Source: Dehalococcoidia bacterium (GTDB lineage: Bacteria > Chloroflexota > Dehalococcoidia > SM23-28-2 > RBG-16-64-32). From it: a stretch of DNA of 64,000 nucleotides. Below are positions 1 to 64,000 of the stretch, piece after piece. Position numbers and translations under genes: made by a program. Within the stretch, counting starts at the first letter, position 1; the number at the start of each line of letters is the position of its first letter. The notes below the pieces were generated by a model. The model was given only the letters and a program-made list of their open reading frames with translations, did not search any database and was not told where the DNA came from. The stretch lies in assembly GCA_040877915.1 (NCBI GenBank), contig JBBDNA010000008.1:37846-101845 (forward strand), written 5' to 3'.

Positions 1-77
1 CGGGCACAACGGAGGACAACCGCGAGGCGCTCAAGGCGTTCCTGGAGAAGCGCACGCCGGAGTTCCACGGCCGCTAG
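1..77 (+). CDS. crotonase-family (enoyl-CoA hydratase/isomerase) protein, C-terminal fragment cut by the window edge
   Basis: Frame 3 reads GTTEDNREALKAFLEKRTPEFHGR* (TAG at 75-77). It matches the C-terminus of the complete crotonase at 45537-46292 (RAEGVRAFLEKRNPEFKGR*). Confidence 0.6.
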   Translation, partial: GTTEDNREALKAFLEKRTPEFHGR

Positions 78-87
78 CCACACTCCC

Positions 88-392
88 TCTCGTCCTGAGC
101 CTGTCGAAGGGCGAGCCCCCTCACACCGAGGCGGGCGAATGTAGGTCGAGGTCCCTTCGGCTTCGCTCAGGGCATGCTTCAGACCCCGACGCGGGGGTCT
201 GAAGACCCCCGCCTACATGCGGAGACATCCTGGCGAGTTCGCCGGGGCCGGGGCGGGGGCCCAAGCCGACGGCTTCAGCCGTCGGTACAGACATCCGGGC
301 GGGCGGGTGGGCCGAACCACGCCGGGGAGGCCGGGGGCAAGCCGACGACCTCAGCCGTCGGTTCAGATATCTGGGCGGGCGGGTGGAATTGG
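88..392. repeat. intergenic block of nested GC-rich hairpins plus a two-copy ~76-bp tandem repeat
   Basis: Inverted pair cgtcctgagcctgtcgaaggg (from 91) and cccttcggcttcgctcaggg (to 174). Perfect 11-bp stem cttcagacccc/ggggtctgaag (177-204). Tandem units start at 262 (caagccgacggcttcagccgtcgg) and 338 (caagccgacgacctcagccgtcgg), each followed by gggcgggcgggtgg. Confidence 0.8.
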
Positions 393-393
393 G

Positions 394-1437
394 CTAGAAC
401 CCGTTCAGCGCGTCGATCAGGTGCCGCAGGCGTCCCTGGCTACGCTGGTTGAAGGCCACCGCCAGCCTGGCCAGCTCCGGCCGGTCACCCTCCGCCACCT
501 CCGCCGCCGACGGCTCCACCGGCCGCAGCCCACCCGATCTCAGGATATCCCCGAACTCGCGCGACAGCCGCTCCAGCGACGCCCCGTCCGGCAGCCGCTG
601 CAACCGCAGCACCAGCGTCCCCTCCACGTAGCGCTGCGAGTCGTAGTTCGTGTAGAACCGCTCGATCTCGACGACGGCGTCCTCGATGCTGTCGGTTATC
701 TTCACCAGGTCCATGTCCTCGGCGGAGATCAACCCTCGCCCCAGCAACCGCTCCTCCATGAACCGCCGCCAGTCTGACCAGTACTCGCCGCCCTCCGTCT
801 CCAGCAGCACGATGGGGTGCAGGTCGCTCTTGCCCGTCTGCATCAGCGTCAGCAGCTCGAACGCCTCGTCCAGCGTCCCGAAGCCGCCCGGCAACAGCGC
901 GAAGGCGTCCGACTCCTTGAGGAATGTCACTTTGCGCGTGAAGAAGTACTTGAAGTTGATCAGCTTGGGGTCGCCCTCGATGACGACGTTGGGCTCCGCC
1001 TCCATGGGTAAGCGGATCGCCGCCCCGAAACTGCGCTCCGCTCCCGCGCCCTCGTGTCCCGCCTCCATGATCCCCGGCCCGGCGCCCGTTATCACCATCC
1101 AGCCCCGCTCCGCTATAGCCTCCGCGAACCGCCTGGCGCAATCGTACTCCGGGTCCCCGGGCCCCGACCGCGACGACCCGAAGATGCTTACCTTGCGAAC
1201 GCCGCGGTAGCGCTTGAACACCTTGAACGCGTACGCGAACTCCTTCAGCGCGGCGTTCACCAGCTTCATCTCGCCCCGGTCGGCGCGGTCCCGGGCCACC
1301 CGGAAGCACGTCGTCACCATCTCCCGCACCAGGTCCCCGTCCTCGACGCCGCTTGCCTCGATTAGTTCCTCGATCCTGGCGTCCAGCGCCTCGTCCCCTG
1401 TGCGGTAGGGCCGGCGAGGCCTCTTTCCTACGACCAT
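394..1437 (-). CDS. LOG family / TIGR00730-type Rossmann-fold nucleotide-binding protein (long form)
   Basis: 347-aa ORF with the PGGFGTLDE motif and a TGAGPGIMEA glycine-rich loop typical of LOG/lysine-decarboxylase-like proteins. It carries N- and C-terminal extensions. Confidence 0.85.
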   Translation of the reverse strand: MVVGKRPRRPYRTGDEALDARIEELIEASGVEDGDLVREMVTTCFRVARDRADRGEMKLVNAALKEFAYAFKVFKRYRGVRKVSIFGSSRSGPGDPEYDCARRFAEAIAERGWMVITGAGPGIMEAGHEGAGAERSFGAAIRLPMEAEPNVVIEGDPKLINFKYFFTRKVTFLKESDAFALLPGGFGTLDEAFELLTLMQTGKSDLHPIVLLETEGGEYWSDWRRFMEERLLGRGLISAEDMDLVKITDSIEDAVVEIERFYTNYDSQRYVEGTLVLRLQRLPDGASLERLSREFGDILRSGGLRPVEPSAAEVAEGDRPELARLAVAFNQRSQGRLRHLIDALNGF

Positions 1438-1508
1438 AGCGACCTCAGTGTATCACCGGCCGGCGCGGCGAGCCTGCCGGCCGGCAGGCAGGCGCTATCA
1501 TTGGACCC

Positions 1509-2603
1509 GTGCCGACTCGAACGATCCTGCACGCCGACCTCGACGCGTTCTACGCCTCCGTGGAGCAGCTGGACAACCCGGAGCTGCGCGGCAAGCCCGT
1601 CGTCGTCGGCGGCCCGCCGGAGTCCCGCGGCGTCGTCGCCGCCGCCTCCTACGAGGCCCGCGCCTTCGGCGTACGCTCGGCCATGCCCATGAGCCGCGCC
1701 CTGCGCCTCTGCCCCGCCGCCGTCCGCTGCTCTCCCCGCTTCGACCGCTACGGCGAGGTCTCGCGACAGGTAATGGCCGTCTTCCATGAGATCACCCCCC
1801 TGGTCGAGCCGCTGTCCCTGGACGAGGCGTTCCTGGACGCCAGCGAGCAGGCCGCCTCCCACGGCGGGCCGGAAGCGCTGGCCCGCGAGATCAAGCGCCG
1901 CGTCAAGGAGCGCACCGGTCTCACCGTGTCCATCGGCGCCGCCACCAACAAGACGATCGCCAAGATCGCCTCGGAGATGGACAAGCCGGACGGCCTCACG
2001 ATCGTGGCGCCGGGCTCGGAGGAGGCGTTCCTGGCGCCCCTGCCCGTGCGCTCGCTCTGGGGCGTCGGCCCAAAGGCGGAGGAGGCGCTGGCCACCATGG
2101 GCATCGCCACCATCGGCCAGCTCGCGAAGGCCGACGCCTCCGTCCTCGCCGCCAAGTTCGGCGTCCGCGGCGAGTGGTTCCAGCGAATGGCCCGCGGCCT
2201 CGACGACCAGCCGGTCGAAACCGAGCGAGAGCGCAAGTCCGTGGGCGCTGAGACGACCTTCCCCCGCGACCTGCCCGACGGCCCCGAGCTGCGGGACGCC
2301 CTCCGCCGCATCGCCGAGGGGGTGGCCCGCCGCCTCCAGGCCCACGGCTCGCGTGCCCGCACCGTCGTCCTCAAGCTGCGCTACGCCGACTTCCGCACCA
2401 TCACCCGCCAGACCAGCCTCCCGCAGGCTATCGACACGACCGGCGAGATCGCGTCGGCCGCCGAAGCCCTCCTCGACAAGACCGTTCGCCCGGACGACAG
2501 GTTCCGGCTGCTGGGCATACACGGCACGAATCTCAAGCAGGGCGAGGACGAAGGAGAGACGGAAGGGGAAGGGCAGCTTAGCCTCTGGCGGCCGGGCGGC
2601 TAG
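1509..2603 (+). CDS. dinB: DNA polymerase IV (Y-family translesion polymerase)
   Basis: 364 aa with a GTG start. N-terminus ILHADLDAFYASVEQ...GKPVVVGG. Also SLDEAFLD, the SIGAATNKTIAKIAS region and LWGVGPK, characteristic of DinB/IMS polymerases. Confidence 0.9.
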   Translation: MPTRTILHADLDAFYASVEQLDNPELRGKPVVVGGPPESRGVVAAASYEARAFGVRSAMPMSRALRLCPAAVRCSPRFDRYGEVSRQVMAVFHEITPLVEPLSLDEAFLDASEQAASHGGPEALAREIKRRVKERTGLTVSIGAATNKTIAKIASEMDKPDGLTIVAPGSEEAFLAPLPVRSLWGVGPKAEEALATMGIATIGQLAKADASVLAAKFGVRGEWFQRMARGLDDQPVETERERKSVGAETTFPRDLPDGPELRDALRRIAEGVARRLQAHGSRARTVVLKLRYADFRTITRQTSLPQAIDTTGEIASAAEALLDKTVRPDDRFRLLGIHGTNLKQGEDEGETEGEGQLSLWRPGG

Positions 2604-4108
2604 GCCAGCTCGGCCAGCGGCTCCACCGCGTGCGTGTGGGCCGGCTCCACCTGGACCTTCTCCAGGAATATGCGGACGATGGACTCGTCCCACTGCGTGC
2701 CGGCGCCGTCCATCAGGATATCGGCCGCCGCCCGGTGCTCCACCGCCTGCCGGTACGGGCGGTCCGTCGTCATAGCGTCGTAAGCGTCGGACACCGCGAC
2801 GATGCGCGCGCCCAGGGGGATGCGATCGCCGCGCAGGCCGTCCGGGTAGCCCTGCCCGTCCCAGCGCTCGTGGTGGTGGTAGACGATCGGGTACACGTCC
2901 CTCAGGAACGGCACCCGCTTGCAGATCTGGCCGCCGCTGTAGCAGTGCTGCTTGACGATGGCGAACTCGTCCGGGGTCAGCTTGTCCGGCTTCTTGAGCA
3001 CCGCGTCGGGAACAACGATCTTGCCCACGTCGTGGAGCGCCGCCCCCATCCTGATGATCTCGATGTCGTGTCGCGGCAGCGCCAGGTGCGTCGCGATCCG
3101 GCCGGCGTCGTCGGCCAGCCGGTGGCAGTGGCCGCCCGTGTAGGGGTCGCGGCTCTCGATAGCCTCCGTCAGCGCCAGCGCCGTGTCGAACGCGAACCGC
3201 GAGAGGCTCTCCCGCTGTCGCACGCTGCGCAGAGCCAGCTCCGTCTGCCGGGCCAGCCTCTCGAGGCGCTCCAGCTCCTCGGGCCCGAACTGGCGCTCCT
3301 CGCCGTAGCAGATCACCAGCGCCGCCGTCGTGTCCTCGTCGAAGTCCAGCGGCGCCGCCGCCGCCGACAGGTAGCCGATGGCCTGGGCGAACTCCCTCAT
3401 GCCGTCGTATCGCGGGTCCTGCATCACGTTGCTGGACGAAGCCACCCGCCGGTGCAGGATGCACCACCCGGAAACGCCCTCGCCGTGCGGGGCGCCGTTG
3501 GGGAAGTGGTTCGTGAACCGGTCCTTGTTGTAGCCGTACGATGCGTAGATCTGCTCACCCTTGCCTGCCGTGGAAGTGGCCAGGCTGCAGAATCGGGCGC
3601 CCGTAAGCTCCGCCACCCGGCGGGTTATCTCCTGCAGCACCGTCGTCTCGGTGCTGCCGGCCATGATCGTCGTGTGGATGGAGCTCAGCGTCTCCAGCTC
3701 CTGCTGTCGCTTATCGTTGTGCGATTGCACCTCCAGCAGGTGGTCCACCGTCTGGTCCAGCTGGTCGCGCTGCAGCTTGATGCTCACCCACTGGTTCAGC
3801 GTCACGGCCAGGAACAGGTACACCGCCGGCCAGCCCAGCCACAGCAACGGCATCACCGTCTGGTTCATCTCCACGCCCGCCAGTACCATGAGCGGGCTGC
3901 TGGCCACCGACGCGATCCCGGTCACGATCAGCGAGTAGACCAGCTGGTGCCGGTAGGCGAGGAAGATTATCGGGACGAAGAAGGAGCTGGTGAAGACGCT
4001 CGGAATCTCGCCGTCCTGTATGACGAGGACAGCGATCCCGACGGTCGCCGCCAGGGCGGCGGCGAACTCCGCGATTACCTTCCGGTTAGTTGCTGCGAAT
4101 GCGTCCAA
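2600..4108 (-). CDS. membrane-anchored GAF + HD-GYP domain protein (putative cyclic-di-GMP phosphodiesterase)
   Basis: 502 aa with a TTG start. The N-terminal ~110 aa are hydrophobic (about 4 TM segments), followed by a coiled region and a GAF-like middle. C-terminal HDVGK...HHERWDGQGYPDGL is the HD-GYP signature. Confidence 0.85.
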   Translation of the reverse strand: MDAFAATNRKVIAEFAAALAATVGIAVLVIQDGEIPSVFTSSFFVPIIFLAYRHQLVYSLIVTGIASVASSPLMVLAGVEMNQTVMPLLWLGWPAVYLFLAVTLNQWVSIKLQRDQLDQTVDHLLEVQSHNDKRQQELETLSSIHTTIMAGSTETTVLQEITRRVAELTGARFCSLATSTAGKGEQIYASYGYNKDRFTNHFPNGAPHGEGVSGWCILHRRVASSSNVMQDPRYDGMREFAQAIGYLSAAAAPLDFDEDTTAALVICYGEERQFGPEELERLERLARQTELALRSVRQRESLSRFAFDTALALTEAIESRDPYTGGHCHRLADDAGRIATHLALPRHDIEIIRMGAALHDVGKIVVPDAVLKKPDKLTPDEFAIVKQHCYSGGQICKRVPFLRDVYPIVYHHHERWDGQGYPDGLRGDRIPLGARIVAVSDAYDAMTTDRPYRQAVEHRAAADILMDGAGTQWDESIVRIFLEKVQVEPAHTHAVEPLAELA

Positions 4109-4436
4109 GCTCTCGGTCGGGTTGAGTCATCGTAGATGACTCATACTAGAAATCGATTACCTGTATGCGGGCCAACCCGCTACATAATGGTAGGACGGGC
4201 CTATCTACCGGCGCGTTACAGTTAAGAGACGGTAAAGGGGGAAATTTTCGGGAAATCGTCCCCGTCAGTCCACCATGGAGTAGCATCGCGTGCGTGCTGC
4301 GCGAGCTCTCCGTGGTTTCTCCTCTCGAGGTCGCCGAGAACCGCCGTTCGGGCCACCCGCCCACCCGGACAGTTGTTCTGTGCGATGAATCGCGCAGCTT
4401 GGGCCCACTCCACCCCGCGGCGTCGACCGAAGTCGC

Positions 4437-5234
4437 CTAGTCCACCATCGAGTAGCCGCCGTTGACGCTCAACACCTGCCCCGTAATCCACTCCGCCCTC
4501 TGCGAGGACAGGAACGCCACCGCGTCCGCGATGTCCGACGGCTGCCCCAGCCGCTCCAGCCCCTTGGCCAGCGGATACCCGCGCATGATCCGCTCCCCCT
4601 GCGCCGCCAGCCAGGCCTTCGTCGCGTCCGTCTCCGTAGTCGCCGGGGCCACGCAGTTCACCGTCACGCAGAACCGCCCCACCTCCTTGGCCAGCGCCTT
4701 GCTGAACCCCACCACGCCCGCCTTCGCCTGCGAGTACGCCACCAGCCGCGGCTCCCCTACCCTACCGGCGTCCGAGACGATGTTCACGATGCGCCCCCAG
4801 CGCCGCTCCGACATCCCTTCCACAACCACCCGCGAGCAGTTCAGCACGCCGTACGTTATCAGCCCCATCGTCCGGTCCCACTGCGCGCGGTCGGACTGCG
4901 CGAAGAACGAACCGGCCGCCGCCGACGTGTCGTTGGGGTCGGTGATCACCGGGATGCCGGCGTTGTTCACCAGGATGTCGACCGCGCCCCACTCGTCGAC
5001 GACCCGCCGCACCATCGCGCTGACGGAGTCACCATCGGTCACGTCGCCGACCACGCCCATCGCCTGCCCGCCGGCGCCGCGTATCTCCTCGGCCACGGCG
5101 TCCGCGCGCTCCTGGAACAGGTCGTTCACCGCCACGCGCGCCCCCTCCTCCCCCAGCGTCAGGCAGATCTGCCGCCCGATCCCCCGTCCCGCCCCCGTCA
5201 CCAGCGCCACCCGCTCCGCGATACCCAGGTCCAT
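4437..5234 (-). CDS. SDR family oxidoreductase (3-oxoacyl-ACP reductase-like)
   Basis: 265 aa with the TGAGRGIGR dinucleotide motif, NNAG, and the catalytic YSQAK (Y-x3-K). Confidence 0.85.
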   Translation of the reverse strand: MDLGIAERVALVTGAGRGIGRQICLTLGEEGARVAVNDLFQERADAVAEEIRGAGGQAMGVVGDVTDGDSVSAMVRRVVDEWGAVDILVNNAGIPVITDPNDTSAAAGSFFAQSDRAQWDRTMGLITYGVLNCSRVVVEGMSERRWGRIVNIVSDAGRVGEPRLVAYSQAKAGVVGFSKALAKEVGRFCVTVNCVAPATTETDATKAWLAAQGERIMRGYPLAKGLERLGQPSDIADAVAFLSSQRAEWITGQVLSVNGGYSMVD

Positions 5235-5300
5235 CGTTTAGCCTCCCTGTTCCTTGTTCCCTGTTCGTCTTTCGCCGTTCGCTCTATAATAGGCCACCCA

Positions 5301-6500
5301 ATGGCCGATAAGCTGGCGCTCGACGGCGGCCCCAGGGTGCGCGACCGCCCCTTCCCGCCCTGGCCCGCCCTGGGCGAGGAAGACGTCGCCGCCGTCAGCG
5401 ACGCCCTCCGCTCCGGCGGCCTCACGCAGCTCACCGGCCCCACCGTCGGCGAGTTCGAGGCCGCGTTCGCGGAGTGGCACGGCGTCCGCCACTGCGTCGC
5501 CACGTCTTCGGGGACCGCCGCCATCCACACCGTTCTCGCCGCCCTCGACGTCGGCCCCGGCGACGAGGTGATCGTGCCCGCCCACACCTTCATCGCCTCG
5601 GCCACGCCCGTCCTCCACCAGCGCGCCACCCCCGTTTTCGCCGACGTCGACCCGGACACGTTCTGCCTCTCGCCGGAGAGCGTCCAGGAGCGCCTCACGG
5701 AGCGCACCAAGGCGATCGTCGCCGTCCATCTCAACGGGCATCCCGCCGACCTCGACGCGCTCCTGGCCATCGCCGAGCCCCGCGGTATCGCCGTCGTCGA
5801 AGACGCCGCGCAGGCCCACGGTGCCCTGTACAACGGCCGCAAGGCCGGCACGATCGGCCGCGCCGGCTGCTACAGCTTCTGGGAGGACAAGATCATGACC
5901 ACCGGCGGCGAGGGCGGCGCTGTCATCACCGACGATGACGCCCTGGCCGAGCGCATGCGCCGCATCCGTCACCACGGCGAGGGCCCCGTCGAGGGGGCCC
6001 AGACGGGCGGGCAGCCGCCCGACCGCGCCTACTACCACCTGGAGCTCGGCTACAACTACCGCATGACCTCGATGCAGGCGGCCACCGGCCTCGTCCAGCT
6101 GCGCCGCCTCGACGAGTACCTGGAGGCGCGACGCCGCAACGCCGCCTACCTATCGGAGCGCCTGGGGGAGCTCGACGCCGTCGAGCCGTCGTACGTCGCC
6201 CCCTACGCCACTCACAGCTACTACAAGTACGTCTGCCGCCTGCGCTACGACACCCTCTCCGTCGGCATCGAGCGGTTCGTGTCCGCCGTCGCCGCCGAGG
6301 GGGTACCGGTCTCCCGTCGCTACCCCACGCCGCTGCCCCACCAGCCCGTGTTCAGGGGCTATGACGGCATCCCCTGCCCCACCGCCGAGCGCCTCTCCGG
6401 CGAGCTGTTCGCGCTCCTCGTCCACCCCACCGTCACTACCGCCGACCTCGACGACTACGTCCACGCCATAGGCAAGGTAACGGAGGCGTACGCGAGATGA
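5301..6500 (+). CDS. DegT/DnrJ/EryC1/StrS family PLP-dependent aminotransferase
   Basis: 399 aa. N-terminal 'FPPWPALGEED...', then AFAEWHGVRHCVATSSGTAA, VPAHTFIASA, and the FWEDKIMTTGEGG lysine region typical of sugar aminotransferases. Confidence 0.9.
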   Translation: MADKLALDGGPRVRDRPFPPWPALGEEDVAAVSDALRSGGLTQLTGPTVGEFEAAFAEWHGVRHCVATSSGTAAIHTVLAALDVGPGDEVIVPAHTFIASATPVLHQRATPVFADVDPDTFCLSPESVQERLTERTKAIVAVHLNGHPADLDALLAIAEPRGIAVVEDAAQAHGALYNGRKAGTIGRAGCYSFWEDKIMTTGGEGGAVITDDDALAERMRRIRHHGEGPVEGAQTGGQPPDRAYYHLELGYNYRMTSMQAATGLVQLRRLDEYLEARRRNAAYLSERLGELDAVEPSYVAPYATHSYYKYVCRLRYDTLSVGIERFVSAVAAEGVPVSRRYPTPLPHQPVFRGYDGIPCPTAERLSGELFALLVHPTVTTADLDDYVHAIGKVTEAYAR

Positions 6501-6552
6501 CCCTCCGCTTCAGCCCCGTGCAGGTCACGATGCGCTATTTTGTAGAGGAGAC

Positions 6553-7629
6553 ATGACCACGCGCGTCGGCATCGTCGGTTCAGGGTTCGTGGCCAGCCTG
6601 CACGCCCAGGCCCTGCAGCAGGCGCCCGACGCCGAGGTCGTCGCCGCCGCCTCCCCCTCTGCCGAGCACGCTTTCGTCTTCGCCCGCACCTTCGGCATCC
6701 CCCACGCCTTCATCGACTACCGCGACATGCTCGTCGGCGACCTCGTCGACGCTATCACCGTGGCCTGTCCCAACGACCTCCACTTTGAGGTGACCCGCGC
6801 CGCCGCCGCCGCCGGCAAGCACGTCCTCGTCGACAAGCCGCTGGCCGTCAACCTCTCCCAGTGCGACGCCATGATCCAGGCCTGCCGCGAAGCGAACGTC
6901 ATCCTCATGTACGGCGAGAACCTCTGCTTCGCCCCCAAGTACGTCCGCGCCAGGCAGCTGGCCGAGGAGGGAGCGCTGGGCGACGTCTACTACGTCCGGC
7001 AGCTCGAATGCCATAACGGCCCGCACTCGCCCTGGTTCTGGGACGTGGAGCGCTCCGGCGGCGGCGTCCTCATGGACATGGGCTGCCACTCCATCGCCGT
7101 CTGCCGCTGGCTGTTCGGCAACGCCCGCGTCGAGTCCGTGTCAGCTGAACTCGGCACCTTCGTCCACGGCGGGCTCACGAAGGGCGACGACCACTCGCTG
7201 GTTACCATGCGTTTCGCCGGCGGCGGCATCGGCCTGGCCGAGAACTCCTGGGCCCGGCCCGGCGGCCTGGACGACCGCGCCGAGGTCTACGGCACGAAGG
7301 GGCTCACAATCGCCGATCTCTCTCGCGGCTCGGCGCTGACGACGTATAGCGAGCCCGGCTACGGCTTCGCGATGGAGAAGTCGTCCGGCACGCGAGGCTG
7401 GACCTTCAGCGGCTTCGAGGAGGTCTGGTCGGAGGGCTTCCAGGCGGAGATGGCGCACTTCGTCCAGTGCGTCCGCGAGGGCGAGCGTCCACTCCTGACC
7501 GGCGAGGACGGCCGCGCCGTCATGGAGATCATCTGCGCAGCCTACCGCTCGGCGCGCACGGGCCGCCACGTCTCGCTCCCCTTCGAGACGGACGCCCGCC
7601 GCCCGATCGACCTCTGGCTGGGAGACTAG
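6553..7629 (+). CDS. Gfo/Idh/MocA family oxidoreductase
   Basis: 358 aa with an N-terminal Rossmann motif VGIVGSGFVASLHA. 'KHVLVDKPLA' and 'MYGENLCFAPKY' match the family consensus (EKP/GxNxRF-like). Confidence 0.9.
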   Translation: MTTRVGIVGSGFVASLHAQALQQAPDAEVVAAASPSAEHAFVFARTFGIPHAFIDYRDMLVGDLVDAITVACPNDLHFEVTRAAAAAGKHVLVDKPLAVNLSQCDAMIQACREANVILMYGENLCFAPKYVRARQLAEEGALGDVYYVRQLECHNGPHSPWFWDVERSGGGVLMDMGCHSIAVCRWLFGNARVESVSAELGTFVHGGLTKGDDHSLVTMRFAGGGIGLAENSWARPGGLDDRAEVYGTKGLTIADLSRGSALTTYSEPGYGFAMEKSSGTRGWTFSGFEEVWSEGFQAEMAHFVQCVREGERPLLTGEDGRAVMEIICAAYRSARTGRHVSLPFETDARRPIDLWLGD

Positions 7630-7744
7630 CGCGCGGCAAGACCCCGCTCATGGTTCTACTGGCTCAGCGTGAGCGGCGATAGACCGCGTTGGCCCCACCA
7701 TCGTCAAGATATGCCGGTAACTATCTCGATCTTGGCTGGCCCAG

Positions 7745-7903
7745 CCCGCTCGCCCTGAGCCGCCCTCTGTCAGCATGAGGCGGACAGAAGGCGAGTCGAA
7801 GGGCTTCGCCGGCGCGTCGTGATCACGACCGTTTTTCACATAGCCTGCAGCTTTCGCGTTCGCAGGTATCGACGAAACACTTCGACAAGCTCAGTGCGAA
7901 CGG
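7745..7903. repeat. MITE-like hairpin element (termini ...cgctcgccctgagc...tcgaaggg / cttcgacaagctcagtgcgaacgg)
   Basis: The two ends are imperfect inverted copies of the same ~25-nt motif that recurs at 91-174, 14113-14142 and 29777-29842. The interior has extra small palindromes (gtcgtgatcacgac, 7816-7829). No ORF. Confidence 0.55.
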
Positions 7904-7967
7904 ATCGCTGGCGGGACCGCCGAGACGACCACAGGTCGTCGCCGTTGCACCGGCCGGATAGGCCTGG

Positions 7968-8258
7968 CTAGGCGCCCCCTAGCGCCTTCTCCATCTCCGA
8001 CTCCGTGTGCGCCCTCAGCGTCTGGCTGTGCACGTTGCCCGTCGCCGCGATGTTGAACAGCCCGGCCAGCATCGCGTCCTCGCTCGGCGCCTCCACGATC
8101 GAGACGATGTCGTACTGGCCCTGCGTCCAGTACGTGCCGACAACCTTGAACCCTCGCTTCTCGTTCTCCGCCCGCACCTCCTTGGCGCGGCGGACGGTGT
8201 CCTTGATGCTCTTCAGGCCCTGGTCTGTGAACTTGTAGAGAACGACGTATGTGGGCAC
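7968..8258 (-). CDS. GYD domain-containing protein
   Basis: 96 aa. MPTYVVLYKFTDQG...GFKVVGTYWTQGQYDIVSIVEAPSE matches the GYD family pattern. Confidence 0.8.
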   Translation of the reverse strand: MPTYVVLYKFTDQGLKSIKDTVRRAKEVRAENEKRGFKVVGTYWTQGQYDIVSIVEAPSEDAMLAGLFNIAATGNVHSQTLRAHTESEMEKALGGA

Positions 8259-8336
8259 GGGGACCTCCTTCGGAATACGGGGCTGGTTTGCGCCAGTATT
8301 CTACGCCCTGCGGCGCGATTCCGGAAGCGATACGGG

Positions 8337-9563
8337 CTAGAACAGCTCCGATGGGTACGGCGGATGGTCCACGCCCAGTATCCGGTCGGCCAGCGCCACC
8401 GCCTCCGCGCCCTCTCCCTGGGCCAGGCCGGAGCGCACCGCCTCGCTGGGCCGCAGGTAGCCGTTGTACATCGCCGCGAACGCCGCCGCGTCGGTCGAGA
8501 GGCCGGCCGCGCCGGTCGTCTTCGCCGCGCTCAGCTTCCCGCCCGCGCACTCGATCCGCCACGTCCCCTGGTTCCAGGGCGCCGCCGCGTCCGAGATCGC
8601 TACCGTGAACGCCCCCTCCGGCGCGTCCGCAGACGGCGGCCGTTGCCCCATCGCGGCTTCGATATCCACGATCCGCAGCATGAAGCCGTAGAATTGCTCT
8701 CGCTTCACGTTCCACGGCTCGTCGACCGTCAGCGTCAGCGGCGAGTTACCTGGCGCCCACATCGTGATCTCCCGCGCCAGGTCGTGCGACAGCAGGTAGC
8801 GCAGCAGCCCCTCGTGGGCGTCCCCGTCCAGGGCGACGAACTCCTCCACGTGAACCCTGCCGCCGGACTCGCCTATCGGGGCGTTTTCGTTGAACGTCCG
8901 GTAGACGATGTACCCCCGCGGCTCGCCGTCCTCGCCCGACCACATCGCCACGTCGTTCGGGACGCGCTTCTCGTCGTAGATACGGCGGAAGAACGCCTCC
9001 CGCCACCAGCCCTCGTCGCGGTCCAGGTAGCCGTTGCGCGGGGCCGCGAACCGTTTGTACAGCTCCGCCACCGCCGGCCAGTCCTCCTCCGTCAGCCGCT
9101 GTGCGCTCCCCTTCGGGCGGGCCGCGCTGATCGGCGCGATCTCCTTGGGCCGGAACTTGTGCAGCACCGCGTCCGAGGCGAACATCCAGCCGTAGCGGCG
9201 GTACAGCGAGGGGTGCGGCGTGTGCAGCGCCGAAAGCGGCTGGCCGTCCTCGCGCATCCGCTCCAGGGCGTAACGTAACAGCTGCCCCACGTACCCCTTG
9301 CGCCGGTGCTCCGGCAGGCAGGCAACACCCACGACACCGCCCAGCGGTAGCGACGCTCCCTGGAGGAACATTCGCAGCCGGAACACGGTCAGGCAGGCCA
9401 CCATCTCGCCATCCTCGTACAGACCGTAGGCCTGCCCGAACTGGTCCAGGTAGCCCGTCCGCTCGTGCATGTCGTCCGAGCGGTCGCCGGTGAACGCGTA
9501 GGAGAGGATGACCTGCGCGCGAGGGCGTTCCTCTTCGCTGACGGGGCGTATCTCCACTGCCAT
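8337..9563 (-). CDS. Eis-like GNAT family N-acetyltransferase (GNAT + SCP2-like C-terminal domain)
   Basis: GNAT acetyl-CoA motif RRKGYVGQLL. The length (~408 aa) and C-terminal region are typical of enhanced-intracellular-survival-type acetyltransferases. I place the start at ATG 9563 (MAVEIRPVSEEE) rather than the ORF-track start at 9608. Confidence 0.75.
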   Translation of the reverse strand: MAVEIRPVSEEERPRAQVILSYAFTGDRSDDMHERTGYLDQFGQAYGLYEDGEMVACLTVFRLRMFLQGASLPLGGVVGVACLPEHRRKGYVGQLLRYALERMREDGQPLSALHTPHPSLYRRYGWMFASDAVLHKFRPKEIAPISAARPKGSAQRLTEEDWPAVAELYKRFAAPRNGYLDRDEGWWREAFFRRIYDEKRVPNDVAMWSGEDGEPRGYIVYRTFNENAPIGESGGRVHVEEFVALDGDAHEGLLRYLLSHDLAREITMWAPGNSPLTLTVDEPWNVKREQFYGFMLRIVDIEAAMGQRPPSADAPEGAFTVAISDAAAPWNQGTWRIECAGGKLSAAKTTGAAGLSTDAAAFAAMYNGYLRPSEAVRSGLAQGEGAEAVALADRILGVDHPPYPSELF

Positions 9564-9616
9564 GGCCCGTCGATTATAGCGGCTGCCGTGGACCCGGTCA
9601 CGATGCATCTTTTGGT

Positions 9617-9645
9617 TTGACCGGTGATTGGGCCCCCGCTATCAT
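9617..9645 (+). promoter_or_regulatory. putative sigma70-type promoter of the Fe-S oxidoreductase gene
   Basis: TTGACC (9617-9622), a 17-nt spacer, then TATCAT (9640-9645), lying 44 nt upstream of ATG 9689. Confidence 0.4.
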
Positions 9646-9688
9646 AGGGTCGGATTTCGGCTAGCGAACCTGTATAAATCGAGGCTCA

Positions 9689-11782
9689 ATGGCGCCATCA
9701 ACCGAGTTTCCCGGCAACGTCTTCTTCGCCCTCTTCTTCTTCGGATTCGTAGCCTTCTTCCTCTACTCCGCCGGCATCCGCTTCCGCTGGTTCGCCCGCG
9801 GCCAGTGGGTCAACCGGTTCACAGACCCCATCGTCCGCACCATCGGCCTCATACCCTGGGTGCTGGGCAACGCCCGCGTCACCCGGCCCAGGTACTGGTA
9901 CTCCGGCGTCCTCCACTCGCTGATCTTCTGGGGGTTCGTCGCCCTGCAGATCCGCACCGTCAACTTCCTGCTCAACGGCATCGATCACGACGTCAGCCTG
10001 GAGCACCTCCTCGGCGACGTCTACACCATAGGGCTGCGACCGGTGATGGACGTGTTCAACCTTCTGGTCATCGTCGGCGTGCTGATGGCCGCCTACCAGC
10101 GGTTCTTCGTCCGACCGTCCCGCCTGACTTTGAACTACGACGCCTGGATCATCCTCGGCCTCATCTTCTGGCTCATGGTCACCGACATCTTCACCAACAG
10201 CGCCGAGATCGTCCTCTTCGACCCTGAGAACGCCGAGGCGTCGTTCCTGGCCTACGGCCTCGCCGAGTTCTGGAAGGAGATCGGCTTCAGCGGCGAGAGC
10301 ATGGAGGCGTTCCACACCGTCTTCTGGTACCAGCACCTCCTCACCTTCCTCACCTTCCTCGTCTACCTCCCCTACTCCAAGCACTCCCACGTCCTGACCA
10401 TCGTCCCTAACGTCTTCTTCCGCTCCCTCCAGCCCAGCGGCGTCCTGCACCCGATCAAGGACTTCGAGTCCGCTGAGAGCTTCGGCGCCGGCAAGCTGGA
10501 GCAGTTCAACTGGAAGCAGATGCTGGACTCCTACACCTGTACCGAGTGCGGCCGCTGCACCGCCGCCTGCCCGGCGAACATCACCGGCAAGACCCTCTCC
10601 CCCAAGGAGATCATCGTCGATATCCGCCACCTCCTCGAGGAGCAGGTCCCCGCCCTGTCACCCTCCACCCACCGGCCCGAGCAGCCCACGCCCCTCATCG
10701 ACGGCGTCGGCTTCGAGCCGATCTGGGACTGCGTCACCTGCGGCGCCTGCATGTACGAGTGCCCCGTCTTCATCGAGCACGTCCCCACGATCATGGACAT
10801 GCGCCGCTACCTGGTGATGGAAGAATCGCGCATGCCGGAGACGGCCCAGGCCACCCTCATGCAACTGGAGCAGCGCGGCCACCCCTGGCGCGGCGCCCAG
10901 CTCACCCGCACCAGCTGGATCGAGGAGATGGCCGCCGCGGGCGTCGATATCCCCATTTTCGACGGCTCACAGGAGTACCTGTTCTGGGTCGGCTGCTCCG
11001 GCGCCCTCCAGGAGCGCAACGTCAAGGTCACCCAGGCCACCACCCGCCTGCTGCTGGAGGCCGGCGTCAGCTTCGGCGTCCTGGCCGGCGAGGAGGGCTG
11101 CTCCGGCGACCCCGCCCGGCGTCTGGGTAACGAGTACCTGTACCAGATGCAGGCGGAGGCCAACATCGAGGCCTTCAAGACGAAGGGCGTCCAGAAGGTC
11201 CTGACGATGTGCCCGCACTGCTTCAACACCATGCAGCACGAGTACCCCCAGTTCGGCGGCAAGTTCGAGGTCATCCACCACGCCGTCTTCCTGGAGCAGC
11301 TGATCGCCCAGGGCAAGCTGCGACCCGACTCCTCGAACGGCCTATCGAGCAAGACGGCGACGTACCACGACCCCTGCTACATCGCCCGCCACAACGACAT
11401 CATCGACGAGCCGCGACGCGTCGTCGCCGCCACCGGCGCCAAACAGACGGAGATGCCGCGCTGCAAGAAGGGGACGTTCTGCTGCGGCGCCGGCGGCGCT
11501 CACATGTGGGTCGAGGAGTCCGGCGGCAAGCGCATCAACCACGCCCGCACCGAGGAGGCGTTCGAGACCGACGCCGACATCATCGCCGTGGCCTGCCCCT
11601 TCTGCATGCAGATGTTCGAGGAGGGCGTGGGCTCCGTCCCCGCCGCCGCCGCGAAGGGCGTGCAGGTCTTCGACCTCTCGGAACTGCTGGACATGTCCAT
11701 AGCCTACGGCAAGCCCATGGCCGCGCCCGCGCCCCCGCCGGCGGTCCCGCCGCCGGAGCAGCCCTCCGCTCCCGCCGAGTAG
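9689..11782 (+). CDS. fused membrane (NarI/DsrM-like) + heterodisulfide-reductase-D-like Fe-S oxidoreductase (two 4Fe-4S motifs, two CCG-type Cys-rich regions)
   Basis: 697 aa. The N-terminal ~260 aa have about 6 hydrophobic helices with conserved His. Ferredoxin motifs CTECGRCTAACP and CVTCGACMYECP are followed by the Cys-rich segments CPHCFNT, CCGAGG and CPFCMQM. A Pro/Ala tail ends the protein. Confidence 0.8.
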   Translation: MAPSTEFPGNVFFALFFFGFVAFFLYSAGIRFRWFARGQWVNRFTDPIVRTIGLIPWVLGNARVTRPRYWYSGVLHSLIFWGFVALQIRTVNFLLNGIDHDVSLEHLLGDVYTIGLRPVMDVFNLLVIVGVLMAAYQRFFVRPSRLTLNYDAWIILGLIFWLMVTDIFTNSAEIVLFDPENAEASFLAYGLAEFWKEIGFSGESMEAFHTVFWYQHLLTFLTFLVYLPYSKHSHVLTIVPNVFFRSLQPSGVLHPIKDFESAESFGAGKLEQFNWKQMLDSYTCTECGRCTAACPANITGKTLSPKEIIVDIRHLLEEQVPALSPSTHRPEQPTPLIDGVGFEPIWDCVTCGACMYECPVFIEHVPTIMDMRRYLVMEESRMPETAQATLMQLEQRGHPWRGAQLTRTSWIEEMAAAGVDIPIFDGSQEYLFWVGCSGALQERNVKVTQATTRLLLEAGVSFGVLAGEEGCSGDPARRLGNEYLYQMQAEANIEAFKTKGVQKVLTMCPHCFNTMQHEYPQFGGKFEVIHHAVFLEQLIAQGKLRPDSSNGLSSKTATYHDPCYIARHNDIIDEPRRVVAATGAKQTEMPRCKKGTFCCGAGGAHMWVEESGGKRINHARTEEAFETDADIIAVACPFCMQMFEEGVGSVPAAAAKGVQVFDLSELLDMSIAYGKPMAAPAPPPAVPPPEQPSAPAE

Positions 11783-11820
11783 CGAATCAAGGCCGGCGCC
11801 CGCGGTAGAGCCTTCCTCAC

Positions 11821-11880
11821 TCCCGTGGGTCGAGGCCCCAGCCTCGACCGGGCAGGGCCGGGCCCTGCCCTACGTTTGCA
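11821..11880. repeat. double-hairpin REP-like unit
   Basis: ggtcgaggc-ccca-gcctcgacc (9-bp stem), then gcagggcc-gg-gccctgc, then ctacgtttgc. The architecture and flanks match the 89-bp units at 45081-45258. Confidence 0.7.
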
Positions 11881-11898
11881 CGATTCGCAGCGCACGCT

Positions 11899-11970
11899 AC
11901 CCCGGCCCCGTGACCGTGGACTGGCCCACCGGGCGTCGTCGCCGGGCCGTACAGCTGCCGCACCCGCACC
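11899..11970 (-). pseudogene. orphan duplicate of the 3' end of the adaptor-like phage gene (12095-12730)
   Basis: ccccggccccgtgaccgtggactggcccaccgggcgtcgtcgccgggccgtacagctgccgcacccgcac aligns by eye at roughly 80% identity with 12095-12165 (ctacggcccagtaaccgtcgactggtccaccggcgtggtcgccgggccgtacagctgccggacgcgaac). No upstream coding continuation. Confidence 0.6.
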
Positions 11971-12094
11971 AAAGGAAGAGGCGCTCCCAAGCCCATGTAG
12001 TCGCGGGGGTGCGGCGATGAGACTCAGAAAGCGCCGATGGTATAACGCCGAGACGCGCTAACCGTTACTATGTGGCCGGACGGCCGCCCCGCCA

Positions 12095-12730
12095 CTACGG
12101 CCCAGTAACCGTCGACTGGTCCACCGGCGTGGTCGCCGGGCCGTACAGCTGCCGGACGCGAACGGCGTTGCGACGCCCGTGCTCGGCCAGCGCCTGCTGG
12201 AACTGCGCGAGCCGCTCCTGGCCCCAGGCCAGGTAATCGCGCCAGACGTCCTTCCCGCCCACGTTCACCCGGTTCGTCGCGAACGACGACCACTCCAGCG
12301 CCGCGTACGCCCCCGCGCCGGTCGCCACCACGTCCTCCAGGCGCGACGGCAGCGTCGAGCTGGACCCGTCCAGCGTGTGCAGCTTCGTGTAGTACACGTT
12401 GACGCCCTCCACCTCCGCCGGCGTCGACTCGATCAGCAGCGTCAGCGTGGACAGCCACACCGAGTACCGCACGTACGAGGGCGGGTACTCCCCCAGCGGG
12501 TACTCCACCGCCTCCACCGCTACAAGGTCGGCCAGCCCGGCGATCGAGACGTCACGGCTCCCCGCCGTCGTGCTCAGCGCCGCCTTGGCCTCCAGCGGCA
12601 GCGACAGGCTGAAGTCCCGCACCGCCCGCTGGATGTGCCGGTCCAGCTCGGAGTCCGTCCAGCGCTCGTTGGTCGCGTCCTCGTCGTGCAAATCCGCGCG
12701 AACGCGGTCCCGCATCTCGTCCAGGTCCAT
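12095..12730 (-). CDS. phage-like structural protein (head-tail adaptor/connector-like), function uncertain
   Basis: 211 aa with good coding appearance. The N-terminus MDLDEMRDRVRADLHDEDATNERWTDSELDRHIQRA resembles the gp6-type connector N-terminal pattern. It is the last gene of a same-strand run behind a capsid gene. Confidence 0.45.
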   Translation of the reverse strand: MDLDEMRDRVRADLHDEDATNERWTDSELDRHIQRAVRDFSLSLPLEAKAALSTTAGSRDVSIAGLADLVAVEAVEYPLGEYPPSYVRYSVWLSTLTLLIESTPAEVEGVNVYYTKLHTLDGSSSTLPSRLEDVVATGAGAYAALEWSSFATNRVNVGGKDVWRDYLAWGQERLAQFQQALAEHGRRNAVRVRQLYGPATTPVDQSTVTGP

Positions 12731-12739
12731 CTCGTCCTC

Positions 12740-12994
12740 CTACAGCTCCTGCAGCAACCGCTCGCGCTCCGACCGCGCCGCCAGGGCCAGCGAGTTGCTC
12801 GCCTCGTCCTCCGCCTCCTTGCGTAGCCGCTCCACCGCCGAAGCCATGTCCCCGGCGATGGCGATCTCCTTCAGGTGCAGCTCCATCCAGGCCAGCAGGT
12901 CCAGGCTGGCGCCGTTCGCCGCGTTGGCGCGGTTCACTTCGGCCTGCAGCTTGGCCGCCGCCTTGTCGCTGAGCTCTATCGTGAACTCGGGCAT
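12740..12994 (-). CDS. small coiled-coil phage-associated protein
   Basis: 84 aa starting at ATG 12994, preceded by GGAGGAGA. The ORF-track start at 13060 overlaps the upstream gene. Predicted helical, charged (MPEFTIELSDKAAAKLQAEVNRANA...). Confidence 0.5.
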   Translation of the reverse strand: MPEFTIELSDKAAAKLQAEVNRANAANGASLDLLAWMELHLKEIAIAGDMASAVERLRKEAEDEASNSLALAARSERERLLQEL

Positions 12995-13005
12995 CGAATC
13001 TCCTC

Positions 13006-14079
13006 CTACACCGCTACCATGATCCTGTCGCCGGCGGCCAGAGTGCCGAAGTCCTTCCACTCGTGGCGACGAAGCGTGCTGACCCCGTTCTCGTTGAAGG
13101 TCGCCAGGACACGGCTTCGTCCCCTGTCCGCGCCCGGGTTGGTCGGCGCGTTGGCCTCCACGCGAAGGTTGGGCAGCGAGCCGATCGTGCCGCCGGCCTC
13201 GATGACACGGCGGAAGCCGGTGTTGGCCGTGAGGTCGTCGATGCGCAGGCCGTAGGCGTCGGCGATGCGGTTGGAGGGGGCGCTGTCACCGATGCGCAGA
13301 CCGGTCGAGAGCGTCGTCGTCGACGAGGGGGCGGCGTAGAACGGGGCCTGGATATAGCCGCCCATCATGTCGGTAACGGTGCCGGTGAAGTTAAGCAGCC
13401 CGACGCGGACCATGATCCCGGCCTCGCGGGAGACCGTCGCGCCGCTGCCGCCGGCGATGACGAGAGCGTAGCTCAGGGCGTCCCAGGTCTGGCCGGTGGT
13501 GCCAGCCCCCACGGTGCCCAGCGGGGCGCCAACCACGCCGAACATGGCCTGCGTGTTCCCGCTGAGCGTGAGCCCCGACGGTTGGGCCTGGATGACGCCG
13601 ACGTTGCCCGACGAGAAGGTCCCGCCGATCTGGACGTCGAGGGCGATGTTGGTGACGGGAAGCTTGCCGACGCCCAGGGTGTTGGGGATGTTGACGTTGC
13701 CGCTCAGGACGATGTGCGGCAGCGCGGTCTGGAACAAGGCCCGCTCCGTCCCCGCCACTTTCACGCGGACCTTGTCCTCGTCCGCGGACTGCTCGGTGTC
13801 GACGGAGGTGTCGGCGTCCGCGTCCTGTATCTTCGACCCGCCACCGCCGCCGCCCGAGGGCAGCGCCCCGTGCACCTCCAGCACGACCGCATCCGCCGGG
13901 TTGTGCTCGTCCAGGAACAGCACGGAGCACGACCGTCCCGCCACCACGTCGGCCGCCGGCACGTCCGTGGCCACCGGCACGCCGTCCAGCCACACCCCCA
14001 GCGATCCGGCGATCTGCACTGAGGCCTTGTGCGAGCCCGCGTCGTACGACTTTACTGTTGCTCGTCTGATTTCTGGCAT
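13006..14079 (-). CDS. phage-like spike/fibre protein (N-terminal gpV/gp45-like OB-fold, Gly6 linker, beta-rich C-terminus)
   Basis: 357 aa. The N-terminus ATVKSYDAGSHKASVQIAGSLGVWLDGVPVATDV...CSVLFLDEHNPADAVVLEV resembles baseplate-spike (Phage_base_V-like) OB domains. It is followed by GGGGGG and repetitive G/T/V-rich beta segments. Confidence 0.45.
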   Translation of the reverse strand: MPEIRRATVKSYDAGSHKASVQIAGSLGVWLDGVPVATDVPAADVVAGRSCSVLFLDEHNPADAVVLEVHGALPSGGGGGGSKIQDADADTSVDTEQSADEDKVRVKVAGTERALFQTALPHIVLSGNVNIPNTLGVGKLPVTNIALDVQIGGTFSSGNVGVIQAQPSGLTLSGNTQAMFGVVGAPLGTVGAGTTGQTWDALSYALVIAGGSGATVSREAGIMVRVGLLNFTGTVTDMMGGYIQAPFYAAPSSTTTLSTGLRIGDSAPSNRIADAYGLRIDDLTANTGFRRVIEAGGTIGSLPNLRVEANAPTNPGADRGRSRVLATFNENGVSTLRRHEWKDFGTLAAGDRIMVAV

Positions 14080-14097
14080 GACCGTTTCTTGGTGCGC

Positions 14098-14163
14098 AGA
14101 GGCAGGGCCGGCCCGATCCTTCGACAGGCTCAGGACGAGCGGGCCGGGCCGGCCCTACGACGC
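14098..14163. repeat. hairpin repeat (gcagggccggccc...gggccgggccggccctacg) carrying a half-copy of the ctgagc/tcgaaggg element
   Basis: It fills the 83-bp gap between the capsid and spike-like genes. The inner ccttcgacaggctcaggacgagcgg equals the right arm of the element at 29777-29842. Confidence 0.6.
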
Positions 14164-15050
14164 TAGGGGCGAACACCTATCAGCCGCGCCAGCTTCACGG
14201 TGTTGAACAGCGCCAGCGACGAGTACCACTTGATCCGCGTCCGCGTGGCGTCCTTGGCCTCCAGCGAGCCCACTCGCTCCACGCCGAGGCCGCCCGGCGC
14301 CGTGAGGCCGACGAGACCGCCTTCGCCGACCTGGAACGCGTAGATCACCGAGCAGTCCGTGCTCGTGCCTACCGTCTGGGCGTCCGAGATGTAGTCGGAC
14401 ACGCCGATGGGGATGCCGTCGTAGAACTGCAGCATCTGCCCGAACTCGTCGCGGTCGGCCTCCAGGAACGACCCCGACGTCCGCGCCAGCTTGTTGACGA
14501 TGCGCCGCGAGCGACGGCTCATCAGCAGAAGCTCCGGCTTGCCGCCCTGCACCTCGTCGATGAGCTCGTCCAGCTTGTCCAGGGTCAGCGAGCCGCCGTT
14601 GACGCCCATCGTCAGCTGTTGCGCCGGGTCGGTCAGCTTGTCCAGCCCGTCGAACGACTTCGGGTTGCCGGCCACGTCGCCGGTGACGAACGTCTGCTCG
14701 AACAGCTGCTGGACGGCCTTGGCCTTCAGCTGCACGACCGCCGTCTCCAGGTCCTGCAGGTTGGAGCGGGTGGCGATGAGGAAGTTGTCGATGTCGGCGT
14801 CACCGCCCATGATCTTGAGGTTGGCGGTTATCTGGGCGAACGTGGGCGTCGACTCCGTCCAGGAGTCGCCCACGTCGAAGAAGGCAGCCGAGGGCGCCGT
14901 CGCCTCGCGGTTGTAGGTGAGCCCGTTGCCGACGATCTCGATGAACGGCAGCCGCTGCAGGATGGGCGAGTCCTTGATGATGGTCTCGACGACGCCCACA
15001 ACGAGGATATCGTTGGACAGCTTGGCAGCTTCGGCTAGGGTGAGGGGCAT
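14163..15050 (-). CDS. HK97-fold phage major capsid protein
   Basis: 295 aa with an AAGGAGG RBS. ILQRLPFIEIVGNGLTYNRE..., FVTGDVAGNPKSFDGL, LTLDKLDELIDEV..., and the C-terminal RIKWYSSLALFNTVKLARL follow the Phage_capsid (HK97 gp5-like) pattern. Confidence 0.7.
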   Translation of the reverse strand: MPLTLAEAAKLSNDILVVGVVETIIKDSPILQRLPFIEIVGNGLTYNREATAPSAAFFDVGDSWTESTPTFAQITANLKIMGGDADIDNFLIATRSNLQDLETAVVQLKAKAVQQLFEQTFVTGDVAGNPKSFDGLDKLTDPAQQLTMGVNGGSLTLDKLDELIDEVQGGKPELLLMSRRSRRIVNKLARTSGSFLEADRDEFGQMLQFYDGIPIGVSDYISDAQTVGTSTDCSVIYAFQVGEGGLVGLTAPGGLGVERVGSLEAKDATRTRIKWYSSLALFNTVKLARLIGVRP

Positions 15051-15148
15051 TTTCGAACCTCCTTAGTCTTTCTGCAACCCGGGGGGACCGCTATGGAGTT
15101 GAGAATAGAAACTTTGTGCTATTTCTCGTAGGGGCATCTGGCAGAGAG

Positions 15149-15176
15149 TTGACAACTGCAACTGCACGTGTATCAT
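15149..15176 (+). promoter_or_regulatory. putative promoter of the helicase-nuclease gene
   Basis: TTGACA (15149-15154), a 16-nt spacer, then TATCAT (15171-15176), located in an AT-richer divergent intergenic region. Confidence 0.4.
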
Positions 15177-15266
15177 TCAGGCACCCCGCGCGGCGCCCGC
15201 ATGGATAGCTGATGGGGTTGGGTGCAGCCCTGGCCGAATGATTCCGGTCTGGAGGGTCGGTTTGAG

Positions 15267-24329: not shown

Positions 24330-24480
24330 AAAAAAGGCCCCGCTCCACTCGAAGCTCTGAGGCCTTCCTACGCCTGCGGGCTTAGCTCAACGGTTCGGGC
24401 TGAAAGGCTTGCCCTACTCGCTCGCGCGAGATTCACCGACCGGTCGTGCTTCGCCCGCTTCCCTGGGGAACTCGGCGACT
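24330..24480 (-). promoter_or_regulatory. probable ydaO-yuaA (cyclic-di-AMP) riboswitch with intrinsic terminator
   Basis: The minus strand reads ...GUCGCCGAGUUCCCCAGGGAAGCGGGCGAAGCACGACCGGUCGGUGAAUCUCGCGCGAGCGAGUAGGGCAAGCCUUUCAGCCCGAACCGUUGAGCUAAGCCCGCAGGCGUAGG. The blocks GGUGAAUC, GUAGGG and CCCGAACC.GU..AGCUAA.C..GCA.GCGU match the ydaO consensus as I recall it. It is followed by AAGGCCUC...GGGGCCUU plus U6 (24330-24366). A TAGAAT -10 lies at 24481-24486. Confidence 0.55.
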
Positions 24481-24584
24481 ATTCTACCTGTGTCCACTTA
24501 CTACAACGCGGCAGCACGCGCTGCGTTTCTCCCAAACGCGCTTGCGGCGACGATATTCCGGAGATTCGCCGCCCGCATCGAGGC

Positions 24585-25559
24585 GTGCGATACCATAGCC
24601 CCACCATGGAACCGCGCGCCGGGACCGCCCAGCCACTCTCTCCCGCCCCCGCCGACACGCTCTCGGGCCGCCTCACACACACCCTCGCCCTCGCCGGCAT
24701 CCTCGGCATCTCCTTCTCCGCCATCCTCGTTCGCCAGGCCGGCGTCTCCCCCGGCACCGCCGCCTTCTTTCGCACCGCCTATGCCGTTCCTGTTCTTTTC
24801 GCCGTCTGGTTCCTCGGCCGGGCCTCCGACCCTCGCTCCCCGTCCACGCGTCTGGTCGCCGCCGGCGCCGGCCTGTTCCTCGCCGTCGACCTCACCCTCT
24901 GGCACCACTCCATAGACCTGATCGGCGCCGGTCTGGCCACCGTACTCGCCAACACCCAGGTCGCCTTCGTCGGCCTCATCGCCTGGCTCCTCTATCGCGA
25001 GCGGCCCACCCGGTTGGCCCTGCTCACGATACCCATCGTCTTCCTGGGCGTCGCGCTGATCTCCGGCCTCGGCCGCGACGACGCCTTCGGGGACGACCCC
25101 CTGGGCGGAGTCGCCTTCGGTGTCGCCGCCGGCCTCTCCTATGCCGGCTTCCTCCTCGTCTTCCGCGCCTCCAGCCGCGATCTGGCGCCGCCGGCCGGAC
25201 CGCTGCTCGACGCGACGGCCGGCGCCGCCCTCGGCTCGCTGGCCCTCGCCATCCTCGACCCCGACTTCAGCTTCACGCCCTCCTGGCCGGAGCACGGCTG
25301 GCTGCTGACCCTCGCCCTCGTCGCTCAGGTCATGGGCTGGCTGCTCATCGCCGTCGCCCTGCCCCGGCTCCCCGCGCTGGAGACGTCGGTCCTGCTGCTG
25401 CTCCAGCCCATGACCACCGTACTCTGGGCCTCCATCCTGTTCACGGAGCGCCTGTCGCCGCCGCAGTGGGCCGGCGTGGCGCTCGTCCTCGGCGGCGTGG
25501 CCGCCCTCTCCTGGCGCGGCAGCGTGGAGCGACCGGCCAGCGCCCCCGCCGAGCCCTGA
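24585..25559 (+). CDS. DMT superfamily (EamA-like) transporter
   Basis: 324 aa with about 10 hydrophobic segments in two EamA-like halves. The start is uncertain (GTG 24585 or ATG 24606). Confidence 0.75.
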   Translation: MRYHSPTMEPRAGTAQPLSPAPADTLSGRLTHTLALAGILGISFSAILVRQAGVSPGTAAFFRTAYAVPVLFAVWFLGRASDPRSPSTRLVAAGAGLFLAVDLTLWHHSIDLIGAGLATVLANTQVAFVGLIAWLLYRERPTRLALLTIPIVFLGVALISGLGRDDAFGDDPLGGVAFGVAAGLSYAGFLLVFRASSRDLAPPAGPLLDATAGAALGSLALAILDPDFSFTPSWPEHGWLLTLALVAQVMGWLLIAVALPRLPALETSVLLLLQPMTTVLWASILFTERLSPPQWAGVALVLGGVAALSWRGSVERPASAPAEP

Positions 25560-25656
25560 CCGGGGCGGCGGGGGCACCCGGCCCGCCGCAGGTAGTGTAA
25601 GATTGGTCTGCGGCAAACCCAGTATCGCCAGACCTAGCCCGAAAGGTAGGCGCGCC

Positions 25657-26886
25657 ATGGCCCAGGCCGAACCTATCGCCTTCAACCCCCTCGACCCCGG
25701 CTTTCGCATCGACCCCTATCCCGTATACCGGCGCCTCCTGGCCGAGGACCCCGTCCACGAGACCTCCTTCGGCGCCCGCGTGTTCAGCCGCTACGACGAC
25801 TGCGTGGCCGTCCTCAAGGACCAGCGCCGCTGGAGCAGCGACTTCCGCAACTCGGAGTACATGCCGATCGCGACCATCGAGGACGATATTCTCGGTGAGG
25901 CCCGGCCCTTCCTCTTCCTCGACCCGCCGGACCACACCCGCCTCCGCAGCCTGGTCAGCAAGGCGTTCACCCCCCGCGTCGTCGAGACCCTCCGCCCTCG
26001 CATCCAGGCGATCGTCGACGAGCTGCTGGACGCCGCCGCCGGGAAGGGCTCGCTGGAGATCATCGAGGACCTGGCCTACCCGCTGCCGGTCATCGTCATC
26101 TGCGAGATGATGGGCGTACCGTCCGGCGACCACGCCGAGTTCCGGGAGTGGTCGCGTGAGCTGGCCCGCGCCCTGGACCCCGAGCCGTTCATCGCTCCCG
26201 AGGTGATGGAGCGACGCCGCAAGGCTATAGCCTGGTTCGACGAGCTGTTCCTCAAGCTCATCGCCGAACGCCGCCGCCAGCCCCGCGAGGACCTGCTCAG
26301 CGCCCTGATCGCGGCCGAGGAGCAGGGCGACAAGCTAACGGAGGCGGAGCTGCTGTCCACCGCCCGCCTCATCCTCATCGCCGGACACGAGACGACGGTC
26401 AACCTCATCGGCAATGGCACCCTCGCCCTCCTCCGTCACCCCGACCAGCTCCGCCTCCTTCGCGACGACCCCTCCCTGGCCCGGAGCGCGACGGAGGAGG
26501 TGCTCCGCTACGACCCGCCCGTCCAGTACACCGGCCGCATTGCCCTGGAGGAGATGGAGGTCGCCGGCGTCCGCTTCCGCCGCGGCCAGCAGGTGGTCAC
26601 GCTCATCGGCGCCGCCAACCGCGACCCGGCCCAGTTCGAGGACCCGGAGAGGTTCGACATCACTCGCGGCGACGACCGCCACCTGGCCTTCGGGTTCGGC
26701 ATCCACTACTGCCTCGGCGCCCCCCTGGCCCGCGTCGAGGGCCAGATAGCGCTCTCGACCCTCGTTCGCCGCTTCGACGATCTTGAGCTGCTGGTGGAGC
26801 AGCCGGAGTACAAGGAGAACATCGTACTGCGCGGGCTGGCGGCCCTCCCCGTCGGGTTCGGAAAGGTCGCCTCGAAGACGGGTTAG
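25657..26886 (+). CDS. cytochrome P450
   Basis: 409 aa from ATG 25657 (MAQAEPIAFNPLDP). AGHETT (I-helix), EVLRYDPP (ExxR) and the heme loop FGFGIHYCLGAPLA. Confidence 0.9.
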   Translation: MAQAEPIAFNPLDPGFRIDPYPVYRRLLAEDPVHETSFGARVFSRYDDCVAVLKDQRRWSSDFRNSEYMPIATIEDDILGEARPFLFLDPPDHTRLRSLVSKAFTPRVVETLRPRIQAIVDELLDAAAGKGSLEIIEDLAYPLPVIVICEMMGVPSGDHAEFREWSRELARALDPEPFIAPEVMERRRKAIAWFDELFLKLIAERRRQPREDLLSALIAAEEQGDKLTEAELLSTARLILIAGHETTVNLIGNGTLALLRHPDQLRLLRDDPSLARSATEEVLRYDPPVQYTGRIALEEMEVAGVRFRRGQQVVTLIGAANRDPAQFEDPERFDITRGDDRHLAFGFGIHYCLGAPLARVEGQIALSTLVRRFDDLELLVEQPEYKENIVLRGLAALPVGFGKVASKTG

Positions 26887-26897
26887 GGCAGCCCGGC

Positions 26898-28580
26898 CTA
26901 AAGGCGCGGGGCCAGGAACCGCTGCGTTATGATCTTCACCGCGTCGCCGAAGTCGTAGAGATCGTCGCCGTTGGCGTCGGCCGCCAGCGGGCAGGCCGTC
27001 TCCGGCCCCTCTTCCAACAGTTCGGCGATCACCCAGGCCGCGTCGGCGACGTTCGAGAAGCCGTCGCAGTTGGCGTCGCCCGGCGGCGCCTGGTCGGCGC
27101 TGACGCTGCCCGGCTCCCCCGCCTCGCCCGACCACAACGCCTCGATGTCACTGATTTCCATCGTCGCGTCCGCTCCCGGCAGCTCCGCCAGCGAAGGATC
27201 GTCGCCCAGCACGTCCCCGCCCGAGCCGGAGGCGTCCCGGTCCTCCACGTGGCATTCGGCAACGGCGCGCAGGCCCGTGGCCCCCGCAACAACGTTCACC
27301 GGGATGATACTGGTCACGCGGTTGACACCGGGCGCCACAACCGTGCGCGTGTTGGCCGTCTTCACGGTCTCCCCTTCAGCGGAGCCCGGATCGAACCGCC
27401 GGAATTGGTTCGAGTAACCCTCGCCCAGGCCGACCTCGGCTACGCTCCAGAGGCCCGTGTCCCGCAGAAGGTCCTCCGGATACTCCTGGGGATCGTCGAG
27501 GTTGTCTCCGCCTTCGTCATCGAAGGCGATGGTGTAGCTGCAAGCGTGATCATCCAGCACCGGGTTGCCGGGCTGGGGAGGGGGGGCGCCCAGCTCCATC
27601 GAGACCAGGAACACCTCGCCGGAAGGGAATGGCTCGTCCGGGTTGTTGCACTCGGTCAGCCAGGCGTCGAAGCCACGGCCGCAGCCGTAGAGCAGGTCCA
27701 GGATCTCCGCCGCGTCCTCCGTGACGTCCATCCTGGCGACGTCGACGCTGAGGATGTCGTTCTCGCCCTGGATGAACCCAGCCGTCGCGCTCGAATCGTC
27801 GTAGAACTGACCGCCGGCGCCGTCCTCGTGCCTGTCCGCCTCAAAGCCGGCCGGCGAGGCGCCGAACGCGCCCAGGTACTCGAACCCTCCGGGAAGATCG
27901 ACGGCCACCGCCGCCGGTGGCACTCCCCGCGTCGGGTCCACGAACGACAGGGAGACGGCCGAGATGGACGCCGCTGCTGCGCCCTGCTCGTCGACCAGGT
28001 TCACGTCGGCGAACTCGTCGGACGTCGCCAGTAATCCCTGCGCGACGCGGCCGCTGGCCTCCGAGAGGCTCCCGGCCAGAGGAATCGGCGCCGCGTTGCG
28101 CACCGCTCCTCCGGACAGCGTCGTGTCGAAGTTGAAGTCCATCGTCCAGGCCAGCAGGCCGGCCGTCCCGGACGGGCCGGTGATCGCGCCGGTTGTCGCC
28201 GCGTTGGCGCTGGCCACAAGCTCTATCGGCGCGTCGGCGCCGTTCGCAGTTACCGCCCCGCTCAGCGAGAACGCGGGAACGTCGAAAGCCGCGCCGTCGG
28301 GCCCAGCGTTGATCGTCGCCGTGCCGGCTAGCTCCACGGTCTGCGCCTGCTGCCCCAGCGCCGGCGCCGAGCTTGCCGCCGCCTCGATCAGCTGCAGGGT
28401 TATCGAGCCGCTAACGTCCAGGGGCTGCTCCCCCGGCGTAAGGGGACCGGTCGCTCCGGCGCCGTCGCCGCCGTCACCGCCGTTACCGCCATCGCCATCG
28501 CCGTCGCCGTCGCAGGCTATCGCCGCGGACGCCAGTAGCGCCGCGATGAGAAGGGGGGCCAGGAGCCGACGAAGACGCAT
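26898..28580 (-). CDS. secreted protein with C-terminal dockerin-like double EF-hand module
   Basis: 560 aa from ATG 28580 with a GGAGG RBS. Signal peptide MRLRRLLAPLLIAALLASAAIAC, then a DG-rich linker. C-terminus DANCDGFSNVADAAWVIAELL...DANGDDLYDFGDAVKIITQRF is two D-x-N-x-D-(G/D)-x5-D repeats. Confidence 0.65.
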   Translation of the reverse strand: MRLRRLLAPLLIAALLASAAIACDGDGDGDGGNGGDGGDGAGATGPLTPGEQPLDVSGSITLQLIEAAASSAPALGQQAQTVELAGTATINAGPDGAAFDVPAFSLSGAVTANGADAPIELVASANAATTGAITGPSGTAGLLAWTMDFNFDTTLSGGAVRNAAPIPLAGSLSEASGRVAQGLLATSDEFADVNLVDEQGAAAASISAVSLSFVDPTRGVPPAAVAVDLPGGFEYLGAFGASPAGFEADRHEDGAGGQFYDDSSATAGFIQGENDILSVDVARMDVTEDAAEILDLLYGCGRGFDAWLTECNNPDEPFPSGEVFLVSMELGAPPPQPGNPVLDDHACSYTIAFDDEGGDNLDDPQEYPEDLLRDTGLWSVAEVGLGEGYSNQFRRFDPGSAEGETVKTANTRTVVAPGVNRVTSIIPVNVVAGATGLRAVAECHVEDRDASGSGGDVLGDDPSLAELPGADATMEISDIEALWSGEAGEPGSVSADQAPPGDANCDGFSNVADAAWVIAELLEEGPETACPLAADANGDDLYDFGDAVKIITQRFLAPRL

Positions 28581-28683
28581 GAAGACCTCCATACACGGGC
28601 CCGGACGCCGCGCGATCTTGGCCGTGCGCGGCGGTTCGACAAGTATATACCAGCCTTCGTGCCTGACGTACAATAGTGCCGCC

Positions 28684-30105
28684 GTGGAACCCCGAATCCA
28701 GTACGCCCAGACCGAAGACGGCGTCAGCATCGCCTACTGGTCCCTCGGCCAGGGCGTACCCATCCTCTACATGCGGGGCGCCCCGTTCACACACCTCCAG
28801 ATGGAGTGGCAACGCGCCACCTACCGGCAATGGTATGAACCGATGCTGGAGCGCTGGAGAGTCGTCTGCTTCGACACGCGCGGCTCCGGCATGTCCGAAC
28901 GCGGCGTTAGCGACTTTTCGGTGGAGGCCCAGGCTCTGGACATCGCCGCCGTCGCCGACAGGCTGGAACTCGATTCCTTCGCCCTGATGGCGTCCACGTC
29001 CTCCGGGCTCGCGGCGGTCCAGTACGCGGCTGTGAACCCGCAACGAGTGTCCCACCTGGCCCTGATTGACGGCTACCCGAGCGGCCCTGAGTTCTTCGAC
29101 ATTCCTCAGGTCAAGGCCTTTCGGGCCATGCTGGACGCCGACTGGGATATGTTCACGGAGACACTGGCCCAGGTGCTGTTCGGCTGGTCCGGGGGCGAGA
29201 AGGCCCGAGAGATGGCGGCGCTCCTGCGCGGGTGCGTGGAGCAGCAGCAGGCCATCGCCTTCATGGACACCATCGCCAGCGTGGACGTGACGCCGCTGCT
29301 GGCCCAGATTACGCAAGCCACTGTTGTGTTGCACCACGCCTCGATACCCTTCCCCACCATGGACACGACGCGCCTGCTGGCTTCGAGGATCGCGGACTCC
29401 CGCCTCGTCGTGCTGGAGGGTAACTGGGAGACGCCGGGTATCGACCTCGACGTCCTTATCCGCGCCCTGGAGGACCTCCTGGGCACCGGCGCCCCGGCCG
29501 CCGCTCTCTCCAGCGGCACGTCCGGCGGGCTGGCCACCATACTGTTCACCGACATCGAAGGCTCCACCGCGCTTACCCAGCGCCTAGGCGACGCCAGGGC
29601 CCGCGACCTCATCCGCCAGCACGAGCGCCTCGTCCGCGAGCAGCTGGCCGCCCACGGCGGCGCCGAGGTCAAGACCATGGGCGACGGCTTCATGGCCTCC
29701 TTCTCCTCCGCCACCCGCGCCCTGGAGTGCGCCGCCGCCATGCAGCGCGCCTTCGCGGAGCGAAACGCCTCCCTCCCCGCTCGCCCTGAGCCTGTCGAAG
29801 GGCGAGGCCCCGCTCATGGTTCGACAGGCTCACCACGAGCGGAAGCGGCAAGCGAACCCCTGCACATCCGCATTGGCCTCAACGCCGGCGAGCCCATCGC
29901 CGAGGAGCAGGACCTTTTCGGCACCGCCGTCATCGCCGCCGCCCGCATCGCCGCCATGGCCGAAGGCGGCGAGATCCTGGTCTCCGACGTCGTCCGCCAG
30001 CTCGTCGCCGGCAAGGGGTTCATGTTCGCCGACCGCGGCGACGCCGAGCTGCGCGGCTTCGATGACCCCGTCCGCATCTACGAGCTGCGCTGGCGCGAAG
30101 AGTAA
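28684..30105 (+). CDS. alpha/beta-hydrolase fused to a class III adenylate/guanylate cyclase domain
   Basis: The N-terminal half is an alpha/beta hydrolase (FDTRGSGMSE, ALMASTSSG nucleophile-elbow-like). The C-terminal half has ILFTDIEGSTALTQRLGD...KTMGDGFMASF...RIGLNAGEP, the cyclase catalytic core. The GTG 28684 start is inferred, because the ORF-track extension back to 27964 is antisense to the neighbouring gene. Confidence 0.8.
   Translation: MEPRIQYAQTEDGVSIAYWSLGQGVPILYMRGAPFTHLQMEWQRATYRQWYEPMLERWRVVCFDTRGSGMSERGVSDFSVEAQALDIAAVADRLELDSFALMASTSSGLAAVQYAAVNPQRVSHLALIDGYPSGPEFFDIPQVKAFRAMLDADWDMFTETLAQVLFGWSGGEKAREMAALLRGCVEQQQAIAFMDTIASVDVTPLLAQITQATVVLHHASIPFPTMDTTRLLASRIADSRLVVLEGNWETPGIDLDVLIRALEDLLGTGAPAAALSSGTSGGLATILFTDIEGSTALTQRLGDARARDLIRQHERLVREQLAAHGGAEVKTMGDGFMASFSSATRALECAAAMQRAFAERNASLPARPEPVEGRGPAHGSTGSPRAEAASEPLHIRIGLNAGEPIAEEQDLFGTAVIAAARIAAMAEGGEILVSDVVRQLVAGKGFMFADRGDAELRGFDDPVRIYELRWREE
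29777..29842. repeat. 66-bp hairpin (MITE-like) element inserted in frame inside the cyclase domain
   Basis: ccgctcgccctgagcctgtcgaagggc-gaggccccgctcat-ggttcgacaggctcaccacgagcgg. The arms are inverted copies of the motif seen at 91-174, 7745-7903 and 14113-14142. It is exactly 22 codons and encodes ARPEPVEGRGPAHGSTGSPRAE. Confidence 0.65.
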
Positions 30106-30216
30106 CAGGATGCGACCGCCGGACGAGCGCGGCCTCGCAACCCAGACGGTGACGCGTACGTCAACGTAGGAGTATAATCAGGCTCGGCCACGCCCCATCT
30201 AGAAGGAGTACACACC

Positions 30217-31059
30217 ATGGGCAAGCTTCAGGACAAGGTCGCCATTGTTACCGGCGCCAGCTCCGGCATCGGCCTGGCCGTTGCCAGGGCGCTCGGCGCC
30301 GAAAGCGCCGCCGTCGTCCTCGCCGGACGCACCGCCGGACCGATGGAGGAAGCGGCCAACGAGATCGCCGCCAACTCCGGCAAGGCCTCCGTTCAGCAGG
30401 TGGACGTCCGCGACGAGAAGCAGATGCGCGACCTCGTGGACGGCGCCGTCAAGGAGTTCGGCAAGCTGGACATCATGATCAACAACGCCGGCATCAACCC
30501 CTTCGACAACCTCATCGAGGGCGACGTCGCCCGCTGGCGGGAGACGATGGACACCAACGTCATCGGCCTCGCCCTCGGCTGCCGCGAGGCCTACCGCGTC
30601 ATGCAGGGCAAAGGCGGCCACATCGTCAACGTGACCAGCGTCGCCGCCCGCTACTCGGAACCGGACAGCCCCATCTACGCCGCCTCCAAGCACGCCGCCG
30701 GCGCCATCACGGAATCCCTCCGCGTCGCCCTCCAGGGCAAGAACATCCGCGTAACCGCCGTCATGCCCGGCGCCGTCGCCACCAGCCTCGTCCGCATGAT
30801 GACCCAGGAGCAGCTGGACGGCATCGCCCGCATGTTCGGGATCGACCCCGCGGAGGCGGGCGTGCAGCCGGGCCAGCAGATCCCCCAGGAGATGATCGAC
30901 CGCGTGCTAGCCGTGGCCAAGAACGTCGTCCTGCGCCCGGAGGACGTGGCCGCGGCCGTGGTGTTCGCCGTCTCCCAGCCCGAGACGGTCAACATCAACG
31001 AGATCATGGTGAGGCCCTTGCAGCAGCTGCAGATGCCGGGGATGAACCTGCCGGCCTAG
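30217..31059 (+). CDS. SDR family oxidoreductase
   Basis: 280 aa with TGASSGIG, NNAG and YAASKHA (Y-x3-K). Confidence 0.9.
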   Translation: MGKLQDKVAIVTGASSGIGLAVARALGAESAAVVLAGRTAGPMEEAANEIAANSGKASVQQVDVRDEKQMRDLVDGAVKEFGKLDIMINNAGINPFDNLIEGDVARWRETMDTNVIGLALGCREAYRVMQGKGGHIVNVTSVAARYSEPDSPIYAASKHAAGAITESLRVALQGKNIRVTAVMPGAVATSLVRMMTQEQLDGIARMFGIDPAEAGVQPGQQIPQEMIDRVLAVAKNVVLRPEDVAAAVVFAVSQPETVNINEIMVRPLQQLQMPGMNLPA

Positions 31060-31071
31060 GGTGACCGTCGC

Positions 31072-31536
31072 GTGTCGCCCATTCCCGTCCGCGAGGCCCG
31101 GCCCGACGACTTCCAGCCGCTGGTGGCCCTGCTCGACCAGATGGACGACAGCATGTACCAGGGGCCGAAGGTCGACGATCCGGCGGCGTTGCGGGCCCTG
31201 TACGATTCGATACTCGCCGACCCCGACCAGCGCATCCTCGTCGCCGAGGACGGCGGCCGCATCGTCGGCACGGCCCACGTGATGGTCCTGCGGCACTTCC
31301 GGCGCAAGCTCTCACGCTCGGCAGTCGTCGAGGGGGTAATGGTCGATCCGGCTGCCCGTCGCGGTGGCGTGGGCGCCGCCCTCATGCGCGCCGCCGCCGA
31401 ATACGCCCGCGGGGCCGGCTGCTACAAGCTGGACCTCACCTCGAACGCGGCCCGCGCCGGCGCCCACCGCTTCTACAGCCGCCTGGGCTGGAAGCGCAGC
31501 CACTACGGGTACAGCCTGGAGCTGCCGCCGGGCTGA
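31072..31536 (+). CDS. GNAT family N-acetyltransferase
   Basis: 154 aa with the motif A sequence RRGGVGAALMRAA. Confidence 0.85.
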   Translation: MSPIPVREARPDDFQPLVALLDQMDDSMYQGPKVDDPAALRALYDSILADPDQRILVAEDGGRIVGTAHVMVLRHFRRKLSRSAVVEGVMVDPAARRGGVGAALMRAAAEYARGAGCYKLDLTSNAARAGAHRFYSRLGWKRSHYGYSLELPPG

Positions 31537-31566
31537 AGCCCGACCTTCGGGGGTGGAACGGATCGG

Positions 31567-32994
31567 CTACAGGCTCTTCAGGTAGCCGTGGATGGCTTCC
31601 GCGGCCCGCCGGCCGTCGGCCAGCGCCGTCACCACCAGGTCCGCGCCGTTCACGTTGTCCCCCCCGGCGAACACACCCTTGCGGCTGGTGCTGAAGTCCT
31701 CGTCCACGCGGATCAGGTTCCCGCGGTCCGTGTGCAGCCCCGGCGTCGTGTCCTGCAGCAGGTCGTCGGCGCTGTAGCCGATGGCGAGCACCACCGTGTC
31801 CGCCGGCATCGTGAACTCCGACCCCGGTACCGGCTCCGGGCGTCGCCGCCCGCTCTCGTCTGGTTCGCCCAGCCGCATCCGCACACACTCCGCCCCGCTC
31901 ACCCTCCCGTTCTCTCCGACGAACCGCGTGGGCACCGTCAGGTACTGGAACTGCACCCCTTCCTCGCGGGCGTGGCGACGCTCCTCCTCCCGCCCCTTCT
32001 GCTCGTGCTCCGTGCGACGGTACATGCAGGTCACGGTCTCCGCGCCCAGCCGTATCGCCGTCCTAACGCAGTCCATAGACGTGTCTCCGCCGCCGACGAC
32101 GAGCACGTTCTTCCCCACCGGCAGCGGCTCCCGCATGCTCTCCGGTAGCTGCTGCGGCTCCAGGTTGCCGCGCACCAGGAACTCCGTCGCCTGGTACACC
32201 TCGCCCAGCTCCTCGCCGGGGATCCGCATCTCCCCGCCCACGCCAGCGCCCGTGCCCAGGAACACCGCGTCGTATCCCTGCTGAAACAGGTCGTCGATCG
32301 TCACGTCACCGCCCACCCGCGTGTTGCAGACGAACTCCACTCCCAGCTTCTGCAGGTAGTCCAGCTTGTCCTGCAGGATCTCCTTGCGCATCTTGAAGTT
32401 CGGTATGCCGTACAGCAACACCCCGCCCGGCTCGGGCCAGGAGTCGAACACAGCGCAGGAGTGCCCCTTCTTCGTGAGCTGCTCCGCCACGGCGATCCCC
32501 GCCGGCCCGGAGCCAACGATCGCCACCTTCCTCCCCGTCGATGGCGGCAGCTCCGGCAGCGGAACGCCCTCCGTCCGCCGCTGGTAGTCCGCCACGAAAG
32601 ACTCCAGCTTCCCTATCGACACCGGCGGCTGGCGACCCATGTCCGCCGTCCGGATCGCGAAGCCGACGACGCAGGCGCCCTCGCACAGCGACTCCTGCGG
32701 GCACAGCCGCCCGCACATCTCCGGCAGCTCCGAGGTCTCCCGGAACATGTTCGCCGCCCCCATGACGTCGCCCTCTTCCAGCAGCAGGAAGGCGCCCGGG
32801 ATGTCGTTGCCGACGGGACAGGCCTCCTGACAGGGCGCGGTGGGGCAGTGGATACAGCGCTCCGCCTCTATCTGCGCTTGCTCGAGGCTGTATCCCAGGA
32901 ACGACTCGTCCCAGTTCTTGATCCGTTCCACGGGGTCCTGCTTGGGGACCGGCTGAACGGGTATCTCCAGCCTTCGATGGTTGTCACAGGGCAT
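31567..32994 (-). CDS. glutamate synthase small-subunit-like NAD(P)H-dependent Fe-S flavoprotein
   Basis: 475 aa from ATG 32994. Cys clusters CIHCPTAPCQEACPVGNDIP and CGRLCPQESLCEGACV. Two dinucleotide folds, IVGSGPAGIA and VVGGGDTSMD. Confidence 0.85.
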   Translation of the reverse strand: MPCDNHRRLEIPVQPVPKQDPVERIKNWDESFLGYSLEQAQIEAERCIHCPTAPCQEACPVGNDIPGAFLLLEEGDVMGAANMFRETSELPEMCGRLCPQESLCEGACVVGFAIRTADMGRQPPVSIGKLESFVADYQRRTEGVPLPELPPSTGRKVAIVGSGPAGIAVAEQLTKKGHSCAVFDSWPEPGGVLLYGIPNFKMRKEILQDKLDYLQKLGVEFVCNTRVGGDVTIDDLFQQGYDAVFLGTGAGVGGEMRIPGEELGEVYQATEFLVRGNLEPQQLPESMREPLPVGKNVLVVGGGDTSMDCVRTAIRLGAETVTCMYRRTEHEQKGREEERRHAREEGVQFQYLTVPTRFVGENGRVSGAECVRMRLGEPDESGRRRPEPVPGSEFTMPADTVVLAIGYSADDLLQDTTPGLHTDRGNLIRVDEDFSTSRKGVFAGGDNVNGADLVVTALADGRRAAEAIHGYLKSL

Positions 32995-33132
32995 AGTTCG
33001 TAAACGGACCTCTCCTGGCGCGTCCTCGCATTGTGTGTGCGTTAGTTTAGCAGACGCCCGCAGCAATGCAACCAGACGCCGGGAGGGGACGGCCTGCGCC
33101 GTCCCCTCCGTTACCGTTTTCGGTCTGTCAGG

Positions 33133-34104
33133 CTAGCGGCGCGCCCGCCGCAGCCACACTCCGCCGGCGCCCATCGCCATCAGGCCGGCGACCATCATCG
33201 CCAGCCAGGGGAAGCCGGACTGGCCTGGCGGCGAGCCCGTGTCCGGCAGCTGGGAGGGCGCCGCCGCCGCGGGCGTGGCTGTTGGCGTGGCCGTCGCCGT
33301 CGGCTCGGGAGTGGCGGTCGGCGCGGCGGTGGGCTCCGGCGTGGGCGTGGGTGTAGGCGTGGGCTGGCCCACGACACCGGCCACATCGTGGCAGAGGTTG
33401 TCGAAGCCGACGCCGCCGTCGTCCGAATTCTGGACGGAGATGCCGGCGATGTCGTTTGCGCCGCCGGCGCGCTGGAACCCGTAGCTCTGATCGCTCAGTC
33501 CAGACAGGACGATGGAGTCGATCAGCGTACCGTCGCGCGCGAAGAAGTCCACCGTGGCATCGCCAGCGCCGCCGCCGACGAGGTCGAAGCCGAACTCCGA
33601 CTGGTCGAAGTCGAATAGGACGGCGAAGGCGCCTTCACCGACTGCTTCGAAATTGGGGAAGCCAGCGGGGCCAAGGCCGGCGAGGACCTGGCTGGGACCG
33701 TTGACGAACACGTTCAGGTTCTGGTTGGCCGCGCCCAGTTGCAGGGACAGCGGGTCGCTGGGCGTCCCGGATAGGACGTCGAAGTCGCCGTTCGCGGACA
33801 ACGTTTGCCCGGCGAACCGCTCGGCGAAGTCGGCGCCGTCGGACTCGAAGACGGCGTCGTAGTTGGTTCCCGGTGCGGCGCCGCCGGCCACGTCGTCAAA
33901 CGTGATATTGCCGTCGCAGACCAGCGTGGAAGGGTCAACCTGGGATATGGGTCCGTTCCCTGCCTCCGCGCGCTGCGGAACGGGAAACCCCGTCGCGGCC
34001 GCGATCGCCAGGACCGCCGCTGCCAGCGCCGTCACCACAGCAACGACTGTCAGCGTCCGCGTCAGACCTCCCGCGAGGCCCGCGCTTCGGTTGCGTTGGA
34101 TCAT
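33133..34104 (-). CDS. secreted LPDTG-anchored surface protein, unknown passenger domain
   Basis: 323 aa with an AAGGGGG RBS, an N-terminal signal/TM and a P/T/A-rich linker. C-terminus [39 protein letters not shown]. Confidence 0.7.
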   Translation of the reverse strand: MIQRNRSAGLAGGLTRTLTVVAVVTALAAAVLAIAAATGFPVPQRAEAGNGPISQVDPSTLVCDGNITFDDVAGGAAPGTNYDAVFESDGADFAERFAGQTLSANGDFDVLSGTPSDPLSLQLGAANQNLNVFVNGPSQVLAGLGPAGFPNFEAVGEGAFAVLFDFDQSEFGFDLVGGGAGDATVDFFARDGTLIDSIVLSGLSDQSYGFQRAGGANDIAGISVQNSDDGGVGFDNLCHDVAGVVGQPTPTPTPTPEPTAAPTATPEPTATATPTATPAAAAPSQLPDTGSPPGQSGFPWLAMMVAGLMAMGAGGVWLRRARR

Positions 34105-34136
34105 CGAATCCCCCTTCGAACGACGCGCTGCGCCAT

Positions 34137-35186
34137 CTATAGTCCGTTTTGACGCCGGGCGTGGCGCAGCCAGAGGGCGCCAATCGCCATCGCGGCGAGA
34201 CCGGCCGCAGCGGTCGCGAGCCAGGGGAAGCCGGACCCGCCCCCGGGCGCGGCGCCGGTGTCCGGGAGCTGCGCCGGGGCGGCCGTGGGCGTGGCCGTGG
34301 GCGTGGCGGTGGGCGCCGCGGTCGGGGCCGCCGTGGGCTCCGCCGTGGGTGTTGGTGTGGGCTCCGGCAGGCCGGTGGTGTAGAGGACGGCCAAGTTGTC
34401 GCTCAGCGTTTCGCCGTCGCCGCCCCAGTGGTAGCCAAGGCCTACGGTGTCGTCGCTGTTTATGCCGCTGGTAGCGGTGCCGCCAAAGTTCTCCTCGTCC
34501 AGGTCCTCGCCCGTGTCGTCGTTGAACTCGGTGTCCTGGTACTGAACCTTGATGTCGTTGCTGGTCTCGTAGAGGATCGTCTCGAAGGTCACGCCCTCGC
34601 CGGCCACGCAGTTGTCGCAGTCGTTGTGGCAGACGTCGTCGAACTGGACGACGAACGTGCGGTCCGGCGCCGAGCCGAAGGTCTGGTAGTAAACGTCACC
34701 GCATTCGCCTGGGTCCAGGTCGTCGAACCAGGGGGCGATGAGAGGGTTGCCGCCCCAGCCGCTGACGTCGTCGCAGTCCGTATCCGTATGGGGTATCGGG
34801 TTGCCTGACTCGTCGACAAGAGTGTCGTCCCAGTTGTAATTGTCGTTGCAGTCGTTGTCGATATCGAAGCTCAGGAAGCCGTTGGAGGAGATGTCCATCT
34901 CCGTGTAGTCGGTGCCGAAGAAGTTGAACGTGAAGGGGAGGGTGACGGTCTCCCAGTCGTCGTCTTCGTCCTCAACGTCGGAGAGCGTGCCGCCGGTGGC
35001 GTCCACCCACTCGAAGGTGGTTGTCGGATCGGGGGCGTTGCTGTCGATCCAGACGTACCCGGAAGCGTTCTCGCCGCTGGTGTCGGCGCTGGCACCGCCG
35101 AGGCCGCCGAAAGCGCCGATGATCGCTATCGCGGCGACTACGCAAGCGATTCCCAACCAGATGCGGACGTTCAACGCACGTGTCAT
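34137..35186 (-). CDS. secreted LPDTG-anchored surface protein (paralog of 35329-36375)
   Basis: 349 aa from ATG 35186 with an AAGGAGAG RBS and a signal peptide. LPFTFNFFGTDYTEMDISSNGFLSF is a NIDO-like motif. The passenger is acidic and Cys-containing, followed by a PT linker and QLPDTGAAPGGGSGFPWL + TM + RHARR. Confidence 0.7.
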   Translation of the reverse strand: MTRALNVRIWLGIACVVAAIAIIGAFGGLGGASADTSGENASGYVWIDSNAPDPTTTFEWVDATGGTLSDVEDEDDDWETVTLPFTFNFFGTDYTEMDISSNGFLSFDIDNDCNDNYNWDDTLVDESGNPIPHTDTDCDDVSGWGGNPLIAPWFDDLDPGECGDVYYQTFGSAPDRTFVVQFDDVCHNDCDNCVAGEGVTFETILYETSNDIKVQYQDTEFNDDTGEDLDEENFGGTATSGINSDDTVGLGYHWGGDGETLSDNLAVLYTTGLPEPTPTPTAEPTAAPTAAPTATPTATPTAAPAQLPDTGAAPGGGSGFPWLATAAAGLAAMAIGALWLRHARRQNGL

Positions 35187-35328
35187 TTGTGCTCTCCTTA
35201 TGCTAAGAGCGTACTCGCCATAGCTATTCCAAACGCCTACTCTAACCCAGCGGGCGTGAGGGGTCAATACGAAAGGTTACGGATTACGGTTGCAGAGGCC
35301 CGGTACCAGGCCGGCCCCTCCGGGTTGT

Positions 35329-36375
35329 TCAACGGACGCCAAGCGTCCGAGCGGCTATCCAGATACCGCCTCCGCCCAAGACTACCAGACCGCCCGCGAC
35401 CACCACAAGCCAGGGAAGGCCGGACTCGCCCGGGCCGGCGCCCGTGTTCGGGAGCTGAATGGCCGCGGCGACCGCCGTGGGCCCCGGCGTGAGGGAGAGC
35501 GCCTGGCCGCCGGTGGGCGTCGGTGACGGCGAGGGCGTCGGCGACGGCGAGGGCGCGGGAGCCGGTGTTGGCGTAGGGTCCGTCGCCCCCGTCGTGTACA
35601 GGACGGCGAGTCCGTCCACCAGAGGAGGCTCGCCGGCCCACGAGTAGCCCAGCCCGACGGCGCCGTCCTGGCTTATGCCGGTCGTGGCCGTGCCGCCGAA
35701 GTTCTCCTCCTGCAGGTCATCGAAGGTGTCGCCTTCGAAGAGAGTGTCCTGGTACTGGACTTTGATGTCGTTAGTCGTTTCGTACAGGATCGTCTCGAAG
35801 GTTATCCCCTGGCTCACAGCGCAGTGCCCGAAGCAATCGTCGTGGCAGACGTTGTCGAACTGGACGACGAAGGTCCGGTCCGGGGACGAGCCGAACGTCT
35901 CGTAGTAGACGTCGCCGCACTCGGCCGGGTCCAGGTCATCGAACCAGGAGGCGATGAGGGGGTTGTTGCCCCAGCCGCTTGTAACCGCGCAGTCCGCATC
36001 CGTGTAGGGAATCGGATTTCCCAGGTCGTTGCCGATGGAGTCGTCCCAGTTGTAGTTATCGTTGCATTCGTCGGGGTCGTCGAGGTCGAAGCTGATGATG
36101 CCGTTGGTGCCGATGTCGACCTGGGTGTACTCCGTTCCGAAGAAGCTGAACGCGAACGGCAGGTCTACCGCATCGGCGCAGTCGTCGCAGTCAGTGCCGG
36201 GAATGGCCGTGCCATCAGTCGCGTCCAACCACTGGAAAGCAACGGCCGGGGCCGGGGCGTTGCTGTCGACCCAGACGTAGCCGGAAGCGTTGTCGCCGCT
36301 CGTATCGGCGTTAACGTGGCCGGAAGCGCCCACCACAACCGCGGCCGCGAGGACGGCAGCCACCGCCAACCCCAT
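35329..36375 (-). CDS. secreted LPNTG-anchored surface protein (paralog of 34137-35186)
   Basis: 348 aa from ATG 36375. LPFAFSFFGTEYTQVDIGTNGIISF, a PSPSPTP linker, and QLPNTGAGPGESGLPWL + TM. The ancestral start position appears to be an ATC codon at 36403-36405 (see findings). Confidence 0.7.
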   Translation of the reverse strand: MGLAVAAVLAAAVVVGASGHVNADTSGDNASGYVWVDSNAPAPAVAFQWLDATDGTAIPGTDCDDCADAVDLPFAFSFFGTEYTQVDIGTNGIISFDLDDPDECNDNYNWDDSIGNDLGNPIPYTDADCAVTSGWGNNPLIASWFDDLDPAECGDVYYETFGSSPDRTFVVQFDNVCHDDCFGHCAVSQGITFETILYETTNDIKVQYQDTLFEGDTFDDLQEENFGGTATTGISQDGAVGLGYSWAGEPPLVDGLAVLYTTGATDPTPTPAPAPSPSPTPSPSPTPTGGQALSLTPGPTAVAAAIQLPNTGAGPGESGLPWLVVVAGGLVVLGGGGIWIAARTLGVR

Positions 36376-36519
36376 GCGGATACGGGCGACTGGAGTGCGT
36401 GTGATGCGGGCCCCCTTATGCTGGTGTGGCGCTTTGACGCCATGCCACTGACGCGCTTTAGCTCGTAGAAATCTACAGGAATGCAGCGGTTCGCGTCAAC
36501 GCGACCGATTACGGGCGGC

Positions 36520-38385
36520 CTAGGCCACGCCCGCTTGCTCGTACGTCATGCGATACAGCCGCGCGTACAGGCCGTCCCGCGCCAGCAGCTCCTCGTGCGT
36601 CCCCATCTCGGCGATGCGACCGCCCTCCAGCACGACGACGCGGTCCGCCCCCCGCACCGTCGATAGCCGGTGCGCGATCACGAACGACGTCCGGCCCCGC
36701 AACAGTCGCTTCAGGGCTCGCTGGATCACCACCTCCGTGCGCGTGTCCACGTTCGCCGTCGCCTCGTCCAGGATCAGGATGCGTGGCTCCGCCAGCACCG
36801 CCCGCGCGAAGGCGATCAGCTGCCGCTGCCCCTGCGACAGGTTCTGCCCCCGCTCCCGCAGCAGCGTCTCGTACCCCTCTGGTAGCCGCTCGATGAAGTC
36901 GTGCGCGCCCACCGCCGCCGCCGCCGCCGCGATCTCCTCGTCCGTCGCCTCCAGGCGCCCGTAGCGGATGTTCTCGCGAACGCTGCCGGAGAAGATGAAC
37001 GGGTCCTGCAGCACGATGCCCAGGCGTCGCGCCAGCGACTCCCGCTTCACCTGCCGGATGTCGATGCCGTCGATGCGCAGACGTCCTTCGCTGACGTCGT
37101 AGAAGCGGGCCACCAGCGACGTAAGCGTGCTTTTCCCCGCTCCCGTGGGCCCCACGATGGCCAGCGTCTCGCCGACCCGCACCTGGAGGTCGATGGCGTC
37201 CAGCACCTTCACGCCCTCCACGTACTGGAAGCTCACGTTCTCGAACGTCACCTCGCCGCGAACGTCGGCCAGCTCCACAGCGTCGGGCGCGTCCACTATC
37301 TCCGGCACCGTGTCCAGCACCTCGAAGATGCGCTGGCCGCCGGCCATCGCCCGCTGCAGCTGGGTGTACTGCAGCACCAGGTCGCGGATCGGGTCGAAGA
37401 AGCGCTGCACGTACAGCGCGAACGCCACCACCACGCCGATGGTCAGCGTGCCATCGATCACGCGCAGCCCGCCGAAGACGACGACCAGCGCCGTCGCCGC
37501 CGCCACAATCACTTCCATCAGCGGCATCACCGCCGCCGTCAGACGCCCCGCCTCCACGTTCGCGCTCCAGTTGTCCGAGTTCACGGCATCGAACCGGCGA
37601 GAGTTCTCACCTTCGCGCGACATGCTCTGGACGACGCGCACGCCGGACACGTTCTCCTGCAGGTTCGCGTTCACCACCGCTATCGCCTGGCGCACGCGGA
37701 TGAAGGCGTGCCGCGCCCGCGCCTGCCACAGCGCCATGGCCACGATCAGCACCGGGATCACCGTGAACGTTATCAGCGCCAGCTCCACGTCCAGGTACAT
37801 CAGGAAAAACACCACCAGCCCCAGCCCAACGAAGTCCGCCAGGATCGTCAGGAAACCGGTCGTCAGCAGCTCCTGCAGCACCGTGACGTCGTTCTGCACC
37901 CGCGACATCACGCGCCCAACCTCGGTGCGGTCCAGGAAGCTCAGCGACAGCTTCTGGATATGGTCGAACATCTTCGTGCGCAAGGTCAGCAGCACGTTGT
38001 GGCCCACGAACGCCGTCAGCAGCTGCTGCGTGGCCTGGCCGGCCCAACCCAGCACCGCCAGCGCTACCAGCGCCGCGCCGATCATGTTCAACCCCGACAG
38101 GTCGCCGGTGGGGATGAACTCGTCGATGGCCAGGCCGATGAGGAATGGCTGGGTGCTGGACGCGGCCGCGAACACCACCATCCCCACGATCGCAAACGTC
38201 ACGCGCAGGCGGTACGGTCTCAGGTATGGCAGCAGCCGCACCACCACCGAGTGGTCGTAGGGCCGCCCCAGCTCGTCGTCGTCCCAGCCGTCCACGCTGC
38301 GTTTGAGGCCGGAGCCCGGACGCCCTCCCGTTGGTTGGTGGGCCTGGCTCCAGCCGCCGGCGGCGCCGCCGCCCCAGTACGACAT
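36520..38385 (-). CDS. ABC transporter ATP-binding/permease protein (type I exporter half-transporter)
   Basis: 621 aa from ATG 38385 (MSYWGGG...). Six TM segments, Walker A GPTGAGKST, signature LSQGQRQ and Walker B ILILDEAT. The upstream 340 aa of the 961-aa track ORF overlap the partner gene in another frame and are rejected. Confidence 0.9.
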   Translation of the reverse strand: MSYWGGGAAGGWSQAHQPTGGRPGSGLKRSVDGWDDDELGRPYDHSVVVRLLPYLRPYRLRVTFAIVGMVVFAAASSTQPFLIGLAIDEFIPTGDLSGLNMIGAALVALAVLGWAGQATQQLLTAFVGHNVLLTLRTKMFDHIQKLSLSFLDRTEVGRVMSRVQNDVTVLQELLTTGFLTILADFVGLGLVVFFLMYLDVELALITFTVIPVLIVAMALWQARARHAFIRVRQAIAVVNANLQENVSGVRVVQSMSREGENSRRFDAVNSDNWSANVEAGRLTAAVMPLMEVIVAAATALVVVFGGLRVIDGTLTIGVVVAFALYVQRFFDPIRDLVLQYTQLQRAMAGGQRIFEVLDTVPEIVDAPDAVELADVRGEVTFENVSFQYVEGVKVLDAIDLQVRVGETLAIVGPTGAGKSTLTSLVARFYDVSEGRLRIDGIDIRQVKRESLARRLGIVLQDPFIFSGSVRENIRYGRLEATDEEIAAAAAAVGAHDFIERLPEGYETLLRERGQNLSQGQRQLIAFARAVLAEPRILILDEATANVDTRTEVVIQRALKRLLRGRTSFVIAHRLSTVRGADRVVVLEGGRIAEMGTHEELLARDGLYARLYRMTYEQAGVA

Positions 38386-38387
38386 GG

Positions 38388-40178
38388 CTAGCTCCCGGCC
38401 GCCGTGGCCGGCGCCGCCAGCGCCTCCTCCTGGTCGCGCAGCTCCAGGTCGTAGATCTGCCGGTACAGGCCGTCCCGCGCCAGCAGCTGCGAGTGAGTTC
38501 CCCGCTCGGCGATCTCGCCGCGGTCCAGCACCAGGATCTGGTCCGCCATCTTCACCGTGCGCAGCCGCTGCGCTATCACGAACGTCGTGCGGCCCTTCAT
38601 CAGGTCGGAGAGAGTCTGCTGGATAAGGTATTCCGTCTCCGTGTCCACGCTCGAAGTCGAGTCGTCCAGGATCAGGATGCGCGGGTCCATCAGCAGCGTC
38701 CGGGCGATGGCGATGCGCTGCTTCTGGCCGCCGGACAGCGTCACGCCGCGCTCGCCGACCCAGGTATCGTACCCGTCCGGCAGCCCAGCGATGAAGTCGT
38801 GGATGTAGGCCGCCTTCGCCGCCTCCTCGATCCGCTCCTGGGTCGCGTCGACGGCCCCGTAGGCGATGTTGTCCCGCATCGTCGCCGAGAACAGGAACAC
38901 GTCCTGCTGCACCGTGCCGATAACCTGCCGCAGCGAGGCCAGCGTGGCGTCGCGGATGTCCACGCCGTCGATCGTTATCCGCCCTGCCGTGACGTCGTAG
39001 AAGCGCGGCATCAGGTTCACGACCGTCGTCTTGCCGCTCCCCGTCGGGCCCATCAGCGCGATCACCTGCCCCGGCTTCGCCTCCAGGTCCACGCCACTCA
39101 GCACCGGGCTGATCACCTCGTACCCGAACGACACACCTTCGAACCGCACCTCGCCGCGAACGTCCCGCAGCTCCACCGCGCCGGCTTTCTCTTTCACCGC
39201 CGACTCCGCGTCCAGGATTTCGAAGATCCGCTGCCCCGCCGACTGCGCCCGCGAGGTGATCATCACGATCCAGCCCAGCATCCGCACCGGCATGTTCAGG
39301 ATCGACAGGTAGAGCAGGAACGCCGTCAGCTCGCCGATGCTCAGGTTGCCGTTGACGACCTGGCGCCCGCCGAACCACAGCGTCGCCGCGAACGCCCCCA
39401 GCCACAGGCCCGACATCAACGGCGAGTTGATCGCCTGTATCCGGCTCGATTCGTACGAGTACTCGAACAGTGCCTCCGCTTCACGCCGGAACTTCTCGCC
39501 CTCGTACTTCTCCCGCGCGAACGCCTTCACCACGCGCACGCCGGTGAGCGCCTCCTGCAGCACAGTCGTCAGCCGGCCGAGGCCCTCCTGCACCTTCATC
39601 CACATCGGACGCAGGCTCAGGGCCATCACCGTGGACCGCCAGGCGATGAGCGGCACGAACGCCCACACGGCCAGCGTCAGCTTCCAGTCGGAGAAGGCCA
39701 TCAGCACCAGCACCGCCGTCAGGAGCAGCACGATGTAGCCCAGCCGCAGCACGCCCATGTGGATGAACCAGCGGATCGCCTCCACGTCCTGCGTCGCCCG
39801 CGACATCAGCTGACCCGTCTGCTGCCGGTCGTGGTACGCGTACGAGAGCCGCTGCAAACGATCGTAGATGCTGTTCCGCAGGTCATAGGCCACCCGCTGC
39901 GAGATCCACTCCCCCTGGTACGTCTGGAAGTACGTGAACGCGCCCCGGGCCAGCGCCGCCCCGACCACGGCCAGCGCCGCGATCACCAGGGTCCGCGTAT
40001 TGCCATCGGTCACGACCTCGCCGTCCACGACTTCCACACCCACCCCGAAGTTGATCGCCCAGCTGATCAGCTGCGGGATAATCAGCACGAAGCCGCTGGC
40101 CCCGATGACACCGACGATCGCCGCGGCGACCCTCATCTTGTAGGGGCGAAGGAATGTCAGCAGTCTTATCGCGTACAT
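38388..40178 (-). CDS. ABC transporter ATP-binding/permease protein (type I exporter half-transporter)
   Basis: 596 aa with six TM segments, Walker A GPTGSGKTT, signature LSGGQKQ and Walker B ILILDDST. Its stop lies 2 nt before the partner gene's start. Confidence 0.9.
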   Translation of the reverse strand: MYAIRLLTFLRPYKMRVAAAIVGVIGASGFVLIIPQLISWAINFGVGVEVVDGEVVTDGNTRTLVIAALAVVGAALARGAFTYFQTYQGEWISQRVAYDLRNSIYDRLQRLSYAYHDRQQTGQLMSRATQDVEAIRWFIHMGVLRLGYIVLLLTAVLVLMAFSDWKLTLAVWAFVPLIAWRSTVMALSLRPMWMKVQEGLGRLTTVLQEALTGVRVVKAFAREKYEGEKFRREAEALFEYSYESSRIQAINSPLMSGLWLGAFAATLWFGGRQVVNGNLSIGELTAFLLYLSILNMPVRMLGWIVMITSRAQSAGQRIFEILDAESAVKEKAGAVELRDVRGEVRFEGVSFGYEVISPVLSGVDLEAKPGQVIALMGPTGSGKTTVVNLMPRFYDVTAGRITIDGVDIRDATLASLRQVIGTVQQDVFLFSATMRDNIAYGAVDATQERIEEAAKAAYIHDFIAGLPDGYDTWVGERGVTLSGGQKQRIAIARTLLMDPRILILDDSTSSVDTETEYLIQQTLSDLMKGRTTFVIAQRLRTVKMADQILVLDRGEIAERGTHSQLLARDGLYRQIYDLELRDQEEALAAPATAAGS

Positions 40179-40272
40179 AGGTCAGAAACGCCCTCGGCAG
40201 CGCTACGGGATACGCATATTCTAGGCTGACCTCACGCTAACGTAAAGGCGCGGGTGCGGGGGTGGGGGAACA

Positions 40273-40356
40273 CGCTGACCCCCTCTCCCCGGCCTGACGG
40301 CCACCCCTCTCCCACAAGCGGGAGAGGGGACGGGGGTGAGGGCACCCCGGTCAGCC
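40273..40356. repeat. GC-rich hairpin element in a divergent promoter region
   Basis: Perfect 10-bp stem cccctctccc-acaagc-gggagagggg (40304-40329), nested within outer inverted repeats gctgacc...ggtcagc. Confidence 0.5.
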
Positions 40357-40404
40357 GCCACGTTGCCGAACGCGCCAGCCGCTTGCTAGAATAGCGCCCT
40401 GACC

Positions 40405-41094
40405 ATGCAGACCACCTCTCCGCCCCACACCTCGCCCACCGCCGTCCACCAGATCGTGCGGCCCATGCAGCTCACCGATATCCCCCAGGTCATGGAGGTG
40501 GAGCAGCAGTCCTTCCCCACCATGTGGCCCCCCACCGCCTTCAAGCGCGAGATCCAGCAGAACCGCCTCGCCCGCTACCTGGTCGCCGTACAGCGCCGCG
40601 GCGACGCCCCGCCCCGCGACGACAGCAACGGCCACCATACCTCGAACGGCCTGCAGCGCCTCCTCGGCGGCCTCCGCCAGATGTGGGACACCGACGACAC
40701 CTCGCCCGAGGAACGCGAGGAGCTCGTCGTCGGCTTCATCGGCGTCTGGATGCTCGCCGACGAGGCCCACGTCGTCACCATCGCCGTCCGCGACAGCCAT
40801 CGCCGCCGCGGCATCGGCGAGCTGCTGCTCATCGCCGCCGTCGAGACCGCCCTCCGCGAGCGGCAGGCCGTCGTCACCCTGGAGTGCCGCGTCTCCAACA
40901 CCGTCGCCATCCGCCTCTACGAGAAGTACGGCTTCCAGCAGGTGGGCCTGCGCCCCCACTACTACTCGGACAACCAGGAGGACGCCTACATCCTCACCGC
41001 CGAAGCGATCACCACCGAAGCCTACCGGCAGCGCTTCGAGGAGCTGCGCGGCCAGCACCGCCACCGCTGGGGCGGCTACCGGCTCGACCTCTAG
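40405..41094 (+). CDS. rimI: ribosomal-protein-alanine N-acetyltransferase
   Basis: 229 aa. IRPMQLTDIPQVMEVEQQSFPTMW is a RimI-type N-terminus. GNAT motif A is RRRGIGELLL. There is an internal ~40-aa insertion relative to short RimI proteins. Confidence 0.75.
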   Translation: MQTTSPPHTSPTAVHQIVRPMQLTDIPQVMEVEQQSFPTMWPPTAFKREIQQNRLARYLVAVQRRGDAPPRDDSNGHHTSNGLQRLLGGLRQMWDTDDTSPEEREELVVGFIGVWMLADEAHVVTIAVRDSHRRRGIGELLLIAAVETALRERQAVVTLECRVSNTVAIRLYEKYGFQQVGLRPHYYSDNQEDAYILTAEAITTEAYRQRFEELRGQHRHRWGGYRLDL

Positions 41095-41105
41095 TCCGCG
41101 ATCCG

Positions 41106-41501
41106 ATGACCGATCTGCGCGAGCTCGCCCCCATCACCGTCGAGCTATTCGTCCCCGACGTTGACGCCAGCGCCCGCTTCTACACCGAGAACCTCGGCTT
41201 CGAGCTACTGCGTCTCGAACGCGAGGGCGAACGCGCCACCTTCGCCGTCGTCGCACTGGGCCGCGCCCTGATGCTCATCGCCCACGACGGTCTCGCCGCC
41301 AGCGTCGGTCTGTCGAAGGGCTCCGGCGAGGGCCTCAGCGTCCGCGTCATCGTCGACGACGTCGACGCCGTCTACGCCAGGGCCCGCGAACGCGGCCTCA
41401 CGATCGTCGCCGATATCGGCGACCGCTACTACGGCCTGCGCGACTTCTCGCTCCAGGACGGGGACGGTTTCCACATGCGCTTCGCGTCCCCTCGCCGCTA
41501 G
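41106..41501 (+). CDS. VOC (glyoxalase/bleomycin-resistance) family protein
   Basis: 131 aa from ATG 41106. It shows the beta-alpha-beta-beta-beta pattern, with DVDASARFYTENLGFEL and GLRDFSLQDGDGFHMRF. Confidence 0.8.
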   Translation: MTDLRELAPITVELFVPDVDASARFYTENLGFELLRLEREGERATFAVVALGRALMLIAHDGLAASVGLSKGSGEGLSVRVIVDDVDAVYARARERGLTIVADIGDRYYGLRDFSLQDGDGFHMRFASPRR

Positions 41502-41610
41502 GGCGGCCCTTCTCCCCGATTGCTCCGGAATGTGACTGCCGTCATATCGCGCCGCCGTCCGCGGTTGATACAAGGATACTGTAAGAGCCCACGATCGACA
41601 GGAGGGCGTC

Positions 41611-41880
41611 ATGGAAATAGAGCTTTCGGCAAGAGCGAAGATGGCCGAGATTCGGCGGGAGGTGGAGAGCGTTCGCCTGCGACCCGGCGACCGCGTTCTC
41701 ATCGTCGACGCGCCGTCCTGGTGCCGGCGCTACTTCGCCGGGCGGGAGGGCCGAGTGGCCCGCACCTTCCCCTTCGGCGACGTCTGGGTCCGCTTCGAGC
41801 GGCCCGTGGAGCCCTGGTGCGAGAGCATGGACCCCGTCGAGGAGTTCCCGTTCGCGCCCGCCCAGCTCGCCGCCGCCTGA
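41611..41880 (+). CDS. hypothetical small protein
   Basis: 89 aa with a GGAGGG RBS 6 nt upstream and coding-like composition. No recognisable motif. Confidence 0.5.
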   Translation: MEIELSARAKMAEIRREVESVRLRPGDRVLIVDAPSWCRRYFAGREGRVARTFPFGDVWVRFERPVEPWCESMDPVEEFPFAPAQLAAA

Positions 41881-41928
41881 GGCAGCCACGGAGGGTCAGG
41901 CTTCAGCCTGACAGAGACTCGCCGCAGC

Positions 41929-42228
41929 CTAGCGGCCCGTCCTGGTCGCCAGCCACAGCAGCACCGTAGCCGGCGCCAGCACCAGCAGGTGCACAGGCCC
42001 CAGGAACACCGCCCCGACGAACGCTATCACCAGCGAGGCGACCAGCGTTCCCTGGAGCACCCGCTGCCGCAGCTCCGTCCTTGTGGCCGAGGCCCACACC
42101 GCGGGAACGTAGACCGTCGCCATCACGCCCGGCGCCAGCGCCAGCGCCCGGTCCGTCTGCCCTGGGGGGTCCACCGCCAGCTCTACAGCCAGCGCGGCCA
42201 TCGGCCCGGCGCCCAGCGCTGCCCCCAC
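41929..42228 (-). CDS. hypothetical small membrane protein
   Basis: 99 aa with 2-3 hydrophobic segments. No RBS found, and it overlaps alternative-frame ORFs, so support is weak. Confidence 0.3.
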   Translation of the reverse strand: MGAALGAGPMAALAVELAVDPPGQTDRALALAPGVMATVYVPAVWASATRTELRQRVLQGTLVASLVIAFVGAVFLGPVHLLVLAPATVLLWLATRTGR

Positions 42229-42361
42229 CAGCCCCGCCCACGATACCGCCGCCTGCGGCGACTCCTCCCGTTTCGCCGCCGGCGGCGGCGCGACCGTCGC
42301 CGCCTCGCCGGAGCGCCCCCGCGACCGCCGCTCCCGACGGCGCTCCCGGCCCCGCCGCGCC

Positions 42362-43924
42362 TTAGCCGTCCTTCGCCTCCCCGAACGCCTTGCGCAGGTC
42401 CGTCTTCAGCACCTTTCCCAGGTAGTTCCGCGGCAGCTCCTCCACGAAGGCGTAGTACTTCGGCGCCTTGTAGCTGGCCAGCCGCTCCTTTACGTACGCG
42501 GTGAGCTCCTCGGTCGACGGCCTGCCGTCCCCACTGGCGACGACCACCGCCTTCACCTCCTCGCCCCACTCCGTGTCCGGCACGCCGATCACCGCCGCCT
42601 CCTCGACCCCTGGGTGGCCCTCCAGCACCGCCTCGATCTCCCCCGGCGCGATGTTCTCGCCGCCGCGGATGATCAGGTCCTTCGTCCGGCCCGTTATGTA
42701 GACGTAGCCGTCTTCGTCCATCCAGCCCACGTCGCCGGTGTGCAGCCAGCCCCCGCGCATCGCCTCCGCCGTCTCCTCGCCCAGGCCCAGGTAGCCGGAC
42801 ATGATCCGCGCCCCCTGCGCCACGATCTCCCCCTCCTGCCCCGCCGGCAGCACCTCCCCCTCGGGGTCGACGATGGCGACAACCACGTCCTCCATCGCCC
42901 GCCCCACCGAGCGCAGCCGCTGCAGCTTCTTCTCCCGTTCCTCGGACGGCCCGTCCGGGATCTGGTGGTCATCCGGCCCCAGGAACGTCAGCGTCGACGT
43001 GCTCTCCGTCTGCCCGTAGGCGTTCATCAGCCCGCAGTCGAACACGCCCACCGCCTTCGACACCACCTCGTACGGCATCGGGGCCGCCCCGTAGGCGATC
43101 AGCTTGAGCGAGCTCAGATCGCTCTTCTCGAACTCCGGTTGCTCCATGATGCGCTTCAGCATCGTCGGCACGACGAAGCTGTGCGAGACCTTATGCTCCT
43201 GTACCGCCGACAGCCAGGCCTTCGGCTCGAACTGCGGCAGTACGACCAGCGTCCGCCCGCCCCAGACCGACGAGAGCGGCGCCGTGGCCCCCGCCACGTG
43301 GTACAGCGGCACCGACAGCAGCGTCACGTCGTGCGTCTCCGGGTTGGCCGGCTCCATCGTGTTCGTCACGTACACGGACATGGCCAGGTAGGTCAGCATC
43401 ACGCCCTTGGGCATCGCCGTCGTGCCGCTGGTGTAGATCACGATCGTCGGGTCGGCGTCATCGATCTCCACGAACACCTCGTCCGGCCCGTGCGACCCCA
43501 CGAGCTGCTCGTACGGCTTCATCCCCTCCGGCGCGGCGTCGTAGCAGACAAAGTGCTCCACGGTCGCGAACTCGGGCCGGATCGAGGCCGTCAGGTCCAG
43601 GTAGCGCTCGCCGACGAACATCGCCTTCGTGTCCGAGTTGTTGACCATGTAGGCCAGCTCCTCCTTCTTGGCGCGGTAGTTCAGCGGCACGAACACCGCC
43701 CCCACCCTGGCGCTGGCGTAGTACGTCTCCACGTACTCGATCGAGTTCAGCGCCATCACCGCGACGCGGTCGCCGCGCCCCACGCCGAGCGACTGCATGG
43801 CGTTGGCCAGCCGGTTCACCCGCTCCTGGAGCTGGGCGAACGTGCGGCTCTCCCCCTCGCAGGCGACGGCCACTCGCTCCGGCACGACGGACGAGGCGAT
43901 CATCAGGAACTCAGACGTGTTCAT
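42362..43924 (-). CDS. AMP-dependent acyl-CoA synthetase/ligase (FadD-like)
   Basis: 520 aa with YTSGTTAMPKG (AMP-binding motif I) and TGDVGWMDEDGYVYITGRTKDLI, plus a C-terminal K. Confidence 0.9.
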   Translation of the reverse strand: MNTSEFLMIASSVVPERVAVACEGESRTFAQLQERVNRLANAMQSLGVGRGDRVAVMALNSIEYVETYYASARVGAVFVPLNYRAKKEELAYMVNNSDTKAMFVGERYLDLTASIRPEFATVEHFVCYDAAPEGMKPYEQLVGSHGPDEVFVEIDDADPTIVIYTSGTTAMPKGVMLTYLAMSVYVTNTMEPANPETHDVTLLSVPLYHVAGATAPLSSVWGGRTLVVLPQFEPKAWLSAVQEHKVSHSFVVPTMLKRIMEQPEFEKSDLSSLKLIAYGAAPMPYEVVSKAVGVFDCGLMNAYGQTESTSTLTFLGPDDHQIPDGPSEEREKKLQRLRSVGRAMEDVVVAIVDPEGEVLPAGQEGEIVAQGARIMSGYLGLGEETAEAMRGGWLHTGDVGWMDEDGYVYITGRTKDLIIRGGENIAPGEIEAVLEGHPGVEEAAVIGVPDTEWGEEVKAVVVASGDGRPSTEELTAYVKERLASYKAPKYYAFVEELPRNYLGKVLKTDLRKAFGEAKDG

Positions 43925-44669
43925 TCGCTCCTCCCAAGCGGCGGCTGTGGCGGTGTGACCCAGACGTGCTGCGGATCAGGCGAGACTCCAGCGCCAGCCC
44001 CTCGGCCAGCGGCAGATCCAGCCCCTGGACCACGGCGCGCTTGGCCAGTCGCAGGCTGAGCTGCTCACGCGAGAGCAGCGTCCGCGCCAGCGACTCTGCC
44101 GCCTCGTACAGCCGCTCGCGGGGGACGACGCGCTGGACGAGCCCGAAGCGCAGCGCCGTCCTGGCGTCGATCGGGTCGCCGGTCAGGATCATCTGCATGG
44201 CGATGCCCGGCGGGACGTGTCGCGGCAGCGTCTGGGTACCGCCGGCGGAGGGGATGTAGCCCAGGCCCACCTCCGGCAGCCCGAGCCTCGAGCCCTCGCC
44301 GGCGATGCGGATGTCGCAGCACATCGCCAGCTCCACCCCCGCTCCCAGCGCGTACCCGTGCACCGCCGCGATCAGCGGCTGTTCCAGCGACAGCATCAGC
44401 CCCCACAGGTCGCGCTCCCGCCGCGCCCGCCGCGCCTCCACGAACGACGGCGCCGTCCCGAACTCGCCCACGTCCGCCCCCGACGAGAACGCGCGCTCGC
44501 CCGCCCCCTTGAACACCACGACGCCGGCGTCGGGATCGTCGCGGACGGCCAGCATCGCCTCCCAGAGCTCGTCCCGCATGCGCATGTTGATCGCGTTCAG
44601 CGACTCGGGCCGGTTCAGGGTGATCCAGACGATGCCGTCGCGTTTCTCGAAGAGGATCGTGTCAGGCAT
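43911..44669 (-). CDS. enoyl-CoA hydratase/isomerase family protein
   Basis: 252 aa. ILFEKRDGIVWITLNRPESLNAIN, KGAGERAFSSGADV, and AAVHGYALGAGVELAMCCDIR. Confidence 0.9.
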   Translation of the reverse strand: MPDTILFEKRDGIVWITLNRPESLNAINMRMRDELWEAMLAVRDDPDAGVVVFKGAGERAFSSGADVGEFGTAPSFVEARRARRERDLWGLMLSLEQPLIAAVHGYALGAGVELAMCCDIRIAGEGSRLGLPEVGLGYIPSAGGTQTLPRHVPPGIAMQMILTGDPIDARTALRFGLVQRVVPRERLYEAAESLARTLLSREQLSLRLAKRAVVQGLDLPLAEGLALESRLIRSTSGSHRHSRRLGGANEHV

Positions 44670-44754
44670 GGCAGAATCCTGAAGGCCGGGCTTCAGCCCG
44701 ACAGCGACAGGCTAAAGCCTGTCCTTCGGCGCTGATGATCGTGTCAGGCATGGC
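44655..44754. repeat. 64-bp hairpin insertion flanked by an 18-bp direct duplication that includes the crotonase start codon
   Basis: gatcgtgtcaggcatggc occurs at 44655-44672 and again at 44737-44754. Between the copies lie the hairpins ctgaaggcc/gggcttcag and gacaggc-taaa-gcctgtc. Confidence 0.75.
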
Positions 44755-44845
44755 GCAAGCTCCACTCCAGCCTGAAGGCTGGGGCATGGACTGTCGCCGG
44801 AGGGTTGAGCCTTGTTCCTTGTCCCATGCGCCTTGTTCCGTCCAA

Positions 44846-45085
44846 CTACCGCCAGTCCGGCCGCTGCACCGCGCTCTTCGCCTTGACCCGCAGCGTCCGA
44901 TCCAGCTCCGCGTTGATCTTGTCCGTCAGCTGCTTCATCCCGTCCGACCCGGCCTGCATCGACTCGCTGCGCCAGCGCTTCAGCGCCGCCCCGTCCTTCG
45001 TCGAAAGCCCCGCCTCGGCCGCGATCCGGTCGACGATGAGCGACAGCAGCTCGCGTGTCTCCTCGGGCTCCAGCTCCAGCCTCAT
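44846..45085 (-). CDS. small conserved hypothetical protein (paralog A, 79 aa)
   Basis: MRLELEPEETRELLSLIVDRIAAEAGLSTKDGAALKRWRSE... aligns along its length with the 86-aa ORF at 45261-45521. Confidence 0.55.
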   Translation of the reverse strand: MRLELEPEETRELLSLIVDRIAAEAGLSTKDGAALKRWRSESMQAGSDGMKQLTDKINAELDRTLRVKAKSAVQRPDWR

Positions 45086-45258
45086 CGGCTTGCAATCCCT
45101 CGTGGGGCGAGGCCCCAGCCTCGCCGCGGGGTCCGCTCAAGGCTAGGGCCCTGAGCTACGTGCGGTGCCCTCATCGGCTTGCAATCCCTCGTGGGGCGAG
45201 GCCCCAGCCTCGCCGGCGGGGTCCGCTCAAGGCTGGGGCCTTGAGCTACGTGCACTGG
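45081..45258. repeat. two tandem 89-bp units, each a double hairpin
   Basis: Units start at 45081 and 45170 (ctcatcggcttgcaatccctcgtggggcgaggccccagcctcgcc...gctcaaggct[a/g]gggcc[c/t]tgagctacgtgc) and are nearly identical. Stems are ggcgaggc/gcctcgcc and ctcaaggc/gccttgag. Confidence 0.85.
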
Positions 45259-45260
45259 CC

Positions 45261-45521
45261 TCATGCCCGCGCCCCCTTCGTCGACTGGTACCGCCCCTTG
45301 CGACGGACCGTGCGGGTCAGCTTCTCGTCCAGGTACGTCCCCAGCGACTCGTTGATCGCCACCGTCAGGTCGTCCATCGCGGCCGTGCCCACATCATGTC
45401 CCGTTCTCCAGCGCCGTATCTTCGATTTGCCTTCGCTCGACACCCCGCCGTGGTCGATCACGTACGACGCGATCAGAGACATCAGCGACTGCGCCTCATC
45501 CGTGTCCAAGACGATCTGCAT
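45261..45521 (-). CDS. small conserved hypothetical protein (paralog B, 86 aa)
   Basis: MQIVLDTDEAQSLMSLIASYVIDHGGVSSEGKSKIRRWRTG... A GGAGG-type RBS (gtaggaggtagc) lies upstream, and the gene starts 15 nt downstream of the crotonase gene. Confidence 0.55.
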   Translation of the reverse strand: MQIVLDTDEAQSLMSLIASYVIDHGGVSSEGKSKIRRWRTGHDVGTAAMDDLTVAINESLGTYLDEKLTRTVRRKGRYQSTKGARA

Positions 45522-45536
45522 CTCGTTCGCTACCTC

Positions 45537-46292
45537 CTACCGGCCCTTGAACTCCGGGTTGCGCTTCTCCAGGAACGCCCGCACACCCTCCGCCCGGTCC
45601 TCCGTGGTTTGCAGGATCACCGTGAGGTCCGTCTCGTAGCGTAGCGCCTGCTCCAGCGTCATCTCCAGGCCGCGGCTCACCGCCTCCTTCGCGTAGCGCA
45701 CCGCCAGCGGCCCCCGCTCGGCGATCCGCCCGGCGATTGCCTCCGCCTCCGCGACGACCTTCCCCCGCGCCGCCACCACCCCCACCAGCCCCATCGCCAG
45801 CGCCTCCGCCGCGTCCACTGGCTCCCCGCTCAGGATCATCTCCAGCGTCTTCCCCCGGCCGACGAGGCGCGACAGTCGCTGCGTGCCTCCTCCCATCGGC
45901 AGCATTCCCATCGCCGTCTCTGGCAGCCCCAGCTTACCCCCCTCAGCCGCGACCCGCACGTCGCAGGCCAGCGCCATCTCCAGCCCCGCGCTCAGCGCGT
46001 CGCCGTTGATCGCGCAGACCACGGGCCGCGGCAGCGCCGCCAGGCAGCCGAACGGGTCGATAGCCGGCGGCCCTTCCCGCTGCAGCAGCGACGCGTCCCA
46101 CCCGCTGCAGAACGCATCGCCCTCGCCGGTCAGGAGCACGGCGCGCACGCCCTCGTCGGCCTCGAGCGACTCACACACCTCCGCCAGCTCCGACAGCAGC
46201 GTCGCGTCGACGGTCTCTCGCCGGAGGGTGATCCGCGCGATGGGGCCGCGTGTCTCCAGGGTGATGGTCCGCGTGGTCATGGCGAACCGCAT
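45537..46292 (-). CDS. enoyl-CoA hydratase/isomerase family protein
   Basis: About 250 aa from ATG 46292 or 46280. ITLETRGPIARITLRR, TGEGDAFCSGWD, CAINGDALSAGLEMALACDVR and a C-terminal AFLEKRNPEFKGR. The longer track ORF extending to 46577 is rejected. Confidence 0.85.
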   Translation of the reverse strand: MRFAMTTRTITLETRGPIARITLRRETVDATLLSELAEVCESLEADEGVRAVLLTGEGDAFCSGWDASLLQREGPPAIDPFGCLAALPRPVVCAINGDALSAGLEMALACDVRVAAEGGKLGLPETAMGMLPMGGGTQRLSRLVGRGKTLEMILSGEPVDAAEALAMGLVGVVAARGKVVAEAEAIAGRIAERGPLAVRYAKEAVSRGLEMTLEQALRYETDLTVILQTTEDRAEGVRAFLEKRNPEFKGR

Positions 46293-46353
46293 TGTAGCAA
46301 ACGAGGAATCCGCAGGAATAGCGGCGCCCCAACTGTATACTGATTGCCGGGCG

Positions 46354-47238
46354 ATGAGGAAGACGGTGAGCCTGCCCGCACACAAGACAACGATTCTAAT
46401 CCGGACCACCGGCGCGGCCGCCCTGCTGCTGGCCCTGGCGGCCTGCGCCGGCAACGGCGACCAGCGGAGTGGCGATTCGGCCACCCGCGACGAGGCGTCT
46501 CCGGACGGGTCGCTTGCTGTCTGGACGCCCGCCCCGGGCGCCACCTGGCAGTGGCAACTGCAAGACGACATCGACACATCGCTGGACGTGGACGTCTACG
46601 ACATCGACCTCTTTGACGCACCCCAGTCCACGATCGACGCGCTTCACGAAGACGGCCGCGCCGTCATCTGCTACTTCTCCGCCGGCAGCCTGGAGGATGG
46701 GCGCGAGGACGCCGGCCGCTTCCAGCCCTCCGATGCCGGAAACCGGCTGGAGAACTGGCCAGACGAACGCTGGCTGGACGTGCGCTCGGCTAACGTCCGC
46801 GCGATCATGGAGGACCGCCTCGATATCGCGGTGGCCAGGGGCTGCGACGCCATCGAGCCGGACAACGTCGACGCGTTCCAGAATGACAGCGGCTTCTCGC
46901 TCACCGCTGACGATCAGCTCGACTACAACCGGTTTCTGGCGAGCGCCGCGCACGCCCGCGGCCTATCGGTGGGCCTGAAGAACGCGCTCGACCTCGTCGA
47001 TGAGCTGGAGCCCGGCTTCGACTGGGCGCTGAACGAGGAGTGCCTCGCCTACGACGAATGCGGGGCGCTGGCCCCCTTCCTGGACGCGGGGAAAGCCGTC
47101 TTCCACGTCGAGTACGTTGAGGACGCTGACGACGGCCCCGGCCTCCTGGCCGCGGTCTGCGACGACCCGGCTGTCGCCGGCTTCTCGACGCTGGTCAAGA
47201 CTCCGGACCTGGGCGCCTGGCGTCTCGCCTGTGACTGA
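46354..47238 (+). CDS. GH114-like endo-alpha-1,4-polygalactosaminidase lipoprotein
   Basis: 294 aa from ATG 46354 with lipobox LLLALAAC. WQWQL, VYDIDLFD, VICYFSAGSLED, ERWLDV, GCDAIEPDNVDAF and GLKNA fit the GH114 TIM-barrel pattern. Confidence 0.7.
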   Translation: MRKTVSLPAHKTTILIRTTGAAALLLALAACAGNGDQRSGDSATRDEASPDGSLAVWTPAPGATWQWQLQDDIDTSLDVDVYDIDLFDAPQSTIDALHEDGRAVICYFSAGSLEDGREDAGRFQPSDAGNRLENWPDERWLDVRSANVRAIMEDRLDIAVARGCDAIEPDNVDAFQNDSGFSLTADDQLDYNRFLASAAHARGLSVGLKNALDLVDELEPGFDWALNEECLAYDECGALAPFLDAGKAVFHVEYVEDADDGPGLLAAVCDDPAVAGFSTLVKTPDLGAWRLACD

Positions 47239-47322
47239 ATTCGTACTCCGGGTTGTCCCACTCTCGGCCCGTCTGGTATCATCCCGTCTACCCGAACCAC
47301 CCTCGACACGAAGGAAGCGCCT

Positions 47323-48522
47323 TTGGCTGAAGCCGCCCTCGATGGACTGCGCGTCGTTGACCTCTCCCAGGGGATCGCCGGCCCCTACGCCGGCAAGCTC
47401 CTGGCCGGCTGTGGCGCCGACGTCATCAAAGTCGAGCCCCCCCAGGGGGACTACGCCCGCCGCCTCGGCCCCTTCCCCGGCGACGAACCCCACCACGACA
47501 AGGGCGGCCTGTTCGTCCACCTCAACGGCGGCAAGAAGTCCGTCACCCTGGACATCGAGACCGAGAGCGGCCGCGCCGTCCTGCGCAAGCTACTGGCCGG
47601 CGCCGACGCCCTCATCGAGAGCCACCCGCCCGGCCACCTCTCCTCCCTCGGCCTCGGCTACGACGACCTTAAGGCCGGTCTGCCCGGCCTCGTCTACTGC
47701 TCCGTCACCCCCTTCGGCCAGACCGGCCCCTACGCCGACTTCCAGGGCAACTCCCTGGCCTGCCTGGCCCTCTCCGGCCTCATGTACGTCACCGGCGACC
47801 CCGACAAGGAGCCGCTGGCCACCGGCGGCGAGGCCGCCGACTACTTCGGCGGGGTCACCGCCTGGATCGCCGTCCTCGCCGCCCTCGAGCACCGCGCGAA
47901 GACCAACGATGGCCAGCACGTCGACGTCGCCGTCCTCGACTCCCTGGGCACCGCCGACGAGTACAACACCGCCATGTACGCCTCCCTCGGCGCCATACGC
48001 AAGCGCTTCCACTCCCGCCACCACTTCCCCGCCTACCCCTCCGAGATCTACCCCTGCCGCGACGGTCACATAGTCGTCGTATTCGGCGCCAACGGCTTCC
48101 CCTTGCCCATGGCGATCCTCCTGGAGCAGATCGAGCTGGAGAACAACCCCATGTTCCAGAACCACTGGATCCGCTTCATCCAGTGGCAGCAGTTCGAGGA
48201 GATCCTGCGCCCCTACCTCCTGGAGCACGACTGGCGCGACATCCTCACCCGCGCCCAGGAGCTGCGTATGCCCTTCGGCCGCGTCATGACCCCCAGCACT
48301 CTCCTCGACGACGAGCACCTCAGCGAGCGGGAGTTCTTCGTCGAGGTCGAGCAGCCGGACGTCGGCGAAGTGCGCATCGCCGGGCCGGTGTTCAAGATGT
48401 CGGAGACCCCGCTCCGTCAAGGCCCCGCCCCCACCCTCGGCGAGCACACCCACGATATCCTCCTGGACCTGGGCTACGACGCCGACGACACCCGCATCCT
48501 CCGCGAGCGGGGGGTAACGTGA
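47323..48522 (+). CDS. family III CoA-transferase (CaiB/BaiF-like)
   Basis: 399 aa with a TTG start after GAAGGAAG. LDGLRVVDLSQGIAGPYAGKLLAGCGADVIKVEPP is the family N-terminal signature. Confidence 0.9.
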   Translation: MAEAALDGLRVVDLSQGIAGPYAGKLLAGCGADVIKVEPPQGDYARRLGPFPGDEPHHDKGGLFVHLNGGKKSVTLDIETESGRAVLRKLLAGADALIESHPPGHLSSLGLGYDDLKAGLPGLVYCSVTPFGQTGPYADFQGNSLACLALSGLMYVTGDPDKEPLATGGEAADYFGGVTAWIAVLAALEHRAKTNDGQHVDVAVLDSLGTADEYNTAMYASLGAIRKRFHSRHHFPAYPSEIYPCRDGHIVVVFGANGFPLPMAILLEQIELENNPMFQNHWIRFIQWQQFEEILRPYLLEHDWRDILTRAQELRMPFGRVMTPSTLLDDEHLSEREFFVEVEQPDVGEVRIAGPVFKMSETPLRQGPAPTLGEHTHDILLDLGYDADDTRILRERGVT

Positions 48523-50135
48523 TGGCCGTCGCTACCGCCGCCGACGTCCAACCGCGACGCGAAGACCACGGCGCCCTGATCGTGCTCCACCTTTCCGGCA
48601 CCTACCGCGAGATGGGCCGCCAGCATGTGGAGCTGCTGAGGCCGCTCGCCAGGCAGGCCTACGAGCTTCAGCTCGCGGACTGGAAGCGCCTCGTGTCTGG
48701 AATCGGGCCTGCAGCCAGGCTCGCCGACCTCTTCCTGCCGCCTCTATGGGCCTGGCTCTGGCGGCGCTTCGAGCCATCACGCGCCTATGACTTCATGGTG
48801 GGCATGGGAGACGCCCTCCGTGTATCTGGGCCCAACGCCGTCCGCGGATTCTACGGCTTCCTCGGCAGCGGCACGACGACTTTCGTAGCGACCGGTTCGG
48901 CCACCGCCGACGGAAGGGCCATCATCGGCAAGAACAGCGACTGGTCCGACGCCGGCGGACTCCGCCGGCCCATCGTCACCCACTACCACCCCTCGAACGG
49001 CGACCTCTCCCACATCGCCGCCGGCTGGCCGCTGCTCCCCGGCTCCGGCACCACCGGCGTCAATGAGGCCGGCTTCGCCATCGGCGCCAACTTCTTCAAC
49101 GCCGACCAGATCGTCGGGCTCCCTCTTCCCCGCTGGCCCTATTTCCGGGCACTGCAAAAGGCAACCACCGTCGAGGAGGGGATACGCATCCTGACGGACT
49201 CCCCCAACCGGGGTCTGGCCAGCTTCGCCTCGATGGCCGACGCCCACGGCGCCATCGCTATGGTCGAATATACCCCTGGCCAATGCGCCGTCTTCCGTCC
49301 CGACGACGAGTGGTTCGCCCAGGCCAATCACGCCCGCACCGACGAGATGGCGCCACACGACCGCGGCCGCTCTCCCGACTCTTACGAGCGCAGGGCCGCT
49401 ATGGAGGCCGCCGTCCAGCGCCACCTCGGCGAGATAACGCCGCAGATCGCAGCGAACATCCTCCGCGATCGCTCCACCAGCCCCTACCTCAACGCGCCGG
49501 GGGTCGTCGCCAACACCGGCGTCCTCAACTCCGCGGTCGTCCATCCCGCCTCGCGCACCCTCTGGCACTCCACCAGTCAGCAGCCTCAGGCCCCCTTCGG
49601 CGAGATGCTCCCCTTCACCGCCGGAGACTCCGCCGCTGCTCCCCTGCCCGCCGACCCCCGGCTGGGCGCGCCGCAGATGGAGCACGAAGCGCACCTCGTT
49701 GCCGAGCTCCGCCGGGCCGCTCGCCTGTTCAGCGAAGCCAGGGTGGAAGAGGCCGGCCGCATCTGGGACGGCCTCGCTGACGGCGGCGAGCCCCTCCTCC
49801 AGCCTCATCGCCTCTCCTGGGCGCGGGCCCGCGTTCGATGGACCCTCGGTCGCTGGGACGAGGCCGAAGCCCTCCTCGCCACCCTCGATACCGATGATAC
49901 CCCCTTCGACGTCCGCGCCCACGCCCTCCTGGCCCTCGGCTGGACGGCCGACCACGCCGGCCGCCGCGAGGAAGCCATCGAGAGCTACCGCCGCGCCCTC
50001 GCCTCCCTCGACACTCACCCCGAGTACAACCACCAGTTCACGATAGCGCCGGCTCGGGCCTGGGCCTCCGCCGGCCTCAAGAGCCCGCGGATCGGCCCTC
50101 CGCCCGAGACGCCAGACCTCCTGAGGGTACCCTGA
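48522..50135 (+). CDS. Ntn-hydrolase-like (peptidase C45 / acyl-CoA:6-APA acyltransferase-like) protein with C-terminal TPR-like region
   Basis: 537 aa. The ATG shares one nt with the upstream TGA, and its own TGA shares one nt with the next ATG. GSGTTTFVATG...DGRAIIGKNSDWSD and TTGVNEAGFAIGANF resemble the C45 family. The C-terminus has TPR-like helices. The call is tentative. Confidence 0.5.
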   Translation: MAVATAADVQPRREDHGALIVLHLSGTYREMGRQHVELLRPLARQAYELQLADWKRLVSGIGPAARLADLFLPPLWAWLWRRFEPSRAYDFMVGMGDALRVSGPNAVRGFYGFLGSGTTTFVATGSATADGRAIIGKNSDWSDAGGLRRPIVTHYHPSNGDLSHIAAGWPLLPGSGTTGVNEAGFAIGANFFNADQIVGLPLPRWPYFRALQKATTVEEGIRILTDSPNRGLASFASMADAHGAIAMVEYTPGQCAVFRPDDEWFAQANHARTDEMAPHDRGRSPDSYERRAAMEAAVQRHLGEITPQIAANILRDRSTSPYLNAPGVVANTGVLNSAVVHPASRTLWHSTSQQPQAPFGEMLPFTAGDSAAAPLPADPRLGAPQMEHEAHLVAELRRAARLFSEARVEEAGRIWDGLADGGEPLLQPHRLSWARARVRWTLGRWDEAEALLATLDTDDTPFDVRAHALLALGWTADHAGRREEAIESYRRALASLDTHPEYNHQFTIAPARAWASAGLKSPRIGPPPETPDLLRVP

Positions 50136-51487
50136 TGCCCGGCGACCGCCCCCTCGCCGGCCTCCGCGTTCTCGACCTCGCCCAGGTATACGCCGGCCCC
50201 ACCTGCTCCCGCATCCTCTCCGACCTCGGCGCCGAGGTCATCAAGGTCGAGGGCATCCACCGCGTGGACATCGTGCGCAACTTCGTCATCTACGACAACA
50301 AGACCCAGGACGACTACTTCAACCGCGCCCACTACTTCCTGCTGCGCAACGCCGGCAAGAAGTCCATCACCCTGGACTTCCAGGACCCTCGCGCCCCCGA
50401 GCTGGTCAAGCGGCTCGTCCCCCACGTGGACATCGTCACCGAGAGCTTCACCCCCCGCGTCCTCGCCCAGCACGGCATCGCCTACGACTCCCTGCGCGAA
50501 ATCAAGCCGGACATCGTCATGATTTCGCTGTCCGGCTACGGCCAGACCGGCCCCTGGCGCGACTACACCGCCTACGGCATGGCCCTGGAGCCCGCCTCCG
50601 GCATCTCCTCCTTCACCGGCTACCGCGGCGGCGACCCCCTGCGCACCGGCATCTCCTTCACAGACCCCTACTCCGGCATGGTCGGCGCCGGCGCCGTCCT
50701 CGCCGCCCTGGCCTACAGACGACGTACCGGCAAAGGCCAGTACATCGACCTCTCCGAGCAGGAGGCCGCCATCCCTGTCGGCGGCTACGCCCTCATGGAC
50801 CGCGTCCTCAACGGCCGCGATCCCGAGCGCACCGGCAACCGCAGCCCCTGGTTCGCGCCCCAGGGCTGCTACCCCTGTCGCGGCGACGACGACTGGCTCG
50901 TCCTCACGATCCGCGACGACGCCGAGTGGCGCGCGTTCTGCGACGCCGTCGCCCACCCAGAGTGGGCCGAGGACGAACGCTTCGCCGACGTTCCGGGCCG
51001 TCACGCCCACCACGACCAGCTCGACGAGCTAATCGCCTCCTGGACCCGCGAGTATGACCACGTGGAGGCGATGCACCTGCTCCAGGGGGCCGGCGTTCTC
51101 GCCGCCGCCGTCCTCAACCCGAAGGAGGTCCTCCTCGACCCCCACCTTCGGGAACGCGGCTACTTCGACATGATCGAGGACCGCGGCGGCGTCCGGCCCA
51201 CGGCCAGGCAGCTCGGCGCCCGCTTCTCCGCCTTCGACACGTCCACGACGGCGCCCGCCCCGAAGCTCGGCGAGCACAACCGCGAGGTCCTCCAGGGCCT
51301 CCTCGGCCTCAGCGACGAGGAGATGGCGGAGCTGGCGGAGGGCAAGGTCATCGGCGACACACCGGAGTTCGCCGTGCCCATCCAGGTCATGCAGGCGTTC
51401 GTCCAGTGGCCTCTCCAGTCGTTCCTCCAGATGGGCTGCGTCCGGGCGGTGGAGCCGGACTACAGGCAGCAGCTGGGGCTGGACTGA
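50135..51487 (+). CDS. family III CoA-transferase (CaiB/BaiF-like), second copy
   Basis: 450 aa with LAGLRVLDLAQVYAGPTCSRILSDLGAEVIKVE. Confidence 0.9.
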   Translation: MPGDRPLAGLRVLDLAQVYAGPTCSRILSDLGAEVIKVEGIHRVDIVRNFVIYDNKTQDDYFNRAHYFLLRNAGKKSITLDFQDPRAPELVKRLVPHVDIVTESFTPRVLAQHGIAYDSLREIKPDIVMISLSGYGQTGPWRDYTAYGMALEPASGISSFTGYRGGDPLRTGISFTDPYSGMVGAGAVLAALAYRRRTGKGQYIDLSEQEAAIPVGGYALMDRVLNGRDPERTGNRSPWFAPQGCYPCRGDDDWLVLTIRDDAEWRAFCDAVAHPEWAEDERFADVPGRHAHHDQLDELIASWTREYDHVEAMHLLQGAGVLAAAVLNPKEVLLDPHLRERGYFDMIEDRGGVRPTARQLGARFSAFDTSTTAPAPKLGEHNREVLQGLLGLSDEEMAELAEGKVIGDTPEFAVPIQVMQAFVQWPLQSFLQMGCVRAVEPDYRQQLGLD

Positions 51488-51568
51488 CCCGGTGTTGACG
51501 CTCACCGCGGACGGGCGTATGCTGACGTTCGCGTAAGAGTCAGTCAGTCTAGGAAGGGCCCCGCGATC

Positions 51569-52507
51569 ATGAAGTTCGGCGTTCAAGCCACCCAGTCCGG
51601 CATCTCCTGGGAGGACCTCCTCGACCTCTGGCGCGAGCTCGATTCCAATACGGCCTTCGAGCACCTCTGGCTGATGGACCACTTCGTCACCGGCCAGGGC
51701 TCGGCCGCCAACTCCGAAGGCCCCTGCCTGGAGGGCTGGACGGCCCTCGCCGCCCTGGCCCAGGCCACCTCCCGCGCCCGCATCGGCATCATGGTCACCG
51801 GCAACACCTACCGCCATCCCGCCGTCCTCGCCAAGATGGCGACGACAGTCGACAACATCTCCGGCGGACGGCTGGAGTTCGGCCTCGGCGCCGCCTGGCA
51901 TGAGTACGAGCACCAGGCCTTCGCCATCCCCTTCCACACCGTCCGCGAGCGGCTGGAGCGCCTGGACGAGGCCGCCCACGTGACCAAGGCCCTCTGGACC
52001 GAGGACCGGCCGAAGTTGGACGGCAAGTACTACCAGCTGGACGCGCCGCCCTACAACCCGCCCAACGTCCAGAAGCCGCACCCGCCCATCGTCATCGGCG
52101 GCGGCGGCGAGAAGCGCACTCTCCGCACCGTCGCCAGATACGCCGATGCCACCAACGTGTCCGGCACGCCGGACGAGGTCCGGCGCAAGTACCAGATCCT
52201 GGAGGGCCATTGCAGGGACGTAGGCCGCGACTTCAGCGAGATCCGGCGCACCATCCAGGTCCTCCTCTTCCTCACCGACGACGAGGACTTCAAGCGGCGC
52301 GTTATCCAGGGCGTCATGGCCTTCCGCGGCGGCGATGAGGAGTCGGCCCGTCGCTCCACCCTCCTCGGCTCGCCCGACGAGGTCAAGGCTCAGATCAAGA
52401 CGTTTGCCGAAGCCGGCGTCCAGGAGATCGTCCTGGCCCAGTTCCCCCGCGCCCACCGCCAGAGCCTCCTCCGCTTCTCCCAAGAGGTCATCCCGGAGTT
52501 CCAGTAG
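51569..52507 (+). CDS. LLM-class (luciferase-like) F420-dependent oxidoreductase
   Basis: 312 aa. MKFGVQ...FEHLWLMDHF, LGLGAAWHEYEH, and the PPIVIGGGGEKRTLR pattern of the Rv1855c-type LLM subfamily. Confidence 0.85.
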   Translation: MKFGVQATQSGISWEDLLDLWRELDSNTAFEHLWLMDHFVTGQGSAANSEGPCLEGWTALAALAQATSRARIGIMVTGNTYRHPAVLAKMATTVDNISGGRLEFGLGAAWHEYEHQAFAIPFHTVRERLERLDEAAHVTKALWTEDRPKLDGKYYQLDAPPYNPPNVQKPHPPIVIGGGGEKRTLRTVARYADATNVSGTPDEVRRKYQILEGHCRDVGRDFSEIRRTIQVLLFLTDDEDFKRRVIQGVMAFRGGDEESARRSTLLGSPDEVKAQIKTFAEAGVQEIVLAQFPRAHRQSLLRFSQEVIPEFQ

Positions 52508-52509
52508 CC

Positions 52510-53298
52510 ATGCCCCGCGTACTCGTGACCGGCGGCACCGGCGTCCTCGGCCGCGAGCTCGTAAAGCGGCTCGCGCCCGCCGCGGAGACTACCGTCCGCA
52601 TCTCCTCCCGCCGCCCTCGTCGCGACTCCGATCCCGACGTCGAGTGGACGCAGGTCAACCTGGAGACGGGCGAGGGCCTGGCCGAAGCCGTCTCCGGCGT
52701 CGACTCCGTCCTCCACTGCGCTTCGTCTCCATTCCGGCGGACGAAGACCGTCGATGTCGAGGGAACCGACAAGCTCCTCGCCGCTGCGAAGACGGCGGGA
52801 GTGTCGCACTTCTTGTACATCTCGATAGTCGGCATCGATCGTATACCCCTGCCCTACTACAAGAACAAGCTGGCCACCGAGTCCGCCGTCGCCGCCGGGG
52901 GAGTCCCCTGGTCCATCTTCCGCGCAACCCAGTTCCACACCCTCATCGACATGTTCCTCCACGGCCTCGCCCGCTTCCCCTTGGCCCTGTTGCCCACCGG
53001 CTTCCGCTTCCAGCCGATCGACCCGGGCGAGGTCGCGGACAGGATGCTCGAACACCTCGGCAACGGCCCGGCGGGCCGCGTGACCGACCTCGGCGGCCCC
53101 CAGACCCGCACTCTCGCCGATCTCGGCCGCGCCTGGGCCAAGGCGCGTGCCGTCCGCCGCCTGTACATCCCAATGCCCCTGTTCGGCAAGGTCGCCTCCG
53201 GCTTCCGCAAGGCCTACAACTGCACGGAAGACGGCGAACGCGGCCGCATCACCTGGGAGGAATGGCTCGCCACGCGCTACCGAAAGGAGACGCCATGA
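52510..53298 (+). CDS. NAD(P)H-binding (NmrA/atypical SDR-like) protein
   Basis: 262 aa with VLVTGGTGVLGRELVKRL. Confidence 0.8.
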   Translation: MPRVLVTGGTGVLGRELVKRLAPAAETTVRISSRRPRRDSDPDVEWTQVNLETGEGLAEAVSGVDSVLHCASSPFRRTKTVDVEGTDKLLAAAKTAGVSHFLYISIVGIDRIPLPYYKNKLATESAVAAGGVPWSIFRATQFHTLIDMFLHGLARFPLALLPTGFRFQPIDPGEVADRMLEHLGNGPAGRVTDLGGPQTRTLADLGRAWAKARAVRRLYIPMPLFGKVASGFRKAYNCTEDGERGRITWEEWLATRYRKETP

Positions 53299-53813
53299 CC
53301 CAGCAGACCGCGATCACCAGGGACAGGCTCCTCGAAGGCCTCCGCGACGGCGCCAGCGAAGCCTTCGAGCGGCTGACCGCTCTCCCCGAGACGGAGTGGG
53401 AGAAGGGCCGCTACGAGAACGGCTGGAACGCCCGCCAGATCCTCGCCCATATCGCCTCCATCGAGTGGACGTACCCGCGCCTGATAGAGGTGGCGCGTGA
53501 GGCGAGAGCGGAGGCGAAGCCGAAATCCGAGTCGAAGCCCGCCCAGCCGGCCAGCCGCCCCGCCTCCGGCGGCATCCTCTCCTACAACGACCGGCAGGTG
53601 GAGAAGCGCGCCGGCCTCCCCGTCGCCGAGCTCATCGAGGAGTTCCGCACGAACCGCAAGGCCACCATCGCCGCCTTCGAGGCCGCGGACGACGATCTGC
53701 TGGCCACGCCCATCCGCTCCGCCGGCGGCATCACGGGGCCCCTGGCCACAGTCCTCTACCAGATAGCCGTCCTCCACGTCCGCGTCCACCTGGACGACAT
53801 TGTCGGCTCTTAG
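53295..53813 (+). CDS. DinB-family (DinB_2-like four-helix bundle) protein
   Basis: 172 aa with an ATGA overlap with the upstream gene. W.ARQILAHIA and a C-terminal H..VH pattern. There is an internal low-complexity insert (AKPKSESKPAQPASRP). Confidence 0.65.
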   Translation: MTQQTAITRDRLLEGLRDGASEAFERLTALPETEWEKGRYENGWNARQILAHIASIEWTYPRLIEVAREARAEAKPKSESKPAQPASRPASGGILSYNDRQVEKRAGLPVAELIEEFRTNRKATIAAFEAADDDLLATPIRSAGGITGPLATVLYQIAVLHVRVHLDDIVGS

Positions 53814-54355
53814 GAGCTGTACTCCGGGTAGCTGGCGCGGTATCCCAGCAACCTGGCGATAGGCGCCAGGACGGCCATCCCCGCTCTCTGGACGGCGATC
53901 GGAGGCCCGGCCAGGAACAGCTCATACTCGCGGGCCAGCAGAGCGGCGTGCAGCGTATTGGGCATGCCCTTGTCGTTCGTCTTACCGTCCCGCGCCAGGC
54001 CAAAGATCGTCTCCAAGGCCATCTCCGTCCTGAGCGCGGGACGCACCTGCATGATCAGGTGGGCTTCTTCATCGGTAGGGTTCCATAGCGTGTGCCGAAT
54101 CCCGCTCCGCAGCGTGACGGAATCGCCTCCGTTGAGGCCCTCCTCCTTCCCTCCCAACCGGTAGCGCACCGATCCGGACTCCACTTGCACCCGCTCCTCC
54201 TGTCGCGCATGCACGTGCTCTGCGGGGATGAAGCCGTGCGGCTGAAGGACCAGATCGAACTCCAGTAGCTCGCCGCTAGTATCGGCCGCCGTCTGGCGAA
54301 AGACGATCCGTTCGCCGGTCACCGGGTTTTCAATCGTATCGCCTGCCTGGGCCAT
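53810..54355 (-). CDS. cupin domain protein
   Basis: 181 aa with G.....EH.H...EE...V..G motifs (PAEHVHARQEERVQVESG). Confidence 0.8.
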   Translation of the reverse strand: MAQAGDTIENPVTGERIVFRQTAADTSGELLEFDLVLQPHGFIPAEHVHARQEERVQVESGSVRYRLGGKEEGLNGGDSVTLRSGIRHTLWNPTDEEAHLIMQVRPALRTEMALETIFGLARDGKTNDKGMPNTLHAALLAREYELFLAGPPIAVQRAGMAVLAPIARLLGYRASYPEYSS

Positions 54356-54403
54356 TGCGCTCCTCCCTTTGCGACCTCGCGCCCGTAGTATACTGTCACC
54401 GCC

Positions 54404-55186
54404 GTGACCGCGTCTCTAGTCCTCACCGAGGTCCGCGACCGCGCTCTCGTCGTCACGATCAACCGGCCGGAGGCGCGCAACGCCGTCAACGGCGAGACGG
54501 CCGGCCTGCTGTTCGAGGCCGTCGACCGCTTCCGCTCGGACGACGCACTGGACACGATGATCGTGACCGGCGCCGGCGAGGTCGCCTTCTGCGCCGGCGC
54601 CGACCTCAAGAACAGCGGCAGCCTGATGCAGCGAGAGGGCGCGCAGGAGTCCGGCCCCATGGGGTTCACCCGCGTCACGGACGCCGGCAAACCCGCCATC
54701 GCCGCCATCAACGGCTACTGCCTGGCCGGCGGCCTGGAGGTCGCCTGCTGGTGCGACTTCCGCATCGCCGACGAGTCCGCCCGCTTCGGCGTCCTCAACC
54801 GCCGCTGGGGCGTGCCCCTGGTGGACGGGGGCACGCAGCGGCTGCCGCGCATCGTTGGGCTGGGGAACGCGCTCTACCTCATAGAGACCGGCGCCATGCT
54901 CGACGCTCAGCAGGCCCTCCGCATAGGCCTCGTCCAGGAGGTCGTGCCCAGGGGCAAGGCCCTGGAACGCGCCCTGGAGCTCGCCGCTGCCATTTCGAGT
55001 TACCCCCAGGTCAGCCTCCGCGGCGACCGCCGCGCCGCCCTCGAAGGTCACCCGCTGCCCATCGACGAGGCGCTCGACCTGGAGCGTCGCATCCACGAGG
55101 CGAGCCTGGGCGACCCGGCCATGGCCGAAGGCCTGCGCCGCTTCGCCTCCGGCGACCGTCCGCCGCCGCCCACACCACCCGCGTAA
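54404..55186 (+). CDS. enoyl-CoA hydratase/isomerase family protein
   Basis: 260 aa. VTINRPEARNAVN, TGAGEVAFCAGADL, and AAINGYCLAGGLEVACWCDFR. Confidence 0.9.
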   Translation: MTASLVLTEVRDRALVVTINRPEARNAVNGETAGLLFEAVDRFRSDDALDTMIVTGAGEVAFCAGADLKNSGSLMQREGAQESGPMGFTRVTDAGKPAIAAINGYCLAGGLEVACWCDFRIADESARFGVLNRRWGVPLVDGGTQRLPRIVGLGNALYLIETGAMLDAQQALRIGLVQEVVPRGKALERALELAAAISSYPQVSLRGDRRAALEGHPLPIDEALDLERRIHEASLGDPAMAEGLRRFASGDRPPPPTPPA

Positions 55187-55202
55187 CCCGTCTAGCAAAC
55201 CG

Positions 55203-55232
55203 TTGACACTGGTGCACAATTGGTGCCATAGT
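55203..55232 (+). promoter_or_regulatory. cassette promoter copy 1
   Basis: TTGACA (55203-55208), an 18-nt spacer ending in TGc, then CATAGT (55227-55232). It is part of a ~90-bp block conserved upstream of four consecutive genes. Confidence 0.5.
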
Positions 55233-55269
55233 GACCGAAGCTCACGAATTCTGAACAGGAGAAAACCAG

Positions 55270-56541
55270 ATGTCTACGCGCAATCGCAGGATCCTCCTAG
55301 CCGGTGGCGCCCTCGCAGTCGTGGCGCTGACCGTCACGCTTCTGGCCGGAGGTCGCGAAACCTCAGCCGGCGTGGCCGCCGGCCCGCTGGCCTACATCTC
55401 CAACACCAGCTCCGACGATGTATGGGTCGTCGATCTCGACGCCCAGGCGGTGGTCGACGTCGTGCCCGTGGGCGATGACCCTCGCGGCATCGACATCGCG
55501 CCCGATAACAGCAACGTCTACGTGGCCAACCGCTTCGACGACACGGTGTCGGTCATCGATACGACCACGAACACGGTCGCCGACACGATCGACCTGGGGG
55601 CGAGCGTTCTCGTTACCGCCACTGAGCCGTATGACGTGGTTGTCAGCCCCGACAACGCGTTCCTGTACATCGCAATGAAAAACGGCGGCAGCGAGAACGG
55701 CGATGGCACCGTCGCCGTGGCCGAGCTGCCCTCCGGCGACGTAATAGCAGAAGAGATACTGGACAGCGCCGCTTCTCCGGAGGGGATAGTCGTCACGCCG
55801 GACGGTAACAAGGTCTACGTCGCCGCTCGCGGCGCCATGTACGTAGTTGACGTCTCCGACCCCGCGAACCCCTCCTTCACCGGCACCAGCGGCGTCGCCG
55901 AGCGTGAACTCGTCGTCTCGCCGGACGGCGAATGGGTCTACGCCGACAACAACGCCGTGCGCACGAGCGACGATACCGCCTTCGCCACCGGCGACTCCTC
56001 CGGAGAGCGAGGCATCGCCATCTCGCCGGACGGCCTACAGCTGTTCAGCACTGATGAGACCGACGACGTGTGGGTGGTTGACGTGACGCCCGGCGATCCA
56101 CCCACCACCGCCTTCCTCCAGGACATCCAGGACGTTACGCAGAGCGAGTCCTACGGCGTAGACCTGACGGACGAAGGCGACCGCGGCCTCGTTTCCTTCC
56201 GCGGCAGCAATACCGTCCGTATATTCGACGTGGCGACGTTGAGCTTCATCGGACCCGTGATCGACATGCAGTTCGACCCGGGCACGGGCACCATCTTCGG
56301 CAGCGAGCCCAAGCAGCTCGTCATCTCCCACACGATTCAGCCCACGCCGACGCCCACTCCCACGCCCGAGCCCGGGGCGGCCACGCCCACGGCCACACCC
56401 ACGGCCGCCGCCCCGGCGGAGCTGCCCGACACCGGTGGCACGCCCGGCCCTGATAGCGGCCTACCCTGGCTTGCCATCCTCGCCGCGGTCGGCGCGGCGG
56501 CCGTCGCCGGCGGCGCCATTATCGCCGCGCGCCGCCGCTAG
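55270..56541 (+). CDS. YVTN-type beta-propeller repeat surface protein with LPDTG anchor
   Basis: 423 aa with a signal/TM N-terminus. Repeated ...VYVANRFDDTVSVIDTTTN... propeller blades, a PTPTPTP linker, and [40 protein letters not shown]. Confidence 0.8.
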   Translation: MSTRNRRILLAGGALAVVALTVTLLAGGRETSAGVAAGPLAYISNTSSDDVWVVDLDAQAVVDVVPVGDDPRGIDIAPDNSNVYVANRFDDTVSVIDTTTNTVADTIDLGASVLVTATEPYDVVVSPDNAFLYIAMKNGGSENGDGTVAVAELPSGDVIAEEILDSAASPEGIVVTPDGNKVYVAARGAMYVVDVSDPANPSFTGTSGVAERELVVSPDGEWVYADNNAVRTSDDTAFATGDSSGERGIAISPDGLQLFSTDETDDVWVVDVTPGDPPTTAFLQDIQDVTQSESYGVDLTDEGDRGLVSFRGSNTVRIFDVATLSFIGPVIDMQFDPGTGTIFGSEPKQLVISHTIQPTPTPTPTPEPGAATPTATPTAAAPAELPDTGGTPGPDSGLPWLAILAAVGAAAVAGGAIIAARRR

Positions 56542-56560
56542 CCCGAACAGCGAACCGACA

Positions 56561-56594
56561 AGGGGCCGCCCCGGTGGCCATCGGGGCGGCCCCT
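56561..56594 (+). terminator. GC-rich hairpin after cassette gene 1
   Basis: ggggccgccccg-gtggccat-cggggcggcccc is a perfect 12-bp stem. There is no clear U-tract. Confidence 0.5.
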
Positions 56595-56618
56595 TCGCAT
56601 AACCCGTCCAGCAAACCG

Positions 56619-56648
56619 TTGACACTGGTGCACAATTGGTGCCATAGT
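56619..56648 (+). promoter_or_regulatory. cassette promoter copy 2
   Basis: TTGACA (56619-56624), an 18-nt spacer, then CATAGT (56643-56648). The sequence is identical to copy 1 across the -35 to -10 region. Confidence 0.5.
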
Positions 56649-56685
56649 GACCGAAGCTCACCAATACTCAGCAGGAGCACTAACG

Positions 56686-58530
56686 ATGTCCATCCCCCTA
56701 CGCGTGTCCCTCGTATTCAGCGGCATCCTCGCCCTGGCGGCCGTAATCGTCAGCGCCGGCGCCTGGCTCGCCTCGCCGGCGCAAGCGGCGACGTTCACGG
56801 TGACGAACACGGACGATTCCGGCGACGGCTCCCTCCGCCAGGCGATCGAGGACGCTAACGCAGCCGCGGGAGCGGACACGATAGACTTCAGCGTGACCGG
56901 CACCATCACCCTCGCCTCCACCCTGCCGGACATCCTCGACCCGCTCACGATCGACGCCAGCGGAGGCGGTGTGGTGCTCGACGGGGCCGGCGTCGCCGGC
57001 CCTGGCCTGGCCGTGTTCGACAACTTCGCCCAGTTTACCGTCCTCGGCCTCACCATCCAGAACATGGACGGCCGTGGCATCGCTATCGCCGCCTGTGAGA
57101 TAGACGCCACGATCGACGGCGTCACCGTCCAGGACGTAACTGATCGCGGCGTAAATATCGACGTCGTCACCGAGATCACCAAGTGCGACAGCAGCCTGGA
57201 CGAGGCGAACCAGGTCATCATCCTCAACAGCAGCATCTCCGGCGCCTCCGACGGCATCGACATCGACTTCTGCGTAAACATCGGAGACTGCACGCTTAAC
57301 GGCTCCATCAACGTCGACATCTCCGCCAACTCACTGATCGAATCCACCACCGACGGCGACGGCATCGACCTGCGGATCTGCCACAGCTCAGACCTCTGCG
57401 ACCTCGCCGGTCCCATCGACATCACCGTCGGCGGTGACGGCCCCATCACCGGCACTAGCAACGACGGCGTCGACTTGCGGGTCTGCGACAGCGGCGGCTT
57501 CTGCGACGTGGCCGCTCTTACCATGGACGTTAGCGACAACCACGGAGATATCACCAGCGACGTGGACCCGGCCGTCCACCTGGAGGTCTGCACGGGATCA
57601 TGGGTCGATGGCTGCGTCGCCAACGCCGCGCTCTCCGTCCGTAACAACACCGGCGCGATCACCGGCGCCGACAACGAGGGAATCCTGGCGTTAATCGAGA
57701 CGAGCGACGGGACACACTCTATCGACATCACCGGGAACTCGGCCATCGTCAACAACGGGTCGGACGGCGTCCAGGTCTGCTGCGACTCGGCCGCCACTAC
57801 CATCAGCGGCAACGCCATCATGGATAACGGCACGGATGGCGTCGACCTCGCGGGTACGGGGGAGACCGTTACCGGCAACATCATCTGCGGCAACGGGGAG
57901 AGCGGGGTCAACGAGGACTCCGACGCCAACGCGCCGTTCGATGTCACCGGCAACTGGTGGGGCGACCCCACCGGTCCGACCCACCCCGAGAACGCAGGCG
58001 GCGCCGGCGACGCCCTTGAAGACGCGGCCAGCGGCGGCTCCGGCGACGGCGATTTCGACCCCTGGATAGACACTATCACCGCCAGCGCCGACCCGGCCGC
58101 CCTCAACGTCCCCTCCGCTGTAGCCTTCCAGTTCGCCAGCGCCGACGGCACAACCTTCCTCGGCGAAGGCGCCGGCCCCTTCGAGATCACCACCGACAAC
58201 GGCGCCGTCAGCCCCAGCCCGGCCTTCATCAACGGCCCGGACGGCACCCTGGAGGTCACGCTTACCCCGGACGAGGTCGGCACCGCCACCGTCACCGCCA
58301 CCGGTCCCTGCGGCCTGGACGATACTCTCGGCGGCAACACGATCACCCTGGACGTCGCCGCCGCCCCGGTCGGCCCCACCCCCACCTCGACTCCGGCCGC
58401 CCCCAGCGAGCTGCCGGACACCGGCGCTCCACCCGCCTCCCAGAGCGGCGTTCCCTGGCTCGCCCTCCTCGCTGCGATAGGCGCGGCGGCCGTCGCCGGC
58501 GGCGCAATCGTCGCCATGCGGAGACGCTAA
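56686..58530 (+). CDS. right-handed parallel beta-helix repeat surface protein with LPDTG anchor
   Basis: 614 aa from ATG 56686 with an AGGAG RBS. Signal peptide ...ASPAQA|[17 protein letters not shown] motif. Many (N/D)xGxDGI beta-helix turns. [40 protein letters not shown]. Confidence 0.8.
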
Positions 58531-58552
58531 CCGCAAACAAGAACCGCTCACA

Positions 58553-58583
58553 GGGGGCCGCTCCGATGCATCGGGCGGCCCCC
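58553..58583 (+). terminator. GC-rich hairpin after cassette gene 2
   Basis: gggggccgc(t)ccgatg / catcgggcggccccc forms a 15-bp stem with one bulged T. Confidence 0.5.
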
Positions 58584-58608
58584 TTCGCGTAACCCATCCA
58601 ACATCCCG

Positions 58609-58637
58609 TTGACACTCCCCGCCACCCGTGCCATAGT
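58609..58637 (+). promoter_or_regulatory. cassette promoter copy 3
   Basis: TTGACA (58609-58614), a 17-nt spacer, then CATAGT (58632-58637). Confidence 0.5.
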
Positions 58638-58674
58638 GGCCGAAGCTCACCAATACTCAGCAGGAGCACTAACG

Positions 58675-60207
58675 ATGTCCATCCTCAAGCGCGTGTCCCT
58701 CGTATCCGGCGGTATCCTGGCCCTGGCGGCCGTAATCGCCAGCGCCGGTGTCTGGCTCGCCGCGCCGGCGCAGGCCGCAACCTTCACCGTCACCAAGACG
58801 GCCGACACCGCCGACGGGACCTGCGACGCCGACTGCTCACTGCGGGAGGCGATCATCGCCGCCAACGCCAACGCGGAGGCCGACATCATCAACGTCCCGG
58901 CGGGTACCTACGTGCTCACCAGCGGGGAGCTGGAGATAACCTCCGACATCACTATCAACGGCGCTGGCGCTTCCTCCACCGTCGTGGACGGCAATGGCTC
59001 TAGCCGCGTGTTCCATATATCTGATACGGGTGCGACCGTCGTCATCAACGACCTGACGGCCCAGAACGGCGACGCGGCGAACGGCGGCGGTATCGAGAAC
59101 GACGGGATTCTCAGCCTCACTTCGGTAGCCGTCAGTGGCAACAGCGGTGGCGGGATCAACAACACCGGGACGCTCTCCCTGGCAGACAGCACAGTGGACA
59201 ACAACAGTGGGTCCAGTGGAGCCGGGATTAACCTGACCGGCGGCGGGCCCGGCAACGGGACGCTGACGGTCTCTAACAGCTCGATTAGCGACAACACGGC
59301 TACGGGCTCATCCGGCGGTATTCACAACACAGGCGCCGGCAACCCGGTCACGATCGTAGACAGCACCGTGCGTGGCAATACGGCCACCACCGGAAGCGGC
59401 GGCGGCATAACCCACACGAGCAACGGCACGTTGGAAATCTCCGGAAGCACGTTTAGCGGCAACGAGGCGGGAAGCATCGGCGGCGCCATCTACCACACCG
59501 CCTCAGGATCAGGCGCCATAACGATCGTCAACAGCACCGTGAGTGGCAATTCAGCAGCCGACAACGGCGGCGGCATCTATTGCACGAGCGGCGCGGGCCT
59601 GGACCTCGGCAACGTCACGCTCAGCGATAACTCCGCGACCAGCGGCGGCGGCATCTACATCACCTGCTCTGACGTCACTCTCACCAACACCATGGTTGTG
59701 AACTCCGCCTCCGGCGGCGACTGCGACAACGGCACACCCACCTCACTGGGACACAACATCGACTCCGACGGCAGCTGTGGCTTCGCCGCGACCGGCGACC
59801 AGCCCGGCGTGGACCCTCTACTCGATCCCCTGGCCCTCAACGCCCCCGGCTCCACCCAGACCCACGCCCTGCTGGCCGGCAGCCCCGCAATTGACACCGC
59901 TGACGACACCGCCTGCCCCGCCAGCGACCAGCGCGGGGTGGCCCGCCCCCAGGACGGGGACGATGACGGCACCGCCATCTGTGACGTAGGCGCGTTCGAG
60001 CTGGAGCCGGCGGTGCCCACACCGACGCCGACGCCACAACCGGCGGGCCAGACGCCGACGGTCACAGCTACCGCCACGCCGGCGGAGCTCCCCGACACCG
60101 GCTCTCCGCCCGCGGCCGATAGCGGCGTCCCCTGGCTCGCCCTCCTCGCCGCGATAGGCGCGGCGGCCGTCGCCGGCGGCGCCCTCATCGCCACGGGCCG
60201 CCGCTAG
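58675..60207 (+). CDS. beta-helix (polymorphic-membrane-protein-repeat / choice-of-anchor-Q-like) surface protein with LPDTG anchor
   Basis: 510 aa from ATG 58675. Signal ...AAPAQA|[18 protein letters not shown]. Repeated GGGI.N.G.L...S.(V/I)S.N turns. C-terminal [43 protein letters not shown] + TM + GRR. Confidence 0.8.
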
Positions 60208-60223
60208 CCCGAACGACGCAACG

Positions 60224-60255
60224 AAAGGGGCCGTGCCGCGAGGCGCGGCCCTTTT
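60224..60255 (+). terminator. intrinsic-terminator-like hairpin after cassette gene 3
   Basis: aaaggggccgtgcc-gcga-ggcgcggcccTTTT is a stem of about 14 bp including two G-U pairs, with a T4 tail. Confidence 0.55.
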
Positions 60256-60278
60256 CGCGTAACCCGTCCACCATCCCG

Positions 60279-60307
60279 TTGACACCTGCAATCGCTCATG
60301 CAATATT
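60279..60307 (+). promoter_or_regulatory. cassette promoter copy 4 (diverged)
   Basis: TTGACA (60279-60284), a 17-nt spacer ending in TGc, then AATATT (60302-60307). Confidence 0.45.
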
Positions 60308-60341
60308 GGCCCAAGCTACGTATTCTGAATAGGAGCACATC

Positions 60342-61898
60342 ATGCCCATCCACCTGCGAATCATGACGGTGTCCGCCGGCATCCTGGCCGTGGCGGTCCT
60401 CACGGCCTTTGCGGGCCTCCGGCTGGCCACGCCCGCACACGCCGCCGACATCGCCGTCAACACCACCGACGACGAAAACAACGTCGACGGCGACTGCTCT
60501 CTCCGCGAAGCAGTGGAGGCCGCCAACACGGACGCCGCCGTGGACGCCTGCACCGCCGGCGCCGGCGCGGACACCATCGCAGTTCCTGCTGGCACCTACC
60601 TACTGGAGACCGGCGAGCTGGAGATCACGACAGACGTCACGATCAACGGGGCCGGCGCCGCGGACACGATCGTCGACAACGCCGACGACACCGGTCGCGT
60701 GTTCAACGTCAACGAATCGGCGGCCACCGTTGTGATCAACGACCTCACAGTCCAGAACGGCCAATCGGGTGACGGCGGCGGCATCTGGACCAGCGGCACG
60801 CTAACTATCAACAACGTCGTCGTCCAGGACAGCTTCGCGGACGGAGACGGCGGCGGCATCTTCATCAGCGGCAGCGGCACGCTGAACGCGACCAACTGCC
60901 AGGTCATCAACAACGAGGCCGCGGATGAAGGCGGCGGCATCATGAACGAGGGTCCGGATACCCTCAACCTGAACGGCTGCCTGGTATCCGGAAACCACGC
61001 CAGCGACGACGGCGGCGGCATTGCCAACGTCTTCGACGCTACCGGAACGATCGACGGCAGCACGATCTCCGGCAACACCGCCGACAGCGACGGCGGCGGT
61101 ATCTACATCGACCAGTGCTGCGGCGTTGAACCTTTCGTCATCACCAACAGCACGATCAGCGGGAACACCAGCACCGGCGATGACGGCGGCGGCGTGAATG
61201 TGGAGGATGGTGAGGCGACAGTCACCAATGTGACGATCAGCGGCAACAGCGCAGCGGACACAGGGGGTGGCTTTCGGGTCGATGATGGCGCCTCGGCAGC
61301 ACTAACCAATGTGACGATCACAGGAAACTCGGCGGCACCCGACGGCGGCGGTGGAGTGGCGGCCATGGACGAGGGCGCGGCGACCCTGCTGAACACTATC
61401 GTCGCGGAGAACCCGGACGGCGACGATTGCGCGATCCTCGGCACGCTCACCTCCAGCGGCCACAACCTCTCGTCAGATGACTCCTGCGGCTTCACCGGGA
61501 CCGGTGACCAGATCAACACCGACCCGCTGCTCGAGGCGCTGGCCCTTAACGCCCCCGGCTCCACCCAGACCCACGCCCTCACCGCCGATAGCCCTGCCGT
61601 GGACACCGGCGACGACGCCGGCTGCCCCGCTACAGACCAGCGCGGCGTGACCCGCCCGCAGGACGGGGACGACGACGGTACCGCCGTCTGCGACGTCGGC
61701 GCGTACGAGCTTGAGGGGGCGGCGCCCACTCCAACGGCGGTTCCCATCGCCGCTACTCCCACCGCAGCCCCGGCCGAGCTGCCCGACACCGGCGGCACGC
61801 CCGCCTCCGACAGCAGCGTCCCCTGGCTCGGCCTCCTGGCGGCGATAGGCGCGGCGGCCGTCACCGGCGGCGCGCTCGCCGCCACGCGCCGCCGCTAG
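60342..61898 (+). CDS. beta-helix (choice-of-anchor-Q-like) surface protein with LPDTG anchor
   Basis: 518 aa. Signal ...ATPAHA|ADIAV. CSLREAVEAANTD. GGGI repeats. [65 protein letters not shown]. Confidence 0.8.
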   Translation: MPIHLRIMTVSAGILAVAVLTAFAGLRLATPAHAADIAVNTTDDENNVDGDCSLREAVEAANTDAAVDACTAGAGADTIAVPAGTYLLETGELEITTDVTINGAGAADTIVDNADDTGRVFNVNESAATVVINDLTVQNGQSGDGGGIWTSGTLTINNVVVQDSFADGDGGGIFISGSGTLNATNCQVINNEAADEGGGIMNEGPDTLNLNGCLVSGNHASDDGGGIANVFDATGTIDGSTISGNTADSDGGGIYIDQCCGVEPFVITNSTISGNTSTGDDGGGVNVEDGEATVTNVTISGNSAADTGGGFRVDDGASAALTNVTITGNSAAPDGGGGVAAMDEGAATLLNTIVAENPDGDDCAILGTLTSSGHNLSSDDSCGFTGTGDQINTDPLLEALALNAPGSTQTHALTADSPAVDTGDDAGCPATDQRGVTRPQDGDDDGTAVCDVGAYELEGAAPTPTAVPIAATPTAAPAELPDTGGTPASDSSVPWLGLLAAIGAAAVTGGALAATRRR

Positions 61899-61917
61899 CC
61901 CGAACCGCGAACCGCGC

Positions 61918-61949
61918 GGGGCCGCCCCGATGGCCATCGGGGCGGCCCC
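61918..61949 (+). terminator. GC-rich hairpin after cassette gene 4
   Basis: ggggccgccccg-atggccat-cggggcggcccc has the same stem as 56562-56593 and is followed by the T-rich tcttccttttcc. Confidence 0.55.
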
Positions 61950-62035
61950 TCTTCCTTTTCCGCCACCAAGGCCGTAACGTCCAGCGCTCTTCCCCGTTCT
62001 ACTGGTTGCCCCGCGTTACCCAAGGAGGGTTGTCT

Positions 62036-64000
62036 ATGACAGGCAATCTCGCCCGCTGGCTCCGCTGGACGCTCATAGCGACGGCCGCGCTCCTCCTGTT
62101 CGCGACCCAGGAACCGGCATCGCCCGTCCTCGCTACCGCCTTCACTGTCGACAGCACCGCCGACGCCGTCGACGCCAACCCCGGCGACGGCCTCTGCGAC
62201 GACGGCGCCGGCGCCTGCACGCTCCGCGCCGCTGTCCAGGAGACGAACGCCCTTCCCGGCGCCGACGCCATATCCCTGCCCGCCGGATCCTACACGCTCG
62301 CCATCCCCGGAACCGGCGAGGACGCCTCCGCCACCGGCGACCTCGACATCACGGACGACCTCACGCTCACCGGCGCCGGCGCAGACGCCACGATCATCGA
62401 CGGGGCAGGCCAGCACCGCGCGTTCCACATCGTCAACGCCGCAACGGTGCACATCGGCGATCTCGGCATCGTCAACGGATACGCAGGAGACGCCGACGGT
62501 CACGGTGGCGGCGTCTACAATCAGAGCGGCGACACCACCCTCACCGACGCGACCATCTCCGATAGCGAGGCGCCAGCCGGAGGTCTATCTGAGGGCGGCG
62601 GCGGCTTCGCCAACGCCGCCTCCGCCCAACTAAACAGGGTCAGAATTCACGACAACGAGGGATTCTTCGGCGGCGGCGTTCAAAACGAGCTCAGCGGCAC
62701 GCTGGATGTCCTCGACAGCGCTATCTATCGGAACCACTCCACCGACCGGGGCGGCGGCTTCGCCAACCACGGTGGCGTGATGACCATCAACTCCAGTTCG
62801 ATCTATGACAACACGGCAAGCGATGGAAGGCCGTCCGGCTTCAACGATGGCCCGCTTGAGATCGTTAACACCACGATCACCGGTAACTCTAGCGACTTCG
62901 GGGAAGGAGATGGGTTCGATACCGACGTTGCCGTCATCAGCTCTACCATCGCCGGCAACAATGCACCGGTCATGCACGTCATCGGCAGTTCGGTCGTAAA
63001 CTCAATCGTCGCAGAGAGCGATTGCCCTGAAGTCAACTCGCTCGGCCATAACATCTATGTCGCTTTCAGTTCGTCCTGCGTTCCCTCGCATCCAACGGAC
63101 GTGGTCGTGGACGATCCGCTCCTCCACCGCGTCGAGGGCGCGGACGGCCGCCTCACCCTCCAACCGTTCGCCGGCAGCCCCGCAATCGATGCCGGAGACG
63201 ACTCCGCCTGTCCGCCCGTCGATCAGCTAGCGCTCCCCAGACCCCGAGACGGTAACGGTGACGGCGTCGCGGTGTGCGACATCGGCGCCGTCGAGGTGCA
63301 AGAACCGGTGCTGGCCCCCACACCTGGGATCCCACCAGCCACTCCGGTCTGGGGCCAGCCTTTCCCGCTCAACACCAATGCTCAATCTGATACAGCTCAG
63401 GACAGCGCTCCTCAGATGGATACCGATGGCAAGGGAAACTGGATCGCCGTGTGCGTATCTGACGCCAACGTCCTCGCCTCGCGCTCAAGCGATAACGAAG
63501 ACATTTGGAGCGACCCTGTCTTGGTATCTCCCTCCGGATCGATAGCTGCCTCGGTGGTCACGGACGGCTCCGGAGTCTGGATCGCCGCATGGGATTCAAC
63601 GCTTGGCGCAGCTGGCAATTTGGGCGACGACACGGACATCTTCTTTGCGCGCTCGACAGACAACGGCGCTCACTGGTCGAAGCCCGAGCTTCTTAACGCC
63701 GACGCATCCACCGATACGGGACTAGAGGGCCTTGAGCTCACAGTGGGCCTCAGCGCGGTAGACGGCACCTGGGTAGCCGTCTGGTCCCGCTTTCAGAAGG
63801 GTTCGTTCATCGCTCGCTCGGCCGACGGTGAGACTTGGTCGGACCCGATTTCGTTAGGCATCGGAGGAGTGCTTGCTGGCCCTGCCGCGACCGACGGGCA
63901 AGGGAACTGGATGGTCGTTTGGGACGACACCGGCCTCAATGCGGGCGATGACTCCGAGGTGGTCTTCTCTGTCTCGAGCGATGATGGCGCTAGCTGGTCC
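62036..64000 (+). CDS. secreted beta-helix (CTLRAAV/choice-of-anchor-Q-like) + BNR/sialidase-like repeat protein, 3' end outside the window
   Basis: Open for 655 codons to the window edge, so it is absent from the ORF track. AAGGAGGG RBS and a signal-like N-terminus. GACTLRAAVQETNA. DQLALPRPRDGNGDGVAVCDIGAVE. BNR motifs STDNGAHW, SADGETW and SSDDGASW follow. Confidence 0.75.
   Translation, partial: MTGNLARWLRWTLIATAALLLFATQEPASPVLATAFTVDSTADAVDANPGDGLCDDGAGACTLRAAVQETNALPGADAISLPAGSYTLAIPGTGEDASATGDLDITDDLTLTGAGADATIIDGAGQHRAFHIVNAATVHIGDLGIVNGYAGDADGHGGGVYNQSGDTTLTDATISDSEAPAGGLSEGGGGFANAASAQLNRVRIHDNEGFFGGGVQNELSGTLDVLDSAIYRNHSTDRGGGFANHGGVMTINSSSIYDNTASDGRPSGFNDGPLEIVNTTITGNSSDFGEGDGFDTDVAVISSTIAGNNAPVMHVIGSSVVNSIVAESDCPEVNSLGHNIYVAFSSSCVPSHPTDVVVDDPLLHRVEGADGRLTLQPFAGSPAIDAGDDSACPPVDQLALPRPRDGNGDGVAVCDIGAVEVQEPVLAPTPGIPPATPVWGQPFPLNTNAQSDTAQDSAPQMDTDGKGNWIAVCVSDANVLASRSSDNEDIWSDPVLVSPSGSIAASVVTDGSGVWIAAWDSTLGAAGNLGDDTDIFFARSTDNGAHWSKPELLNADASTDTGLEGLELTVGLSAVDGTWVAVWSRFQKGSFIARSADGETWSDPISLGIGGVLAGPAATDGQGNWMVVWDDTGLNAGDDSEVVFSVSSDDGASWS

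Follow-up and report, generated by a model that had tools for sequence, protein, structure and literature searches.

A tandem array of sortase-anchored surface-protein genes with shared ends and divergent passengers in an uncultured Dehalococcoidia-like bacterium

How can neighboring genes keep nearly the same promoters and cell-wall anchors while the proteins between those ends differ? Positions 55180-61955 of a 64,000-nucleotide stretch of DNA (the window) raise this question. An earlier note had described four cassettes here and proposed that they form a system for exchanging passenger domains and diversifying the cell surface. We find that the locus as a whole is best explained, with good probability, as a tandem array of paralogous genes, each transcribed separately and encoding a sortase-anchored cell-surface protein. 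Judged from the sequences compared here, the ends of the units show concerted evolution by gene conversion.

Units of the array and their boundaries

Four self-contained units stand in tandem here on the forward strand, each with the same order of modules: a 12-nt box, a predicted promoter, a short leader with AGGAG, a Sec signal peptide, a passenger, a Pro/Thr linker, a sorting signal (ELPDTG...PWL...RRR) and a GC hairpin. The passengers are of the beta-propeller or the CSLREA-type beta-helix kind and differ in line with the earlier note: one is a YVTN propeller, another a beta-helix, and the remaining two are CSLREA/choice-of-anchor-Q beta-helices. Gene g1 (55270..56541, 423 aa) combines its own signal peptide with a YVTN/lactonase-type beta-propeller, a Pro/Thr linker and an ELPDTG sorting signal (56419-56538), and has orthologs P0002-P0014. 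The 614-aa product of g2 (56686..58530) has the shared signal peptide, a right-handed beta-helix, an Ig-like domain and an ELPDTG anchor (58408-58527); its N-terminus is CSLREA-like without the Cys, and its AlphaFold2 model (pLDDT 75) gave weak PDB matches, to beta-helix and Ig-like folds only. The shared signal peptide also begins g3 (58675..60207, 510 aa), followed by a CSLREA domain, a PMP-type beta-helix, a choice-of-anchor Q region and an ELPDTG anchor (60085-60204), with matches to NCBIfam NF041518 (E 2.8e-21) and TIGR04214 (E 1.6e-10). Gene g4 (60342..61898, 518 aa) carries a diverged signal peptide, a CSLREA domain, a beta-helix, choice-of-anchor Q and an ELPDTG anchor (61776-61895), and has full-length orthologs on the related contigs L107 (77%) and L108 (72%).

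All four cassettes are real, but their number was set too low: we count at least six family members. A fifth complete unit (u5, gene g5) lies at the end of another contig of this genome, C16. The sixth member, g6 (62036..64000, forward strand, at least 845 aa), has its own signal peptide and runs beyond the window to the end of its contig, C8, where the assembly broke; it contains CSLREA and choice-of-anchor Q domains together with BNR/sialidase-like repeats, and its SELPDTG...PWL anchor is that of the array. By HMM score, g3, g4, g6 and the C16 gene fall within the CSLREA/choice-of-anchor Q family, g2 scores below threshold and the propeller gene g1 lies outside it. The signal peptide that had been assigned to genes 2 to 4 is indeed close in g2, g3 and the C16 gene, but that of g4 is only 50-56% identical to theirs.

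The left boundary is an enoyl-CoA hydratase (crotonase) gene (54404..55186, forward strand; Pfam ECH_1, E 5.5e-43), found at the same position in a related, syntenic metagenome contig, L095. Synteny with L095 places an SDR gene at the other boundary, giving the order ECH, g1, g2, g3, g4, g6 .. g5, SDR in this genome, where the join between C8 and C16 is based on synteny and a shared repeat, with no spanning sequence. The metagenome-assembled genome is 71.5% complete, so further array members may be missing. Among the sequencing runs searched, a single DNA run and no RNA run contains the array sequence.

In principle, assembly or binning could have joined, through shared repeats, genes that resemble one another but come from several strains or loci. 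Repeats did break the k=31 unitigs as well as the contig, whose final 55 nt, within an anchor, are an exact copy of the g3 anchor at 60085-60139. Yet exact repeats within C8 do not exceed 52 nt, the unitigs contain junction-specific sequence (one runs from g1 through its hairpin into the next box, 55216-56639) and their depth is uniform, about 75-85. The independent metagenome contig L095, and also L107, repeat the layout of gene, tail, hairpin, box, promoter and gene, and the flanking genes are syntenic. We consequently give an artefact almost no credence.

Predicted promoters, boxes and hairpins

Alignment bears out the recurrent block upstream of the start codons at 55270, 56686, 58675 and 60342. 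In unit 1, the box (core GTAACCCGTCTA, 55183-55194) and predicted promoter span 55180..55232, with TTGACA at 55203, an 18-nt spacer and TGcCATAGT ending at 55232; the TAA of the crotonase gene (55184-55186) lies inside this box, as the earlier note had stated. The box and predicted promoter of unit 2 occupy 56596..56648, where 56610-56661 equals unit 1 and 56651-56695 equals unit 3, and the agreement of copies 1 and 2 from -35 to -10 that had been pointed out is part of this 52-nt exact run. Those of unit 3 (58586..58637) have a 17-nt spacer, and those of unit 4 (60256..60307; TTGACA, 17-nt spacer, TGcAATATT) are the most diverged of the four, again in keeping with the first description. Upstream of g6 (61970-62035) there is just a decayed remnant of the block, and no intact box follows the tail and hairpin of unit 4.

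The predicted promoters are near consensus (TTGACA, 17-18 nt, TGnCATAGT), and all four copies reach a sigma-70-type score of 10/12 together with the extended -10 TG, compared with 0.6 such sites in the shuffled region. Across the 2.14-Mb assembly, the pattern TTGACA-N14/15-TGnNATANT has six matches, five of which are array units, and a genome-wide nhmmer search with a profile of the block matched only the four array copies and the one on C16. The box precedes the -35 by about 9 nt and is kept in all eight copies while the -35/-10 spacer varies freely, in a small comparative sample of this genome and the only two others that carry it. This pattern fits a functional site, and the box is probably a binding site for a shared transcription factor.

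Each unit closes with a strong GC hairpin, as had been proposed, with folding energies of -33 to -38 kcal/mol and z-scores of -3.5 to -5. These hairpins are specific to the array. Counted from the stop codon, the segment of unit 1 (56539..56595) contains a conserved tail (TAGCCCGAACAGCGAACCG) and a type-A hairpin (-38.5 kcal/mol, z -4.5), that of unit 2 (58528..58585) a diverged tail and a type-A hairpin (-32.8 kcal/mol, z -4.8), that of unit 3 (60205..60255) a tail and a type-B hairpin (-35.3 kcal/mol, z -5.0), a type that also flanks the C16 unit, and that of unit 4 (61896..61955) a tail, a type-A hairpin (61918-61949) and a U-tract, all on the forward strand. The two identical stems noticed earlier are those of units 1 and 4. 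The conserved 3' segment, which had been ascribed to every gene, holds as a tail TAGCCCGAAC..GAACCG in units 1 and 4, but in unit 3 it is altered after TAGCCCGAAC and in unit 2 it is more diverged. A convincing U-tract is found at the unit 4 hairpin only, and three of the four hairpins have no good one. From consensus matches, we infer promoter use, terminator function and co-expression.

Similar ends and divergent passengers

Identity along the cassettes is strongly non-uniform: the units align as DNA at their ends only, at 75-93%. The anchor is common to all four units at 78-86% nucleotide identity, a range that extends to 90% when the fifth unit is included. The nearest pairs differ by end, being units 1 and 2 at the 5' side and units 1 and 4 at the 3' side, and exact tracts join different partners (52 nt in u1/u2, 45 nt in u2/u3 and at least 55 nt in g3/g6). 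At 40 codons per pair only, identical amino acids in the anchors use the same codon above the codon-usage expectation in 10 of 10 pairs (z 2.9-4.7), and the passenger middles, where synonymous sites are saturated, remain around zero (z -1.9 to 0.8). The observed/expected ratio for same codons is 1.76 within the array versus 1.08 against other LPDTG tails in the same genome.

Comparison with relatives separates the histories of middles and ends: across species, passengers group by orthology and anchors by genome. L095 carries two units with the array's box and promoter, in the order ECH, rA, rB, SDR, with the propeller last. The passengers of g1 and rB agree at 85% of nucleotides and 90% of amino acids, while their linker and anchor share just 68% of nucleotides, compared with 78-90% among paralogous anchors in this genome. 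An anchor tree built on 157 columns splits by genome with support of 100/99, and the AU test rejects the orthologous anchor pairings (u1,rB) (p 0.003) and (u4,rA) (p 0.001). The codon excess in the anchors, the exact tracts, the anchor tree and the AU test together uphold the earlier suggestion that gene conversion homogenises the ends.

Array content and order differ in every related contig that could be read. The rA gene of L095 joins g2-like, g3-like and g4-like segments in one chimera, L107 has the full-length g4 ortholog, and L108 has other LPxTG genes and then its g4 ortholog directly before the SDR gene. The propeller gene encodes an LPxTG protein in all relatives examined and stands alone at other loci in the more distant ones, so it apparently was an anchored gene already before it entered the array, where conversion then reshaped its ends. 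For the same reason, we set aside the propeller as a passenger dropped into a cassette.

Part of the end similarity could stem from shared functional constraint, such as sortase recognition and promoter elements. In the extreme form of this argument there is no gene conversion: the genes are old duplicates, purifying selection alone keeps their ends alike and unconstrained passengers have drifted. The features under selection would be the promoter elements, the regulator site, signal-peptide function and a sorting signal co-evolving with the lineage's sortase. The invariant columns over eight copies are exactly the box, -35, extended -10 and ribosome-binding site; all LPxTG tails of this genome have a loose LPDTG..G.PW pattern; and anchors in L098 and L004 are likewise similar inside each genome. 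Selection on function does not, however, readily account for synonymous codons that are over-conserved within the array alone, for the sharing of the non-coding tail past the stop codon and the u1/u2 -35/-10 spacer, for exact tracts (45 nt to at least 55 nt) whose partners change, or for paralogous anchors that are nearer than orthologous ones. We therefore consider purifying selection by itself unlikely.

Programmed surface variation of the phase or antigenic type, in which one cassette or a changing subset is expressed and the ends drive frequent exchange, would agree with the modular architecture, the differing content of related arrays and the chimeric rA. It is nevertheless highly improbable, and nothing that we found speaks for a passenger-swapping system as the earlier note had pictured it. 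Every member has a complete predicted promoter, a ribosome-binding site and an open frame, which leaves no silent cassettes; reading the promoter blocks and 5' ends revealed no slippage-prone homopolymer or short-repeat tract; and the hairpins are terminator-like. The identified flanking genes (the crotonase on the left, the syntenic flanks of L095 and the SDR beyond u5) include no recombinase. The single-run contigs present one arrangement at uniform depth (about 75-85), with no well-supported alternative joints. Finally, the ends are only 75-90% alike, which implies that exchange is slow, on an evolutionary timescale.

Proposed origin, function and comparison with known systems

Judging from the sequence, whole units were probably duplicated in tandem as the array grew, and an already anchored propeller gene was probably recruited into it; the leftmost box still overlaps the stop of the adjoining crotonase gene. 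The sequence statistics and the comparison across species show that short conversion tracts of tens of nucleotides repeatedly copy the 5' and 3' modules between members, and as a result the ends stay alike in each genome while the passengers diverge to saturation. The homologous ends also permit unequal crossing-over, by which members are added, deleted, reordered or fused, as seen across the related contigs.

The host is an uncultured, Dehalococcoidia-like, peptidoglycan-making bacterium whose genome was assembled from a sediment metagenome. This genome holds about 15 LPxTG-type tails, three sortases, penicillin-binding proteins and Mur ligases. Probably, all array members are strongly expressed together, and the genome's class-F-like sortases fix them to the wall. 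If so, the cell would present on its surface a range of modules that bind ligands or act on glycans.

The mrp-emm-enn genes of the Streptococcus pyogenes Mga regulon are tandem LPXTG genes with conserved leader and anchor ends and variable exposed parts, and members recombine with one another (PMC6952200; PMC9993116). Neighboring emm and enn genes have been joined into a chimera (PMC6321872). The array here has the same arrangement of tandem LPxTG genes with conserved ends and variable middles, and rA resembles the emm-enn fusion. Every mrp-emm-enn gene carries a promoter of its own, with a binding site for the activator Mga immediately upstream of the -35; the box here is a putative regulator site known from sequence alone. 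In the array, beta-helices and a propeller take the place of coiled coils as passengers, the number of members is larger (at least six) and the host, a Chloroflexota-type bacterium, is environmental rather than pathogenic.

In Helicobacter pylori babA/babB, sabA/sabB and homA/homB and in Listeria internalin clusters, gene conversion homogenises the ends of paralogs whose middles differ, and chimeras and copy-number variation between strains occur. The array shares converted 5' and 3' ends, differing middles, chimeras and copy-number changes with both. The H. pylori adhesin genes are dispersed, encode outer-membrane proteins and are in some cases phase-variable through repeat tracts, whereas the genes here are tandem and sortase-anchored, with the predicted promoter and terminator within the homogenised modules. 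The clustered Mycoplasma vlp/vsp/vsa lipoprotein genes, like the array, have a common 5' region, promoter and signal peptide and divergent exposed parts; their 5' non-coding region is highly conserved. They switch by poly-A promoter tracts or site-specific inversion, unlike the array, whose promoter blocks as read hold no such element.

A further comparison is with the CSLREA/choice-of-anchor Q family (TIGR04214, NF041518), to which g3, g4, g6 and the C16 gene belong, and with the Chlamydia Pmp-type beta-helix repeats (PF02415). The family is defined as a single passenger type with different C-terminal sorting signals by lineage. The relatives that we found end in LPxTG, dockerin-like, IPTL-CTERM or S-layer-homology modules. 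That definition is silent on the tandem arrays, shared promoters and concerted evolution seen here. The evolutionary pattern itself is known, and the lineage that shows it is new.

Units, promoters and membership of the array

The array starts after a crotonase gene (54404-55186, Pfam ECH_1), and four head-to-tail units, u1 to u4, fill the stretch from this gene to 61955. Their surface-protein genes, g1 to g4, start at 55270, 56686, 58675 and 60342. Each unit opens with CGCGTAACCCGTCCAGCAAACCG or a near variant, followed by TTGACA, a 17-18-nt spacer and TGnCATAGT (in u4, TGcAATATT instead), and by a roughly 35-nt leader that contains AGGAG and precedes the ATG. The stop codon is followed by a tail, TAGCCCGAAC..GAACCG, and then by a GC hairpin. 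Both orthologs and the aligned AGGAG-N7-8-ATG back the starts at 56686 and 58675; longer GTG/TTG frames are unsupported.

According to a consensus scan, the promoters of u1 to u4 all score 10/12 and include an extended -10 TG, and shuffles of the region yield 0.6 such sites. Across the 2.14-Mb assembly (a MAG, 71.5% complete, 68% GC), the pattern TTGACA-N14/15-TGnNATANT occurs at six sites, five of which are cassette promoters; the sixth lies at C6:186961 (+). As the array accounts for five of the assembly's six best consensus promoters, its expression is suggested to be high and coordinated, and because these five are the best sigma-70 consensus matches there, the encoded proteins are probably major components of the surface. 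The stretch is present in a single DNA run, from a sediment metagenome, and in no RNA run.

The earlier note had described one box and promoter common to four genes, and a genome-wide nhmmer search with a profile of the block (box, promoter and leader) agrees: the genome has only five matches, in the array units and at the very end of another contig, C16. Among 40 relatives, each from the same family or order, a DNA search for the block gave just short chance matches, and no look-alike turned up in the other stretches of DNA surveyed. When eight block copies from three genomes are aligned, the box core, CGTTGACA, TGnnATAnT, GGAG and ATG are the same in every copy, and the spacer varies freely. 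The 12-nt box, GTARCCCRTCYA, sits at about -56 to -45 and is kept in 8/8 copies beside this variable spacer and, within this genome, is confined to the array; it is a reasonable candidate site for a regulator, both concrete and testable. Exact-pattern scans for the box in metagenome and genome collections gave six matches in all: three in metagenomes are chance matches without a downstream gene start, and three in genomes fall in unrelated phyla, as read from the scan alone with the sites uninspected. On the contig of a relative, L096, the region 9880-10000 upstream of a stand-alone propeller ortholog (69% identical) reads GCGCGTAACGCTAGACGTAACAACAAATCGTTTGACG, which is loosely like the box and -35 and likewise runs into the stop codon of the gene before it; the likeness may reflect distant kinship with the block or be due to chance. 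A conserved leader structure was considered and rejected (RNAalifold, -1.3 kcal/mol, zero covariation), and Rfam searched over 54-64 kb, with E up to 1, returned no RNA family.

The hairpins of u1 to u4 are very stable (-33 to -38 kcal/mol; z-scores, -3.5 to -5), and those of u1 and u4 have the same stems. Only at u4 does the hairpin lead into the U-tract of an intrinsic (Rho-independent) terminator; at the other units it ends in CCUUCGC or CUUUUCGC. We rejected the idea that the hairpins are a genome-wide REP-like repeat, as they are found in the array alone. The predicted promoter and terminator modules of the array are unusually well defined.

The four tandem units that had been counted earlier all stand, and the total rises to at least six with u5 on C16 and g6 at the end of the present contig, C8. 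The u5 gene, g5, encodes a 657-aa CSLREA/choice-of-anchor Q protein, the signal peptide, anchor, tail and hairpin of this unit being the shared ones, and another hairpin lies 5′ of the unit at the C16 edge. Beginning at 62036, g6 carries CSLREA, choice-of-anchor Q and BNR-like repeats and continues to the end of C8, where it stops inside the anchor; the final 55 nt of C8 equal the g3 anchor exactly, and at this point unitigs from the source run branch. At 61970-62035, 5′ of g6, is a decayed block, GTAAC--GTCCAGC ... CCGTTCTAC, that has lost TTGACA. The frame of g6 is open and has its own ribosome-binding site, and an intact block is absent. The decayed block suggests that g6 is a former cassette with its promoter lost, and its expression may now depend on read-through or a weak promoter. 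A bridge from C8 to C16 was sought in the unitigs and none was obtained, the unitigs ending inside the shared anchor. Since an SDR gene follows u5 on C16, and in the syntenic contig L095 of a relative the SDR gene follows the array, C8 and C16 appear to be neighbours, and the array order reads as crotonase gene, g1, g2, g3, g4, g6, a gap, g5 and SDR gene. The array shows such repeats breaking MAG assemblies and concealing family members.

Homogenized ends and turnover

We compared all units against one another with blastn. Identity along the cassettes is non-uniform, as the earlier note had proposed: the ends alone align, at 75-93%, and the middles have no DNA alignment. The closest pair differs between the two ends, being u1/u2 at the 5′ end (89-93% identical, with an identical spacer) and u1/u4 at the 3′ end (85% identical). 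Exact tracts join u1 to u2 for 52 nt across the promoter, spacer included, u2 to u3 for 45 nt across the leader and first codons, and g3 to g6 for at least 55 nt of anchor. By the first two tracts, the 5′ module of u2 is itself a chimera of u1-like and u3-like sequence. To tell constraint from shared descent, we took aligned codons for the same amino acid and compared the share with an identical codon with the codon-usage expectation. The anchors give z-scores of 2.9-4.7 in all 10 pairs, the signal peptides of g2, g3 and g5 2.6-3.6, the choice-of-anchor Q domain 1.3-2.1 and the beta-helix middles -1.9 to 0.8. The observed/expected ratio is 1.76 within the array, 1.08 between the array and eight other LPxTG-type tails, and 0.92 among those eight.

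Searching with the proteins gave orthologs of g1, g2 and g4 that are 62-86% identical. The 86% ortholog of g1 lies on L095, a 36-kb JGI metagenome contig that shares with the window the order GH114, two CoA-transferases, luciferase-like, NmrA, DinB, cupin, crotonase, array and SDR. The L095 array has two units, rA and then rB, both with box and promoter. The passengers, the variable middles of the genes, pair across genomes: those of g1 and rB share 85% nucleotide and 90% protein identity, and the g4 and rA proteins are 80% identical at residues 115-440. The linker and anchor of g1 and rB, however, share only 68% nucleotide identity, against 78-90% for paralogous anchors within this genome. 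The anchor tree divides by genome (support 100/99), and the AU test rejects the pairings of u1 with rB (p 0.003) and u4 with rA (p 0.001). Paralogous ends within a genome are thus closer than orthologous ends between genomes, and the centres follow orthology. Because anchors pair by genome and passengers by orthology, we infer concerted evolution, of which passengers that track orthology and ends that do not are, by sequence comparison, the classical signature.

Array content also differs among relatives, in line with earlier expectation. This genome has at least six genes in the array and L095 has two, with the propeller gene last there (rB) rather than first (g1), and fragments on L107 and L108 have other neighbours. 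Both chimeric members and changes of copy number and order between related genomes are therefore found. The protein of rA is a chimera, nearest g2 at residues 30-45, 83-90% identical to g3 at 45-105 and 77-97% identical to g4 at 105-440. In a third genome, L107 carries a g4 ortholog, 77% identical over its full length, that is preceded by the tail and hairpin of a g2-like gene and then by box and promoter; because this ortholog is intact, the rA mosaic would have arisen on the L095 side, and it fits a collapse of adjacent members by unequal crossing-over. On L108, other LPxTG genes are followed by a g4 ortholog that adjoins the SDR gene and has no box. L004 and L098 hold tandem CSLREA LPxTG genes, each with a hairpin and a TTGAC promoter, whose tails are alike per genome. 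In L004 (Dehalococcoidia MAG LejiaF_67_20, contig JBBEBM010000035.1), five tandem CSLREA/choice-of-anchor Q LPxTG genes occupy 2557-11187, and the middle three have in common a block of about 500 nt (Ig-like domain and anchor) at 72-86% identity; this array is an independent one of the same type. LejiaF_67_20 has its propeller ortholog on a separate contig, L099.

Encoded proteins and predicted wall anchoring

The passengers belong to several folds. The g1 protein is a YVTN/lactonase-type beta-propeller, and g3 and g4 combine CSLREA, a PMP-repeat beta-helix and choice-of-anchor Q. The curated cut-offs of TIGR04214 and NF041518 are exceeded by g3, g4 and g6 and not reached by g1 and g2, which by this HMM test are not members of the CSLREA/choice-of-anchor Q family; in g5, both motifs are present by alignment. 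The N-terminus of g2 is CSLREA-like and lacks the cysteines. An exact-sequence look-up of g2 found no entry on record. Its AlphaFold2 model (pLDDT 75) has a right-handed beta-helix at 35-420 and an Ig-like domain at 463-558, and PDB matches are to generic beta-helices (tailspike, depolymerase, epimerase) and Ig-like domains, all with E > 0.001. Assignment of a function from the fold was given up, these matches being generic and weak. Named relatives of the array proteins are from Dehalococcoidia MAGs.

A sorting signal, ELPDTG[GAS]..SG[VL]PWL..AAxGAAAVxGGA..RRR*, ends g1 to g4 and g5 and is partly visible in g6; it has the motif, hydrophobic segment and positive end of an LPXTG-type C-terminus. 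Read by eye, the N-termini of g2 to g4 and g5 have a basic start, a hydrophobic core and an AxA site (PAQA↓A, PAHA↓A), and that of g1 has a basic start and hydrophobic core, with no AxA site noted. The genome encodes three PF04203 sortases above cut-off, nearest to class F yet below the NCBIfam class cut-off, four transpeptidase-domain proteins (penicillin-binding proteins), several Mur ligases and about 15 LPxTG-type tails. Together, these sortases, peptidoglycan genes and tails make it plausible that a sortase anchors the array proteins to peptidoglycan.

Related genes occur in other settings. Three more LPDTG/LPNTG surface-protein genes lie at 33133-36417 (-) of the window; their tails have the G.PWL motif in common with the array anchors, share no excess of codons with them, and form a separate family. 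An off-array CSLREA/choice-of-anchor Q paralog (G000 C4:48464-49858), 42-47% identical to g3 and g4, gave no match to the block profile or to the signal-peptide and anchor queries. At 7315-12118 of the Dehalococcoidia chromosome OY762959.1 (L058), homologous beta-helix genes have repeated dockerin-like modules, WGDVDCGG.V.PIDSLKLLRFDAG, and no LPxTG tails; with these ends, the one passenger family uses a different attachment module.

Probable origin of the array and known systems

As the main explanation, whole transcription units would have been duplicated in tandem, their 5′ and 3′ modules would then have undergone repeated short-tract gene conversion, and unequal crossing-over through these modules would alter array membership. 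We consider this account of tandem duplication and conversion of the ends likely; the mechanism is ordinary and the modules are unusually tidy. The earlier note had offered cassette duplication with passenger exchange or gene conversion of the ends. Duplication and conversion are retained here. Passenger exchange fares worse as the origin of g1: in distant relatives, propeller orthologs stand alone at unrelated loci and already bear their own LPxTG tails, so a passenger dropped into a fixed cassette is the less likely source. In a broader reading, which we regard as improbable, the box would be the operator of a putative activator, carried by each cassette, and both ends would be standard plug-in arms kept uniform by conversion, the 5′ arm made up of box, consensus promoter and leader and the 3′ arm of sorting signal and terminator. 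A trapped passenger would join the display set, and the array would be a platform that acquires and shuffles surface modules. If this were true, a passenger between the arms, such as the propeller gene, would at once be co-regulated, highly expressed and wall-anchored, and the array would be an evolved surface-module platform in Dehalococcoidia-like bacteria, a group with an almost unexplored envelope biology.

The proposal of a dedicated diversifying or switching system is not supported. Programmed phase or antigenic variation (vls, pilS, vlp/vsp, invertible promoters) relies on silent promoterless donors that feed one expression site, or on a switch element such as a slippage tract, invertible segment or dedicated recombinase, an organization of which we saw no sign in the array. 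In g1 to g4 and g5, the promoter block is intact, with a ribosome-binding site and an open frame, and six of six frames are open as assembled. Reading the promoter blocks by eye, we saw no slippage tracts or invertible segments; the identified flanking genes are all metabolic, with no recombinase among them; and the single run gave one arrangement at uniform depth, without well-supported alternative joints. Given intact promoters in all but g6, open frames, no visible switch elements and one arrangement, nothing indicates a programmed switch, and duplication with conversion of the ends remains our preferred account.

For concerted evolution of promoter and sorting-signal modules, the array provides a clean, quantitative example outside the pathogens in which such evolution has mostly been described. 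It comes from a Dehalococcoidia-like sediment bacterium that is uncultured and makes peptidoglycan and whose cell surface has hardly been studied, and the promoter, signal peptide and ELPDTG tail are ready-made parts for Chloroflexota genetics. Homogenized ends of surface-protein paralogs are already well known, and the pattern is not known to have been described in the present lineage. They occur in Helicobacter pylori bab genes, Listeria internalins and mycoplasma vlp/vsp genes. They are likewise found in the M and M-like genes of streptococci, among them an emm-enn fusion (PMC6952200, PMC6321872, PMC9993116). The emm-like and bab-like families combine homogenized ends, chimeras and copy-number change, and the array here displays both the homogenized ends and the chimeric, variable membership. 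The Mga regulon offers a further analogy, with a common activator site upstream of every promoter; here, a candidate box is conserved next to a variable spacer.
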